Shown: positions 1-64,000 of the stretch, in pieces
How the letters are laid out: the number at the start of each line of letters is the position of its first letter
Position numbering within the stretch: position 1 is the stretch's first letter
Assembly (NCBI GenBank): GCA_934157035.1
Contig: CAKPHG010000003.1
Span: 8,489 to 72,488, forward strand
Direction of reading: 5' to 3'
Source: an uncultured Clostridia bacterium
Lineage (GTDB): Bacteria; Bacillota; Clostridia; TANB77; CAG-508
Length of the DNA stretch: 64,000 bases
The notes under the pieces: model-generated
What the model was told of the DNA's origin: nothing
Databases searched by the model: none
Seen by the model: only the letters and a program-made list of their open reading frames with translations
Translations under genes and position numbers: made by a program

Positions 1-1226
1 TCTTCAAATCCTGGTAAAGTATTACTTTCTTCGTAATCATTATTTGCTTGTGCAAATCCTGGCAAAATATTGTCTTCTTCTATTGGTTGTATTTGTTCAA
101 AACCTGGAAGCAATGTTTCTTCATTATCATTTTCTTCCTGAACATTTACTTCTTGTATTGGATTTTTTCTTGGTCTACCACGTCTCTTTACTTCTTTTAC
201 CTCTTGAACTGCTACTTTCTCTGTTTTTTCCTTCTTAGGTCTACCTCTACCTCTTTTAGGTGTTTCAACAAATTCTTCTTTTTCTTCTATATTTGGCTGT
301 ACTTTCTTATCTAACGCTTCTAATTTTTCTATTACTTGCTCATTGTTTGTTTTTTGCACTCTTCTTACAGTGTTAGCAGATGGTATTATAACTGGCTTTG
401 TAAGCTTTTTCTCTCCACTTGGTATTGATTCTATTTTTATTCCGTCATTACTTATTGCTTTATTTGTATTGTTATTTCTATTTGATGTGTAATTAGATTG
501 ATAATTATTTAACTTTGTATTTTTTCCAGGTCTAAATGAAGTTAATTGTTGATATCTTGGGCAATTTGCTTCTAATACTGCCTTTACATTTAAAGGTAAA
601 AATTTTATAATAACCTTTAATTGTTCATCTGTATATTGTGCTGCAATATTTTCAAAGCTTTCAACATATCTATCTTCATTTCTTCCTAATCTTCTATAAT
701 GAGTTAGTATATTTTGAATTTCTGTTTCGCTAACATCATCTTCACTTTCTGGCTTATACTCTACATCATTAGAATCTATTTTATAATAAATTTTAGCCTC
801 TTTTTTTGATCTAGGTTTGTTTATTAACTTACATACTTCCTCTATACTTCTGTCTTGTCCAAGTAATGCACTATATACTCCTATTCCAAATAACTTTATT
901 AATAAATTATCTGATTTTGTACGACGATCTGTTGCAATTAAAATAATAGGAATATCTTCTCCTGCAGTAGTTGCTGCTTCATCTGATATATTATCTAATC
1001 TTTCAAATATAAAGTTATCAATTGTATCATAGTTATTACTTGTAAATGGTTCTAAATCTTCACTAATAACTATTCTGTCGTAGGTTTTATCTTTTTGTAT
1101 TTCTTTTAATATAGCATTAAAATAATATACATTTTTTCCTACTATTATTTCCTTATACATTTCTTGATATTTTTTTACAATTGATTCTGAAACTGCTTCA
1201 TTACTAACTGCAAATAAAACTTTCAT
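1..1226 (-). CDS. hypothetical protein, N-terminal part only (C-terminus beyond left edge); AT-hook-like RGRP motifs and LPGF repeats
   Basis: Open minus-strand frame from ATG 1226 to the window edge. RBS GGAGGGG lies 7 nt upstream, overlapping the end of the upstream gene. Absent from the ORF track because it has no stop in the window. Begins MKVLFAVSNEAVSESIVKKYQ. Tail has PKRGRGRPKK, KRRGRPRKNP and three LPGF(E/A) repeats. No family recognised. Confidence 0.5.
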   Translation of the reverse strand, partial: MKVLFAVSNEAVSESIVKKYQEMYKEIIVGKNVYYFNAILKEIQKDKTYDRIVISEDLEPFTSNNYDTIDNFIFERLDNISDEAATTAGEDIPIILIATDRRTKSDNLLIKLFGIGVYSALLGQDRSIEEVCKLINKPRSKKEAKIYYKIDSNDVEYKPESEDDVSETEIQNILTHYRRLGRNEDRYVESFENIAAQYTDEQLKVIIKFLPLNVKAVLEANCPRYQQLTSFRPGKNTKLNNYQSNYTSNRNNNTNKAISNDGIKIESIPSGEKKLTKPVIIPSANTVRRVQKTNNEQVIEKLEALDKKVQPNIEEKEEFVETPKRGRGRPKKEKTEKVAVQEVKEVKRRGRPRKNPIQEVNVQEENDNEETLLPGFEQIQPIEEDNILPGFAQANNDYEESNTLPGFE

Positions 1227-1229
1227 TTG

Positions 1230-1661
1230 TTAACCCCTCCAACCTTTTACTACTATTGCAAATATTAATGGTAATATTTGTGCAATGATAAATATTGTAA
1301 TAATAGATATCATTATAGCAAAACCTTTATCTCTTGTATCTAATTTACGAATTCCTAATACGTATTGGTAAATTGCACTAATTGCAACTCCCACAAAGCA
1401 AAATGGTATACTAAATATTTGCACTTTATTTAATAAATATGCTGTAAACCCATAAGACTCAGATCCGTATGCTTTTTGGTAATCTTCTAATGTTGTTTTT
1501 TCTGTATCTTTCATTTCTACTAATTTATTTACTGTATCGCTTTGTGTTGTTACGGCTTCATTAGATTTAGTTGTGTTTATTATTTTAGTGTTACTTGCTA
1601 ATACTACTGTACTTGATAAAATACATATAACAATAGCAAATACTATGGTAAATTTCTTCAT
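1230..1661 (-). CDS. small membrane protein (signal/TM segment plus C-terminal hydrophobic segments)
   Basis: 143-aa ORF. N-terminal MKKFTIVFAIVICILSSTVVLA, then hydrophobic stretches IFSIPFCFVGVAISAIY and IMISIITIFIIAQILPLIFAIVV. Stop lies 3 nt before the next start. Confidence 0.5.
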   Translation of the reverse strand: MKKFTIVFAIVICILSSTVVLASNTKIINTTKSNEAVTTQSDTVNKLVEMKDTEKTTLEDYQKAYGSESYGFTAYLLNKVQIFSIPFCFVGVAISAIYQYVLGIRKLDTRDKGFAIMISIITIFIIAQILPLIFAIVVKGWRG

Positions 1662-1810
1662 TTATTATTGCCCCTTCCTTGTATTTCTAATTTTTCTCTT
1701 TTTTGGCATAAATCTTACTTATATTATAATACAATAACTTGAAAAAAATAGCAAGAAAATATGAATATTTTTTTTATTTTCTTTTAGGGAAACTAGACTA
1801 AAATGAAAAA

Positions 1811-1830
1811 AAGATACTAGATAGTATCTT
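1811..1830. terminator. hairpin flanked by A-run and T-run, downstream of the MBOAT/DHHW operon
   Basis: aagatacta-ga-tagtatctt, with aaaaa upstream and ttttt downstream. Lies directly after the stop of the 1837 gene on the minus strand. Confidence 0.5.
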
Positions 1831-1836
1831 TTTATT

Positions 1837-2925
1837 TTACTTTAATGATGTACTATTATTTATTACTAAAATACTATATATAAATAATATGTCTTGATTT
1901 GAAAAATTAATGTATTCATTTAATATTTTAGGTGATATATATCTAGTATCAACTACTGTAATTTTTTTGTAACCTGATACTAATAATGGAATTAAACTGC
2001 TTGCATAAGAGTCTCTAAACACCACTAGTTCTTTTGTAGATTTACTTTTATCGTTTTCTATTGTTAATAATGGCACCGCACCTGATAAATATATATCATA
2101 TTTATCTAAACTATCTTTCTTAGACATATCATATATTTTTGTATATTCTTTTGTTTCATAATTATAAACTTTACAGTTTTCTAGAATATCATTGGTTAAT
2201 ACTTTTATTTCATCTTCTTGCGTTTTTAATGGAAGTTGTCCTGCATATGCTCCTTCAAATTTAATAATACTTTTTGCTTCATATCCATTTTCTATTTTTG
2301 CATTCATCTCATTTGCTATAATATTTGCTACTTTTAGTAAATTTTCTTGTTTCCAATGAGTATCTGTTTTATAATAGTCTGATAATTGTAATTCGTCAAA
2401 AATATTAATATATTTTGCAAACTGTAAATTTTCCTTTAACATGTATTCTATTTTATTATAATCTAATTTCAAATTGTCCTCATTTACAAAATAATTCTTA
2501 TCTGGAACTATTGAAAAATATATATTATTTTCATCTGTTAAATTTTCTTTTTTTATTTGAGTTATTTTATTTGCTATATTTTGAACTGAACTTTCATTTA
2601 AAGGATATGTTTGTCCTATTATATATTCTTTATATTTGTATAAATTATCATAATCTTTCTTTTTCAAAATGTTAAGTTCTACATTTGTTTTTAATTTTCT
2701 CATATTTTGTCTTTGAACAAATTGATCTGTTACATATAAGTCAAATTTCTCAAAAAATGTTCCATCAAATAATTTTGATATTGAAAATGAAGGTAGTTGT
2801 TCTAATCTTCTTCTTTCTGCTATAGAAATAGTGTCATCTTTTTTTATTAAATTTATAAAAAATATAAGTATAACAAAAAATAAAAACATTACTGTAACTA
2901 CAATATTTTTTACTTTATCTGTCAT
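1837..2925 (-). CDS. DHHW/AlgJ-like protein, partner of MBOAT O-acyltransferases
   Basis: N-terminal TM segment, then YYKTDTHWKQ (the D-x-H-W motif of DHHW/AlgJ-type proteins). Sits immediately downstream of an MBOAT gene. Start moved to ATG 2925 because the track TTG lies inside the RBS GGAGG. Confidence 0.7.
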   Translation of the reverse strand: MTDKVKNIVVTVMFLFFVILIFFINLIKKDDTISIAERRRLEQLPSFSISKLFDGTFFEKFDLYVTDQFVQRQNMRKLKTNVELNILKKKDYDNLYKYKEYIIGQTYPLNESSVQNIANKITQIKKENLTDENNIYFSIVPDKNYFVNEDNLKLDYNKIEYMLKENLQFAKYINIFDELQLSDYYKTDTHWKQENLLKVANIIANEMNAKIENGYEAKSIIKFEGAYAGQLPLKTQEDEIKVLTNDILENCKVYNYETKEYTKIYDMSKKDSLDKYDIYLSGAVPLLTIENDKSKSTKELVVFRDSYASSLIPLLVSGYKKITVVDTRYISPKILNEYINFSNQDILFIYSILVINNSTSLK

Positions 2926-2942
2926 TTTTTCCTCCAATTCTT

Positions 2943-4334
2943 TTAAAATCTAAAATACAAAAATGGATTATATGAGTTATCTACTAAATAAGCTGTAACA
3001 ATAATTAATAATACAATTATAAATATAGGTTCTAACAAATTTATAACTTTTTTTATACTTTTTTTCATTTTTAATTTTATTATACATTCTTTTAGTAACG
3101 GTGTTGCTCCTATTATTGAAACTAGAAGTATTATAAAGTATTTTTTTAAACAATACAATGTATAATCATTTATAAACACTTCTTTATTTATGCCAAATAA
3201 GCCATTTATATTGATTATTGCATCTGACATATTGTTTGCATTAAATATAATAAAACTTACCATTACTATAAAAAGTACATATATTCTTTTAAAAATGTTA
3301 GGTAACTTTTCTATATATTTTCCAAGCCATAATTTTTCTATTATAAGTATTATTCCAAACATTAATCCCCATATAACAAAATTCCAACTTGCTCCATGCC
3401 ATATTCCTGTAAGAGTCCAAACTATAAGTAAATTTCTTACTAATACCTTTTTCCCTTTTTTGCTTCCACCTAATGGAATATATACATAGTCTCTAAACCA
3501 TGAACTTAGTGATATATGCCACCTTCTCCAAAATTCCGTTATACTTTTTGATATGTATGGATAATTAAAGTTTTCAAGAAATTCAAATCCAAATATTCTT
3601 CCTAATCCTATTGCCATATCTGAATACGCAGAAAAATCAAAATATATTTGCAACATATAGCTTATTCCAAAAATCCAATAGAAAGCTGTGCTTTTTTCAT
3701 TTGTTGCTGTAAATAACTCACACAATTCTCCTAACATATTTGCAATTAACACTTTTTTGCCTAATCCTATTGTAAATCTTCTAACTCCATACGCAAATTT
3801 TTCAAAGGTATGTTTTCTATTTTTTAACTCTTCTTCTATTGTTTCATATCTTACTATTGGTCCTGCAATTAATTGTGGAAATAATGAAACATATGTTGCA
3901 AGATTTAAGAAATTTTTTTGTACTCTTACTTTATTTCTATATACATCTATCTCATAACTAATAATTTGGAAAGTATAAAATGAAATTCCTATTGGTAAAG
4001 CAATTCTTAATATTGGTATATTTACACTTAATATATTATTTATATTTTCTAATATAAAGTCTGTATACTTAAATATTCCTAATAAACCTAAATGTATTAT
4101 AATTATGCATATTAATATTGATTTATTTTTATACTTATCTATAAAAATTGCACCTATATACGCTATTAATATTTCAGCTAACATTAAAAAAATATATTTA
4201 GGCTCACCATAAAAGTAAAAAGCCATAGATGCTATAAATAGTATAAAATTCTTTGCCTTTTTTGGAACTATAAAATATAGTATTAATACTATAGGCAAAA
4301 AATAAAATAAAAAACTTATACTTGTAAAAAGCAT
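2943..4334 (-). CDS. MBOAT family O-acyltransferase (AlgI/DltB-like)
   Basis: 463-aa polytopic protein. Has a typical N-terminus MLFTSISFLFYFLPIVL and the conserved block EFWRRWHISLSSWFRDYVYIPLGG with the catalytic His. RBS AGGAGG. Confidence 0.85.
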   Translation of the reverse strand: MLFTSISFLFYFLPIVLILYFIVPKKAKNFILFIASMAFYFYGEPKYIFLMLAEILIAYIGAIFIDKYKNKSILICIIIIHLGLLGIFKYTDFILENINNILSVNIPILRIALPIGISFYTFQIISYEIDVYRNKVRVQKNFLNLATYVSLFPQLIAGPIVRYETIEEELKNRKHTFEKFAYGVRRFTIGLGKKVLIANMLGELCELFTATNEKSTAFYWIFGISYMLQIYFDFSAYSDMAIGLGRIFGFEFLENFNYPYISKSITEFWRRWHISLSSWFRDYVYIPLGGSKKGKKVLVRNLLIVWTLTGIWHGASWNFVIWGLMFGIILIIEKLWLGKYIEKLPNIFKRIYVLFIVMVSFIIFNANNMSDAIININGLFGINKEVFINDYTLYCLKKYFIILLVSIIGATPLLKECIIKLKMKKSIKKVINLLEPIFIIVLLIIVTAYLVDNSYNPFLYFRF

Positions 4335-4386
4335 TTTTTTCCTCCTATTAATAAAGCTTCCTTTTTAAGGAAGCTTTATTATTTTA

Positions 4387-4968
4387 TTATTGTACTATCA
4401 TTTGTGGTGGAAGATTTATATTTTCCTCTTCAGCTTTTTCTAGTTCTTTTCCTATGTTATTTCCTACATATTCTTTAAATTCATTATATACTGGCTTTGC
4501 CCAATCTTCACTAGACATTACCATAAAAATTGTGTTTCCATTGTTAGTTATATACATTTTTTCAGCTGAAACGCAAATCCATTTTGACATATTTATATTT
4601 TCCAACATTTCTTTTTTTATTTCTTCAATATTGGCTCCTGATTTTACTTTTACAGTAACTGCAGAATATGCTTGTGAAGACATTAGTGGTTCAGATGCAA
4701 CTATTTTTTCAATATTTTTATTTGATTTTAATCCTGTATATGCTTTAACTTGTGTTTCATCTTCTACTGAAATTTCTTGTGTTTCTAAGTTTGGTAACTC
4801 TTCTCCTAGCTTACTATAAATTGTCTTAAACATTTCTTTCATTTGTCCTACTGTTTCAATTTTACCTCCCTCGTTACCTTTGTTTTTGTTTATAATTAAA
4901 ATAGCTCCTAGTATAACTGCTAATATTATAACCGCAATTATAATTATAGTTATAGTTTGTTTTTTCAT
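4387..4968 (-). CDS. membrane-anchored extracytoplasmic protein, possibly DUF4358-type accessory of the MBOAT/DHHW locus
   Basis: 193 aa with a single N-terminal TM segment, first gene of the three-gene cluster. Family assignment rests on gene context only. Confidence 0.4.
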   Translation of the reverse strand: MKKQTITIIIIAVIILAVILGAILIINKNKGNEGGKIETVGQMKEMFKTIYSKLGEELPNLETQEISVEDETQVKAYTGLKSNKNIEKIVASEPLMSSQAYSAVTVKVKSGANIEEIKKEMLENINMSKWICVSAEKMYITNNGNTIFMVMSSEDWAKPVYNEFKEYVGNNIGKELEKAEEENINLPPQMIVQ

Positions 4969-5119
4969 AAGTATATCCCTCCTAATTTTTTCTTAATTAT
5001 ACTTTAACATATTTTATAAAAAAAATAAACACCTTTTATTAAAAATTATTTTTATCTAATTTGTATATTTGAATTTAATATTCAATATACTTATATAAAA
5101 ACATTTAGTGAGGTATTTT

Positions 5120-5578
5120 ATGAAGAATTTTGGATTATATTTAAAATCTATTTTATTTCCCGTTATAGTTGGTGGAGTTGTTGGTATTATTATTTCAAAC
5201 TTTATGGATTATAGTGCTCTTTTAAAACCTCCTTTAGCTCCTCCTAGTATTCTATTTCCTATAATGTGGACTATTTTGTATATATTAATGGGTATTTCTT
5301 ACGGTATAATTAAACAAAAGTCTATATTAGATATGGATGTCCAATTTATTTATTACTTACAGTTATTTGTAAATGCTTTATGGTCAATATTCTTTTTCGT
5401 ATTTAAAATAAGACTATTTTCTTTTTTCTGGATAATTTTACTTGCTTTACTTATTTTTATAATGATTGTTAAATTTTATCAGAAGAATAAATTATCAGGG
5501 CTTTTACAAATTCCTTATTTTGTATGGGTTCTGTTTGCTTCTTATTTAAATTTAGCTTTTTATATATTAAATAAATAA
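5120..5578 (+). CDS. tspO: TspO/MBR family tryptophan-rich sensory protein
   Basis: Five hydrophobic segments with Trp-rich motifs (PIMWTILYILMGISYG, NALWSIFFF, VWVLFASYLNL). Start moved to ATG 5120; the track start GTG lies in the RBS GTGAGG. Confidence 0.75.
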   Translation: MKNFGLYLKSILFPVIVGGVVGIIISNFMDYSALLKPPLAPPSILFPIMWTILYILMGISYGIIKQKSILDMDVQFIYYLQLFVNALWSIFFFVFKIRLFSFFWIILLALLIFIMIVKFYQKNKLSGLLQIPYFVWVLFASYLNLAFYILNK

Positions 5579-5618
5579 TATATAAAACATTTTATATTAT
5601 TTACTTTTATGTTTAAAA

Positions 5619-5646
5619 GGTGGTACTTTTCGTACCACCTTTTTTA
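5619..5646. terminator. bidirectional intrinsic terminator between tspO and sigK
   Basis: ggtggtac-ttttc-gtaccacc followed by a T-run and preceded by aaaa. Confidence 0.6.
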
Positions 5647-6342
5647 TTCTTCTATTTCTTTTGCCAATTTTCCTATAGCTTTTGTTTCTATTCTAGATAC
5701 ATACGAGCGAGATATTCCCATTATTTTTGCTATTTGATTTTGCGTTCTTGGCTTCTTTCCATCTAATCCAAACCTCATTTCAATTATCATTTTTTCTCTA
5801 TCTTTTAATACTTCTTTCATTTTTTCATATAATTTCTTTATTTTTATTTTTAAATCTACTTCTTCTTCTATATTTTTCTCACTATTTTCTAATACATCTT
5901 GTAAAGTTACTGTGTTATCATCTTTATCTTTTCCTATAGTATCTTCCAAAGAAACTTCTGCACCTATTTTCTTTACACTTCTTAAATGCATTAAAATTTC
6001 ATTATCTATACATCTAGAAACGTATGTTGAAAGCTTTACATTTTTACTAGGTTTAAAACTATTTATCCCTTTTATTAATCCTATTGTTCCTATTGATATC
6101 AAATCATCTTGTTCAACTTTTGTAGAAGCATACTTTTTGCATACATGTGCTACTAGCCTTAAGTTTCTTTCTATTAGTATATTTCTTGCTTCTTCATCTC
6201 CTTCTTTTAACTTTTGTAAATATATTGTTTCTTCTTCTTGAGTTAATGGTTCTGGAAATAGTTGATTATTAGATATATATCCGACCACAAATACTGCTGA
6301 TTGTAAAAAAGCTAGAATACCTGAAAATGTTAAAGCTAGCAT
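5644..6342 (-). CDS. sigK: sporulation sigma factor SigK (pro-sigma-K), uninterrupted
   Basis: Pro-sequence and YISNNQLFPEPLTQEEE match B. subtilis SigK (YVKNNAFPQPLSSSEE). Also has LIERNLRLVAHV, DLISIGTIGLIKG and ISRSYVSRIE. No intervening element within it. Confidence 0.85.
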   Translation of the reverse strand: MLALTFSGILAFLQSAVFVVGYISNNQLFPEPLTQEEETIYLQKLKEGDEEARNILIERNLRLVAHVCKKYASTKVEQDDLISIGTIGLIKGINSFKPSKNVKLSTYVSRCIDNEILMHLRSVKKIGAEVSLEDTIGKDKDDNTVTLQDVLENSEKNIEEEVDLKIKIKKLYEKMKEVLKDREKMIIEMRFGLDGKKPRTQNQIAKIMGISRSYVSRIETKAIGKLAKEIEE

Positions 6343-6463
6343 AATTAAGTTACCTCCGTTTTTCTTTTCATATAAAAATTATATGTTTAAAAAAAACAAA
6401 TGTGCCTGACCCTAAAAATAATACATGCATAGACATACTAAAAATATATCTATGCATATTTCT

Positions 6464-7552
6464 CTATATTTGATTATTTACTTTTTCTATTTTTTCGTTC
6501 ATTTCGTTTATATTAAATCCATCTGCTTTTTCATCTAGTATTTCATATTTTTCCTTTATTTTAATAATTTTTTCTACACTTTTATTTATTCTTTCTTCTG
6601 ATATTATTCCTTTTTTTACTTGCTTTTCTATGTATTTTATTATTTTTTCTATTTTTCTTGTTGAAAGTCCTATCATAACAATATCATTTCCTGCTAAAAT
6701 TGCTCTTTTTACAGCACCTTTCATATTGTAATGAATTCTTATCGCTAACATCTTCAAATCATCCGTTATTATTAATCCCTTATAATTGTATTTTTCTATT
6801 AAATATTTCTGTATTATTTTTTTAGAAAGTGAAGCCGGATATTTTTTATCTACATCTTTTATAATAAGGTGTCCTACCATTATAGCTTCTGCCCCATTTT
6901 TTATTGCAATTTCAAATGGATGCATATCTTCTCTTTCTAAAATTTCAATTTTTTCTTTTACTTTTGGAATTCTAAAATGTGAATCTTTTTTTGTAAGTCC
7001 ATGTCCCGGAAAATGTTTTACTACTGGAATTATTTTGCTTTTTTGCAGTTGTTTCATTACTTCTATTGCATTTTTTTCAACATCTTCTTTGTTTTCTCCA
7101 TAGCATCTATCTCCTATAGCATGTTTTTCTTTAAAGCGTCTTATGTCTAATATTGGTGCATAGTCCATAGATATTCCCGTTTTTCTTAACATTTCTCCTA
7201 TAATTCTTCCTGTTTCTCCTACTAGTTCTAAATTTTTAGTATTAGTAAATTTAGTAGCACTTTTTAGATTCAAAATTTCCGGAGGCATTCTATTTACTCT
7301 TCCTCCTTCTTGATCTACGCTTATTGTTATTGGTATTTTATTTTCTTTATTTTCTTCTTTTATATTATTAACTAAACTTAACATTTCTTTATAATTTTCG
7401 TAATTTTTCTTATATATAATTACTCCACCAATTTTAATTTTCTTTATAAGTTTATTAATTTCTTCTTGCTTTTTATCTTCTAATCCTACTATAAACATTT
7501 GTCCAATTTTTTCTTCGATACTTAATTCTTTTATATCCATATTTTTTTCCAT
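6464..7552 (-). CDS. nagZ: glycoside hydrolase family 3 beta-N-acetylhexosaminidase (NagZ-like)
   Basis: KIGQMFIVG, DQEGGRVNR, KHFPGHG and ITDDL motifs of the GH3 N-terminal domain; 362 aa. Confidence 0.75.
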   Translation of the reverse strand: MEKNMDIKELSIEEKIGQMFIVGLEDKKQEEINKLIKKIKIGGVIIYKKNYENYKEMLSLVNNIKEENKENKIPITISVDQEGGRVNRMPPEILNLKSATKFTNTKNLELVGETGRIIGEMLRKTGISMDYAPILDIRRFKEKHAIGDRCYGENKEDVEKNAIEVMKQLQKSKIIPVVKHFPGHGLTKKDSHFRIPKVKEKIEILEREDMHPFEIAIKNGAEAIMVGHLIIKDVDKKYPASLSKKIIQKYLIEKYNYKGLIITDDLKMLAIRIHYNMKGAVKRAILAGNDIVMIGLSTRKIEKIIKYIEKQVKKGIISEERINKSVEKIIKIKEKYEILDEKADGFNINEMNEKIEKVNNQI

Positions 7553-7723
7553 CCTTTACTGTTTTTATTTTAGCACATAATAAATTTTCACACAATATTT
7601 TTATAATTTGCTCATATATTATTTTTTTAAGAATAATTTATATTGTAGTTTATAGCTTGTAGATAAATAATTAATTTCTTTAATTATTAAGCCTTTAACT
7701 TATAATAAAAAAGGAATGATTTT

Positions 7724-8519
7724 ATGGACTTTTTAATTTCTGTTGGTAAAGGAATTTTAATAGGTATTGGTGCTGTTGTTCCACGGTATTAGTAGTGGAG
7801 TTCTGTGCGTTATATTTGGTATATATGAAAAATTAATTGACAGTGTATTAGGAATTTTTAAAGATTTTAAAAAAAATATAATATTTTTATTTCCTATTAT
7901 CTTAGGTACACTTATAGGTTTTCTATTGTTTGGAAACTTTTTAAACTATGCTTTTACTAACTTTGAATCAGAATGCAAGTTATTATTTTTAGGTCTAATT
8001 TTAGGTAGTGTTCCATCTTTAATACGTGAAATTAATTCTAAAAGTAAATTTAATTTTCATTATTTAACATACACATTATTTGCTTTTTTATTTGGTCTTT
8101 TTTTGTTTTTATTGGAAAATAAAATAAATAGTTTGAACTTTATAAATAACTCTAATTTTCTTTATCTTGTTTTTTCTGGTATTGCTATGTCTGCAGGAAT
8201 TGTAATTCCTGGGGTTAGTAGTACTGTACTTTTAATGTGTTTTGGCATTTATGACATATACTTGCAATCATTAGCAACTTTTAATTTAAATATTTTAATT
8301 CCTATTGGAATTGGCTGTTTGTTTGGTAGCTTTATTTTTCTATTGTTAATTAGATTTTTATTTAAGAAATACTACGCTCAAACTTCTTATTCTATTATTG
8401 GCTTTGTATTAGGAAGCATTTTTGTACTAATCCCTAGTACTTTTACCTTTACATCTATTTTTTTATTTTTTGTTGGTTTTATTGTTGCGTTCAAATTAGA
8501 AAACCTGAAGAAATGTTAA
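7724..8519 (+). CDS. DUF368 family membrane protein; frame broken at in-frame CGG 7784 (standard pipelines would call a pseudogene)
   Basis: ATG 7724 with RBS AAGGAA gives MDFLISVGKGILIGIGAVVP, then CGG TAT TAG. Skipping C7784 reads GISSGVLCVIFGIYEKL, the conserved DUF368 P-G-(V/I)-S-G-G region, and continues 245 codons. The track TTG start at 7767 has no RBS. Confidence 0.7.
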
Positions 8520-8566
8520 TTTATATTTTAATTGTTACCTTGTTAGCTTTTAATACTTACACAAAA

Positions 8567-8596
8567 ATAAGAGTAGATGTAATTCTACTCTTATTC
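8567..8596. terminator. hairpin between convergent DUF368 and U32 genes
   Basis: aataagagtag-atgtaatt-ctactcttatt. Confidence 0.5.
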
Positions 8597-8622
8597 TTAC
8601 TATATTTGTTTTATTATTATCT

Positions 8623-9852
8623 TTATTTTTTTCTTCTTAATATCCAATCTTTTTGAACTTCAATTGGAAGGCACATAACTACTTTTTGTTCTGCTTTTCC
8701 AGGATTTATATATGATATTTCTTCGTTTGTTTCTATATCCCATAATTTATCTATTGTGAATTTTACTGTTTCTATTTGTCCAGGAACTATAATTTCTAAT
8801 TCATCTCCAACTTGCAATTTATTTTTAATTTCAATTATAGTCTTATCTTGTATATTTTCTACTACTTTTCCACCAAATTCATAATCTGAATTATATTGTT
8901 TTCCTTCATATTCTTGTATATCTTTATTGTTTCTATCGTTAAAATAAAATGTAGTTAACCCTCTTGTTTTTGTTTTTTCTAATTCTTTTAGATACTTTGT
9001 ATAATCATAGTTTTCAGGATCTTTCATATAATCATCTATTGCATTTCTATATGCATTGACTACTGAAGCTAAATAATATTCTGTTTTTAATCTTCCTTCT
9101 ATTTTTAGGCTATCTACACCCATTTGTATAATTTCAGGAATCTCTTTTACTAAACACATATCTTTTGATGAAAAAATATAAGTTCCCTTATCATCATGCT
9201 CTACTGGCATTAAATTTCCCGGTTTATTTGTTTCTTCTACATATACATTATATGCCCATCTGCAACTTTGTGCACAATCTCCTAAATTTGCACTTCTTCC
9301 TGCTAAAAAATCACTTAAGAAACATCTACCTGAATATCCAAAACAAATCGCTCCATGAATAAATATTTCTACTTCTAAATCTTTTGGTTTGTTTTCTATA
9401 AGTTCCTTTATCTGTTTTTTATTCATTTCACGTCCTAATATTACACGTTTTGCTCCATTTTTGTACCAAAAGTTTGCTGCATGATAACTTATAGTGTTTG
9501 CTTGTGTACTAATATGTAAAGGAATATCTGGTGCATATTGTTTTAAAATATCTACTACTCCACCATCCGCAACTATTATTCCATCTACTTTTAATTCATT
9601 TAACATTTTTGCTTGTTCTATAATTTCTTCATATCTATCGTCCCATGCATATATATTTATATTAGTATATACTTTTTTGCCTATTGAATGTGCATATTTT
9701 ATTGTATTTGCTAAATCATCGTCCTTCATTTCTGCTCTTGTTCTTAAAGATAAACTTGATGTTCCTGCATATACTGCATCTGCTCCATACATAAATGCTA
9801 TTTTTGCTTTTTCAAAAGACCCTGCTGGGGCTAATAACTCTGGTTTTTTCAT
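8623..9852 (-). CDS. peptidase U32 family protein (YrrO/TrhP-like)
   Basis: MKKPELLAPAGSFEKAKIAFMYGADAVYAG is the typical U32 N-terminus. Cys-rich CFGYSGRCFLS...CAQSCRW region; 409 aa. Confidence 0.85.
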   Translation of the reverse strand: MKKPELLAPAGSFEKAKIAFMYGADAVYAGTSSLSLRTRAEMKDDDLANTIKYAHSIGKKVYTNINIYAWDDRYEEIIEQAKMLNELKVDGIIVADGGVVDILKQYAPDIPLHISTQANTISYHAANFWYKNGAKRVILGREMNKKQIKELIENKPKDLEVEIFIHGAICFGYSGRCFLSDFLAGRSANLGDCAQSCRWAYNVYVEETNKPGNLMPVEHDDKGTYIFSSKDMCLVKEIPEIIQMGVDSLKIEGRLKTEYYLASVVNAYRNAIDDYMKDPENYDYTKYLKELEKTKTRGLTTFYFNDRNNKDIQEYEGKQYNSDYEFGGKVVENIQDKTIIEIKNKLQVGDELEIIVPGQIETVKFTIDKLWDIETNEEISYINPGKAEQKVVMCLPIEVQKDWILRRKK

Positions 9853-9978
9853 TTTTTACTTCCTTCTTTTTTTTATTTACTTTTTTATTATAACATCTTT
9901 TATATAAAATATCTATGTTTATTATTTACTTTTTTTATTCTTTTTGATATTATTTAATAAATTATAGGGGGAATCAAT

Positions 9979-10539
9979 GTGAATGTAACAAAAGATGATA
10001 TTGAAACTAAAGAAAGAAGAATAAATACTTTTCAATTTTATTTATTATATTTCTTCGTTTTTTCTTTTTTAGGTTGGTTAATGGAAACTATTTATAGTTT
10101 TATAGTACTAGGTCATTTTACTGAAAGAGGATTTCTATATGGACCAATTTGTCCTATTTATGGTTATGGAGCCTTGATTTTAATTATATTTTTATCTAAA
10201 TATAAAAATAAATCTTTAAAGCTCTTTATATCTTCTGCTATTATTTTTTCAATATTTGAATATTTTGTAAGTTACCTTTTAGAGGCATTATTTAATTCTT
10301 TTTGGTGGGATTACACAAATGACTTTTTCAATTTGAATGGAAGAATAAGTATTTTTTATTCTATTGCTTGGGGAATCATTGCAATATTATTTGTTGGTCA
10401 TTTTTATCCATTTATTAAAAAGAAAATAGATGTTATCTTAAAAAAGATTCCTTATAGAATTCAAGGTTTTGCCTTAAATACTTGTTTTGTTATTTTTATT
10501 ATAGATACATTATTATCTTGTATAAGATATTTACATTAA
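9979..10539 (+). CDS. polytopic membrane protein (putative ABC-transporter type IV / PF06541-like)
   Basis: FLGWLMETIYSFIVLGHFTERGFLYGPICPIYGYGAL resembles that family. GTG start with RBS AGGGGG. Confidence 0.5.
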   Translation: MNVTKDDIETKERRINTFQFYLLYFFVFSFLGWLMETIYSFIVLGHFTERGFLYGPICPIYGYGALILIIFLSKYKNKSLKLFISSAIIFSIFEYFVSYLLEALFNSFWWDYTNDFFNLNGRISIFYSIAWGIIAILFVGHFYPFIKKKIDVILKKIPYRIQGFALNTCFVIFIIDTLLSCIRYLH

Positions 10540-10542
10540 AAA

Positions 10543-10578
10543 ATAACTGTAATTATATATTTGTATAATTACAGTTAT
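10543..10578. terminator. bidirectional terminator
   Basis: 15-bp stem ataactgtaattata / tataattacagttat followed by a T-run. Confidence 0.6.
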
Positions 10579-10582
10579 TTTT

Positions 10583-11170
10583 TTAGTGTAGTTTTGAAAT
10601 AGCAAGTCCATCTCCTACTTCTAAAATCTCAGTTTCTAAATTAGGATTTTGAGTAACTTCTTGAATATATTCTCTCAAGTTTCTTACTGCTGTACGTTGT
10701 TTATGCTTATTATAATCACTCATCACATAACCTTTGTATAAAATATTATCTGCTAAAATTATGCCATTTTTTTCTAACATTCGTAATGATTCTTTTAAAA
10801 AGAATGGATATTTTCCTTTTGCTGCATCTATAAATACAACATCATATTTCCCTGTAAGTGTAGGTAATATTTCTACTGCATCTCCTTCTAAAATATTAAT
10901 TTTCTCTGTTACTCCTACTTTCTTTATGTTTTCTTTTGCTTCTACTATTCTTTCTTCGTCTCTTTCTATAGTATCTATTATTCCACCTTCTTGTAAATAT
11001 TCTGAAAAGCACATTGCAGAATATCCTACTGCTGTTCCTATTTCAAGTATCTTTTTAGGTTTTGTTTCCTTTAATATTTTATCTACTACTTCTAAAGTAT
11101 CATCCATTATTATCGGAATATGCTCTTCTAATGCCTTTTGTTTTATTTTATCTAATTCTTCTCTATTCAT
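10583..11170 (-). CDS. trmR: SAM-dependent O-methyltransferase, YrrM/TrmR-like (tRNA 5-hydroxyuridine methyltransferase)
   Basis: Aligns along its length with B. subtilis YrrM as I recall it: KKILEIGTAVGYSA, YDVVFIDAAKG, ILADNILYKG, GDGLAISK. Confidence 0.75.
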   Translation of the reverse strand: MNREELDKIKQKALEEHIPIIMDDTLEVVDKILKETKPKKILEIGTAVGYSAMCFSEYLQEGGIIDTIERDEERIVEAKENIKKVGVTEKINILEGDAVEILPTLTGKYDVVFIDAAKGKYPFFLKESLRMLEKNGIILADNILYKGYVMSDYNKHKQRTAVRNLREYIQEVTQNPNLETEILEVGDGLAISKLH

Positions 11171-11179
11171 TTTTTCACC

Positions 11180-11662
11180 TTATTTAGCTTGTCCTTTATC
11201 TTCTTTTTCTATTCTTTCTAATTCTTTTCTTCTTATTTCAAACATTTCTTCTATTCTATTGTTTATTTGTTTTCCATAAGCTTTATATAACTCTATATCT
11301 ACTTTACTTATCTCTTCTTCTATTTCAACTGGTGTAATATTTTTTTGTGTTGCAATTTTTTTCAATATTCTATCTACTTCATTATTTTCTTTAATTATTT
11401 TATTCATTATCCATGTTTCAAAATAATCTTCATATTTTCTATACTCTTCGTTTTGTTTTAATTTTTCTAATATTTCGTCAAAACCTTCTTTATTTTCAAC
11501 CAATTTCTTTATAAGTGTTTGTATTTCACTTCTTCTTTCTGTTTCTTTATTTTGTTTTTTATCTCTATATATGTGTATGTTCCAAGAAGTATAACATGTT
11601 TGTTTAATATCTTTTCTAAAACTATCTTTTAATACTTTAGCCGTTTTACTTTTATGATTCAT
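11180..11662 (-). CDS. hypothetical charged protein
   Basis: Lys/Glu-rich ORF. Start moved to the ATG preceded by AAGGAGG (MNHKSKTAKV...). No family recognised. Confidence 0.4.
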   Translation of the reverse strand: MNHKSKTAKVLKDSFRKDIKQTCYTSWNIHIYRDKKQNKETERRSEIQTLIKKLVENKEGFDEILEKLKQNEEYRKYEDYFETWIMNKIIKENNEVDRILKKIATQKNITPVEIEEEISKVDIELYKAYGKQINNRIEEMFEIRRKELERIEKEDKGQAK

Positions 11663-11733
11663 CTGTTCCTCCTTTATATACATTTTACATAAAAGAAGAT
11701 AAGATATATATTATATTCTTATCTTCTTTTGTT

Positions 11734-13542
11734 TTATCTTCTAGCTTCTCTTTCTCTTGTTTTTGTATCTAATGTTTTCTTTCTTAATCTGATATTTTTT
11801 GGTGTTACTTCAACTAATTCGTCTTCTGCTATAAATTCAATAGCTTTTTCTAATGACATTTGTAATGGTGGAACTAAACGAAGTGCATCGTCTGAACCTG
11901 AAGCTCTTGTATTTGTTAAGTGTTTTTCTTTACATACATTTATTGCTATATCTTCATTTCTAGAATTTATACCAACTATCATTCCTTCATATACATCTAC
12001 ACCTGCACCTATTAAAAGTTCTCCTCTTTCTTGTGCATTATATAAACCGTATGTTACAGATGTTCCTTGTTCAAATGCTACTAAAACACCTCTTGTTCTA
12101 GCTTGAATTTCTCCCTTATATGGTTCATAACAGTCAAATATTGAGTTCATTGTTCCTGTTCCCTTTGTATCTGTTAAGAATTCTGTTCTATATCCTATTA
12201 ATCCACGTGCTGGTATTTTAAACTCTACTTTTGTATGTCCTAACTCTGCTGGTTCCATATTTACCATTTCTGCTTTACGTCTTCCTAATTTTTCTATAAC
12301 TGTTCCTATTGATTCATCTGGCACATTTACTACTAATCTTTCCATTGGTTCACATTTTACGCCATCTATTTCTTTAAAAATAACCTTTGGACGAGAAACT
12401 AATAGTTCAAATCCCTCTCTTCTCATTGTTTCTATTAATACTGATAAATGTAATTCTCCACGTCCACATACTTCAAAGCTATCTGCTGAATCTGTTTCTT
12501 TAACTCTTAAAGATACATTTCTTTCTAGCTCCTTAAATAATCTATCTCTAATATGTCTTGATGTAATAAATTGTCCTTCTTTTCCTGCAAAAGGTCCGTT
12601 ATTTACACTAAATGTCATAGATACTGTTGGTTCATCTATATCTACAAATGGTATTTTTTCTGGATTGTTTAAGTCGCATATTGTTTCTCCAATTCCAATA
12701 TCTGCTATTCCTGATAATGCAACTATATCTCCTGCCTCTGCTTCTTCTACCTCTACTCTTTTTAAGCCTTGATATGTGAATAATTTTGCTACTTTTCCTT
12801 GTGTATTTTTGTCTTGTTTACAAATTGCAATTGGCATACCAGATTTTATTATTCCTCTTTCTATTCTTCCTATTGCTATTCTTCCTAAATAATCATCATA
12901 ATCTATGTTAGAAACTAACATTTGAGCTGGCCCTTCAATTTCACATTTAGGTGGTTCAATATATTTTAATATTGTATCAAATATACAATTTACATTATCA
13001 GATTCTTCATCTAAACTCATTTTGGCTATTCCATTTTTTGCAGATGCATATATTACTGGAAAATCTAATTGGTCATCACTTGCATTAAGTTCAATAAATA
13101 GTTCTATAACTTGATCTACTACTTTTGCAGGATTTGAACCTGGTCTATCTATTTTATTAATTACAACTATTGGCTTTAAATTAAGTGCTAATGATTTTTT
13201 TAATACTTCTCTTGTTTGAGGCATAGGTCCTTCAAAAGCATCTACTAATAATAAAACACCATCAACTGTTTTTAATACACGCTCAACTTCTCCACCGAAA
13301 TCAGCATGGCCTGGTGTATCTACTATATTAATTTTTGTACCATTATACATAACAGATGTATTTTTAGAAAGAATTGTAATTCCTCTTTCTTTCTCTAAAT
13401 CGTTTGAATCCATTACTCTTTCTGCTACTTGTTCATTTTCTCTAAATACGTGACTTTGTCTTAATAAACAATCTACAAGTGTTGTTTTTCCGTGGTCAAC
13501 GTGTGCTATAATTGCTATATTTCTTATTTTTTCGTTTATCAT
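11734..13542 (-). CDS. typA: translational GTPase TypA/BipA
   Basis: [33 protein letters not shown] and NKIDR G-motifs; 602 aa with the typical BipA C-terminus. Confidence 0.95.
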
Positions 13543-13586
13543 TTTATTTACCCCTTTTTGTTATTTTTATTTTATTTCATAAAACA

Positions 13587-13604
13587 AGCGATGTATTCAT
13601 CGCT
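13587..13604. terminator. short hairpin after the S1 gene
   Basis: agcgatg-tatt-catcgct; on the minus sense it is followed by a T-rich tract. Confidence 0.4.
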
Positions 13605-13633
13605 CATTTTTTTATTAATAAATTCTACACAAT

Positions 13634-14734
13634 TTATATTTCTTCTTTATATTCGTTAGAAGTTCCTTCTAATTCTTTAATTGATAATTCTATTCTTTGT
13701 GTTTCTAAATCCATTTCTATTATTTTAGCATTTACATTTTGATTTAATTTTAATTCTTCTTCTGGTTTTGCTATTTTCTTTTCTGCAATTTGTGAAATAT
13801 GTACTAATCCTTGAATTCCTGGTTCTAATTCTACAAAAACACCAAATGGCATCATTTTTACTACTTTAACTTTTACAATGTCTCCTACATGATATTTTTC
13901 AGGAACTTTATTCCAAGGGTTTGGTCCTTTATCTCCATAACTCAATTTTATACGTTTATTTTCTTTATCTAAGTCTATAACTGTTACTTCTATTTCTTGA
14001 CCTTGTTTTAAGATTTCATCTACTTTTGCATTTCTATCCCAAGAAATTTCTGATACATGTAGCAAGCCTTGTGTTACACCTAAGTCTACGAAAGCTCCAT
14101 AAGAACTTAGACTCGTAACTATTCCCTTATACTTTTTACCAACTTCTACATTATTCCAAAACTCTTCTTGTTTTGCTTTTCTTTCTTCATCTAAAACAGA
14201 ACGAATTGAACCTATTATTTTGTTTGTTTTTTGATCATACTCTGTAATTTTAAATTTAACATTTTTACCTAAATAAGAATTTACATCTTCTCCTCTAGGT
14301 ATTCCTGATAATGATAGCGGAATAAAAATTCTTGTATCATTTACATTTACAATTAAACCTTTTTCATTAACTTGGGAAACTTTAGCTTCAATAGTTTCAT
14401 TATTTTTAAATTTTTCTTCTATCTTGCTTTTGTTTTCACGATTTTTAACTTTTTTATATGATAAAAGTACATTACCTAGTCCGTCATTTAATTTTAATAC
14501 ATCAGCTGTAATTGTATCTCCTACTTTAAACTCGTTTTTAGGATCTGCATTTTCATCATTGCTGTATTCTTTTTTTGGAATAATTCCATCGGCTTTGTAG
14601 TTGATATCTACAAAAATTTCTCCGTTAGAAGTTATACTAATAATCTTTCCTGTTACTGTCTTTTCTAACTTTTTTTCTTTTGAAGATTCTTGATTTAATA
14701 ATTCTTCAAAAGATAATTCTTTTTCATTTTCCAT
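13634..14734 (-). CDS. rpsA: 30S ribosomal protein S1 (four S1 domains)
   Basis: Repeated S1 OB-fold motifs (GKIISIT, VEAKVSQV, GIVTSLSSYGAFVDLG, VKVVKMMPFGVFVEL); 366 aa. Confidence 0.8.
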   Translation of the reverse strand: MENEKELSFEELLNQESSKEKKLEKTVTGKIISITSNGEIFVDINYKADGIIPKKEYSNDENADPKNEFKVGDTITADVLKLNDGLGNVLLSYKKVKNRENKSKIEEKFKNNETIEAKVSQVNEKGLIVNVNDTRIFIPLSLSGIPRGEDVNSYLGKNVKFKITEYDQKTNKIIGSIRSVLDEERKAKQEEFWNNVEVGKKYKGIVTSLSSYGAFVDLGVTQGLLHVSEISWDRNAKVDEILKQGQEIEVTVIDLDKENKRIKLSYGDKGPNPWNKVPEKYHVGDIVKVKVVKMMPFGVFVELEPGIQGLVHISQIAEKKIAKPEEELKLNQNVNAKIIEMDLETQRIELSIKELEGTSNEYKEEI

Positions 14735-14830
14735 ATTCTCACCTTATTTATTTTTTAACTATTTTATTATATAGCATTATACTTTTATTGTCAACATAAT
14801 TTTTACAACTTTTTACATTAAACAATATAA

Positions 14831-14859
14831 AAGAAAACACTAAAAATTAGTGTTTTCTT
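14831..14859. terminator. terminator downstream of sleB
   Basis: aagaaaacacta-aaaat-tagtgttttctt. Confidence 0.55.
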
Positions 14860-14860
14860 T

Positions 14861-15550
14861 CTATTTACAAAATCTATGATTTCCAATTGTTACTGTCATT
14901 GGTCTTGACCATATCCACTTATTTGTTGCAGTATTTGGGTTAAAATAATATATAGCTCCATAAGAAGGATCCCAACCATTTAGTGCATCTTGTGCAGCCT
15001 TTATTGCAGTACTATTTGGACTCATGTTTATCTGTCCGTCTTTTACTACATCAAAAGCACCATTTTGATATATTACTCCTGCTATTGTATTTGGAAAACT
15101 AGAACTTTTTACTCTATTTAGTACAACTGCTGCTACTGCAACTTGTCCTGTATATGGTTCTCCTCTTGCCTCACCATAAACGAGTCTTGCTAACAAATTA
15201 ACATTACTTGTATTACTTGATGAACTAGATGAATTTGAAGATGTATAAATTCCCATTGCCCTTAATGTATTTGTTCCTGCAATTCCGTCTACTGTTAATC
15301 CATTTTTTCTTTGAAAATATTTAACTGCTGCTAGCGTTTGACTTCCATATATTCCATCTACTACACCATTATAATATCCCCATCTTTTCAACTTTGTTTG
15401 TATTTGTGTTACTTCACTTCCTCTTGAACCATATTTAGAAAGTGCTTGTACTTCATCATTTCTAAAAAATATATTATAACTTAGAAAAAAAGCTAATAAT
15501 ATACTTATTATAATAATTGGTTTTATATTCTTTTTAATTTTTAATTTCAT
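14861..15550 (-). CDS. sleB: spore cortex-lytic enzyme SleB-like (PG-binding domain plus Hydrolase_2)
   Basis: TM/signal segment, then a PG_binding_1 repeat (GSRGSEVTQIQTKLKRWGYYNGVVDGIYG). The C-terminal LVYGEARGEPYTGQVAVAAVVLNRV is typical of SleB/CwlJ hydrolases. Confidence 0.8.
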   Translation of the reverse strand: MKLKIKKNIKPIIIISILLAFFLSYNIFFRNDEVQALSKYGSRGSEVTQIQTKLKRWGYYNGVVDGIYGSQTLAAVKYFQRKNGLTVDGIAGTNTLRAMGIYTSSNSSSSSSNTSNVNLLARLVYGEARGEPYTGQVAVAAVVLNRVKSSSFPNTIAGVIYQNGAFDVVKDGQINMSPNSTAIKAAQDALNGWDPSYGAIYYFNPNTATNKWIWSRPMTVTIGNHRFCK

Positions 15551-15607
15551 AAAAATACACCTCTTTTGGAATTATTTTCTCCGAAAGAAGTGTTTTTATA
15601 CATTTTT

Positions 15608-17203
15608 TTATTTTTTTGCTGCTTTTACTAATTCAACAAATAATGGCGCTGGTTTATCTGGTCTTGACTTAAATTCTGGATGAAATTGACCTGCTATAAA
15701 GAATGGATGATCTTTTATTTCTACTATTTCTACTAAATTTCCATCAGGAGATGTTCCTGAAATTGTAAGTCCTGCTTTTCCCATTTCTTCTCTATAATCG
15801 TTGTTATATTCAAAACGATGACGATGTCTTTCATTTATATTTTTTTCTTTGTATATTTTATATGCAAGTGTTCCTTCTTTAATTTGACAAGGATAGCTTC
15901 CAAGTCTCATTGTTCCGCCTTTTTTGGTTATCACTTTTTGATCTGTCATTATATGAATAACAGGATTTTTACATTCTGGTTCAAATTCTTCTGAATTTAC
16001 GTCTTCTAATTTTAGTACATCTCTTGCAAATTCTACTACTGCCATTTGCATTCCTAAACATATTCCTAAGAATGGAATTTTATTTTCCCTAGCATATTTT
16101 ATTGTTTGTATTTTTCCTTCAATTCCTCTGTTTCCAAAGCCTCCTGGAACAATTATTCCATCTAGATCTTTTAATTTTTCTTTTGCATTTTCACTTGTTA
16201 CTGTTTCAGAATCTATGTATTTTATACTAACTTTTACATTATTTGCAAAACCTGCATGTCTTAAGCTTTCTGCAACTGAAAGGTAAGAATCTTCTAATCT
16301 TACATATTTTCCAACTATTGCAATTTTTACTTTTTTCTCTGGTATATTATTGATATTTTCTATCATTTTTTCCCATTTGCCATTTTTAGGCTCTATATTA
16401 TCTAGTCTTAAGTGCTTGCATACTTGAACTGCTAATCCTTCTTTTTCTAGCATTAATGGAACTTCATATAAACAACTTGCTGTTCTATTTGCTATAATGT
16501 CTTCTTTTCTTACATTACAAAATAGTGCCATTTTTTCTCTTAAATTTTCAGGAATTTCTGTTTCTGAACGACACACTAATATATCTGGTTTTATTCCAAA
16601 AGATTGTAATTCTTTTACAGAATGTTGTGTAGGCTTTGATTTTAATTCATTAGAGCCATGTATATAAGGAAGAAGTGTAACATGTATATATACTACATCT
16701 TCTGGTGAGTTTTCTATTCCTACTTGTCTAATTGTTTCTATAAGTGATAGACCTTCAATGTCTCCCACAGTTCCACCTAATTCAGTAATAACTATATCTA
16801 CATCTGTATCTTCAAATGCATATATTTTTTCTTTTATTGCATTTGTGATATGAGGAATAACTTGAACTGTTTTTCCTAAGTAATCTCCTCTTCTTTCTCT
16901 ATCTAATACTTCCTGGTAAATTTTTCCCATACTTATGCTACAATTTTTAGTTAAACTTTCATCTGTAAATCTCTCATAATGACCTAAGTCTAAGTCTGTT
17001 TCTGCACCATCATCTGTTACAAATACTTCTCCATGTTCATATGGGCTCATTGTTCCTGGATCTACATTTATATATGGATCGAATTTTTGATTTATAACTT
17101 TATATCCCCTATTTTTTAATAATCTTCCTAATGATGCTGCTGTTATTCCTTTTCCTAATCCAGACACTACTCCACCTGTTACAAAAATGTACTTTTTTTT
17201 CAT
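15608..17203 (-). CDS. pyrG: CTP synthase
   Basis: [24 protein letters not shown] and the glutamine amidotransferase GICLGMQ motif; 531 aa. Confidence 0.95.
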
Positions 17204-17502
17204 GTTTTATTCCTCCTTTTATTGCTTCATATTTAATTTTTATACCATTATTAACTATTATTTCTTTTTCATTTTTGTTCTAATAATTATGTGCTATAAA
17301 AATTCTTTTTCAAAAATAAAAAAAAGATTAAAAAAAATTCACCGAAAATTGCGGTTTTTTTTTAATCTATTACTATTTTTTTATTTAATAATTTATTTAA
17401 TATTATCATTAAAAAATTTTTAATGCAACATTTTTGTAAAAATTTATAGTATTTTTTTTTCTTATTTGGTATACTATAAAAAAATGAAAAAGGAGATTTA
17501 AT

Positions 17503-18222
17503 ATGACACCTCATAATGAAGCAAAAAAAGAAGATATTGCAAAAATTGTTATTATGCCTGGAGATCCACTTCGTGCAAAATACATTGCTGAAAATTTTTT
17601 AGAAAATTATACTTTAGTAAACTCAGTAAGAGGAATGTATGCTTATACAGGATATTATAAAGGAAAAAGATTAACAGTAATGGCTCATGGTATGGGTATG
17701 CCAAGTGTTGGCATTTATACTTATGAACTTTTTAAAATTTATGATGTTGATGCTATTATTAGAATTGGTTCTTGTGGAGGATATACTAAAGATTTAAATT
17801 TGTTTGATATCATACTTTCTGAAAATTGTTTTTCTGAAGGAAATTATGCCTTAACTTTAAACAATGATAATTGTCATTTAGTTTCTGCAAGTAAAGAATT
17901 AAATGATATTATAGAATCTACTGCAAATAATATTGGTATCAAAGTTTATAAAGGTAATACAGTTTGCACTGATTGTTTTGATGTATATATGACAGATGTA
18001 AATAAATTTTTAGAAAGAATTCCTAAAAATTTTAACCCACTTGGTGCAGAAATGGAAGCTTTCGCTTTGTTTTACAATGCAAAACTATTAAACAAAAAAG
18101 CTGCATGCTTAATGAGTGTAGTAGATTCAAAATATATTGATAAAATCGCTACTACTGAAGAAAGACAGATAGGGCTTAATAATATGATTAAACTTAGTCT
18201 AGAAAGTGCATTAAAAATATAA
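17503..18222 (+). CDS. deoD: purine nucleoside phosphorylase, DeoD type
   Basis: IMPGDPLRAKYIAENFLEN, GMGMPS and EMEAFAL motifs; 239 aa. Confidence 0.9.
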   Translation: MTPHNEAKKEDIAKIVIMPGDPLRAKYIAENFLENYTLVNSVRGMYAYTGYYKGKRLTVMAHGMGMPSVGIYTYELFKIYDVDAIIRIGSCGGYTKDLNLFDIILSENCFSEGNYALTLNNDNCHLVSASKELNDIIESTANNIGIKVYKGNTVCTDCFDVYMTDVNKFLERIPKNFNPLGAEMEAFALFYNAKLLNKKAACLMSVVDSKYIDKIATTEERQIGLNNMIKLSLESALKI

Positions 18223-18246
18223 ATAGTTAATTTTGAACCAAAAGTG

Positions 18247-18344
18247 ACAGATGAGCCGTTGGGGACGTTTACCTCCGGCTCATTTATTATTTAATAAATC
18301 AGAAAAAATGAGCCGGAGGTAAACATCCCCAACGGCTCATCTGT
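18247..18344. repeat. 98-nt G+C-rich inverted repeat (37-bp arms, one mismatch) acting as a bidirectional terminator between deoD and greA
   Basis: Arm 18247..18283 is ACAGATGAGCCGTTGGGGACGTTTACCTCCGGCTCAT. The reverse complement of arm 18308..18344 differs only at one C/T. Loop is 24 nt. Each arm also contains its own ATGAGCCG/CGGCTCAT inverted repeat. Confidence 0.8.
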
Positions 18345-18824
18345 TTATTTTGTTATTGATAATACTTTGTATTTTATAATTCCTGCTGGCGCATTTACTT
18401 CTACTATTTGATTCTTTTTTGCACCTAATAGTGCTGCACCTATTGGAGATTCATTTGATATTTTGTTTTGAGATAAGTCAACTTCTGTTGAACCTACTAT
18501 TGTATAAGTTTCTTCTTCTTCAAATTCCATATCAAGTACTTTTACTATATTTCCTACTTGTACTGTTTTTGTATCTATTTCAGATTCATCTATAATTTTT
18601 GCATATCTTATTTTGTTTTCTAAATCTGCAATTTTAGCTTCATTTTCTGCTTGAGCTGTTTTTGCTTCATCATATTCTGAATTTTCAGATAAGTCACCAA
18701 AACCTAAAGCTACTTTTATTCTTTCTGCAACCTCTGCTCTTTTTTCTGTTCTTAAATATTCTAATTCTTTTTCTAATTTATCAAAACCTTCTTGTGTTAA
18801 TAATACTGCTTTATTTTCTTCCAT
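18345..18824 (-). CDS. greA: transcription elongation factor GreA
   Basis: [17 protein letters not shown]...[13 protein letters not shown]...[13 protein letters not shown]; 159 aa. Confidence 0.95.
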
Positions 18825-18867
18825 AATAATTCCTCCCTAAAAAGTATTATCGTTTAAATATATTAAT

Positions 18868-19782
18868 CTAATTTTTAATGTTTGTCAATATTTTTCTAAT
18901 ATTTATTAATTCTTTTTTGTCTATTTCTCCGTTATTGCCATATATCTTTTTTATTCTTTTAACGTCTTGTATTTTCTTTGTGCTTATACTTTCATACAAT
19001 TCAACTTTTTTAAATTCCTCTATAATATTGTTTTCTTTAAAAAAATTTTTTTCACTATCTTCTAATTCTATTTCTACATTTTGTACTATAATTCCTTCAA
19101 AACTTTTTAAATTTTTTATTTTCTCTTTGCTAAGATTTACAATAATAGCACTTCTGCATATATTATACTCTTGTAATTGTTCATTACTAAAATCCATATT
19201 TATTATTATCTTAGCCTTTTTTAAACTTTTTTTCTTATTGTTAGCTATGCTAAATACAATTGTTTCATTTTCTAATATATCCTCTAACGTTTTATATTTT
19301 TCTATTTCTTTACTAATAACATTTACTGATTTAAATTCTTGTCCTATATTTTTTATTGTTCTTATGCTCTGTTCATTATATTTATTTGTTAATATAAATA
19401 CATCTTGTAAAGCCATTGGTATATTTTCTAATATCTTTTCTAGTATTGTTTTTACATTGTTGTTCATAAAGTCTTTTCCGTTTAAAATTTTAAATTCACT
19501 AAAATAATCAATATATTCTTTTAAATCATCTTCTAAAACTATTTGTACTTTTTGTGTTTTTGTCCTTTCTTTTCTTAGTTTTTTTATTATATTTTCGTAT
19601 ATCTTTTTATTATTTGTATCAATTACTAAATATACCTTTTTATCTTCACTTATTGTATTTATATAAAAATTATTTGTTCTTTTTGTAATATTTATTAGCA
19701 TTTTGTGTAAAAATTTTGGTGTTTTTTTTAATTCATCTATTTTATCATCTTTTTTCAATCTTTTAATATATACTGTTATCAA
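18868..19782 (-). CDS. hypothetical protein
   Basis: 304-aa Lys/Ile/Asn-rich ORF with a TTG start after RBS AGGTGA. No family recognised. Confidence 0.4.
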   Translation of the reverse strand: MITVYIKRLKKDDKIDELKKTPKFLHKMLINITKRTNNFYINTISEDKKVYLVIDTNNKKIYENIIKKLRKERTKTQKVQIVLEDDLKEYIDYFSEFKILNGKDFMNNNVKTILEKILENIPMALQDVFILTNKYNEQSIRTIKNIGQEFKSVNVISKEIEKYKTLEDILENETIVFSIANNKKKSLKKAKIIINMDFSNEQLQEYNICRSAIIVNLSKEKIKNLKSFEGIIVQNVEIELEDSEKNFFKENNIIEEFKKVELYESISTKKIQDVKRIKKIYGNNGEIDKKELINIRKILTNIKN

Positions 19783-19841
19783 AAAAAATCACCTACCTAT
19801 AACTTGTTTTTAATTATATGTAAGTGATTTTATCTATATTA

Positions 19842-21518
19842 CTATTTTACATTTATTTCTTGTTCTACTACATTCCATATAGACTGTTTTTCCATGTCTT
19901 TTTGCCAATATGCTGCTCCTGCTAATTTATATTTGTTCATTAGATCAAATTTTGCCTTTATTGATGTTTCATCTTCAATCCACATTTTATAGTCTATTCC
20001 ATTCTTTTGATACTCTACATAGTATTGTTTTAAATCTTCATTCCATTTTCTTTCTGCTTCTTCTGGAACAACTGAATCCACATATTTCATTGCTACTACA
20101 TTACTTTTTGCTCCTTCTGAAGTTTCTCTCCAAGCTCTTGTATAAAAAGGCATTCCTAAAATAAGTTTTTCTGAACTTACTTCTTCTCTTTCCACAAATT
20201 TTTTAATATTTGCCTCTACCCAATTTGCTCCTGCTGTAGTTCCTGCTGTTGTTGATGATTCTCCATATTGGTCGTAAGCCATAAATATAATATAATCTGC
20301 TACTTTTCCTATTTTATTTCTGTTATAGCATAAAGACCATTCTGCACTTCCATCTGGAGCTGTAACATCTACGGAAAGTACTTTTCCATATTCTTTAAGT
20401 CTAGGAGCAAGTTCAATTATAAATCTAGAAAACATATCTCTATCTGATTCGTTCATGTATTCAAAATCTATATTTATACCATCTAGATCATATTTTATCG
20501 CTATATTTACTATTTGGCTTATTAAATATTCTCTTAGCTTATAGTCATTTAAAATTTCTGATGTAGGTGTTTTATATGAATTATTTGAAACTAATGCCCA
20601 TACTTTATAATTATTATTATGCGCCCATTTTATATATTGTTCTCCAGATTCACCTATGTTTATATTTAATTTTCCTTTTCCCGTTCTTATAATATTTGCC
20701 ATAGTTGGTGAAACAACATTTACACCTTTTATATTAGCTCCGCTTCTATCAGGTGCTGAAGCATATTCTGAATAATAATCCCATACTAGGCTGACTTGTT
20801 CCTTTATTTGTTTTTCTATTTTCATTTCTTCTCTAACAGTATAAATATTAGTTATGTCTTTTGTATATCCTATTACTCCTGCATTTGTTCTTATCTTTGC
20901 CCATCCATTATCTAATTTTGAAATTACTATTACACTATCTGCTTTTTTTACTTTATCAACTGTCTTTGAAAATACAGTTGGTTTATATTTTACCCTTATA
21001 TCTTTTGAAGCATTTGCTTTTTCTTGTTTTCTATCTAATGAATCTATAGTTAATATATTGCTTTCCTTAATATACTTAACTTCTACATTATATACATCAT
21101 TAAGTTCTGAAAAAGGTAAATAAAAGTTTCCATCTTTTTTTGTTGCCATTCCATATATTTTTACTCTACTTCCATTTACACTCATTTCTTTTTCTTGTAA
21201 TTTTAATGTTGCTACTTTTACATCTGAAGTTGTAATAATTTGGTCATACATATTATCGTAATAAATATCTTCATCAAAAAAATTTGCAATGTCTTTTGTT
21301 GACATATATATAACATCATCTTCAATATATATATCATATTTCATACTCTTAGTTACATCATTATTATTTATAATTACATTAATTTTATCTTTTATCTCAT
21401 TTCTAATATAATTAGGTGCTATATTAATTATTAATCCTACGATTGTTATAAAAATAGCTATTATAACTATTTTTAATAATATATTAGATTTTTGCTTTTC
21501 TTCTTTATTTTCTCTCAT
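19842..21518 (-). CDS. membrane-anchored glycoside hydrolase family 18 protein (YaaH/SleL-type) with SH3-like domain
   Basis: GH18 catalytic motif LDGINIDFEYM. N-terminal TM segment and an SH3b-like segment (DNGWAKIRTNAGVIGYT). Start placed at the ATG preceded by GGGGAG. Confidence 0.75.
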   Translation of the reverse strand: MRENKEEKQKSNILLKIVIIAIFITIVGLIINIAPNYIRNEIKDKINVIINNNDVTKSMKYDIYIEDDVIYMSTKDIANFFDEDIYYDNMYDQIITTSDVKVATLKLQEKEMSVNGSRVKIYGMATKKDGNFYLPFSELNDVYNVEVKYIKESNILTIDSLDRKQEKANASKDIRVKYKPTVFSKTVDKVKKADSVIVISKLDNGWAKIRTNAGVIGYTKDITNIYTVREEMKIEKQIKEQVSLVWDYYSEYASAPDRSGANIKGVNVVSPTMANIIRTGKGKLNINIGESGEQYIKWAHNNNYKVWALVSNNSYKTPTSEILNDYKLREYLISQIVNIAIKYDLDGINIDFEYMNESDRDMFSRFIIELAPRLKEYGKVLSVDVTAPDGSAEWSLCYNRNKIGKVADYIIFMAYDQYGESSTTAGTTAGANWVEANIKKFVEREEVSSEKLILGMPFYTRAWRETSEGAKSNVVAMKYVDSVVPEEAERKWNEDLKQYYVEYQKNGIDYKMWIEDETSIKAKFDLMNKYKLAGAAYWQKDMEKQSIWNVVEQEINVK

Positions 21519-21700
21519 ACTTGCTCCCCATTTTTTCTTTTTAATATACACATCTATCTTATATTATCTTTTTCTACTTTTCAAGTTTTTTTTATTTATT
21601 TTTCGATTTATTTTTACTCACTTTAAATTTTAATAATTTGCATAAAATGAAAAAAATAGGAAACGATATAAATATAAAATTTTGAAAGGACTGATATAAA

Positions 21701-21907
21701 ATGGAAAAACATATTAAAGTAACTGGGACTTCTACTATTTCTTGGAAAGATGCTATTATTCAAACAATAGCAGAAGCTTCTAAAACTATTGATTATTTAA
21801 CTGAAGTTAAAATTTTAGAGCAAAGAGCAAAAATAAATGGTAAAAAAATAACTGATTATTACGTTGAGTTAGATTTATCTTTTACTATTGATCGTGATAG
21901 AGATTAA
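21701..21907 (+). CDS. dodecin-like small protein
   Basis: 68 aa; IKVTGTSTISWKDAIIQTIAEASKTI resembles the dodecin family pattern (G.S..SW.DA...A..EASKT). Confidence 0.6.
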   Translation: MEKHIKVTGTSTISWKDAIIQTIAEASKTIDYLTEVKILEQRAKINGKKITDYYVELDLSFTIDRDRD

Positions 21908-21930
21908 AAAGAAAGGAAAGTGATAATTTT

Positions 21931-22374
21931 ATGAATCCTTTAGAGACCCCCGAAAAATATAGTAACTATGTAGACAAAAAATCACCCAATTCACCTATTT
22001 TAAAAAATTGTTTCAATGCTTTTTGGACTGGTGGATTAATTTGTTCCATTGGTCAAATCATTTTTGATTTTTGTAAATTTCAAGGAATGGATGTAACTAC
22101 ATGTAATACTATTGTATCTATTATTTTAATAGGTATTTCAGCTTTTCTAACCAGTTTAAATATTTTTAATAAAATTGGTAAATTCTGTGGTGCTGGCTCT
22201 CTTGTACCAATTACAGGTTTTGCTAATTCAATTGTTTCACCAGCTATTGAATACAAATCAGAAGGCTATGTAATGGGTGTTGGTGGAAAAATGTTTACTG
22301 TAGCAGGTCCTGTACTTGTTTTTGGTATATCTTCTTCTGTTATTATTGGTATTTTAGCAACTTTATTTAGTTAA
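21931..22374 (+). CDS. spoVAC: stage V sporulation protein AC
   Basis: 147-aa membrane protein: NAFWTGGLICSIGQ..., GAGSLVPITGFANS. Followed by spoVAD and spoVAE. Confidence 0.85.
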   Translation: MNPLETPEKYSNYVDKKSPNSPILKNCFNAFWTGGLICSIGQIIFDFCKFQGMDVTTCNTIVSIILIGISAFLTSLNIFNKIGKFCGAGSLVPITGFANSIVSPAIEYKSEGYVMGVGGKMFTVAGPVLVFGISSSVIIGILATLFS

Positions 22375-22392
22375 TTAGAAAGGATGATTTTT

Positions 22393-23398
22393 ATGAATAA
22401 GTTAGGAAAACAAACTCTACATTTTGATAAACCTATTACAGTTGTTGAAGTTGCTTCTATCGTAGGTCCAAAAGAAGCACAAGGTCCACTAGCTAGTTAT
22501 TTTGATAAATGCCTAGATGATGAATTCTGGGGTGAAAAAACATGGGAAAAAGCTGAAAGTAAAATAATAAAAGAAACAGTAAATATGGTAATTGCCAAAT
22601 CTAATATTGCATCTTCAGATATCGATTATTGCTTTGCTGGTGATTTACTTAATCAATGTATTTCTTCTTCTTTTGGTTTAAGGGAAATAAACATTCCGTT
22701 TTTTGGTATTTTTGGTGCATGCTCTACTTTTGTAGAGAGTATGTGTTTAGGAAGCGTTTTTTTAGAAGCAAATGCTGCTAAAAATGTACTTTGCGCTGCA
22801 TCTAGTCATTTTTGTAGTGCTGAAAAACAATTTAGATTTCCTTTAGAATTAGGAAACCAACGACCTCCTACTAGTCAGTGGACAGTTACTGGCTCTGGTG
22901 CAACTATTTTATCTACAAATGGAAATGGCCCTTTTGTTACTCATATTACCCCCGGAAAAATTGTAGACATGGGCATTAAAGATGCAAATAACATGGGAGC
23001 TGCAATGGCACCCGCTGCATTTGATACTTTAATTACCCACTTAGAAGATACTGGTAGAAAACCTAGTTATTATGATGCTATTATTACTGGAGATTTAGGA
23101 CATATTGGAAAACAAATTCTTCAAGATCTATGTAAAACAAAAGGTTATAATATTGACGCAAACTATAATGATTGTGGTGTATTAATTTTTGACAAAGAAA
23201 AACAAGATACTCACAGTGGTGGAAGTGGATGTGCTTGTGTACGGAACTGTATTTTCTGGATACTTTTTTAAACAATTAAGAGATAAAAAAATAAATAAAA
23301 TTTTATTAATTGCAACTGGCGCTTTAACTAATGCCACTACTTCTCAACAAGGAGAATCTATTCCTGGTATTGCTCATGCTATTGCAATAGAAAACTAA
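22393..23398 (+). CDS. spoVAD: stage V sporulation protein AD; frame broken at in-frame CGG 23242 (standard pipelines: frameshifted pseudogene)
   Basis: The N-terminal 286 codons end ...HSGGSGCACV CGG. The +1 frame continues GTVFSGYFFKQLRDKKINKILLIATGALTNATTSQQGESIPGIAHAIAIEN, the conserved SpoVAD C-terminus. Track ORFs 22384..23271 and 23189..23398 are the two halves. Confidence 0.85.
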
Positions 23399-23419
23399 CA
23401 TTTTTAGAAAGGAGTTTTT

Positions 23420-23806
23420 ATGGAATTTATACAAAGTATTGATTTTATGCAATTACTTCGCTGTTTTGTTGTTGGTGGAATTATTTGTATTATAGGTCAA
23501 ATTTTAATAGATAAGACTAAACTTACACCTGCAAGAATTCTTGTTGTTTTTGTTACAACTGGTGCAATTCTTGGTGGGCTTGGTTTATATAAATATATAA
23601 TTGATTTTGCTGGTTGTGGTGCTACTGTTCCTTTAACTGGCTTTGGTGCAAATTTAGCTAAAGGCGCTATTGAAGAAGTTAAAAATAGTGGTCTTCTTGG
23701 AGCTTTTGTAGGTGGTGTTAAAGCATCAAGTGGTGGAATTGCAGCTGCTGTTTTCTTTGGATACATTGCCTCATTAATTGCAAAACCAAAAATGAAAAAA
23801 CAATAA
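23420..23806 (+). CDS. spoVAE: stage V sporulation protein AE
   Basis: 128-aa membrane protein: VVGGIICIIGQILID, PLTGFGANLAKGA. Third gene of the spoVA cluster. Confidence 0.8.
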   Translation: MEFIQSIDFMQLLRCFVVGGIICIIGQILIDKTKLTPARILVVFVTTGAILGGLGLYKYIIDFAGCGATVPLTGFGANLAKGAIEEVKNSGLLGAFVGGVKASSGGIAAAVFFGYIASLIAKPKMKKQ

Positions 23807-23825
23807 CTTATATAGACAACAAACC

Positions 23826-23891
23826 AAAATATTAAGGAACGGACAAGTTTAGTTTAACCAAAAGCTAGACCTATCCGTTCCTTAATATTTT
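23826..23891. terminator. long-stem hairpin between spoVAE and the convergent HAD gene
   Basis: aaaatattaaggaacgga ... tccgttccttaatatttt (18-bp arms, 30-nt loop). Confidence 0.55.
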
Positions 23892-23899
23892 ACTAAAAT

Positions 23900-24490
23900 T
23901 TAAAAAATGTTTTTCTTGATTTTATCATATATATCATACCAACTATAAACTCTTGTTATATTTTCTCCTTTAACATCTTTATTGTATAAGTTATTATAAC
24001 AAAATGTTGGTACTTTACTTGATATATCTACTATATTTATTGGTGAATCTTCTATCATTAGTTCTATGTAATTTCCTACTACATATGGCAGTTTGCTTCC
24101 CTCTGTGTATATTATTTTATTATATGGAATTTCATTTTCTTTTAGCCATCTAGGTACTATTTCATCTCTCATTTTTCCTATATATTCTTTTGGAACGCCA
24201 TAATCATTTCTCGCAGTGATTATATAAATTTCGTGTCCTTCTTCTTTTAATTTTTTTATTACTTCTGAAGCCAAATCTCTTGCTGGATACTTTGTAGCAT
24301 AATATATAATATATTCATTCCAGAATTTTATTCCTTGCTCTTCTGTCCAATTAAAAGTTTTAAATTCATCATATTCTATATTTTCAATATTAAGTGATAT
24401 GTTATTTTCTACACAAAACTTTGATCCATAATCTGCTAAAAATCTTTCCATATCTGTTAGTACGCCGTCAATATCAATTCCTATTCTCAT
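23900..24490 (-). CDS. HAD-superfamily 5'(3')-nucleotidase-like protein
   Basis: MRIGIDIDGVLTD is the HAD motif I (DxDxV/T); 196 aa, size and pattern of the NT5C-type family. Confidence 0.55.
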   Translation of the reverse strand: MRIGIDIDGVLTDMERFLADYGSKFCVENNISLNIENIEYDEFKTFNWTEEQGIKFWNEYIIYYATKYPARDLASEVIKKLKEEGHEIYIITARNDYGVPKEYIGKMRDEIVPRWLKENEIPYNKIIYTEGSKLPYVVGNYIELMIEDSPINIVDISSKVPTFCYNNLYNKDVKGENITRVYSWYDIYDKIKKNIF

Positions 24491-24653
24491 ATTTTTCTCC
24501 TTATGTTATATATTTTTCATATTTATATTATATTTAAATTTTGCTTTAGTCAATAATATAATTAAATAATTTTAAAGGATATATCTATGTTTTTGTTTTA
24601 TGTAAAAGGAGAAAGTGAGTAAGTCCCCAAATGTCCTTTGAGACCAAAAAAAT

Positions 24654-24676
24654 AAAAAGCACATTTTATGCTTTTT
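24654..24676. terminator. terminator downstream of rplT
   Basis: aaaaagca-catttta-tgcttttt. Confidence 0.5.
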
Positions 24677-24693
24677 ACTTTTTATTATTTTTA

Positions 24694-25041
24694 TTATTTA
24701 CTTGCTTTTTTTACTATTTCAGCAAATGCTTTTGGATCGCTAACTGCTAATTCTGCAAGCATTTTTCTGTTTACAACTATGTTGTTCTTTTTCATTCCAG
24801 CTACTAATTTACTATATGTTGTTCCATTCATTCTTGCAGCTGCATTAATTCTTGCTATCCATAATTTTCTAAAGTTTGATTTTTTGTCTTTTCTTCCTAC
24901 ATAAGCATAAGCTCCTGATTTCATAACAGCTTGTTTAGCCATTCTAAATCTATAGTGTTTTGCTCCATAGTAACCTTTTGCTCTTTTTAATATTTTTTTA
25001 TGTTTTTTACGAGTTATTATTGCTGTTTTTACTCTTGCCAT
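24694..25041 (-). CDS. rplT: 50S ribosomal protein L20
   Basis: [26 protein letters not shown]...; 115 aa. Confidence 0.95.
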
Positions 25042-25061
25042 TTTATTTCACCTTCCTTTAA

Positions 25062-25265
25062 TTAATTACCGTATGGTAACATTCTTTTAATTCCTGCTTC
25101 ACATGTTTTGTCTGCGTAAGCATCTTGTATTTTTCCTCTTGATTTTGCTCTTGAAGTTTTATTTGCTAAAAGATGTCTTCTATTTGATTTTGTTCTTTTA
25201 ACTTTTCCTGTTGCTGTATAAGAATATCTTTTCTTTGCAGCTTTATTTGTTTTTAACTTTGGCAT
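25062..25265 (-). CDS. rpmI: 50S ribosomal protein L35
   Basis: MPKLKTNKAAKKRY...; 67 aa, between infC and rplT. Confidence 0.95.
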   Translation of the reverse strand: MPKLKTNKAAKKRYSYTATGKVKRTKSNRRHLLANKTSRAKSRGKIQDAYADKTCEAGIKRMLPYGN

Positions 25266-25324
25266 ATAATTTTCCTCCTCTTTGTTTTTACAATTAATTA
25301 TTTATATTAAATTAGCTCTTTAAG

Positions 25325-25840
25325 TTATTTTTCTACTTTTTTTGCTAATATAATAAACATATTTTTACCTTCTAATACTGGTTTCTTTTCTGGAACTGCA
25401 ACATCTGCTAATTCTTCTATGAATTTGTTTAGTGCTATTTCACCTTGTTTTACATAGTTTAATTCTCTTCCACGGAAACGAACTGTAATTTTTACTTTAT
25501 TTCCATCCTCAATGAATTTTTTAGCATTTTTACATTTAAATCCAAAGTCATGTTCTTCAATATTAGGTGTAATTCTTATTTCTTTTACTTCAAATGTTTT
25601 TTGTTTTTTCTTAGCTTCTTTTTCACGTTTTGCTTGTTCAAATTTATATTTTCCATAATTCATTAGTTTACATATTGGTACTTCTGTATTTGGAGAAACT
25701 AATACTAAATCTAATTTTTTTTCATAAGCCATATCTAAAGCTTCATTTAAAGATATTGGGCCTATTTTTTCTCCTTCATTTGTTATAATTTGAACCTCTT
25801 TTGCTCTTATTTGTTCATTAATTGGTAAATCTTGTTTTAT
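25325..25840 (-). CDS. infC: translation initiation factor IF-3, probable non-canonical ATA start
   Basis: INEQIRAKEV...MNYGKYKFEQAKREKEAKKKQK...HDF matches IF-3. The track TTG start lies inside the RBS GGAGGTG. An ATA codon at 25840..25838 sits 6 nt after it. Confidence 0.9.
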   Translation of the reverse strand: MKQDLPINEQIRAKEVQIITNEGEKIGPISLNEALDMAYEKKLDLVLVSPNTEVPICKLMNYGKYKFEQAKREKEAKKKQKTFEVKEIRITPNIEEHDFGFKCKNAKKFIEDGNKVKITVRFRGRELNYVKQGEIALNKFIEELADVAVPEKKPVLEGKNMFIILAKKVEK

Positions 25841-25855
25841 AAAAAACACCTCCAA

Positions 25856-26007
25856 AAATTAATATACATGAAAAAAAGATTGACTTGAAGCCAATCCACT
25901 TTTACATAAATATAACACTAGTTATTCACTAGAAACAAATATTTAGTAACCTTTTTCCACAAAGTTAAGGTGAGAAGTGGATAACTTCTTCTTTTTTCAA
26001 TAGACCT
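25856..26007 (-). promoter_or_regulatory. infC-rpmI-rplT leader, candidate L20-responsive attenuator
   Basis: About 150-nt leader between the promoter and infC. It contains an intrinsic terminator on the minus sense, GATTGGC-TTCAA-GTCAATC plus T7 (25896..25871). This is the position expected for the Firmicute L20 leader. Confidence 0.5.
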
Positions 26008-26036
26008 ATTGTATTACATTTTTATTTTTTTGTCAA
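26008..26036 (-). promoter_or_regulatory. sigma-A type promoter of the infC operon
   Basis: Minus sense TTGACA - 17 nt - TACAAT. Confidence 0.6.
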
Positions 26037-26144
26037 TACTTCTTTTCTATTTTTTCTAATATTGTCTATAAATAAGTAAATTAGACTTTATTAACCTATA
26101 AAAAAGACAAGTATATTATTTTATACTTGCCTTTCTTAGGAATT

Positions 26145-27335
26145 TTATTTTTTGTCTCTTTCACATTTTTTAAGTCTACTATATGTGTAAAGTGAAATAG
26201 GAGCAAATATTATAATCATTCCTACTAATGCCAATTGTATTTTAATATTTCCTAAGTAATTAATAACATATACTAATGGAATGTATAGTAGCCTTGCACC
26301 AGTTGATGCTATAGACATTACACTTGTTTGATTTTCTTCTTTTGTATTTTCTTGTAAAGGTGTAATTAAACTTGCTGAAGCTAATCCTGTAATTAGTCCA
26401 TTTAATACAAATACCCATACTGTATAAATATTTGTATTTATAATTAACACGCTCATCCATAAAAATGTTATAATCGCAGATATAATAAATTTAGTAGATG
26501 TTTTAATATTAATTATTTTCTCAGATAGTTTAGCTCCAAGCACTTTGAATATTTCCGTTAATATCCATCCTACGCTTACTATTTCAATAGGTATACCTAC
26601 CATAATCATTAAAGGAGTAAAAACCCAAATATGTGGATGCGTTATTTCTTTGCCTATTATATAAGAAAGCAAATACGTTCTTGTTTTCTTATCTTTTATT
26701 ATTTCTTTAGCATTAATACACATATCCTTTAACATATTTTTGTTTCTTTTCTCGCTTTTCTTTGCTAAATCCTCTATAAAGAAAGCTAAAAAACCTCCGC
26801 TAATATATGGTAAAAATGACATTCCTACCGCCAATCTTAAACTGTATTTAGATATATATCCACCTATTATCATTACTATGAATGTACAAATATATCTTAA
26901 AGTATATATTCTAGCATTCATTTTTCTAAATAATTTTCCAGTTGGATCTATCTTATCTGCATTGTATTTAATAAAAGATTGGTCTACTCCATTTGTCATT
27001 GCCATAAATATTCCAAGCATGCATTCTGCAAATATCACCATAGCTATATCTTTAGAAAATGCATAATATAGAAATGTTAAGGCTACTCCAATGTCTCCTA
27101 TAATATTCATTTTTTTCTTATCAAACCTATCTGCTAAATATCCCATTGGAATATCTAAACAAACAATTGATATTGTAAACATCATCTGTGTAAATCCAAT
27201 ATCTGTTTGATTCATTCCTATTGAGTTCCAAAAAAGATTTATAATTGGAACAGAAAATCCAGCTCCTATTGATGTAAGTACTGTCTCAATTACCGTTAAG
27301 TTTAAATTTTTCTTATAGTTGTCTACTACTTTCAC
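26145..27335 (-). CDS. MFS transporter
   Basis: About 12 hydrophobic segments, with the GYLADRFDKKK loop typical of the MFS 2-3 loop. Start placed at GTG 27335, preceded by GGAGG at 7 nt. The track ATG 27374 has poor RBS spacing. Confidence 0.7.
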   Translation of the reverse strand: MKVVDNYKKNLNLTVIETVLTSIGAGFSVPIINLFWNSIGMNQTDIGFTQMMFTISIVCLDIPMGYLADRFDKKKMNIIGDIGVALTFLYYAFSKDIAMVIFAECMLGIFMAMTNGVDQSFIKYNADKIDPTGKLFRKMNARIYTLRYICTFIVMIIGGYISKYSLRLAVGMSFLPYISGGFLAFFIEDLAKKSEKRNKNMLKDMCINAKEIIKDKKTRTYLLSYIIGKEITHPHIWVFTPLMIMVGIPIEIVSVGWILTEIFKVLGAKLSEKIINIKTSTKFIISAIITFLWMSVLIINTNIYTVWVFVLNGLITGLASASLITPLQENTKEENQTSVMSIASTGARLLYIPLVYVINYLGNIKIQLALVGMIIIFAPISLYTYSRLKKCERDKK

Positions 27336-27542
27336 AATTTTTCCTCCTTCTTTTTTGAATACAAAAAAACTCATAAAGAAATCTTTTAAGACTCCTTTAT
27401 GAGTTAACTCACAAGTGTACCAAATTTACAATTGGCTGTGTAGCTCATCTATTTTTAGACTATACACACTCTTAATATGTTTTATATTATAACACCTCTT
27501 TCTATTTTTTGCAAGTTTTTTTACTCTTTTTTTCTAAAATTC

Positions 27543-27571
27543 TTGACTTTTCTATTTGTTTGTATTAGAAT
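27543..27571 (+). promoter_or_regulatory. sigma-A type promoter of rplM-rpsI
   Basis: TTGACT - 17 nt - TAGAAT. It is followed by a leader of about 115 nt, the position of the Firmicute L13 leader (structure not verified). Confidence 0.55.
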
Positions 27572-27688
27572 AATATAGCATATTGTGAAATGTAACTTTT
27601 TTAATAAAGAACTTCTCCCCGGTAGTTCAAATATTAAAAAGTTCCATATAAATTAATATTATATAATGAATGGAGGGTATTTATTACC

Positions 27689-28126
27689 ATGAATAATACA
27701 ACACATAGCGTTAAAAAAAGTGAAATTGAAAGAAAATGGTATGTTTTAGATGCTGCTAACAAACCTTTAGGTAGAGTTGCAACTGAAGCTGCTAAATTAT
27801 TAAGAGGAAAACATAAACCAACTTATACACCAAATATGGATGTTGGAGATCATGTTATTATTATCAACTGTAAAGATGCAGTTTTAACAGGAAGAAAATT
27901 AGATCAAAAAGTTTATAGACATCATTCTGGATATATTGGTGGAATGAAAGAAACATCTGCAAGAGTTATGATGGAAAACAAACCAGAAGAAGCAATGATG
28001 CTTGCTGTTAAAGGAATGCTTCCACACAATAGTTTAGGAAGACAAATGGTTAAAAAATTAAGAGTATATGCTGGTAGCGAACATGAAAACATCGCTCAAA
28101 AACCAGAAGTTTGGGAGGTAAAATAA
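27689..28126 (+). CDS. rplM: 50S ribosomal protein L13
   Basis: [33 protein letters not shown]...; 145 aa. Confidence 0.95.
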
Positions 28127-28127
28127 T

Positions 28128-28535
28128 ATGGCTAAAGCAAAATCAGTAAAAAATGTTTTCTACGGTACTGGTAGAAGAAAAAAATCAATCGCAAGAGTTA
28201 GACTTGTTGAAGGTTCTGGAGTTATAACAATAAACGGAAAAAATATAGATGAATACTTTGGAACAGAAGTTTTAAAACTTATCGTTAGACAACCATTAAC
28301 AGCAACTAATACAAATGCTAAATATGATGTTATTGCTAAAGTTGTTGGTGGTGGATTTACAGGTCAAGCAGGAGCTATTCGTCATGGTATAGCAAGAGCT
28401 TTAAATGAAGCAAATAGCGAATTCAGACCAACTTTAAAATCAAACGGATACTTAACAAGAGATCCACGTATGAAAGAAAGAAAAAAATACGGTCTTAAAA
28501 AAGCTAGAAAAGCTCCACAATTTAGTAAGAGATAA
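28128..28535 (+). CDS. rpsI: 30S ribosomal protein S9
   Basis: [15 protein letters not shown]...[12 protein letters not shown]; 135 aa. Confidence 0.95.
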
Positions 28536-28542
28536 AAAATAC

Positions 28543-28571
28543 AAAACTCGGAATATTTAATTCCGAGTTTT
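28543..28571. terminator. rplM-rpsI terminator
   Basis: aaaactcggaat-attta-attccgagtttt followed by a T-run. Confidence 0.7.
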
Positions 28572-28587
28572 TTGTTTTTCTTTTAAA

Positions 28588-29298
28588 TTATTGCATTACT
28601 TCTAATAAATTATTTTTTGTTACTCCATCAAAATTATAATAAGTATTTGGAGTTGTGCCTACTATTACAGCTTCTGCTAGTAATACTTGATTAGTAATTT
28701 TCTCTTCCATTGTATTAAATGGTGTTAATATAATTACATTACACTCTACTTGTAAATAGATTTTATGAACTGTTTGATTTATTCCCGCTGAAATAAATTC
28801 TGACCTTAAGTCTGTATCTAGATTTCCTATTGTAGACAATTTTATTTTTACATTAGGTCCTCTACCAGAAAGAAGTTTACTTCCTGTAAAAGTTCCTAAT
28901 CTTATATTAATTTCGTCATTTTTTGTATTATTTAATTCTTCTTGAATTTTTACAGCTATATCTGATATTATCTCATTTATAGGAATTATATTTGCGCTTA
29001 TCATGGTAATATTTCCAGAATTGTCCTTTGTTACAGTACATAAATCATCATATTTATATTTACTCATTACTATTGTAGCTTGTTCATTAGATATTTTTGT
29101 TGCTATGCTTTTAGCTATATTACAACAATTTTTATCAATTACTGGTGTTATTGATTTTATTATTATACTAAATGTTAACCCAGCAATTAGCATTACTAAC
29201 AAAACTTTAGTTAGTCTATATACTTTTTTATTGTTTTTTCTTCCTTTATTATTAAATTGTGGCAATTTAATTCTTGTTCTAGAATAAATTTTATCCAT
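28588..29298 (-). CDS. yunB: sporulation protein YunB
   Basis: N-terminal TM segment. IRLGTFTGSKLLSGRGPNVKIKL...GINQTVHKIYLQVECNVIILTPF...IVGTTPNTYYN follows the YunB pattern (IPLGQVTGNSLLGNLGPKIPV...GINNA...). Confidence 0.7.
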   Translation of the reverse strand: MDKIYSRTRIKLPQFNNKGRKNNKKVYRLTKVLLVMLIAGLTFSIIIKSITPVIDKNCCNIAKSIATKISNEQATIVMSKYKYDDLCTVTKDNSGNITMISANIIPINEIISDIAVKIQEELNNTKNDEINIRLGTFTGSKLLSGRGPNVKIKLSTIGNLDTDLRSEFISAGINQTVHKIYLQVECNVIILTPFNTMEEKITNQVLLAEAVIVGTTPNTYYNFDGVTKNNLLEVMQ

Positions 29299-29301
29299 TT
29301 T

Positions 29302-30831
29302 TTACACAGCAATCGGTATAAACAATTGCTCCCCTATATTTATTTTATTTTCATCTTCTATTTGATTTATCATTACTATATTATCTATTGTACTATTAAA
29401 CTTCTTAGCTATATTCCATAATGTATCTCCTTTTTTTACGAAGTATATAACTAAGCTATATCTAGGAGTATCTCTTTTTTCATCTACAGATATTTCTTCA
29501 ATTACATTTATCTCTTTATTATCTGACATATTAATTGTAAAATCCAAATTTACTTTTACATCTATGCTTTCATCTGGCATTACTGTAAAGTCCTGAGTTG
29601 TTACTTCCACATTTGTTTCTACCTCAGAATTAGAATTTACATTATTACAATCTACATTATATGAAAATGGTAATATTATATCCTTTTGATTTACATTGTT
29701 TGAATCATTAGAAGAATATATAAATCTTGCTTCTACTTCTCCTTCATATACTATACGTCCTCTTAGTACTGTTTGTTTTATAATTGTAGGTTTTAATTCA
29801 ACATCATAAATTCTATTATTTCCTATTTCTTGTATATATTCCTTTTCATTTAAAGTATATGTTTCTTTCATAATTTCTTTTTGTGACATCGCTCTTATTT
29901 GTTTTTGTTTATATTCCAAATTTACACTTGGACTATATAAATCTTGAATTACATTTATAGTTCTGGTTTCGTAAACATTGCATGTTACCTCTAATTCTGC
30001 TTCTACATAAATTGAATGTTCCTCAACACTATTAGGCTTAATAATAAAGTTCTTAATTTGATAATTTACATCACATACATTTTCGTCTGTTACATCTGGC
30101 AAGTCTATAAATCCCATTATAGGAATTAATTGATTTACTGAATTTATTCTTCCATCATCCGTTAAATAAACTATTTTTACAAAACTATCAGCTTTTACTA
30201 ATACTTTATTGTAGCTTACTTTTATTTCTTTGTTTATTATATTTATATCTGCTTTCATTATATCAGATAAGTTGTCTATACTATCTATTATTATTGTATC
30301 TTTCGCAAATATTTTTGTTAAACCTGAACCTAATAAAGAATTTACTGTTAAATTTTCATTTAATAATTGTACATCTTTTAAATCGTCTACCTGTTTTACA
30401 AACTCTACTTCTTCATTCGAAGTTACTTTTAAATCCATTTCTATTATTGCTTTTATATTTACTTTTCTTCCGTTTAAAACTCTACATTCTACTGATTTTA
30501 AATTAACTTTATCCTCTAAAATCATTCCTTCTCTTACATTTTCAAAATCTACAGTTTTTGAAAATTCTAAAGTTGTATTTAGACCTCTTACTGCCATATT
30601 TTCATCATCTGCTAAATACATTATATATGTATTTATACAACCGTCCAATTTTATTTTACCGTCCATTACTTCTTTTTTATAAATGCATACTGTTCCATTT
30701 GTATGAATTGTATTTAATATATCCGGCTTTATATCAGGAACTACAAAATCTTCTTCAACCATAGCTGTTTCTGTTTTTTTACCTATTACTTGATTAATGC
30801 ATAGTTTTTCTTTACTCGTTGTGACTTGCAT
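29302..30831 (-). CDS. DUF3794-type repeat protein with C-terminal LysM domain (SipL-like spore coat morphogenetic protein)
   Basis: C-terminal LysM YFVKKGDTLWNIAKKFNSTIDNIVMINQI...GEQLFIP. About 509 aa. Context upstream of veg and yabG, as for clostridial sipL. Start moved to the ATG (MQVTTSK) with RBS AGGAGG. Confidence 0.6.
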   Translation of the reverse strand: MQVTTSKEKLCINQVIGKKTETAMVEEDFVVPDIKPDILNTIHTNGTVCIYKKEVMDGKIKLDGCINTYIMYLADDENMAVRGLNTTLEFSKTVDFENVREGMILEDKVNLKSVECRVLNGRKVNIKAIIEMDLKVTSNEEVEFVKQVDDLKDVQLLNENLTVNSLLGSGLTKIFAKDTIIIDSIDNLSDIMKADINIINKEIKVSYNKVLVKADSFVKIVYLTDDGRINSVNQLIPIMGFIDLPDVTDENVCDVNYQIKNFIIKPNSVEEHSIYVEAELEVTCNVYETRTINVIQDLYSPSVNLEYKQKQIRAMSQKEIMKETYTLNEKEYIQEIGNNRIYDVELKPTIIKQTVLRGRIVYEGEVEARFIYSSNDSNNVNQKDIILPFSYNVDCNNVNSNSEVETNVEVTTQDFTVMPDESIDVKVNLDFTINMSDNKEINVIEEISVDEKRDTPRYSLVIYFVKKGDTLWNIAKKFNSTIDNIVMINQIEDENKINIGEQLFIPIAV

Positions 30832-30951
30832 AACAATATACCTCCTAATTTTTTTATTATTTAATGTATATTGCTTGGTCACAAAAAAAATTCCTATATT
30901 TAGGAATTTTTTATTTTTATATTCTTTTTTTGCTTTTGTTTTCATTTTTAC

Positions 30952-31233
30952 CTATGCTTTTACATTAATAGCTGGAGGAACTAATGGTGAATAATTTTCT
31001 CCATCAAATACATCTACTTCCACTGTTCTTGTTAAAACATCAGTATAACTATAGGTAACATTTCTTTCGTTTTCTTCATATTTAACTACAAAGATATTTG
31101 GATAAGCCTTTTCTATTGTAGCTTCTTTTTCAAAAGATTTACTTCTACCTAAAGAACCTTTAACAATAATTTTTTGTCCTATCATTTCTCCAATATCAGT
31201 TTTTAGACTTGCTATATCACTTTTACAAATCAT
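30952..31233 (-). CDS. veg: Veg family protein
   Basis: DIASLKTDIGEMIGQKIIVKGSLGRSK...YPNIFVVKY...VTYSYTDVLTRTVEV parallels B. subtilis Veg. Start moved to the ATG after RBS AGGTGG. Confidence 0.8.
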   Translation of the reverse strand: MICKSDIASLKTDIGEMIGQKIIVKGSLGRSKSFEKEATIEKAYPNIFVVKYEENERNVTYSYTDVLTRTVEVDVFDGENYSPLVPPAINVKA

Positions 31234-31389
31234 GTTTACCACCTACTTCTTTAAGATGAGCTCATTCTATCATAAAAGGCATAATTTGTCAAAAATAAAA
31301 CATTACTGTCGTTTAATCTTTTATAGTGTTTTCAATGGTCTTAGCATTTTATTACAATTATATTACATTCTTATTTCAAATATATTACA

Positions 31390-32254
31390 TTACTGTGTTT
31401 TTACTATTTTTTTGCCCATAGTACCTATTCCGCTTACTCCTTCTTCTCCATCTCTTAATTCATCCTTTATATCTTGTATTGTTAAATATTTTGTATTTTC
31501 TGTTGTTGCTATTCTTTCTGCTATAATTAATGGATCTATAAAATCTATCATTATTCTCCCTGGTGAGGACGCAAAATTTGCACCTTCAGACATTATTGCT
31601 TCATAATAACTTTGACATGCACCAGCAAATATTGCTAAATCTCTTCCTTTTTTACTCCATCTTCTTGCCTCTCTTACTGCATTTATAAAATGTCTTGAAT
31701 TACGATAATTATAAATATCATTAAAGCCTGTATTTTTTTTTATCATTCCATCATGTCCTGTTAAAACTAGTATATCTGGCTTATATTTTTCCAAAAGACT
31801 TGGTATAAATTGTGCCTGTCTATTTTCCGGAATATTTTTTACAATAGCATTTAGTCCCAAACTTTTATAATATCTTATTGATTTTTCACTATATTTTTTA
31901 TCTCCATCTAAGTGCAAAATTTTTCCTGTATATATTACTAAATTACTTCTTTTTTCACTTTTAAAGTTAAACAACTTTTTTGTATTATTAGCACAATTTT
32001 TTGGATTTGATAGACAACTTTTTATGCGATTCATCATCTTTTCGTCTAAGCTTTTAACTCTTGCATCTACTACTCTCTTGTCCATTATTTCTAAATCTTC
32101 TTCTGGACTATCTGCCTCTATTCTTTCTGTTATTCCGCTTTAATATATATATTTTCTTATTTTTACTTGTCTTTATTATTTCTGATATTTGAAATAGTAC
32201 ATCTTTTCCATATGAAATTCTTCCTACTATATCACCTTTTCTTAATTTTTCCAC
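31390..32254 (-). CDS. yabG: sporulation-specific protease YabG; frame broken at in-frame CGG 32137..32135 (standard pipelines: frameshifted pseudogene)
   Basis: GTG 32254 (RBS GAGGTGG) gives MEKLRKGDIVGRISYGKDVLFQISEIIKTSKNKKIYILK, then CGG and a stop 9 codons later. Skipping the C reads GITERIEADSPEEDLEIMDKR..., in frame with track ORF 31390..32085 (LVLTGHDG, FAGACQS). Both parts match YabG. Confidence 0.8.
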
Positions 32255-32372
32255 AATACCACCTCGTATTTTTTATCTAATATATGATATGTCGATTTTT
32301 GTCTAAATGTGAATTATATTGTGTCTTGTTTAATATTTATTAGTAGATTTTTTATATTTCTTTTAATAAAAA

Positions 32373-32410
32373 AATAGAGTTAATATCCTAATTTGAATAT
32401 TAACTCTATT
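32373..32410. terminator. strong terminator immediately after the spoIIID stop codon
   Basis: aatagagttaatat-cctaatttga-atattaactctatt, with T-runs on both sides. Confidence 0.7.
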
Positions 32411-32412
32411 TT

Positions 32413-32574
32413 TTATCCCACTTTATTTTCCTTCAGATGGTCATATTTTAATTTTGTTGCCATACCTCCTCTTATGTGTCTTTCTGCCTTATTTTCATCT
32501 AATATTACTCTTACCTGTGCAGCAAGTACAGGGTTTATCTTTAAAATTCGCTCACTTAAATCTTTGTGTACTGT
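32413..32574 (-). pseudogene. spoIIID: spoIIID 3' segment (C-terminal 52 codons plus stop), separated from its 5' segment by a 10.3-kb element
   Basis: The minus frame reads (T)VHKDLSERILKINPVLAAQVRVILDENKAERHIRGGMATKLKYDHLKENKVG-stop. Compare B. subtilis SpoIIID ...STVHKDLTERL...RHLRGGEATKLKY. It has no start or RBS of its own. Confidence 0.8.
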
Positions 32575-34186
32575 TGTTACTTTTCAGAGCGGTAGAATTT
32601 TCTTTATTTTTTTTATTTTCTTTTTCTTCGACACTTTGGTAAATGTCTTCAAATTTTGTTATTACTGGCTCATTTGTTCCTATTTCATTTAATAGTTTTA
32701 GTCTTACTTCTACATTTGAATCTGAATCAACTTCAATTACATCTATAATTGTTTTTAACATTGCATTTGTTATTGTTTGATTATTTAATATGTCATCTAC
32801 TGTTTTTATTGTTTTATTAAGTTCTTTTTCTAGTACATCTTTTTCTTTTATTTCTGATGTAATTAGTTTTAGTTCTCTTTCCAGTCTTGCAATATCTTCA
32901 TTTAGTGGATTTGTATATTTTTTTAATTCTTGTATATTGATTATTTCATTTTGAAACATTTCCATGTATTTTTGTTTTTTAACTGTTACTTTTTCAATTT
33001 CTTTTAAAAGACTTTCTTCACTTCTTTCATTGTTTTCTCTTAATTTTGTAATCTTTTCAAATTCTTTTTCAACAGCTTTCATAAAATCTTTTTTATTTTT
33101 TATTATACTTTGTAAATAGATTTTTATTGCATTTAAAAGTTCTTCTTCATCAATAACAGTTGTATTTGGACAATGGTTTACTCCCATTGAATTTCTTCCA
33201 CTACATACCCATCTTATATATTCTGGTCCATCAGCTGTATATTTTCTCTTTATTCTTCTAAATGAATAACCACAATGTTTGCAATATATAAGTGTACTAA
33301 ATACATATTCTGTTTTTTCTCTTTTGTTATTTAATTTAAATTCGTTTGATCTTTGCTCTAAAAGTTCTTGTGCTCTGTTAAATAGTTCGTCTGATATTAT
33401 TCTCATTTCTGGTCTTTCAACAACTATCCATTCTTCTTCTGGCAATTCTTTTCTCGTTCCTGTTATAAAGTCTGTTACTTCTGATTTTTTATTTGTTACT
33501 CTTCCTGTATATATTGGATTTTTAAGCATTCTTACAATAGATGTTTGTACCCATTTTGATTTGGTTTTCTTTGTTCTTATTCCTCTATCATTTAAATTCC
33601 ATGCTATTTTGGTTGTTCCAATTCCTTTATATACATAGCTTTCAAATATTTCTTTTACAATTTTTGCTTCTTCTTCATTTATTTTTAAAGTATATCTTTC
33701 ATCTGGAATTTTGTCATATCCAAATACTAGGTTAGGCACTCTTCCTTTTTTAGCTGTGATGTCTTTTCCAAATTTAACTCTTTTAGACATGTTTGCACTT
33801 TCTTGCTGTGCCATTGCTCCTAAAATTGTTAGTATAAATTCAGAGCCACCTTCCATTACTTCACCATTGTTTAAGAAATCAACTTGTACGCCATAAGATT
33901 TTAGCTCTCTTACACTTTGTAATAAATCTACTGTATTTCTTGCAAAACGGCTTACATCTTTTACTACTACTTTATCAAATTTTTTTGCTTTGGCATCTAT
34001 CATCATTTGTTGGAATTGTTTTCTGTGTTTTATTTGCTTTCCTGATATTCCTTCATCTGCATATAGCTTGTACAATTCATAGCCGTTCTTTTTTGTAAAT
34101 TCATTAAAAAATTCTATTTGCTTTTCTAATGAGTCTATTTGTGCTTCTTTTTCAGTTGATACCCTACAATATGCTGCAATTTTCAT
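32552..34186 (-). CDS. large serine recombinase
   Basis: N-terminal resolvase domain MKIAAYCRVSTEKEAQIDSLEKQ with the catalytic Ser. Recombinase and zinc-ribbon region (CKHCGYSF...WVCSG...HCPN) and a coiled-coil C-terminus; 544 aa. The last 7 codons cross the att core into spoIIID sequence. Confidence 0.9.
   Translation of the reverse strand: MKIAAYCRVSTEKEAQIDSLEKQIEFFNEFTKKNGYELYKLYADEGISGKQIKHRKQFQQMMIDAKAKKFDKVVVKDVSRFARNTVDLLQSVRELKSYGVQVDFLNNGEVMEGGSEFILTILGAMAQQESANMSKRVKFGKDITAKKGRVPNLVFGYDKIPDERYTLKINEEEAKIVKEIFESYVYKGIGTTKIAWNLNDRGIRTKKTKSKWVQTSIVRMLKNPIYTGRVTNKKSEVTDFITGTRKELPEEEWIVVERPEMRIISDELFNRAQELLEQRSNEFKLNNKREKTEYVFSTLIYCKHCGYSFRRIKRKYTADGPEYIRWVCSGRNSMGVNHCPNTTVIDEEELLNAIKIYLQSIIKNKKDFMKAVEKEFEKITKLRENNERSEESLLKEIEKVTVKKQKYMEMFQNEIINIQELKKYTNPLNEDIARLERELKLITSEIKEKDVLEKELNKTIKTVDDILNNQTITNAMLKTIIDVIEVDSDSNVEVRLKLLNEIGTNEPVITKFEDIYQSVEEKENKKNKENSTALKSNNSTQRFK
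32560..32574. repeat. att core copy (junction next to recombinase)
   Basis: Plus strand ATCTTTGTGTACTGT, identical to 42824..42838. Confidence 0.75.
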
Positions 34187-34323
34187 AACATCACTACTTT
34201 CTTTTTACTTTTCAGTCACTTCATTTTCGTTCTGTTACATTTTAGCATATCAGTTTCAAAAAAGCAATAAAAAGTACAAAAAAAACCACTCCTGCATTTA
34301 GGAATAGTTTCTTTAATATTTTT

Positions 34324-34352
34324 CAGTGCCAATTTGAGTGCCATTGGCACTG
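34324..34352. terminator. hairpin between the ToxN-like gene and the recombinase gene
   Basis: cagtgccaat-ttgagtgcc-attggcactg. The T-run is on the plus-strand side only, so its function on the minus-strand transcript is uncertain. Confidence 0.35.
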
Positions 34353-34354
34353 TT

Positions 34355-34840
34355 TTATACTTTTTTATTTTCTAATAATATATTTTTCATTTCAATAATA
34401 TCGTAGAAAGGAATATTAGTACCACCTTCAGCAAGTCTAACTACTCTTAAAGATGTTCTAATAATTTCATCTTTTACTACAGTTGGAATTTCAACATCTT
34501 TATTAGAATTTGTATATTTTTCTTCTATGTATTTTTCTGTAGTTGGAAATATGTTTTGTATTAAAAATACAGCTTTTTTACCTAATACATTTCCAAAAAC
34601 AAAGTTATATACTGGTCTATTTCCACTTTTTAATTTCTTATTATCATAAATTTTCTTGTACTTTTCATATTTAGTAGATATTGGAACAAACCATATAATC
34701 TCTTTATTTTTTCTATCTCTAAAACAAAAATAACATGGTCTTTTTGTTCCTCCATCTTTATTCTCCATTAATCCATAATCTTTAAATACATCAAAAAATT
34801 CATCTTTTATAAAATAAAATTTTCCATCTTCTATTACCAT
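34355..34840 (-). CDS. type III toxin-antitoxin system toxin, ToxN/AbiQ family endoribonuclease
   Basis: 161 aa. FYFIKDEFFDVFKD...KRPCYFCFRDRKNKEIIWFVPISTKYEKY parallels the AbiQ/ToxN N-terminal pattern. It is preceded by a promoter, tandem repeats and a terminator, the canonical type III layout. Confidence 0.65.
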   Translation of the reverse strand: MVIEDGKFYFIKDEFFDVFKDYGLMENKDGGTKRPCYFCFRDRKNKEIIWFVPISTKYEKYKKIYDNKKLKSGNRPVYNFVFGNVLGKKAVFLIQNIFPTTEKYIEEKYTNSNKDVEIPTVVKDEIIRTSLRVVRLAEGGTNIPFYDIIEMKNILLENKKV

Positions 34841-34870
34841 TTATGCTACATCTCCTCTTTATGAAAATAT

Positions 34871-34892
34871 GGGATCTATGTTTATAGACCCC
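34871..34892 (-). terminator. attenuating hairpin between antitoxin repeats and toxin gene
   Basis: Minus sense GGGGUCUAU-AAAC-AUAGAUCCC, then AUAUUUUC. Lies between the repeats and the toxin RBS AGAGGAG. Confidence 0.5.
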
Positions 34893-34910
34893 ACATTTTA
34901 CTATAATTAA

Positions 34911-35011
34911 CATTTTTTCACCTGCACATTTGTATCTCGCAAGCAGGGTTGCGGTTCACATTTTTTCACCTATCCATTTAATTCGCAAATAGGGTTGCGA
35001 CTCACATTTTT
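34911..35011 (-). ncRNA. ToxI-like antitoxin RNA: two tandem repeats (48 and 46 nt) plus a 7-nt partial repeat
   Basis: Plus strand CATTTTTTCACCTGCACATTTGTATCTCGCAAGCAGGGTTGCGGTTCA, then CATTTTTTCACCTATCCATTTAATTCGCAAATAGGGTTGCGACTCA, then CATTTTT. No ORF. Lies directly upstream of the ToxN-like gene. Confidence 0.6.
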
Positions 35012-35050
35012 AATTATAGCAGATATTAAATATCTACTACTATTATATTC

Positions 35051-35079
35051 ATTATACAAACTTTTTATTAAAATATCAA
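35051..35079 (-). promoter_or_regulatory. sigma-A type promoter of the type III TA locus
   Basis: Minus sense TTGATA - 17 nt - TATAAT, about 35 nt upstream of the first repeat. Confidence 0.6.
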
Positions 35080-35115
35080 GACTTTTTGCAAAATTTTTTC
35101 AAAGAATTTTTGTCA

Positions 35116-35319
35116 TCATAATTCTAGTTCATCTTCTATTTCGTGAGAATTTTGATAAGCATTTGAATTACTATAATTAAATTTTATCTTTTCATCATTC
35201 TCAGCCAAATTATAAGCAAGAACTCCAGCCATAGCTTGTACAATTTGTTCTTCAGTATTAGGATTAATAAATGTAATATTCAAACTCTTTTTCAAAATTC
35301 TCACCTTCTTCCATTTCAA
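35116..35319 (-). CDS. small hypothetical protein (candidate accessory or directionality factor)
   Basis: 67-aa ORF with uncertain start (TTG codons near GAAGGTGAG). No family recognised. Confidence 0.35.
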   Translation of the reverse strand: MKWKKVRILKKSLNITFINPNTEEQIVQAMAGVLAYNLAENDEKIKFNYSNSNAYQNSHEIEDELEL

Positions 35320-35648
35320 TACTATTATTAAAGTTTTAAAAATATTACTTTTATTTTAAAACTACAAGTGGTATATACCCATATGAGATTTGCCCTCATT
35401 TCACCTTTAGTGAACCGCCCCTTTACATCACGTTAGCCAGACGGAAGTATCATTATATGTCTTGCAGTTTGCTATTCAATTTTCAATGTGCTATAATAGA
35501 AAACAGATATTTAAAATTACTATTTTCTATTTTGTAAATTCATTGTACTCGCCTAAAAATAGCTTGTAAAGAGATTTTACAAAGTCTATAGATAAATTAA
35601 AAATTGAAATATCTATATTCTATTTTTATAAATGGAGGAAACGCTTAT

Positions 35649-36933
35649 ATGATAAGTAATTTTGCAATTAAAAATAATAAAATTATCCTAAAGAACACTC
35701 GGAGAATATTTTGGTGCTTTAGGAAATTTTGAATATAATATTGGCGATAAATTATACGAATTTGCAACAATGAATTATGAAGATTTTGATAAATTAAAAG
35801 TAATGTACACTCAACTAATAGAACTTGTATGTAGAGGTAAGGAAGCTGATACAGAAGATGAAAATATGGATTGTTTTTTTAAGATGTTTCAAATTGTTAG
35901 AGCTTGTTTAGAATTTTCTCCATATACTCATTTCTATACACAAGTTTTGATAGATTTGATAGTTAAAACCTATAATTTTAAAACATATAGAACAGATTTA
36001 TTATTTAAATCTCAAATTGGTGTTTTTATTGAAAATTCAAAATATTCTCCAAAAGAACTTTATGAACAAATAGAAGAAAATCAGTATACTATTGAACTTA
36101 TTTTTTATGAATGGGCTAAGAAAATTGATAAAATTTCAGATAAAAAACATAAAGAATATGTAGAATACTTTGAAACAATAAGAGATTTACTTATAAATAA
36201 CTTTATAGAAAAGAAGGCTGATTTAAAAGAAAGATTAGAATTAATTAGCAATTACTCTAATAATTCTTTAGTTAGAAGCTTAAGTGTTCCAGAAAAATTG
36301 TACTTATATGAATCAAAAAGAGTATTTGACATTCATTATCTTAATACTAACCCAGCACACGCATTATTTTTAGATACAAAATTTAAAACAAAATATATAG
36401 CAGATACTGAATTATCTTTTGAAGAAAGAAGATTAGATGTTGATAAAATAGTAGAAATTATGAAAGAAAAGAATATTGTTGCAGAAGAAGTATATGAAAT
36501 TAAAACTGCAGAAGATCAAATTAGATTTGAGTTATTTAAAGTTATTCAAAACAACTTTGTTATAAATAAATGCGAAAATTGTGGAAGATTATTTATACCC
36601 TCCACCACTAGTAACAATCCTTATCAAAAAGGAAGAAGTGACCAGAAATATTGTAATAACTTATATTTAAATACTGGTAAAACTTGTAAAGAAATTGGTG
36701 CTTTAAATAAACAAAAAGAAAAAGTTGAAAATAGTTCCATTTTACAAGAATATAATCGAGAATATAAAAGGATGCATGGTTTACACTATAAACACACAAA
36801 AGAATTTAAAGAAAAACAATTTAAAGAATGGTCCAAAAAAGCTAGAAAATTAAGAGATAGTTATAATGATGAGCAACTAGAAGATTTTAAAATTGAATTA
36901 AAAAATTTGAGTGATTTATACTGGCAAAAATAG
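35649..36933 (+). CDS. hypothetical protein with C-terminal Cys-cluster; N-terminal 17 codons joined through in-frame CGG 35700 by a +1 shift
   Basis: ATG 35649 after GGAGGAA gives MISNFAIKNNKIILKNT, then CGG and a stop 8 codons later. Skipping the C reads GEYFGALGNFEYNIGDKLYEFATMNYEDF..., in frame with track ORF 35770..36933, whose ATG has no RBS. C-terminus has CENCGRLF...YCNN...CKE. Confidence 0.55.
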
Positions 36934-36978
36934 AAGACAGCAGATAAGTTCTAATAGAACCTACCTGCTGTTTAGCAG

Positions 36979-38610
36979 TTATTTAGATAACAATATCAAT
37001 TTTGACTGTACACAATCTTCGCCAGAAAAGCACACAATTTTTTTCTTTTGAGGATTCAAAATAATAGATAAAAAGTTTCCATACTGTTTTATAAAATCTT
37101 TGTGATTATTAACATCATGAATACTAAATCTAAAATCTGTTTCCTGTGGATGACTATGTGCAAATCCAATAAATTCAACATTTCCAAATGAATCCTGATA
37201 GATCAAATCTGACTTTGGTATATTTTCATTTATGATTGATACTTCGTCCATAATCTGACCGATACAGAAATCATCCATCGTTGCCATATTACCAGCTCGA
37301 TTATATAAAATAGCTGGAACAAGATATTTAACTAAAGAAATGTTGCCAAGATTGTTTCCTACTAAAGCTACTTGTTGTTCATACAAGTTACTAGGATGAC
37401 ATTCTCCATAATGGAAAAAGCCAAATAAATCCTTTGTAGCTTGTGGAGTAAATATAACTGTTTTGGGTGCTTCGAAAGTTGATGGCTTGACTGTAAGATG
37501 TTGCATTGTTCCGTTTTTTAGAACTAACGATGCAATTATATCATCATACGAAACATCAGCAGTTTCTGCCAATTCCACCTTTTCTGTAAAAAACTTTTTG
37601 TAACAAAACTGTGGTGTATTGGTTTCAAAGTCAAAGGTATGAAAACTATCACCTTTGCAGTAATTCCAATGCTCACATTCTTCACATTGCTTAGCTTTTG
37701 TTCTATTAGGATTTCTGTAAAATTCAAATTTATTTTTCCAAACTTCACAAAAGTCATCCTTTAAAACATTGCCTTGTATCAACTCTTTTCTTCTTGGAAT
37801 GTTAGGACATCCAAAAATATCACCATTTGAAAGAACTGATGCAACATGAATTCCAGTGTAGCAAGTAAATTTTTTACCTGTTGGGTCTAAAGTGTTTTCA
37901 GTATTGCCAAAATAATGAGTACAGCTCCATACCACAGGAAGTGGAGAAGTTGAATGCTTTTTAATAAAATCAAAGAGAAAGAAATAATCCTCTTGATCAA
38001 GCATTAAATTTTCATTGTCTTGAGCTCTACCAATAGGGTCAATACCACTAATTCTAAGTGAGTCAATTTCTAGCATACTCAATAAGCGATAAACTTCTGG
38101 TAATTCAGAGATATTGTTTTTAGTTGCAATGAAAGTAACTTGAATGTGTTCAACAAAATCACTCTTTTTAATTTTTTCAATTGCAGAGACAATTCTATCA
38201 AAAGAACCCGGTACATGTCTAAATTCTTCATGAGTTTTTTTCATTCCGTCAAGACTAATTGTAATTGTAGACATATGAGTCTCTTTCATTTTACTAATAA
38301 CATCATCTGTTATTAACATACCATTAGTTACTAATCCCCATTTGAATCCAAGCTTGTCTGCGTAGGCTGTGATTTCAAACAAATCTTTTCTCATAAGGGG
38401 TTCGCCACCTGTGATATTTAGCATAATAGCTTTTGTTCCAAAGTTTTTAGCTACATCATCAAGTACTTTTTTGAAAATTTCAGGAGATAATTCATCCTTT
38501 TTACTAGCCGTGCACCTGCTACCACAATGGTCGCAGAGTGCATTACATCGGCTAGTTACTTCAAAAAAGAGAGTATGCAATGGATATTTGCCATTTGAGT
38601 AATTGTCCAT
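36979..38610 (-). CDS. radical SAM / SPASM-like / JAB(MPN) metallopeptidase fusion protein
   Basis: CNALCDHC (CX3CX2C) and NITGGEPLM near the N-terminus. Cys-rich middle (CYTG...GCPN, CEECEHWNYC, FCY). C-terminal GEC...GFAHSHPQETDFRFSIHD fits the JAMM E/HxH/S..D pattern. RBS AAAGGAGAG. Confidence 0.7.
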   Translation of the reverse strand: MDNYSNGKYPLHTLFFEVTSRCNALCDHCGSRCTASKKDELSPEIFKKVLDDVAKNFGTKAIMLNITGGEPLMRKDLFEITAYADKLGFKWGLVTNGMLITDDVISKMKETHMSTITISLDGMKKTHEEFRHVPGSFDRIVSAIEKIKKSDFVEHIQVTFIATKNNISELPEVYRLLSMLEIDSLRISGIDPIGRAQDNENLMLDQEDYFFLFDFIKKHSTSPLPVVWSCTHYFGNTENTLDPTGKKFTCYTGIHVASVLSNGDIFGCPNIPRRKELIQGNVLKDDFCEVWKNKFEFYRNPNRTKAKQCEECEHWNYCKGDSFHTFDFETNTPQFCYKKFFTEKVELAETADVSYDDIIASLVLKNGTMQHLTVKPSTFEAPKTVIFTPQATKDLFGFFHYGECHPSNLYEQQVALVGNNLGNISLVKYLVPAILYNRAGNMATMDDFCIGQIMDEVSIINENIPKSDLIYQDSFGNVEFIGFAHSHPQETDFRFSIHDVNNHKDFIKQYGNFLSIILNPQKKKIVCFSGEDCVQSKLILLSK

Positions 38611-38629
38611 ATGCTCTCCTTTCGGTTAA

Positions 38630-39055
38630 TCAGTCAAGTTCATGAATTGAACCTGTCGTTACTACGCTGTCATTCTCCGAATACTTTTCAGCTTGATTCA
38701 TTGCTTCTTCAACACTCTTTGCCATCGGACAACCATACAGACATCTCATAGAACCAGGACTTCGATATACTGGTCTAGGTTCAGGTTCTCCAGGAACAAT
38801 GATAATACCACTGTCTTCCTTAATGCCTAAGTCTTCCAGCGACCTATATTCATCTTTGCAAATCTCAACCTTACCATTTTCAGTGTTAAGATACACTTTA
38901 GTAGTGAGATACGAATTGCGATAAGATGAAATAAATCCCAAGTCCCTGAGCTGCGCTTTGAGTTGAACCTCATCGATGTCATACGGAATTGTTACTTGTC
39001 TTGCTTCCCTCCGATTAAAAGTCACAAGAACGTGAATAGTCTTTCTTTCAGCCAT
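38630..39055 (-). CDS. small protein: beta-grasp/ubiquitin-like-looking N-terminal part plus Cys-containing tail (candidate substrate of the radical SAM/JAB enzyme)
   Basis: 141 aa with RBS AAGGAAGG. IHVLVTFN...VTIPYDIDEVQLKAQLRDLGF...GIIIVPGEPEP, then SPGSMRCLYGCPMAKS. Fold assignment is by pattern only. Contains an in-frame CGG at codon 15 (39013..39011) with the zero frame continuing. Confidence 0.5.
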   Translation of the reverse strand: MAERKTIHVLVTFNRREARQVTIPYDIDEVQLKAQLRDLGFISSYRNSYLTTKVYLNTENGKVEICKDEYRSLEDLGIKEDSGIIIVPGEPEPRPVYRSPGSMRCLYGCPMAKSVEEAMNQAEKYSENDSVVTTGSIHELD

Positions 39056-39193
39056 AATAGTACCTTCCTTTCGTTGAATAATATAAAGCTAATTTGTTAC
39101 TAAAAACTACCCTCCTTAAATTTGTTTTCGAGTTTTACTATTTAAGCAATCACTCTATATTCAAAACTTGCAATCTGCAAATTTTATGTTACC

Positions 39194-39222
39194 ATTATAT
39201 ATTATTTTTACTAAAAAATCAA
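39194..39222 (-). promoter_or_regulatory. sigma-A type promoter of the two-gene cassette
   Basis: Minus sense TTGATT - 17 nt - TATAAT, with a leader of about 130 nt before the 141-aa ORF. Confidence 0.55.
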
Positions 39223-39245
39223 TAGAATAATTGCATCAAGCGATT

Positions 39246-40433
39246 TTATATTTCTAAATCCAATTCTTTTTCTCTATCTTCTTTTGCTATTTGTTTTTCT
39301 GCATCTAAATAAGTTCTAGTCTCTTTTTCAAACTTTCTAATTAAATTATCTTCTGCACCCATATCAAACTTTTGACAAATCCATTCTATAAACTTTCCTA
39401 TGCTTTCTTTAAACTTATCTATTACTCTGTGTAAATGGTTATTTTCTTTTTCTAAACTTTTTATTTTGCTTTTATATTTCCACTCTAAGTCGAATTCTTT
39501 TTCTTTATATTCTGACTTAATGTTTTCTACTTGATTATGCATTTCTTCATTATCAGCTATTATTGAATCTCTTTCTTTCTGATATTTTTCCACTTCTTCA
39601 ATTATTTTAGTTTGTCTTGATAATTCTCTGTGTAATTTCAAATTATCTTTGTATAAATTTTGAATAATATCATCTTTAGGTTTTATGATTTCTTCTAAAA
39701 TCTTTTCATCTCTTTTCTTTGATAATCTGTTAATATTAATATCAGTAATATCTGGAGCATCTGGTAATTCTAATTTTATATTTTTCAAAACTTCTTTTGT
39801 TTGTTTAAAATTAGTTATTTTCTTATATTCTTCAACAGAATAATGTTTTCTGTTTGTTTCTTCTTTGGGTAAACCCCTTTGCAAATTGAATCCATTTTCC
39901 AGCATATATTTATAAAAAGCATCTTGTAATTGTCTGTAACTATCTTTTGCTTCCCAAAATTCACTACAAGCAAGTTTATCAATAGAATTTCCTTTTTTAT
40001 CAGTTGTATGAACTACTGGCAAAAAAATCAAGTGCATATGAGGTGTTTGTTCATCTCTATGCACTTTTGCAGATATTATATATTGTTCTCCTAAATCTTT
40101 ATATTCCGTTACAAATTTATATGCAGTTTCGAAAAATCTTTTTGTTTCTTCTTCGTCTATTCTTTCAAAAAAATCATGATCTGATGTTATTATATATTCA
40201 CAAGCTATATTACTTACTTTTTTAATTTGTCCTTTCAAATTATATTTCTCTCTTATTCTATCAAATTCTTTTTCGTAACTATATTGTGGTGATTTTATTG
40301 AATAATTCAAGTATGACTTTTCTTTATCTATATTATCATTTGAATAATTTTTATTTTTTCTTTCATTGTGTCTAAATATTCCTTTCAAATTTTCTCTTTT
40401 ATATTTTGTATTTCTTATTATCGCATAACTCAT
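39246..40433 (-). CDS. MobV-family relaxase (Mob_Pre plasmid recombination enzyme)
   Basis: MSYAIIRNTKYKRENLKGIFRHNERK... and HMHLIFLPV (HxH) motifs, with a coiled-coil C-terminus. Start moved to the ATG after AAGGAGG. Confidence 0.8.
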   Translation of the reverse strand: MSYAIIRNTKYKRENLKGIFRHNERKNKNYSNDNIDKEKSYLNYSIKSPQYSYEKEFDRIREKYNLKGQIKKVSNIACEYIITSDHDFFERIDEEETKRFFETAYKFVTEYKDLGEQYIISAKVHRDEQTPHMHLIFLPVVHTTDKKGNSIDKLACSEFWEAKDSYRQLQDAFYKYMLENGFNLQRGLPKEETNRKHYSVEEYKKITNFKQTKEVLKNIKLELPDAPDITDININRLSKKRDEKILEEIIKPKDDIIQNLYKDNLKLHRELSRQTKIIEEVEKYQKERDSIIADNEEMHNQVENIKSEYKEKEFDLEWKYKSKIKSLEKENNHLHRVIDKFKESIGKFIEWICQKFDMGAEDNLIRKFEKETRTYLDAEKQIAKEDREKELDLEI

Positions 40434-40558
40434 TTTTTCCTCCTTACTTGTGCTAAAACACATCTAAATTTTTATATTATTGCTCATTTTCTAATTTGTG
40501 TTGTAACACAACTACAATACTTTTTTAACGCTATTCGCTAAAAGTATTTGTTGTGGCA

Positions 40559-40575
40559 GGGAAATTATATTTCCC
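40559..40575. other. candidate oriT inverted repeat upstream of the relaxase gene
   Basis: GGGAAAT-TAT-ATTTCCC, a perfect 7-bp inverted repeat. On the mob sense it is flanked by GGGGTGTGGGG, reminiscent of MobV nick regions (GTGTG). Not verified. Confidence 0.35.
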
Positions 40576-40697
40576 CACACCCCTTTGCCAAAAAAATATC
40601 TACATATTTTTTTCGTTTTAGTTAAAATTGCTATTTGCAACTTTAACTAAAAAATCAGCTACATGAGTAGTTCATCTACTTTAGTTGCTGATTTTAT

Positions 40698-41219
40698 TTA
40701 TACAAATACGTTTGCATTTGCATATAATTTAGTTAAGTCAAAGTTTGTATAATCTCTTCCTTTATAGTCCGATTTATATTTCTTATTACTATTCGAAGTA
40801 TTATATATCTTTTTATTTTTTATATTATTTATTATATCTTTGTTATTTTCGCCTATAGGGTATGGTTGTTTTTGACTATCTGGATAGTTATTTTCTTCAA
40901 TACCCTCTTGAACTTTTTGACTATACCTATTGATGTTTTCGACTATAGGCATAATTTGTCTTTGTTCTATTTCTTTACTATCTGTTTTGTATTTTAATTT
41001 AACACTTATATATCCTTTATCTTTTAATGAACTTATTATTTTAGATACTCTTTCATGTGTTACATTTACAATATTTGCAATATATTTATTACTTGCAAAG
41101 CAACTTCCTTTTTCTTCACTCAAATATAAAACCATCGAAAGTATTATTTTCTCCTTATCTGATAAATCTTTATTTAATAAAATTTCTGCTGGTATCCATA
41201 GTCCTTTTAGCTTTTGCAT
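40698..41219 (-). CDS. winged-helix/HTH protein, plasmid replication-initiator or DnaD-like
   Basis: LSDKEKIILSMVLYLSEEKGSCFASNKYIANIVNVTHERVSKIISSLKDKGYI is a typical HTH_36-like segment. Start at the ATG after GGGAGG. Terminator hairpin at 40640..40690. Confidence 0.5.
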   Translation of the reverse strand: MQKLKGLWIPAEILLNKDLSDKEKIILSMVLYLSEEKGSCFASNKYIANIVNVTHERVSKIISSLKDKGYISVKLKYKTDSKEIEQRQIMPIVENINRYSQKVQEGIEENNYPDSQKQPYPIGENNKDIINNIKNKKIYNTSNSNKKYKSDYKGRDYTNFDLTKLYANANVFV

Positions 41220-41354
41220 TGCATAGCCTCCCTTCGTTTTTATTCGCACCACGTTCAATTTTTTGGCTTTTAAATTTGCTTTTAGTATTATTTAAAGTCA
41301 AAAAAATAAAGCCTTAAATTTTCATTTTAAAGCTTTATTACAAATTAATTATTT

Positions 41355-42602
41355 TTATATTTCTAATAATCCTATATTATCCTCAAATATTTTTTTGCAT
41401 TCTTCTTTAGTTATATCTCCTAATTTATATTTTTCATATATTTTTAGTAGAGTTTGTGTTTCTATAATCAACGATCCATATCTTGTTGCTAAATCTTTTT
41501 GATGTTCATGTATTTCTTGTCTTTCCTCTAGAGGTTTATTTCTTTGATGGTTTATAACTAGTAAACCTTTAACTTTTTCTTCTTTTCCTTCTTCATGTAA
41601 TTTATCGAAATAGTTTTGAATATGAACTTCTAGCTGTGAAACATTTTTATTTTGAATTGCAGAACTTAATCCTTTAATTTCACCAACAAAGGTTATATCT
41701 TCTTTTTTTATAAGAAAATCTTCTCTGCCTTCATCAATAAATTTACTTGAATCATACTCTAATATTTCATCTAATATTTCGAGTACAACTTTTACTAATT
41801 CATCTCCATTTGTATATAGGATACTTTTATATTCTAAATTTTTATTTAACTGTTCTTCTAATTTTATATTTTTATCTTTCAGTTTTTGTATTTTTTCATT
41901 ATTACTATTCTTATCCTCTTCCAACTGTTCATCATTATAAAATTTTATATTTTGTATCCATTTAGGCATTTCTTCTCTCTCATTATTTTCTTTACAATAA
42001 TTTGTAATAAACAATTTTAATATATCAATATTTTTTAATACATTTAAAGTTGTTAAACAAATCTTATCTTTCTGTATTGTAGTAATCTTATTACTATTTT
42101 TAGAAAAAGTAATTGCTTTAAATTCTTCTTGATAATTTGTAAAGTTAAAATCAGCGTCTATTTCTTTTTGTTCTATAGTTGTTTTTGTTTTTTCAAACGA
42201 TAATTCTAAATTTTCTACTTTAAATAAGTTCGAACTTATAATTTTTATTAAATTAGATTTGTTATCTTTTAGTTGTATTGAATGAGTATATTTATATCTT
42301 TTACTTCCTCCTACATATTCATAAGTTTGATTGTAATCAAATTCTTCATTTTGTGGCATTACTATAACTATTTTAGAAATACTACTATTTATTATTGCTT
42401 CTTTTATCGTTAACAAATCTTTATAGCAATTAACATTAGTAGGCTGTGTTTCATTATATCTCCATATATATTCATTTGATAAATCAATTATACATAATTC
42501 AAAATCATCTAAAGCTTGTATTTCTCCCAATTTCGAAATCTTATATAATTTATCTGAATATTCGCTATATTTACCCACATCATAAGTTATTATTTGTATC
42601 AT
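41355..42602 (-). CDS. hypothetical protein, coiled-coil centre and C-terminal PD-(D/E)xK-like motif (candidate nuclease/defence protein)
   Basis: 415 aa with RBS AAGGAG. C-terminal EGREDFLIKKEDITFVGEIKG...LLVINHQR resembles a D...E-x-K restriction-endonuclease-fold core. No family recognised with certainty. Confidence 0.45.
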   Translation of the reverse strand: MIQIITYDVGKYSEYSDKLYKISKLGEIQALDDFELCIIDLSNEYIWRYNETQPTNVNCYKDLLTIKEAIINSSISKIVIVMPQNEEFDYNQTYEYVGGSKRYKYTHSIQLKDNKSNLIKIISSNLFKVENLELSFEKTKTTIEQKEIDADFNFTNYQEEFKAITFSKNSNKITTIQKDKICLTTLNVLKNIDILKLFITNYCKENNEREEMPKWIQNIKFYNDEQLEEDKNSNNEKIQKLKDKNIKLEEQLNKNLEYKSILYTNGDELVKVVLEILDEILEYDSSKFIDEGREDFLIKKEDITFVGEIKGLSSAIQNKNVSQLEVHIQNYFDKLHEEGKEEKVKGLLVINHQRNKPLEERQEIHEHQKDLATRYGSLIIETQTLLKIYEKYKLGDITKEECKKIFEDNIGLLEI

Positions 42603-42823
42603 CTATTATCTCCTTCTATAAACTCTTTTTATATGCCCATATTTTACCACATTTTGTCGAAAAAATAAAGCCTAAGATTTTACTCTTAAGGCTTACACAT
42701 TATTTTCTATTTAATTACCAATCCCAATTTCACAACAGGATTTTTCTCTGCTAAGAAAACCTTTTTAATCTCAATACTTTCTGGAATAACTTGTCCAATT
42801 TTTCTACCGTTCTTTAGTGTTAC

Positions 42824-42838
42824 ATCTTTGTGTACTGT
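42824..42838. repeat. att core copy (junction in spoIIID 5' segment)
   Basis: Plus strand ATCTTTGTGTACTGT, identical to 32560..32574 and in the same codon phase of spoIIID. Confidence 0.75.
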
Positions 42839-42946
42839 AGATTTACTAACTCCAAACTTTTTTGCAGCACCTCTTACTGTATCTTTTGAATCTATAATAT
42901 AATGTGCTAACTCCATTGCACGCTCTTCAATTGAGTAACCTTTCAT
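42824..42946 (-). pseudogene. spoIIID: spoIIID 5' segment (41 codons with RBS and HTH); the track ORF 42707..42961 is a chimera running into element DNA
   Basis: The ATG after GGAGG gives MKGYSIEERAMELAHYIIDSKDTVRGAAKKFGVSKSTVHKD. Compare SpoIIID ...ERTIKIGKYIVETKKTVRVIAKEFGVSKSTVHKD. Beyond the att core the ORF continues with 40 unrelated codons. Confidence 0.8.
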
Positions 42947-43079
42947 AAAGAAAACCTCCATATTGAATACTTTTGTTTAAGTGTATTCATATGAAGGTTG
43001 TATTAGAACGTATAAATTTTTTTATATTATATTTTTAATTAGAATCATTTTACAGGAAATTAGCTCTAGTTTTATAATT

Positions 43080-44879
43080 CTATGTTCTTTCAGAGTATGC
43101 TTTGTTCTTCTGATTTATATATTCAAACATACCATCTAAATCACTATTATTAAGTCTTACAACATCTTCTTTTCCTTTTTGTTTAGCATTTTCTATTAAT
43201 TTGTTATATAAATACTCAACAACATCAAATGCAGTATTTCCCTTATTGGTTTTTATTAAGAATATTTTTTTAGCATCTATATCATGATTTGCCTTTCCTT
43301 TCACATCTCTTTGAGGGTTTTTCTCAAACATTTCTCTTAAATTTTCCCTTGAAAATTCTTCCGCAAAGACGTTATTATACTGATCTTCTATTAAAAAATC
43401 TTCTCCTTCTTTGGCATCTACTTTAAAATATATTTCATCTTTAAATCGTTTTTCCATTGCATTATATACGTCTTCTTCGTTTACTTTTTCTGTTTTTGAA
43501 TAATCTACTACATCAAAATATTTTCTATATTCCATTGGAATATCGCATATTCTTAATTTTTTAAATTCATATATAAAAGAATTTTTTATTTCTAGTACTC
43601 CTTTTCCTCCTTTAGACATATATACTCTCGACTGTTCTTCTGATTTCATTTTAGAAGCATCTCCGATTTTAGCCTTTAGTCCTTCGCTAATTATTTGTTT
43701 AAGGTTATCTTTACATGTAAAATGAAAATATGAATTATTTAAATCTATATCACTAATATTCACACTTTCAATGCCTTTCATTTCTCTATGTTTTTTTATA
43801 AATAGATCTTGCAACATTGTGTAATCTTTTTCTTGTACTTTATAAAATTCCTTTACCATATCCTGATTATTTACTAAACTTATTGCAGGAGGAACTATAT
43901 TTTTAGATATTAACATACTATTTAGTAAACACAATGCTGTTCTTTTGTTTCCATCTTCATATGGTTGTATGAACATAAAGTCAGCATATATTTTTGTTAC
44001 AGCTTTAATATATTCTTCAACACTTTGTTTACTATTATATGCACTTTCATATTCTTCTTGTAATTTTGCTATAGCCCCTGGTACTTCTTCGAATGGTATT
44101 GTATGTATTATTGGATTTTCTCTTATTCCCTCATTTGACCCTAGTGTTACAGGCTTTTGTCTATAATCTGTTCCTATTTTAGTCATTCCTATTTGACTTA
44201 CCATTTCACTTCTAAACAGCTTGCAACTTTCTTCAATATTAATTGGTCCTTGGTCTTTCTTTTTAACAAATGGAATTAAAGTCATTCTTGATATGTCTTC
44301 TATTTCTTTTATATTTTGGTATTCTGCTACACCTTTCTCTAATGTTCTATGAACTTTATCATGTGCTATAAAAGGATCTTTAGGATTTTCGGATATTGTC
44401 TTTCTTATCATTTCTCTTACTTTTTTTATATAGGAATCTTCTAACATGTTACTTTTTTCTATTTTTTTATAATGAAATGATTTTATAAATTTCTTTATTA
44501 TATTTTTTTCTTCTTCATACTTATGCTTAAATTCTTCCTCTAAATAAATTGAATCTAAGCTGATTCCGTTATGCATACTGCCATAAGCAAATTCTTTCCA
44601 TTCTTCATATTCCTCATTTGATGTTATATTTAATGAATTTCCAAATAAGGCTTCTATTGTACTTTCATCAAATTTTATATTGCTATCTAAATCAATTTGT
44701 CTATGAATACTTTCTGACTCTTTTCTGTATTCTGGAATTGAATCAAAATTAGTTTCCATATATTTATGTATCATTAACATTTTATCAATATCCATTTGAG
44801 CTATAAGTATTCTTTTTATATATTCTTGTATAGGATTAAAGCTTAATTTTTGTGATAAATTCTTTCCATTAGAAAACAT
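43080..44879 (-). CDS. Fic/Doc (Fido) domain protein with a large C-terminal extension
   Basis: FMFIQPYEDGNKRTALCLLNSML matches the Doc-type variant of the Fic motif (HxFxDxNKR) but has Gln where His is expected; 599 aa. The upstream in-frame extension has an RBS but no canonical start codon. Confidence 0.7.
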   Translation of the reverse strand: MFSNGKNLSQKLSFNPIQEYIKRILIAQMDIDKMLMIHKYMETNFDSIPEYRKESESIHRQIDLDSNIKFDESTIEALFGNSLNITSNEEYEEWKEFAYGSMHNGISLDSIYLEEEFKHKYEEEKNIIKKFIKSFHYKKIEKSNMLEDSYIKKVREMIRKTISENPKDPFIAHDKVHRTLEKGVAEYQNIKEIEDISRMTLIPFVKKKDQGPINIEESCKLFRSEMVSQIGMTKIGTDYRQKPVTLGSNEGIRENPIIHTIPFEEVPGAIAKLQEEYESAYNSKQSVEEYIKAVTKIYADFMFIQPYEDGNKRTALCLLNSMLISKNIVPPAISLVNNQDMVKEFYKVQEKDYTMLQDLFIKKHREMKGIESVNISDIDLNNSYFHFTCKDNLKQIISEGLKAKIGDASKMKSEEQSRVYMSKGGKGVLEIKNSFIYEFKKLRICDIPMEYRKYFDVVDYSKTEKVNEEDVYNAMEKRFKDEIYFKVDAKEGEDFLIEDQYNNVFAEEFSRENLREMFEKNPQRDVKGKANHDIDAKKIFLIKTNKGNTAFDVVEYLYNKLIENAKQKGKEDVVRLNNSDLDGMFEYINQKNKAYSERT

Positions 44880-45142
44880 TTCTTTAACTGCTTCTATTCC
44901 TTTTTCTTCAATATTTATATATATTTTTTCTGCTGAATCTTTTACATTTTCTATTTCTATACTACCTCACCTCTTTTGTTTCACACCTATATATCTTTAG
45001 CTTGTTTTCTAAATAATTAAAAACTATTTTTATTATACACTATTAGATTATTTTTTCAAGTTCATAAATTTTTAATTTCTACTTTTCTTCTTAAAGTATA
45101 TTTTTTCATTCTTTGGAAATAATTTATTTAGGTGGTGATAAT

Positions 45143-45316
45143 ATGACAAGTAAAGAGCTTTTATATGTTGAAGATGCTTTAGGGCATGAATGTTATATGA
45201 AAACATGTGCTAAAAAAACTTCTTCTCAATTAACAGATCTTACTCTTTCTACTTATGTAGCAGAGTTAGAGCAAAAGCATACTGATTTATTTAACAAATT
45301 TTTAAATTTATTATAG
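45143..45316 (+). CDS. small protein co-transcribed with the CotF-like gene
   Basis: 57 aa, MTSKELLYVEDALGHE..., with RBS AGGTGG. The next gene starts 10 nt downstream. Confidence 0.4.
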   Translation: MTSKELLYVEDALGHECYMKTCAKKTSSQLTDLTLSTYVAELEQKHTDLFNKFLNLL

Positions 45317-45325
45317 GAGGTACTT

Positions 45326-45571
45326 ATGGAAGATAGAGATTTAATCGAAAATGAATTATTAGTAATTAAAGGTGTATGTGATTTATATCTTCATGGAACA
45401 ATAGAATCTTCTACTGCTGAAGTTCACATGGCTTTTAAAGATGCTTTAAATGAATCTTTAAATATTCAAAACAAAATTTATAATCTTATGAAAGAAAAAG
45501 GATGGTATAAAACTGATACTGCTGAACAAACTAAAATTGATACTGTTAAACAAAATTTCATGGGTAAATAA
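45326..45571 (+). CDS. spore coat protein F-like (Coat_F domain)
   Basis: 81 aa. DLIENELLVIKGVCDLYLHGTIESSTAEVHMAFKDALNESLNIQNKIYNLM resembles the Coat_F four-helix family. Confidence 0.65.
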   Translation: MEDRDLIENELLVIKGVCDLYLHGTIESSTAEVHMAFKDALNESLNIQNKIYNLMKEKGWYKTDTAEQTKIDTVKQNFMGK

Positions 45572-45579
45572 AATTTAAG

Positions 45580-45628
45580 ACCTCTGTTAATTAAGTAATG
45601 TTATAATCTTTACTTAATTAACAGAGGT
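45580..45628. terminator. bidirectional terminator (18-bp stem)
   Basis: acctctgttaattaagta ... tacttaattaacagaggt followed by tttt. Confidence 0.7.
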
Positions 45629-45650
45629 TTTATTTTATATAGCAACAAAT

Positions 45651-46151
45651 TTATTTATTAAAATATTCGCTTGTTTCTTCTAGGTTTTCAAAGTTTTTAT
45701 GTCTCAAGACTTCATATATAACTATTGCTACTGAATTAGATAAATTTAAAGAACGAAGCATACTTCTCATTGGAATTCTAATTGTTTTATCTAAATATTT
45801 TTTTAGTAAGTCTTCTGGTAAGCCTTTTGTTTCTTTTCCAAATAGTAAAAATACTTCATCAAATTTTTCATATTCTACATCTGAATAACAAGTTTGTCCT
45901 TTTGTTGTTACAAAATACATATTGTTTTCCTCTGGTTTATACTTATTTAAAAATTCTTCTAAAGATGAATGCTTTTCTATTTCTAATTTATCCCAATAGT
46001 CAAGTCCTGCTCTTTTTAATGTTTTATCTGTTATTTCAAAGCCTAATGGCTCAACTAAATGTAATTTTCCTCCTGTTGCAGCACATGTTCTTGCTATATT
46101 TCCTGTATTTTGTGGTATTTCTGGTTCTACCATTACAATGTTAATTTTCAT
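45651..46151 (-). CDS. trmL: tRNA (cytidine/uridine-34 2'-O)-methyltransferase TrmL
   Basis: INIVMVEPEIPQNTGNIARTCAATGGKLHLVEPLGF...SLNLSNSVAIVIYE parallels E. coli TrmL (YibK). Confidence 0.85.
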   Translation of the reverse strand: MKINIVMVEPEIPQNTGNIARTCAATGGKLHLVEPLGFEITDKTLKRAGLDYWDKLEIEKHSSLEEFLNKYKPEENNMYFVTTKGQTCYSDVEYEKFDEVFLLFGKETKGLPEDLLKKYLDKTIRIPMRSMLRSLNLSNSVAIVIYEVLRHKNFENLEETSEYFNK

Positions 46152-46247
46152 TTAATTCTCTCCTATCATAAAAAATTACATTATTATTATAACACCTTGA
46201 ATTCAAAAGTCAAAAATCTTGATAAGAAAATTTTTGCGAATTTTTGT

Positions 46248-46276
46248 TTGACTTTTGTGACATACTATGTTATATT
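46248..46276 (+). promoter_or_regulatory. sigma-A type promoter flanked by two Cheo-box-like (LexA) sequences
   Basis: TTGACT - 17 nt - TATATT. CGAATTTTTGTTTG (46237..46250) and CGAACATTTTTTTG (46284..46297) partly match CGAAC-N4-GTTCG. Confidence 0.45.
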
Positions 46277-46441
46277 ATTTATGCGAACATTTTTTTGATT
46301 ATTTAAAATAGTCAATCAAATAATTTGTATTTTTTCGCAACACTGTATGCCTTTATAAATTAAACAAACTAAAAATACTACAAAGGTTTATAGGTAAACC
46401 CTTATTTAAAAACCTAAATATTTATACAACGAGTGAATTAA

Positions 46442-64000: not shown

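What the first reader, a model, noticed from the sequence alone, without database searches (positions are those of the whole stretch)
32413..42946. spoIIID is interrupted by a 10.3-kb recombinase-bearing element (skin-like intervening element in a different gene)
Seen: the minus-strand ORF starting at 42946 (RBS GGAGG) encodes MKGYSIEERAMELAHYIIDSKDTVRGAAKKFGVSKSTVHKD and then diverges. The minus strand at 32571..32413 encodes VHKDLSERILKINPVLAAQVRVILDENKAERHIRGGMATKLKYDHLKENKVG-stop, followed by a strong terminator. These match the N- and C-terminal halves of SpoIIID. The same 15 nt (ACAGTACACAAAGAT, minus sense) occur at both junctions, 42838..42824 and 32574..32560, in the same codon phase. 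Deleting the intervening 10,264 bp would therefore recreate an 89-codon spoIIID. A 544-aa large serine recombinase gene lies at the element end. Established: skin (in sigK) and SPbeta (in spsM) are excised in the mother cell by such recombinases to rebuild sporulation genes. Here sigK (5644..6342) is intact, and the interrupted gene is the mother-cell regulator acting upstream of sigK. I do not recall spoIIID among the characterised cases, so novelty is uncertain. Inference: excision must be driven independently of SpoIIID, unlike B. subtilis spoIVCA, which depends on SpoIIID.
Basis: partly seen in the sequence, partly recalled or inferred. Interest (0 to 1): 0.85.

Follow-up and report, generated by a model that had tools for sequence, protein, structure and literature searches.

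The report
Mobile element splitting sporulation regulator spoIIID
The gene for SpoIIID, a key mother-cell regulator of spore formation, is cut in two by a 10.3-kb mobilizable DNA element that removes itself precisely, and close relatives of this element sit at the same codon of spoIIID in at least 77 species of uncultured gut Clostridia.

Summary
A 10,264-bp insert flanked by a 15-nt direct repeat splits spoIIID after codon 41. Joining the halves gives an 89-aa protein above the SpoIIID equivalog cutoff. That exact protein, and the exact empty site with the same flanks, exist in other assemblies of the species.

The insert is not skin-like prophage debris. It is an integrative mobilizable element carrying a large serine recombinase (LSR), a 59-aa acidic candidate directionality factor, a MobV relaxase, a replication-initiator-like protein, a CptIN type III toxin-antitoxin and a viperin-like radical SAM protein.

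It belongs to a large family: 160 species-representative genomes encode close LSR relatives. In 77 of 79 informative loci among the 80 fetched, the element lies at the same spoIIID site and in the same orientation. The crossover maps to GTACA in the Val38-His39 codons. LSRs stay 87-98% identical in hosts whose YabG is only 45-69% identical, which indicates horizontal spread.

Two regulatory clues are new. The LSR has a conserved sigma-A-type promoter and the small protein a sigma-E-like one. The left end also encodes a conserved 38-aa tail translated only as a fusion to the SpoIIID N-terminal half.

Mother-cell-timed excision is plausible but unproven. I found no description of spoIIID as a target.

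The parts
42980..43009 (-). Conserved promoter-like block upstream of spoIIID (GTTCTAA ... GAATACACT)
   Evidence: An alignment of 25 host loci shows conserved GTTCTAA and GAATACAAT blocks. The -10 resembles the sigma-E/K type (CATAcanT). The sigma factor assignment is inferred.
42824..42946 (-). spoIIID 5' half, codons 1-41 (helix-turn-helix), ATG at 42946 with GGAGG RBS
   Evidence: It matches TIGR02844 profile positions 4-44.
42824..42838 (-). Left-junction (attL) copy of the 15-nt direct repeat; inferred crossover core GTACA at 42835-42831
   Evidence: One search shows only two copies in the window. Comparing attL and attR across 25 elements narrows the shared core to GTACA.
42707..42823 (-). 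Element-encoded 38-codon tail plus stop, in frame with the spoIIID 5' half (chimeric 79-aa ORF 42707-42946)
   Evidence: The tail is open in frame, with the same stop position, in all 25 elements, and its indels are in frame. Of the 120 best database homologues, 103 are exactly 79 aa. pN/pS is 0.28 in this frame, 0.38 in one antisense frame and 0.8-2.1 in the other frames.
42660..42694 (-). Terminator-like hairpin plus U-run after the chimeric ORF
   Evidence: One search gives -12.9 kcal/mol with z = -2.9. A similar hairpin is seen at this position in many of the aligned elements.
41355..42602 (-). 415-aa ORF, no family match
40698..41258 (-). Replication-initiator-like protein (HTH_36 / DnaD_N; PHROG replication initiation families)
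39246..40463 (-). MobV-family relaxase (Mob_Pre)
   Evidence: NF041497 scores 134.9 bits against a cutoff of 100, and PF01076 scores 161 bits. The gene is present in 16 of 25 elements.
38630..39055 (-). 141-aa ORF, no family match
36979..38610 (-). 543-aa radical SAM/SPASM protein, viperin-like N-terminal part (candidate defence cargo)
   Evidence: PADLOC pVip models score 83 and 79 bits.
35770..36933 (+). DUF6076 protein (387 aa), divergent from the small-protein gene
   Evidence: Present in 13 of 25 elements.
35379..35456 (-). Structured, relatively GC-rich non-coding block with sub-threshold similarity to the pemK / dinG RNA motifs
   Evidence: One search gives 29.1 bits against a gathering score of 34.8. 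It is conserved in about 10 of 23 elements. The fold z-score is -2.2.
35319..35347 (-). Conserved sigma-E-like promoter of the small core gene: TAATATT-N14-AATAGTAT (ATA-N16-aATAgtaT)
   Evidence: Searches show that 39 of 47 distinct upstream sequences fit the pattern. The strict pattern occurs only 10 times in 128 kb of window sequence counting both strands. The C. difficile sigma-E form is ATA-N16-CATATATA (PMC3789822).
35116..35304 (-). C1: small acidic core protein (59 aa from TTG 35295, or 62 aa from GTG 35304; pI 4.4), the candidate recombination directionality factor
   Evidence: It is found in every family locus that has more than about 3.9 kb of DNA upstream of the LSR, and directly abuts the LSR gene in 5 loci. 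It has no family match.
34355..35079 (-). CptIN type III toxin-antitoxin: sigma-A-like promoter (35079-35051), 2.2 x 46-nt RNA repeats (34910-35011), hairpin, toxin ORF (34355-34840)
   Evidence: NF047359 scores 160.6 bits against a cutoff of 90. The repeats are, the sequence and the promoter.
34224..34267 (-). Conserved LSR promoter TTGCTT-17-TGcTAAAAT followed by GTAACAGAACGAAAA, which resembles the right arm of the element attachment site (attP)
   Evidence: Alignment of 79 loci. Sequence.
32552..34186 (-). Large serine recombinase, 544 aa; its last 4 codons and stop lie in host DNA beyond the right junction (attR)
   Evidence: Near-identical LSRs differ only in C-terminal tails, which are out-of-frame readings of different spoIIID alleles.
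32560..32574 (-). Right-junction (attR) copy of the 15-nt direct repeat; core GTACA at 32571-32567
32413..32559 (-). spoIIID 3' half (codons 42-89 plus stop)
32370..32412 (-). Native spoIIID intrinsic terminator
   Evidence: One search gives -20.1 kcal/mol with z = -8.6.

Best explanation
Window 32560-42823 is a 10,264-bp integrative mobilizable element (IME). Its large serine recombinase (LSR) has integrated it into spoIIID at the Val38-His39 codons of the DNA-recognition helix.

**Shown.**
- The insertion is precise, and the empty allele exists in the same species.
- The element belongs to a family with two core genes, the LSR and a 59-aa acidic protein (C1), plus variable cargo.
- The family sits at this same spoIIID site, in the same orientation, in at least 77 species-level genomes of uncultured gut Clostridia.
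- The family moves horizontally.

**Inferred mechanism.**
- The LSR is made constitutively from its conserved sigma-A-type promoter but cannot recombine the left and right junctions (attL x attR) on its own.
- After sigma-E becomes active in the mother cell, a directionality factor is produced. The best candidate is C1, from its conserved sigma-E-like promoter.
- The element is then excised as a circle and an intact spoIIID is rebuilt behind its own promoter. SpoIIID, and after it sigma-K, can then act.
- The forespore keeps the integrated copy, so the element is inherited.
- The same excision reaction, occurring rarely in vegetative cells, supplies the circle that the MobV relaxase mobilises through a helper conjugative element.
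- While integrated, the spoIIID promoter drives a chimeric 79-aa protein (SpoIIID helix-turn-helix plus a conserved element-encoded tail), followed by an element-borne terminator. The chimera's role is unknown.
For: **Insertion and reversibility.**
- The exact joined protein is on 52 contigs, and empty-site loci are collinear with both flanks.

**Family and site specificity.**
- 160 species-representative genomes encode relatives.
- Of the 80 fetched loci, 76 have the SpoIIID C-terminal half abutting the LSR gene, and one tandem locus (L062) is in spoIIID by its left junction. That is 77 of 79 informative loci; the exceptions are L063 and L086.
- 25 distinct elements of 4.7-11.2 kb all rejoin in frame.

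**Horizontal spread.**
- LSRs are 87-98% identical in hosts whose YabG is 45-69% identical, with no correlation (rho = 0.10).
- LSRs that are 99-100% identical carry different spoIIID-derived tails.

**IME nature.**
- A MobV relaxase scores above its cutoff, there is a Rep-like protein, and PHROGs finds no phage structural hits.

**Regulation.**
- The LSR promoter TTGctt-17-TGcTAAAAT is conserved across the 79-locus alignment.
- The C1 promoter fits ATA-N16-[AC]ATAnnnT in 39 of 47 distinct sequences, and the strict pattern is rare in the window.
- C1 is universal in the family and abuts the LSR gene in some elements.
- It is small and acidic, like the skinCd directionality factor CD1234 (PMC5025042).

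**Activity.**
- Junctions of the attP type, with an element's right end joined to an element's left end, exist: P0010/L102, L062 and L103.

**Selection argument.**
- A C. difficile spoIIID mutant makes about 3,000-fold fewer spores (PMC3789822).
- Known intervening elements lie almost always in mother-cell genes (PMC6957869).
Against: - There is no expression or excision data, so the timing and cell type of excision rest on analogy.
- Precise in-frame rejoining is automatic for any LSR element and is not evidence of developmental control.
- The sigma-E assignment of the C1 promoter is a pattern match made after the fact in 26% GC DNA.
- The host spoIIID promoter itself does not show the canonical ATA-N16 spacing.
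- C1 has no homology to any known directionality factor, and its structure model is of low confidence.
- The element looks like a minority allele in this species: 22 contigs for the chimera against 52 plus 417 for intact proteins. That also fits a costly selfish insertion.
- No attP junction was found in the JGI metagenome or IMG/VR pattern scans.
- The attP-type junctions I did find are tandem arrays or short contigs, not demonstrated circles.
- A second spoIIID elsewhere in the genome cannot be excluded.
Confidence: 0.6

Rival explanations
1. This is a purely selfish insertion. The IME uses the highly conserved recognition-helix codons of spoIIID only as a dependable attachment site across species. 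Carriers are asporogenous or oligosporogenous variants. Excision serves only horizontal transfer and is not tied to sporulation.
For: - The element is the rarer allele in this species.
- It spreads horizontally and carries an addiction module, CptIN.
- IMEs with serine recombinases are known to disrupt dispensable genes (PMC5704250).
- Occasional off-target insertions occur (L086; P0369).
Against: - The family is present in 160 species representatives, and both spoIIID halves are intact and rejoinable in every case examined.
- The neighbouring sporulation genes sigK, sipL, yunB and spoVA are intact. The exception is yabG, which is split into two ORFs in carrier and non-carrier strains alike.
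- The target is a mother-cell gene, as for nearly all known intervening elements.
- C1 has a conserved sigma-E-like promoter.
- Loss of spoIIID costs about 3,000-fold in spores in C. difficile, which would be heavy for anaerobes that presumably depend on spores for transmission.
Confidence: 0.25
2. The element supplies a replacement C-terminus. The chimeric 79-aa protein (SpoIIID helix-turn-helix plus the conserved tail) is itself a working regulator, so carriers sporulate, perhaps with altered timing or regulon, without needing excision.
For: - The tail ORF is conserved in all 25 elements.
- 103 of the 120 best database homologues are exactly 79 aa.
- pN/pS is 0.28.
- The tail has no start codon of its own, so it is expressed only as a fusion, and a terminator follows it.
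Against: - The tail shows no evident sequence similarity, by eye, to the SpoIIID C-terminal half.
- From my own recollection of B. subtilis work, not checked here, that half contains a basic region needed for DNA binding.
- The chimera scores only 61.9 bits against a cutoff of 111.5 on the SpoIIID model.
- Its structure model is of low confidence in the tail.
- One antisense frame is also open, with pN/pS 0.38, so the coding inference is good but not airtight.
Confidence: 0.1
3. The split gene is an assembly or binning artefact, a chimeric contig joining a plasmid-like element to the chromosome.
For: The sources are metagenome assemblies, and some scaffolds show tandem copies that may be assembler cycles.
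Against: - The same two junctions recur in independent assemblies from different studies and hosts, including two long-read-derived chromosome-scale MAGs, one of them circular (OZ007016, OZ006978).
- Both junctions share the core and are in register.
Confidence: 0.01

Closest known systems
skinCd of Clostridioides difficile (in sigK; LSR CD1231 plus directionality factor CD1234)
   Same: - An LSR-bearing element sits inside the coding sequence of a mother-cell sporulation regulator.
- The LSR has a sigma-A-type promoter.
- A small acidic element-encoded protein has a sigma-E-type promoter.
- Precise excision rebuilds the gene (PMC5025042).
   Different: - The target is spoIIID, one step upstream of sigK.
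- The content is IME-like, not prophage-like.
- The LSR is distant from anything annotated: no hit above 46% identity in the plasmid or phage collections.
- Excision is untested here.
gin element of Bacillus cereus ATCC 10987 (in gerE)
   Same: It is a non-prophage gene-intervening element inside a small helix-turn-helix mother-cell regulator gene, and it carries serine recombinase genes (PMC5595907).
   Different: - gin has three recombinase genes, and its abstract, the only part I read, mentions no mobilization genes.
- It was described in one strain.
- The present family has one LSR, usually a MobV relaxase, and is spread over many species.
Tn4451/Tn4453 family of clostridial IMEs (LSR TnpX plus MobV relaxase TnpZ)
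   Same: The architecture is the same: one large serine recombinase for integration and excision plus a MobV relaxase, with no conjugation pore genes (PMC5704250).
   Different: - The Tn4451 recombinase excises without a directionality factor (PMC5704250).
- From my own recollection, it integrates with low site specificity and carries catP.
- The present family is almost exclusively specific for one codon of spoIIID and carries defence and TA cargo.
yin element of Clostridium botulinum V73 (in yabG) and SPbeta (in spsM)
   Same: These are mobile elements in mother-cell sporulation genes. They are excised as circles, and sporulation timing is affected (PMC10747680; PMC4191935).
   Different: - Both are prophages or prophage-like.
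- yin is unique to one strain.
- Their targets are late structural or maturation genes, not the regulator that sets up the late mother-cell programme.

Membership tests
Gene-intervening elements of sporulation genes (skin, SPbeta, vfbin, vrin, gin, yin) | Inserted within the coding sequence of a sporulation gene | tested here: met
   The insert splits spoIIID after codon 41, and the joined product passes TIGR02844.
Gene-intervening elements of sporulation genes (skin, SPbeta, vfbin, vrin, gin, yin) | Carries its own site-specific recombinase next to one junction | tested here: met
   The LSR gene 32552-34186(-) reads across the right junction (attR).
Gene-intervening elements of sporulation genes (skin, SPbeta, vfbin, vrin, gin, yin) | Precise excision restores an intact functional reading frame | tested here: met
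   The in-silico join is in frame in 25 elements. The exact joined protein and the empty site exist in the same species. Function of the product was not tested.
Gene-intervening elements of sporulation genes (skin, SPbeta, vfbin, vrin, gin, yin) | Excision occurs during sporulation, in the mother cell | not testable with these tools
   There are only indirect clues: a sigma-E-like promoter on the candidate directionality factor and a mother-cell target gene, assigned by homology.
Gene-intervening elements of sporulation genes (skin, SPbeta, vfbin, vrin, gin, yin) | A recombination directionality factor controls direction | tested here: inconclusive
   C1 is a universal, small, acidic core protein linked to the LSR. 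It has no homology to known factors and no confident structure.
Gene-intervening elements of sporulation genes (skin, SPbeta, vfbin, vrin, gin, yin) | Prophage or prophage-like gene content (true of most members, not of gin) | tested here: not met
   PHROGs hits are limited to integrase, replication initiator, radical SAM and an unknown family. No capsid, tail, terminase or lysis genes were found.
Integrative mobilizable elements (IMEs) | Own integration/excision module and defined ends | tested here: met
   An LSR plus left and right junctions sharing a common core.
Integrative mobilizable elements (IMEs) | Relaxase (and oriT) but no mating-pore genes | tested here: met
   The MobV relaxase scores above its curated cutoff. 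No type IV secretion or coupling-protein families appear among the nine ORFs. The oriT was not located.
Integrative mobilizable elements (IMEs) | Transfer between cells with a helper element | not testable with these tools
   The evidence is indirect: LSRs are 87-98% identical in hosts whose YabG is 45-69% identical.
Large serine recombinases | Resolvase catalytic domain, Recombinase domain and zinc-ribbon domain, with an N-terminal catalytic serine motif | tested here: met
   PF00239, PF07508 and PF13408 all score above their cutoffs. The motif YCRVSTEKE lies at residues 6-14.
SpoIIID (TIGR02844 / PF12116) | Full-length match above the curated equivalog cutoff | tested here: met
   The joined protein scores 124.6 bits against 111.5. 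Either half alone fails: 61.6-61.9 bits for the N-terminal half or the chimera.
CptIN type III toxin-antitoxin | CptN toxin preceded by tandem RNA repeats and a terminator | tested here: met
   The toxin scores 160.6 bits against a cutoff of 90. There are 2.2 copies of a 46-nt repeat at 34910-35011, with a hairpin plus T-run between the repeats and the toxin. Activity was not tested.

The most novel reading that the evidence does not exclude
The element borrows the host's own spoIIID promoter as its developmental sensor. The conserved 38-aa tail has no start codon and can only be made as a fusion to the SpoIIID helix-turn-helix. It is therefore produced exactly when and where spoIIID is switched on, in the mother cell. 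The chimera would then trigger excision, either as the directionality factor or as an activator binding the GTAACA motifs in the att arms and the LSR promoter. Excision destroys the chimeric gene and creates intact spoIIID behind the same promoter, giving a self-extinguishing, promoter-capture switch placed ahead of the whole late mother-cell programme.
Probability: 0.15. Interest if true: 0.9.

Novelty: new variant of a known kind. Interest (0 to 1): 0.8.

Why it matters
Developmentally excised elements in sporulation genes are a classic case of mobile DNA wired into a cell-fate programme. All described cases sit at or below sigma-K (sigK, gerE, spsM, spoVFB, spoVR, yabG), and most are prophage remnants.

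This case differs in three ways:
- The interrupted gene is SpoIIID, the regulator that switches the mother cell from the sigma-E to the sigma-K programme. Any regulated excision must therefore be wired differently from skin, whose excision depends on SpoIIID.
- The element is a horizontally spreading mobilizable element carrying defence and addiction cargo, not a phage.
- It is present across at least 160 species-level genomes of uncultured gut Clostridia from humans, rabbits, ruminants, chickens and mice. It could be a widespread modifier of spore formation, and hence of transmission, in gut commensals.

The LSR and its roughly 40-bp site in a conserved gene, together with a candidate directionality factor, would also be a compact, naturally broad-host-range recombination unit for engineering Clostridia.

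The conserved chimeric ORF across the left junction has no precedent known to me among intervening elements.

Tried and rejected
1. **Circular (attP) forms.** Two IUPAC attP patterns found nothing in JGI metagenome contigs or IMG/VR. The first pattern was also too strict for the tandem junction in L062. An exact look-up of the predicted attP-form LSR did find P0010. Its contig is a tandem dimer in a 56-kb scaffold, not a 10-kb circle.
2. **Structure of the chimera.** AlphaFold2 with 65 close homologues gave a mean pLDDT of 58, with the tail below 50. It is unusable, so no fold search was run.
3. **Structure of C1.** A single-sequence model gave pLDDT 63 and a weak beta-alpha-beta arrangement. 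It is not informative.
4. **Family searches for C1, the 415-aa ORF and the 141-aa ORF.** Pfam and NCBIfam (C1 against NCBIfam only), PHROGs and PADLOC gave no hits.
5. **Rfam.** Nothing in the window reached a gathering score. There are only sub-threshold pemK/dinG matches.
6. **Multiple LSR copies in the window.** I first suspected this because some near-identical proteins were masked in the hit list. tblastn and blastn show a single copy.
7. **The 540-aa LSR variants.** I first thought these might mark another target or the circular form. They are spoIIID insertions in hosts whose His codon is CAT, which creates a TAA stop in the LSR frame.
8. **Antisense ORF under the tail.** One antisense frame is open in 24 of 25 elements, but it has a higher pN/pS and no ORF of 40 aa or more in the window. 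I judged it a by-product.
9. **Host spoIIID promoter as a local sigma-E reference.** It has a good -10 but no canonical ATA-N16, so it could not calibrate the C1 promoter call.
10. **Annotated plasmids and phages.** No LSR relative exceeds 46% identity.

Full report
**Observation**

- On the minus strand an ORF starts at ATG 42946 behind a GGAGG ribosome-binding site. It encodes the first 41 residues of SpoIIID and then diverges.
- The minus strand from 32571 to 32413 encodes the remaining 48 residues and the stop. A strong terminator follows (-20.1 kcal/mol, z = -8.6).
- The 15-mer ACAGTACACAAAGAT occurs exactly twice in the window, at 42838-42824 and 32574-32560, against 0.01 matches expected by chance.
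- Removing the 10,264 bp between the copies gives an 89-codon ORF. It scores 124.6 bits on the NCBIfam SpoIIID equivalog model (cutoff 111.5) and 130 bits on PF12116. The interrupted N-terminal ORF alone scores about 62 bits.
- The ORF at the right end is a 544-aa large serine recombinase (LSR) with Resolvase, Recombinase and zinc-ribbon domains.
- sigK at 5644-6342 is intact.
- There is no second spoIIID in the window.

**The empty site exists**

- The exact predicted 89-aa protein is in the public protein collection (P0121, 52 contigs). A 99%-identical variant is on 417 contigs.
- Contigs encoding P0121 share the window's downstream gene order of yabG, veg, sipL, yunB, rpsI and rplM.
- Two of these loci, L088 and L090, align to the window at 94.9-99.2% identity on both sides of the insert. 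The two alignments overlap by 19 nt at the repeat.
- The insert is therefore a true insertion polymorphism within one species. The filled allele appears to be the rarer one: the exact chimeric N-terminal protein is on 22 contigs.

**Anatomy of the element** (minus-strand order, left to right)

1. A 38-codon tail in frame with the spoIIID 5' half, then a hairpin with a U-run.
2. A 415-aa ORF with no family match.
3. A replication-initiator-like HTH_36/DnaD_N protein.
4. A MobV relaxase (134.9 bits, cutoff 100).
5. A 141-aa ORF with no family match.
6. A 543-aa radical SAM/SPASM protein with viperin-like similarity.
7. A divergently transcribed DUF6076 protein.
8. A structured non-coding block with sub-threshold similarity to the pemK/dinG RNA motifs.
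9. A 59-aa acidic protein, which I call C1.
10. A complete CptIN type III toxin-antitoxin: promoter, 2.2 copies of a 46-nt repeat, hairpin and toxin (160.6 bits, cutoff 90).
11. The LSR gene.

There are no phage structural, packaging or lysis genes. This is the gene set of an integrative mobilizable element (IME) with addiction and defence-like cargo, not a skin-like prophage remnant.

**A large, site-specific family**

- A scan of one genome per species (185,579 species) found 160 genomes encoding close relatives of the LSR. All 80 fetched loci are from uncultured Clostridia MAGs from human, rabbit, deer, sheep, chicken and mouse guts.
- In 76 of the 80, the LSR gene directly abuts a SpoIIID C-terminal half beginning at the same VHKD codons.
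- One further locus (L062) is in spoIIID by its left junction and carries a second, different element in tandem.
- One locus ends at the LSR gene and is uninformative. Two (L086, L063) lie at other sequences.
- The family is therefore in spoIIID in 77 of 79 informative loci, always in the same orientation.
- Where the upstream flank is available, the N-terminal half lies 4.7-11.2 kb away. All 25 distinct elements rejoin in frame.

**Core genes and cargo**

- Only two genes are universal: the LSR and C1. C1 is found in every locus with more than about 3.9 kb of upstream DNA and directly abuts the LSR gene in five loci.
- MobV is present in 16 of 25 elements, CptIN in 15 and DUF6076 in 13.

**Horizontal spread**

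- LSRs are 87-98% identical to the window's. The hosts' YabG is only 45-69% identical and Veg 67-88%. There is no correlation between LSR identity and host identity (rho = 0.10).
- The closest LSR (L008, 98%) is in a host whose YabG is 64% identical to the window's (SpoIIID C-terminal half about 80-85% identical, depending on the alignment). A host with a 98%-identical SpoIIID C-terminal half (L036) carries a different element whose LSR is 92% identical.
- In metagenomes, more than 100 LSR variants at 99-100% identity differ mainly in short C-terminal tails. Those tails are out-of-frame readings of different spoIIID alleles beyond the right junction.

**Attachment sites**

- Comparing the left and right junctions (attL, attR) in elements whose arms differ narrows the shared segment to GTACA, the Val38-His39 codons.
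- By inspection, the reconstructed element site (attP) has imperfect inverted repeats, GTAACAAC and GATGTAAC, centred on the CA of that core. A CA crossover dinucleotide is therefore my inference.
- The chromosomal target encodes SKSTVHKD, the recognition helix. These residues are invariant in the alignment of chimeric proteins, which fits the element's wide host range.

**Regulatory clues**

- *The LSR promoter.* In the 79-locus alignment, upstream of the LSR gene there is a terminator and then a conserved sigma-A-type promoter with an extended -10, TTGctt-17-TGcTAAAAT. It is followed by GTAACAGAACGAAAA, which resembles the attP right arm. This points to constitutive, possibly autoregulated, expression. 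CD1231 of skinCd is likewise expressed constitutively (PMC5025042).
- *The C1 promoter.* Upstream of C1 a 32-nt block is nearly invariant: TAATATT-N14-AATAGTAT, that is ATA-N16-aATAgtaT.
  - 39 of 47 distinct upstream sequences fit ATA-N16-[AC]ATAnnnT.
  - The strict form occurs only 10 times in the 128 kb of window sequence counting both strands.
  - In C. difficile the sigma-E promoter of spoIIID is ATA-N16-CATATATA, and sigma-E promoters differ from sigma-K promoters by ATA rather than AC at -35 (PMC3789822).
- *C1 itself.* It is small and acidic (pI 4.4). So is the skinCd directionality factor CD1234 (72 aa, pI 5.5), which is transcribed by sigma-E.
- A constitutive LSR plus a sigma-E-driven small factor is the arrangement one would need to rebuild spoIIID without SpoIIID. 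The sigma assignment remains a pattern match.

**A conserved chimeric ORF**

- In all 25 elements the left end continues the SpoIIID reading frame for 38-46 codons (VTLKNGRKIGQVIPESIEIKKVFLAEKNPVVKLGLVIK) to a stop at the same position. Insertions are in frame, and many differences are synonymous.
- The 120 best database homologues of the 79-aa chimera are 85-100% identical, and 103 of them are exactly 79 aa.
- Beyond the att arm, variable sites fall 12/10/24 by codon position. pN/pS is 0.28 in this frame, 0.38 in one antisense frame that shares third positions, and 0.8-2.1 in the other frames.
- The window has no antisense ORF of 40 aa or more there.
- The tail has no start codon of its own. 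In the window's element a TGA precedes it in the circular form, so it can only be translated as a fusion to the SpoIIID helix-turn-helix from the spoIIID promoter.
- A terminator-like hairpin follows.
- An exhaustive profile search found the tail only at the C-terminus of short proteins. Most have a SpoIIID N-terminus. A few are attP-type or off-target junctions.
- Structure prediction did not give a usable model of the tail.
- I conclude that the chimera is probably a real, selected protein of unknown function.

**Signs of activity**

- The predicted attP-form LSR (548 aa, ending QRCNTKER) exists as an exact database sequence, P0010. It lies in a scaffold with two tandem copies of the element inside spoIIID.
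- L062 has two different elements in tandem.
- A 773-bp contig carries an attP-type junction.
- Rare off-target insertions occur.
- These show that the recombination system is or recently was active. They are not proof of free circles.
- Pattern scans for attP in JGI metagenomes and IMG/VR were negative.

**Interpretation**

- *Shown:* a site-specific, reversible insertion by a horizontally mobile LSR element family dedicated to one codon of spoIIID.
- *Inferred:* excision in the mother cell rebuilds spoIIID.
- *For the inference:*
  - The target is a mother-cell-specific regulator, as for almost all known intervening elements (PMC6957869).
  - Loss of spoIIID costs about 3,000-fold in spores in C. 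difficile.
  - The halves are intact in every carrier examined.
  - The LSR/C1 promoter arrangement fits.
- *Against the inference:*
  - There are no experimental data.
  - The element looks like a minority allele.
  - In-frame rejoining is automatic for LSRs.
- The main rival is a selfish IME that simply knocks out sporulation in its carriers. A second rival is that the chimera substitutes for SpoIIID.

**Relation to what is known**

- The searchable literature lists sigK (skin), spsM (SPbeta), spoVFB (vfbin), spoVR (vrin), gerE (gin) and yabG (yin) as interrupted sporulation genes.
- No paper combining spoIIID with intervening elements, serine recombinases or mobilizable elements describes this case.
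- By mechanism the closest system is skinCd. By gene content it is the Tn4451-type clostridial IMEs (LSR plus MobV; PMC5704250). By being non-phage and sitting in a small helix-turn-helix regulator gene, it is gin.
- It differs from all of them in four respects: the target, its breadth across species, the conserved chimeric ORF, and the fact that its control cannot involve SpoIIID.
- I file it as a new variant of a known kind. The subscription literature, for example the 2013 survey by Abe and colleagues, was not searchable.

Noticed in passing
window 31390-32254 (-): yabG, just downstream of spoIIID, is split into two ORFs in different frames: 48 aa matching YabG profile positions 2-36 and 231 aa matching positions 58-276. 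The split is present in strains with and without the element. In another host species (L094) yabG is a single 282-aa ORF. It may be a frameshifted pseudogene or a two-part gene.
   Followed up: partly
window 43031-45113 (Fic-domain ORF 43080-44879, minus strand): The 599-aa Fic-domain gene upstream of spoIIID lies in a separate 2.08-kb indel. Empty-site strains L088/L090 have only 24 nt there, and L102 has a thymidine kinase gene upstream instead. It has weak PADLOC hits (PDC-S04, SoFic). A second variable island therefore abuts the spoIIID promoter.
   Followed up: partly
window 35379-35456 (-): A relatively GC-rich structured block just upstream of the C1 promoter gives sub-threshold Rfam matches to the pemK RNA (29.1 bits, gathering 34.8) and dinG RNA motifs. 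It is conserved in about 10 of 23 aligned elements. Its role is unknown; it could be an RNA or a single-stranded-DNA signal.
   Followed up: partly
window 34224-34239 (-): Directly after the LSR -10 box lies TGTAACAGAACGAAAA. It is conserved across the family and similar to the attP right arm TGTAACACTAAAGAACGGTAGAAAA. It also matches the C. difficile SpoIIID box KRTAACARK (PMC5025042) at 8 of 9 positions. It could be an operator for the LSR, for SpoIIID or for the chimera.
   Followed up: no
L102 1240-21647; L062 11540-12393; L103: Junctions of the attP type were found in three places: a scaffold with two identical element copies in tandem inside spoIIID, a locus with two different elements in tandem, and a 773-bp contig spanning an attP-type junction. 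They could be true tandem integration or an assembler cycling through circle-junction reads.
   Followed up: partly
L086 1586 and 11560-11600; L063 5456; L104/L105 8001-8351: The same LSR family is rarely inserted at non-spoIIID sequences. In one case the conserved tail is fused to a protein-kinase fragment inside a mosaic of LSR elements that carries an AlwI-type restriction-modification system.
   Followed up: partly
window 36979-38610 (-): The 543-aa radical SAM/SPASM cargo protein hits prokaryotic viperin (pVip) defence models at 79-83 bits and has a weak JAB-like C-terminal match. This is an unusual domain combination and may be a defence gene.
   Followed up: no
L026, L034, L037, L045, L081, L082 (left ends): Six elements carry an in-frame 21-24-nt insertion in the tail ORF. 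In five of them it is palindromic (for example GGGGCGATTAGTAATCGCCC), that is, a hairpin-forming insert that keeps the reading frame.
   Followed up: no
window 32552-32574 and the attR region of family loci: The LSR stop codon always lies in host DNA, so LSR length (540-582 aa in the hit list) depends on the host spoIIID allele and on the start codon the gene caller chose. In most elements the SpoIIID reading frame is also open upstream of attR inside the LSR 3' end. This gives possible N-terminally extended ORFs for the SpoIIID C-terminal half (cluster C8, 59-76 aa).
   Followed up: no
MT838016.1 (phage collection hit H11): The closest annotated relative of the LSR (45.6% identity) is on a 6.4-kb unannotated 'Bacteriophage sp.' record from human faecal viromes. 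It may be a small related element captured in virus-like particles.
   Followed up: no

What the first reader, a model, noticed from the sequence alone, without database searches (positions are those of the whole stretch)
36979..39222. G+C-richer two-gene cassette: radical SAM/SPASM/JAB fusion enzyme plus small beta-grasp-like Cys-tailed protein - candidate undescribed system
Seen: the 543-aa ORF has CNALCDHC (CX3CX2C) and GGEPL, a Cys-rich SPASM-like middle (CYTG..GCPN, CEECEHWNYC, FCY), and a C-terminal region of about 170 aa. That region carries GEC...GFAHSHPQETDFRFSIHD, the E / HxH / S..D pattern of JAB/MPN metallopeptidases. Just upstream in the same operon is a 141-aa ORF. Its first ~90 residues look ubiquitin/beta-grasp-like by pattern, and its tail carries SPGSMRCLYGCPMAKS. 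The pair has its own near-consensus promoter (TTGATT-17-TATAAT). Two 60-nt lines I counted at 38641..38760 are 40% and 45% G+C, against 20% for the line at 41401. The cassette therefore looks foreign even within the element. Established: JAB peptidases pair with ubiquitin-like proteins in bacterial conjugation and anti-phage systems that also need E1/E2 enzymes. SPASM radical SAM enzymes crosslink Cys-containing peptides (sacti- and ranthipeptides). Inference: a radical-SAM-installed modification or crosslink on the small protein, coupled to JAB processing, with no E1/E2 present. I cannot match this architecture to a described system. The small gene has an in-frame CGG at codon 15. If CGG shifts in this host, the product would be a 20-aa peptide ending NGGKQDK.
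Basis: partly seen in the sequence, partly recalled or inferred. Interest (0 to 1): 0.8.

Follow-up and report, generated by a model that had tools for sequence, protein, structure and literature searches.

The report
Radical-SAM/JAB enzyme with tagged ubiquitin-fold substrate
A mobile two-gene cassette encodes a fused radical-SAM/SPASM enzyme and ubiquitin-type (JAB) protease next to a small ubiquitin-fold protein carrying a conserved "LYGCP" tag; this enzyme-plus-tag pairing recurs in dozens of gut and rumen Clostridia, matches no described system, and its chemistry is unknown.

Summary
Window 36979..38610(-) encodes a 543-aa protein with three parts: a radical SAM core, a SPASM domain and a C-terminal JAB/MPN+ metallopeptidase. 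The JAMM residues E411, H485, H487, S496 and D499 are invariant. Window 38630..39055(-) encodes a 141-aa protein with a ubiquitin-like fold and a disordered tail carrying an invariant LYGCPM motif. Promoter, both genes and terminator form a 2.3-kb unit that recurs in unrelated contexts and has raised GC3.

The defining partner is the tag, not the ubiquitin fold. In 56 of 61 homologous loci the enzyme gene lies next to 1-6 small genes with [C]x-Y-G-C-P-x-[S/A]-K near the C-terminus. The N-terminal parts of these proteins vary: ubiquitin fold, zinc ribbon, lipoprotein signal, membrane anchor or amphipathic helix. No other gene is conserved. The nearest named radical SAM family (TIGR04133, uncharacterised) pairs with lipoproteins carrying YGxP. 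The nearest JAB relatives sit in Ubl-E1-E2-JAB operons whose Ubls end Gly plus a short tail.

Best reading: a tag-directed protein/peptide maturation module. The radical SAM part modifies the YGCP site and the JAB part probably cuts Gly|Cys. The chemistry and the biological role are inferred, not shown. A defence role and the CGG-frameshift idea have no support. I found no description in the literature searched.

The parts
39194..39222 (-). Sigma-70-type promoter-like site, TTGATT-17-TATAAT, about 135 nt upstream of the small gene
   Evidence: 10 of 12 matches. DNA similarity to other cassette copies ends between about 39,117 and 39,232. No Rfam family and no unusual fold in the 5' leader.
38786..39055 (-). 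Small gene, codons 1-90: ubiquitin-like beta-grasp domain
   Evidence: AlphaFold2 pLDDT about 80 with beta-beta-alpha-beta-beta-beta order. The best listed Foldseek PDB hits are nearly all ubiquitin, Ubl or UBX domains. Ka/Ks is 0.14.
38744..38785 (-). Small gene, codons 91-104: Pro/Glu-rich flexible linker (EPEPRPVYRSPGSM)
   Evidence: Low pLDDT, variable length and sequence, Ka/Ks 0.58.
38717..38743 (-). Tag core C105-L-Y-G-C-P-M-A-K113. Y107, G108, C109 and P110 are invariant in all 87 partner proteins. This is the proposed site of radical SAM modification and of JAB cleavage (G108|C109).
   Evidence: YGCP occurs 88 times in 63,640 aa of ORFs next to the enzyme gene and 2 times in 294,137 aa elsewhere.
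38630..38716 (-). Remainder of the small gene: acidic helical tail (SVEEAMNQAEKYSENDSVVTTGSIHELD) and stop codon. Proposed removable 'follower' and docking segment.
   Evidence: Conserved S114, V115, A122, E123, Y125, S130 and G135. Helix 115-122 in the model. Ka/Ks 0.155 for codons 105-141.
37936..38574 (-). Enzyme residues 13-225: radical SAM core (C22-x3-C26-x2-C29, GGEPL)
   Evidence: Pfam PF04055 at 1.7e-21, invariant residues, Foldseek hits to SkfB, CteB, SuiB and anSME.
37582..37935 (-). Enzyme residues 226-343: SPASM auxiliary-cluster domain (C230, C250-x12-G-x4-C268, C309-x2-C312-x5-C318, C336)
   Evidence: Pfam PF13186 at 1.8e-5, above cut-off. All seven Cys are invariant. The fourth Cys of the CX2CX5CX3C block is replaced (S322).
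37462..37581 (-). Enzyme residues 344-383: low-confidence linker followed by a helix and strand that precede the JAB core
   Evidence: pLDDT below 50 at residues 344-350; H355-366 and E370-374.
36982..37461 (-). Enzyme residues 384-543: JAB/MPN+ (JAMM) metallopeptidase domain with E411, H485-x-H487, S496-x2-D499
   Evidence: HxHx(7-10)SxxD is present in 58 of 58 full-length family members. The nearest non-fused relatives reach the Pfam JAB cut-off.
36937..36971 (-). Intrinsic terminator-like hairpin (16-bp stem, then a T-run) just after the enzyme stop codon
   Evidence: DNA similarity to other cassette copies ends at about 36,915-36,978.

Best explanation
The cassette is a self-contained, horizontally mobile protein-maturation module with two components: a bifunctional enzyme and its tagged substrate.

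Shown:
- The enzyme joins a TIGR04133-like radical SAM/SPASM domain to a JAB metallopeptidase with all catalytic residues intact.
- The enzyme gene is almost always adjacent to one or more genes whose products carry the tag [C]x-Y-G-C-P-x-[S/A]-K, followed by a short tail at the C-terminus.
- In this window the tagged protein has a ubiquitin fold.

Inferred:
- The tail and tag dock on the enzyme.
- The radical SAM/SPASM domain abstracts a hydrogen atom at or next to the Y-G-C-P site and installs a modification. Candidates are a Tyr-to-residue(i+2) cyclophane-type C-C link, a Cys thioether, epimerisation, or oxidation at Gly or Cys.
- The JAB domain hydrolyses the Gly108|Cys109 bond, as JAB peptidases do after the C-terminal Gly of ubiquitin-like proteins. 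This releases the 33-residue tail and leaves the ubiquitin-fold protein ending in a modified ...C-L-Y-G.
- By RiPP logic (conserved recognition part, variable product part) the N-terminal portion is the product and the conserved tail is a follower peptide.

The biological role of the matured proteins is unknown. Most family substrates are membrane-directed peptides. This one is soluble.
For: Domain identities.

Enzyme-substrate linkage:
- 56 of 61 loci have at least one YGCP gene on the same strand within 2 kb, and up to six in tandem.
- The motif count is 88 near the enzyme gene against 2 elsewhere.
- The pair is kept from 99% down to about 36% enzyme identity.
- No third gene is conserved.

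Same motif logic in the sister family: lipoproteins next to TIGR04133 enzymes carry ..PCEYGSPHA.. and ..SCYGMPEN...

JAB ancestry and likely cut site:
- The nearest non-fused relatives of this JAB domain (E 1e-16) lie in Ubl-ThiF-UQ_con-JAB operons.
- Their Ubls end ..VPDG-IVA and ..RPDG-MWDA.
- Gly108 is the only Gly conserved in all substrates.

RiPP-like pattern: paralogous substrates share the tail and differ in the N-terminal part. There are at least 504 distinct small substrates in public data.

Purifying selection acts on both the ubiquitin fold and the tail.

Unit of transfer: similarity to 14 other loci stops at the promoter and at the terminator.
Against: - No biochemical data exist, and neither modification nor cleavage is shown.
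- The enzyme lacks a PqqD-like RiPP recognition element, since the radical SAM motif starts at residue 22. How the tag is recognised is unknown.
- I found no charge complementarity between tail and enzyme.
- The strongly conserved, fixed-length tail (18 residues in most small substrates) could itself be the product.
- The residue after Gly is not Cys in the JAB-less sister systems, so the chemistry may differ between clades.
- L032 and L060 have an enzyme gene with no detectable tagged gene nearby; L060's enzyme is atypical (670 aa, aligned to the window enzyme only over residues 49-218).
Confidence: 0.55

Rival explanations
1. E1/E2-independent ubiquitin-like activation or conjugation. JAB exposes a C-terminal ...LYG on the ubiquitin-fold protein. 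The radical SAM domain replaces E1/E2 chemistry by creating a reactive or cross-linked C-terminus that attaches the protein, or the tagged membrane peptides, to a target.
For: - The substrate has a ubiquitin fold.
- A ubiquitin-like substrate also occurs in a clade at 36% enzyme identity.
- The JAB domain descends from the clade found in Ubl-E1-E2-JAB operons.
- An aromatic residue followed by Gly resembles the Atg8/Atg12-type C-termini (own knowledge).
- No E1 or E2 lies nearby.
Against: - Most substrates have no ubiquitin fold at all.
- No target or ligase-like gene is conserved.
- No radical SAM enzyme is known to drive protein conjugation (own knowledge).
- The TIGR04133 sister systems have the motif at the N-terminus of lipoproteins, where conjugation through a C-terminal Gly is impossible.
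Confidence: 0.1
2. The released C-terminal peptide is the product: CP-x-[S/A]-K..., 18 residues in most family members and 33 here. The variable N-terminal part is only a carrier or leader. The radical SAM domain modifies the Cys-Pro end and JAB acts as a leader peptidase.
For: The tail is the best-conserved and most length-constrained part of the small substrates: 18 residues after Gly in most, ending L-Y-R/K. Cys109 and Pro110 are invariant. The tail is under strong purifying selection.
Against: - The N-terminal parts are organised, functional-looking modules (ubiquitin fold, lipoprotein signals, amphipathic helices) and are also under selection, Ka/Ks 0.14 for the ubiquitin fold.
- Tails differ radically between classes, acidic helix against basic. 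That fits a docking segment better than a common bioactive product.
- No exporter or immunity gene is conserved.
Confidence: 0.15
3. Peptide-derived small molecule or cofactor, by the logic of PQQ and mycofactocin. The radical SAM/SPASM domain cross-links or decarboxylates within Y-G-C, peptidases excise a small product, and the rest of the precursor is disposable.
For: - Only a four-residue core is universal.
- Precursor genes are multiplied, as pqqA often is (own knowledge).
- MftC and PqqE are among the better NCBIfam hits for the radical SAM part.
Against: - No consumer enzyme, second peptidase or transporter is conserved.
- The N-terminal modules and tails are conserved within clades.
- JAB would make only one of the two cuts needed.
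Confidence: 0.08
4. Anti-phage defence or another conflict system carried as mobile-element cargo.
For: - In the window the cassette sits in a roughly 13-kb integrated mobilisable element with a serine recombinase, a MobV relaxase and a Fic protein.
- It moves as a unit between contexts.
- The JAB relatives belong to Bil-like operons, a kind shown to act in phage defence (PMC11601603).
Against: - No PADLOC system match beyond generic radical SAM similarity and a weak JAB hit.
- Contexts are mostly ordinary chromosomal genes such as pheST and cell-division genes.
- No effector is present.
- It is essentially absent from viral contigs.

This rival concerns the biological role, not the mechanism, and does not exclude the best explanation.
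Confidence: 0.1

Closest known systems
TIGR04133 radical SAM/SPASM protein with its 'radical SAM-associated putative lipoprotein' (NCBIfam hypothetical equivalog; function uncharacterised)
   Same: It is the best family match for residues 8-339 (1.2e-83, 281 bits). The partner gene lies immediately upstream. The partner carries the same core motif, [C]x-Y-G-x-P-x-[A/N].
   Different: - The score is below the curated cut-off of 425.
- TIGR04133 proteins have no JAB domain.
- Their motif sits right after a lipoprotein signal, at the N-terminus of a larger protein.
- The residue after Gly is Ser or Met, not Cys.
- They occur in Bacteroidota and Spirochaetota rather than Clostridia.
Radical SAM/SPASM peptide maturases of RiPP and cofactor pathways (sactipeptide SkfB/CteB, streptide SuiB, ranthipeptide PapB, MftC, PqqE, anSME, triceptide cyclophane synthases)
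   Same: The fold and cluster architecture match; Foldseek gives E 1e-18 to 1e-13. Small substrate genes lie adjacent and are often multiplied. A short conserved motif includes Cys and an aromatic residue.
   Different: - No PqqD-like recognition element.
- The recognition part is C-terminal (a follower).
- A fused JAB peptidase, a protease type absent from a 2023 review of RiPP leader peptidases (PMC10885120).
- Some substrates are folded ubiquitin-like or zinc-ribbon proteins.
- The motif does not fit the anSME C/S-x-P-x-R site.
- The chemistry is unknown.
Bil-type bacterial ubiquitin-like operons (Ubl BilA, E2 BilB, JAB BilC, E1 BilD; PMC11601603) and related JAB-Ubl pairs such as Mec+/CysO and QbsD/QbsE
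   Same: The JAB domain is homologous to JABs of Ubl-ThiF-UQ_con-JAB operons. The partner has a ubiquitin fold with a C-terminal extension after a Gly. A Gly|Cys cleavage has precedent in Mec+ and QbsD (own knowledge).
   Different: - No E1 or E2.
- The Gly lies 19 residues beyond the fold rather than at its end.
- JAB is fused to a radical SAM enzyme.
- Most family substrates lack a ubiquitin fold.
- The Ubl shows no significant sequence similarity to the Ubls of those operons.

Membership tests
Radical SAM superfamily (PF04055) | CX3CX2C cluster motif and a SAM-binding GGE-type motif in a partial TIM barrel | tested here: met
   C22, C26, C29 and GGEPL are invariant. PF04055 scores 77.5 bits against a cut-off of 29.5. 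The fold matches radical SAM structures.
SPASM subgroup (PF13186) | C-terminal seven-Cys motif for two auxiliary [4Fe-4S] clusters (CX9-15GX4C ... CX2CX5CX3C ... C) | tested here: met
   PF13186 scores 25.3 bits against a cut-off of 21.5. C250-x12-G-x4-C268, C309-x2-C312-x5-C318, C336 and C230 are invariant. The fourth Cys of the middle block is replaced by Ser322.
TIGR04133 radical SAM/SPASM family | Score at or above NCBI's curated cut-off (425 bits) | tested here: not met
   281 bits. It is a related clade, not a member.
TIGR04133 radical SAM/SPASM family | Adjacent partner protein (a lipoprotein) with a conserved short motif | tested here: inconclusive
   The partner motif YGxP is shared. 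Here the partner is a soluble ubiquitin-fold protein with the motif near its C-terminus.
JAB/MPN+ (JAMM) metallopeptidases | E ... HxH x(7-10) S xx D zinc and catalytic motif | tested here: met
   E411, H485, H487, S496 and D499 are invariant in 34 sequences. HxHx7-10SxxD is present in 58 of 58 full-length enzymes.
JAB/MPN+ (JAMM) metallopeptidases | Significant profile similarity to known JAB proteins, and the MPN fold | tested here: met
   All 46 PDB-sequence hits of the broader profile are catalytic JAMM deubiquitinases, best 7e-9. Non-fused relatives reach the Pfam JAB cut-off. Secondary-structure order in the model fits MPN. A separate fold search of the isolated domain could not be run. 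The window protein alone is below the Pfam cut-off (15.9 against 25).
Ubiquitin-like beta-grasp proteins | beta-grasp fold | tested here: met
   AlphaFold2 plus Foldseek: the best listed PDB hits (80 at E <= 0.001) are nearly all ubiquitin, Ubl or UBX domains.
Ubiquitin-like conjugation systems (Bil, Bub, CBASS Cap2/Cap3) | E1 (ThiF) and E2 (UBC-like) enzymes encoded with the Ubl and the JAB | tested here: not met
   No ThiF or UQ_con in the window neighbours. No third conserved gene in 61 loci.
Ubiquitin-like conjugation systems (Bil, Bub, CBASS Cap2/Cap3) | Covalent attachment of the Ubl C-terminal Gly to targets | not testable with these tools
   This needs protein biochemistry.
Sactipeptide/ranthipeptide RiPP systems | N-terminal PqqD-like RiPP recognition element on, or beside, the maturase | tested here: not met
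   The radical SAM motif starts at residue 22. No PqqD hit and no such neighbour.
Sactipeptide/ranthipeptide RiPP systems | Cys-to-acceptor thioether in the product | not testable with these tools
   This needs mass spectrometry or NMR. Cys109 is invariant here but absent at that position in the TIGR04133 partners.
Anaerobic sulfatase-maturing enzymes | Substrate motif C/S-x-P-x-R | tested here: not met
   The tag is C-P-x-[S/A]-K, with Pro directly after Cys.
Prokaryotic viperins (pVip) | Score at the family level; nucleotide-modifying radical SAM enzyme without a SPASM domain | tested here: not met
   NCBIfam viperin scores 77.7 bits against a cut-off of 180, and ranks below 20 other radical SAM families. 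A SPASM domain is present.

The most novel reading that the evidence does not exclude
A radical-SAM-driven route, independent of E1 and E2, that matures or activates a ubiquitin-fold protein and a wider set of tagged membrane peptides. A JAB domain recruited from Bil-like deubiquitinases exposes an aromatic-Gly C-terminus. The fused radical SAM/SPASM domain converts that C-terminus into a cross-linked or reactive end used for attachment or assembly.
Probability: 0.15. Interest if true: 0.9.

Novelty: new variant of a known kind. Interest (0 to 1): 0.72.

Why it matters
It defines a sizeable, unnamed enzyme-substrate family in gut and rumen Clostridia. I counted 58 full-length enzyme genes in the 61 loci examined, 87 distinct tagged partners at those loci, and at least 504 distinct small substrates in public data. 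The recognition tag is sharp and easy to mutate.

It also links three areas that are usually treated separately:
- It gives the uncharacterised TIGR04133/lipoprotein systems of Bacteroidota a candidate target site (YGxP).
- It would add JAB peptidases to the proteases used in RiPP-like maturation.
- It shows a ubiquitin-fold protein with a JAB partner but no E1 or E2. That raises the question of what a radical SAM enzyme does to the tail of a ubiquitin-like protein.

The pair is small (2.3 kb, two genes), so the chemistry can be tested directly by co-expression and mass spectrometry.

Tried and rejected
- DNA similarity of the cassette to PLSDB plasmids and INPHARED phages: no match.
- Phage association: one hit among 2.9 million viral contigs, at a contig end.
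- Riboswitch or structured leader: no Rfam hit, and the fold z-score is -1.2.
- Dedicated exporter: ABC genes occur in 6 loci but are not adjacent to the cassette, several are on the opposite strand and they are not orthologous to one another.
- Charge complementarity between tail and enzyme: r = 0.17, no signal.
- Viperin reading of the PADLOC pVip hits: generic radical SAM similarity.
- NCBIfam models for the small partners: none.
- Sequence relationship of the window Ubl to the Ubls of the Bil-like operons: not significant. The L007 zinc-ribbon substrates align with it only over the tag.
- CGG frameshift giving a 20-aa peptide: the codon is there and CGG is rare in this genome, 3 in about 11,700 codons. 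Even so, the full reading frame is under purifying selection.
- yabG split by the mobile element: rejected. The N-terminal piece is contiguous but in another frame.
- Literature: eight full-text searches and four targeted readings found no paper on a radical SAM-JAB fusion or on the YGCP motif. The library lacks most subscription journals, so this is not proof of absence.
Full report
**1. What is in the window**

Two ORFs lie head to tail on the minus strand. One is a 141-aa ORF at 38630..39055. The other is a 543-aa ORF at 36979..38610, 19 nt downstream. A promoter-like site, TTGATT-17-TATAAT, lies at 39222..39194. A strong hairpin terminator lies at 36971..36937, directly after the second stop codon. 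G+C is 0.32-0.36 here against about 0.25 in the surroundings. The difference holds at synonymous sites: GC3 is 0.23 and 0.32, against 0.10-0.18 for 24 other long ORFs of the window.

**2. The enzyme**

- Pfam finds Radical_SAM (residues 17-177, 1.7e-21) and SPASM (250-312, 1.8e-5), both above their cut-offs.
- NCBIfam's best model is TIGR04133, a radical SAM/SPASM family paired with a lipoprotein. It matches residues 8-339 at 1.2e-83, but with 281 bits it is below the curated cut-off of 425. Heme (AhbD, NirJ), mycofactocin and RiPP maturases follow.
- An alignment of 34 full-length homologues at 42-93% identity shows these invariant residues: C22/C26/C29, seven SPASM-region Cys, and in the C-terminal 190 residues Y410-E411, G482, H485, H487, S496, D499 and N519-P520. 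That is the JAMM pattern.
- A profile of the C-terminal domain hits only JAMM/MPN proteins among 177,635 PDB sequences. A broader profile that includes non-fused relatives gives 46 hits at E <= 0.01. All are catalytic deubiquitinases: an Rpn11-like protein at 7e-9, AMSH-LP, Sst2, RPN11, CSN5 and BRCC36.
- The AlphaFold2 model is confident (pLDDT 88, pTM 0.83). Residues 384-542 have the strand and helix order of an MPN domain.
- The whole-protein fold search returned radical SAM/SPASM maturases: SkfB, CteB, SuiB, anSME and PqqE.
- All 58 full-length family members examined keep HxHx(7-10)SxxD.

**3. The small protein**

It has no Pfam, NCBIfam or PADLOC match, but it has 131 homologues. Residues 1-90 are predicted with pLDDT about 80 as beta-beta-alpha-beta-beta-beta. 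The best listed Foldseek PDB matches (80 at E <= 0.001) are nearly all ubiquitin, Ubl or UBX domains. A Pro/Glu-rich linker follows, then an invariant L106-Y-G-C-P-M111, then a conserved acidic helix. Ka/Ks against 11 relatives is 0.14 for the fold and 0.155 for motif plus tail. The whole frame is therefore translated, and the CGG-frameshift suggestion has no support. The CGG codon itself is real, and CGG is rare in this genome.

**4. The tag, not the fold, defines the partner**

This is the key finding. Gene neighbourhoods of distant enzyme homologues showed different small genes that share only one motif. I surveyed 61 loci: the window, four metagenomic loci and 56 loci from GTDB species genomes, all of them uncultured gut or rumen Clostridia.

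- YGCP occurs 88 times in 63,640 aa of same-strand ORFs within 2 kb of the enzyme gene. It occurs twice in 294,137 aa elsewhere.
- 56 loci have at least one such gene, and two loci have six in tandem. Of the five without, two (L026, L066) are cut by a contig end, one (L069) is a weak match, and two (L032, L060) are unexplained; L060's enzyme is atypical.
- The consensus of the 87 distinct partners is [C/D]-[Y/L/H]-Y-G-C-P-[N/M]-[S/A]-K-[K/R]-x-x-K-L-[Q/N]-L-x-K-K-L-Y-[R/K]-end. The tail is 18 residues after Gly in most of the small ones and 29-36 residues in the ubiquitin-fold class.
- The N-terminal parts fall into four classes: (i) ubiquitin fold, in the window's clade of 17 loci and again in a clade at 36% enzyme identity (hhalign probability 90%); (ii) zinc ribbon plus a domain; (iii) lipoprotein signal or membrane anchor; (iv) Trp/Phe-rich amphipathic helix plus a Pro/Asp linker.
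- Soluble partners have acidic tails (-4 to -8). Membrane-directed partners have basic tails (+4 to +8).
- A profile of the small class finds at least 504 distinct unnamed proteins of 47-83 aa among the best hits.
- Clustering of all flanking ORFs found no other gene conserved across loci. The ABC transporter genes seen in six loci are not linked to the cassette.

**5. Two lines of ancestry**

Radical SAM part. Bona fide TIGR04133 genes in Parabacteroides and Treponema are preceded by the annotated 'radical SAM-associated putative lipoprotein'. These lipoproteins read ..SCGENGEIPCEYGSPHANF.. and ..LTSCYGMPENYY... The Y-G-x-P core is thus shared by the wider clade. Cys after Gly and the JAB fusion are specific to the Clostridial clade.

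JAB part. An exhaustive HMMER search with the JAB part against 1.84 billion representative proteins found only 65 clusters. Besides the fusions, these are proteins with the JAB domain at the N-terminus, several of which reach the Pfam JAB cut-off. For two of these (P0257, P0258) I read the genomic context: both lie in operons of a 93-99-aa protein, a ThiF-type E1, a UQ_con-type E2 and the JAB. The small proteins of those operons end ..VPDG-IVA and ..RPDG-MWDA, that is, Gly plus a short removable tail. These are the components that define Bil operons (PMC11601603). The fused JAB therefore descends from peptidases that trim or deconjugate ubiquitin-like proteins after a Gly.

**6. Mobility**

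The window is chromosomal DNA of a spore former; it carries SipL, YunB, YabG and PFL. The cassette sits in a roughly 13-kb integrated mobilisable element with a large serine recombinase, a MobV relaxase, a DnaD-like HTH protein and a Fic protein. DNA similarity to 14 other ubiquitin-fold-class loci is confined to about 36,930-39,230, which is promoter, two genes and terminator. Only L014 shares the wider element. In another species the pair lies alone between pheT and a surface protein. Cassette G+C exceeds both flanks in all 16 loci. The cassette is a unit of horizontal transfer. I found nothing to tie it to defence islands or to phages.

**7. Mechanism**

Shown:
- Domain identities and intact catalytic motifs.
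- Tight genomic coupling of the enzyme to genes with the tag.
- Purifying selection on fold, tag and tail.
- Absence of any further conserved component.

Inferred:
- The radical SAM/SPASM part modifies the Y-G-C-P site.
- The JAB part cuts Gly108|Cys109. This follows from its ancestry and from Gly108 being the only universally conserved Gly. Precedent for Gly|Cys cleavage by Mec+ and QbsD is from my own knowledge.
- The conserved tail is a follower or docking peptide, and the variable N-terminal part is the product, as in RiPP families with one enzyme and many precursors.

The chemistry cannot be decided here. Y, G and P are universal, while the residue after Gly is C, S or M. That pattern fits a Tyr-to-residue(i+2) cyclophane of the triceptide type, or chemistry at Tyr or Gly, at least as well as a Cys thioether. 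I give the overall reading 0.55.

Rivals:
- The tail peptide is the product (0.15).
- E1/E2-free ubiquitin-like activation or conjugation (0.10).
- A defence role (0.10; this concerns function and is not exclusive of the mechanism).
- A peptide-derived small molecule (0.08).

**8. Comparison and novelty**

It works like a radical SAM/SPASM peptide-maturation system joined to a ubiquitin-tail peptidase. It is not a member of:
- TIGR04133, because it scores below the cut-off, has an extra domain and has a different partner;
- Bil, Bub or CBASS systems, because there is no E1 or E2;
- sacti- or ranthipeptide systems, because there is no recognition element and the chemistry is unknown;
- anSME or viperins.

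Eight full-text searches and four targeted readings, including the main surveys of prokaryotic ubiquitin-like systems and a review of RiPP leader peptidases, gave no description of the fusion or the motif. No database source names either protein.

I rate it a new variant of a known kind, with an open possibility of something more unusual for the ubiquitin-fold substrates. Interest is 0.72.

Noticed in passing
window 32100..32260 (-): yabG (sporulation peptidase U57) appears frameshifted. The N-terminal piece ..KGDIVGRISYGKDVLFQISEII.. is contiguous with ORF 31390..32085 but lies in another frame. This could be a sequencing error or a pseudogene. It is not split by the adjacent mobile element.
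   Followed up: partly
window ~32400..45200: A roughly 13-kb integrated mobilisable element: large serine recombinase (32552..34186), a 161-aa ORF with a weak PADLOC PDC-M01B hit (34355..34840), DUF6076 (35770..36933), the cassette, a MobV/Pre relaxase (39246..40463), a DnaD-like HTH protein (40698..41258), a 415-aa protein with no family (41355..42602) and a 599-aa Fic-domain protein (43080..44879). L014 shares 32,679-41,340 at 82-87% identity. The ends of the element were not mapped.
   Followed up: partly
window 46488..48511 (+): A second, unrelated radical SAM protein with an HHH_3 motif (428 aa) overlaps the start of a DUF4130 protein (252 aa). This is a conserved-looking gene pair outside the element.
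   Followed up: no
L009 5813..7271: In one clade the tagged genes are preceded by an extra small radical SAM protein (247 aa, Fer4_12 + Radical_SAM, activase-like) and a 243-aa Cys-rich membrane protein. These may be clade-specific additional components.
   Followed up: no
L073 1..6212; L074 2937..8706; L075 1596..8242: The Ubl-E1-E2-JAB operons that hold the nearest JAB relatives are flanked by a 1528-aa protein with multiple AAA domains (L073), or by a 743-aa Ser/Thr kinase together with a Fer4_12-like gene (L074, L075), followed in L075 by an AAA/ClpB-like gene. In L074 a transglutaminase-core protein lies upstream of the Ubl gene.
   Followed up: no
87 partner proteins of loci L001-L068: Tail charge tracks partner type: acidic tails on soluble ubiquitin-fold partners and strongly basic tails on membrane-directed peptides. 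In the rumen clade the partner genes lie downstream of the enzyme gene instead of upstream. This is unexplained. It may reflect the need to keep the tag in the cytoplasm.
   Followed up: partly
window, all long ORFs: CGG is nearly unused: 3 in about 11,700 codons. One is codon 15 of the small gene; the others are in 22384..23271 and 48611..49537. No tRNA gene lies in the window. Whether the host decodes CGG efficiently cannot be told from this sequence.
   Followed up: partly
L032 4897..6495; L060 4612..6624: Two enzyme homologues have no detectable YG.P-tagged gene nearby. The L060 product is 670 aa and aligns to the window enzyme only over residues 49-218, so its architecture may differ.
   Followed up: partly
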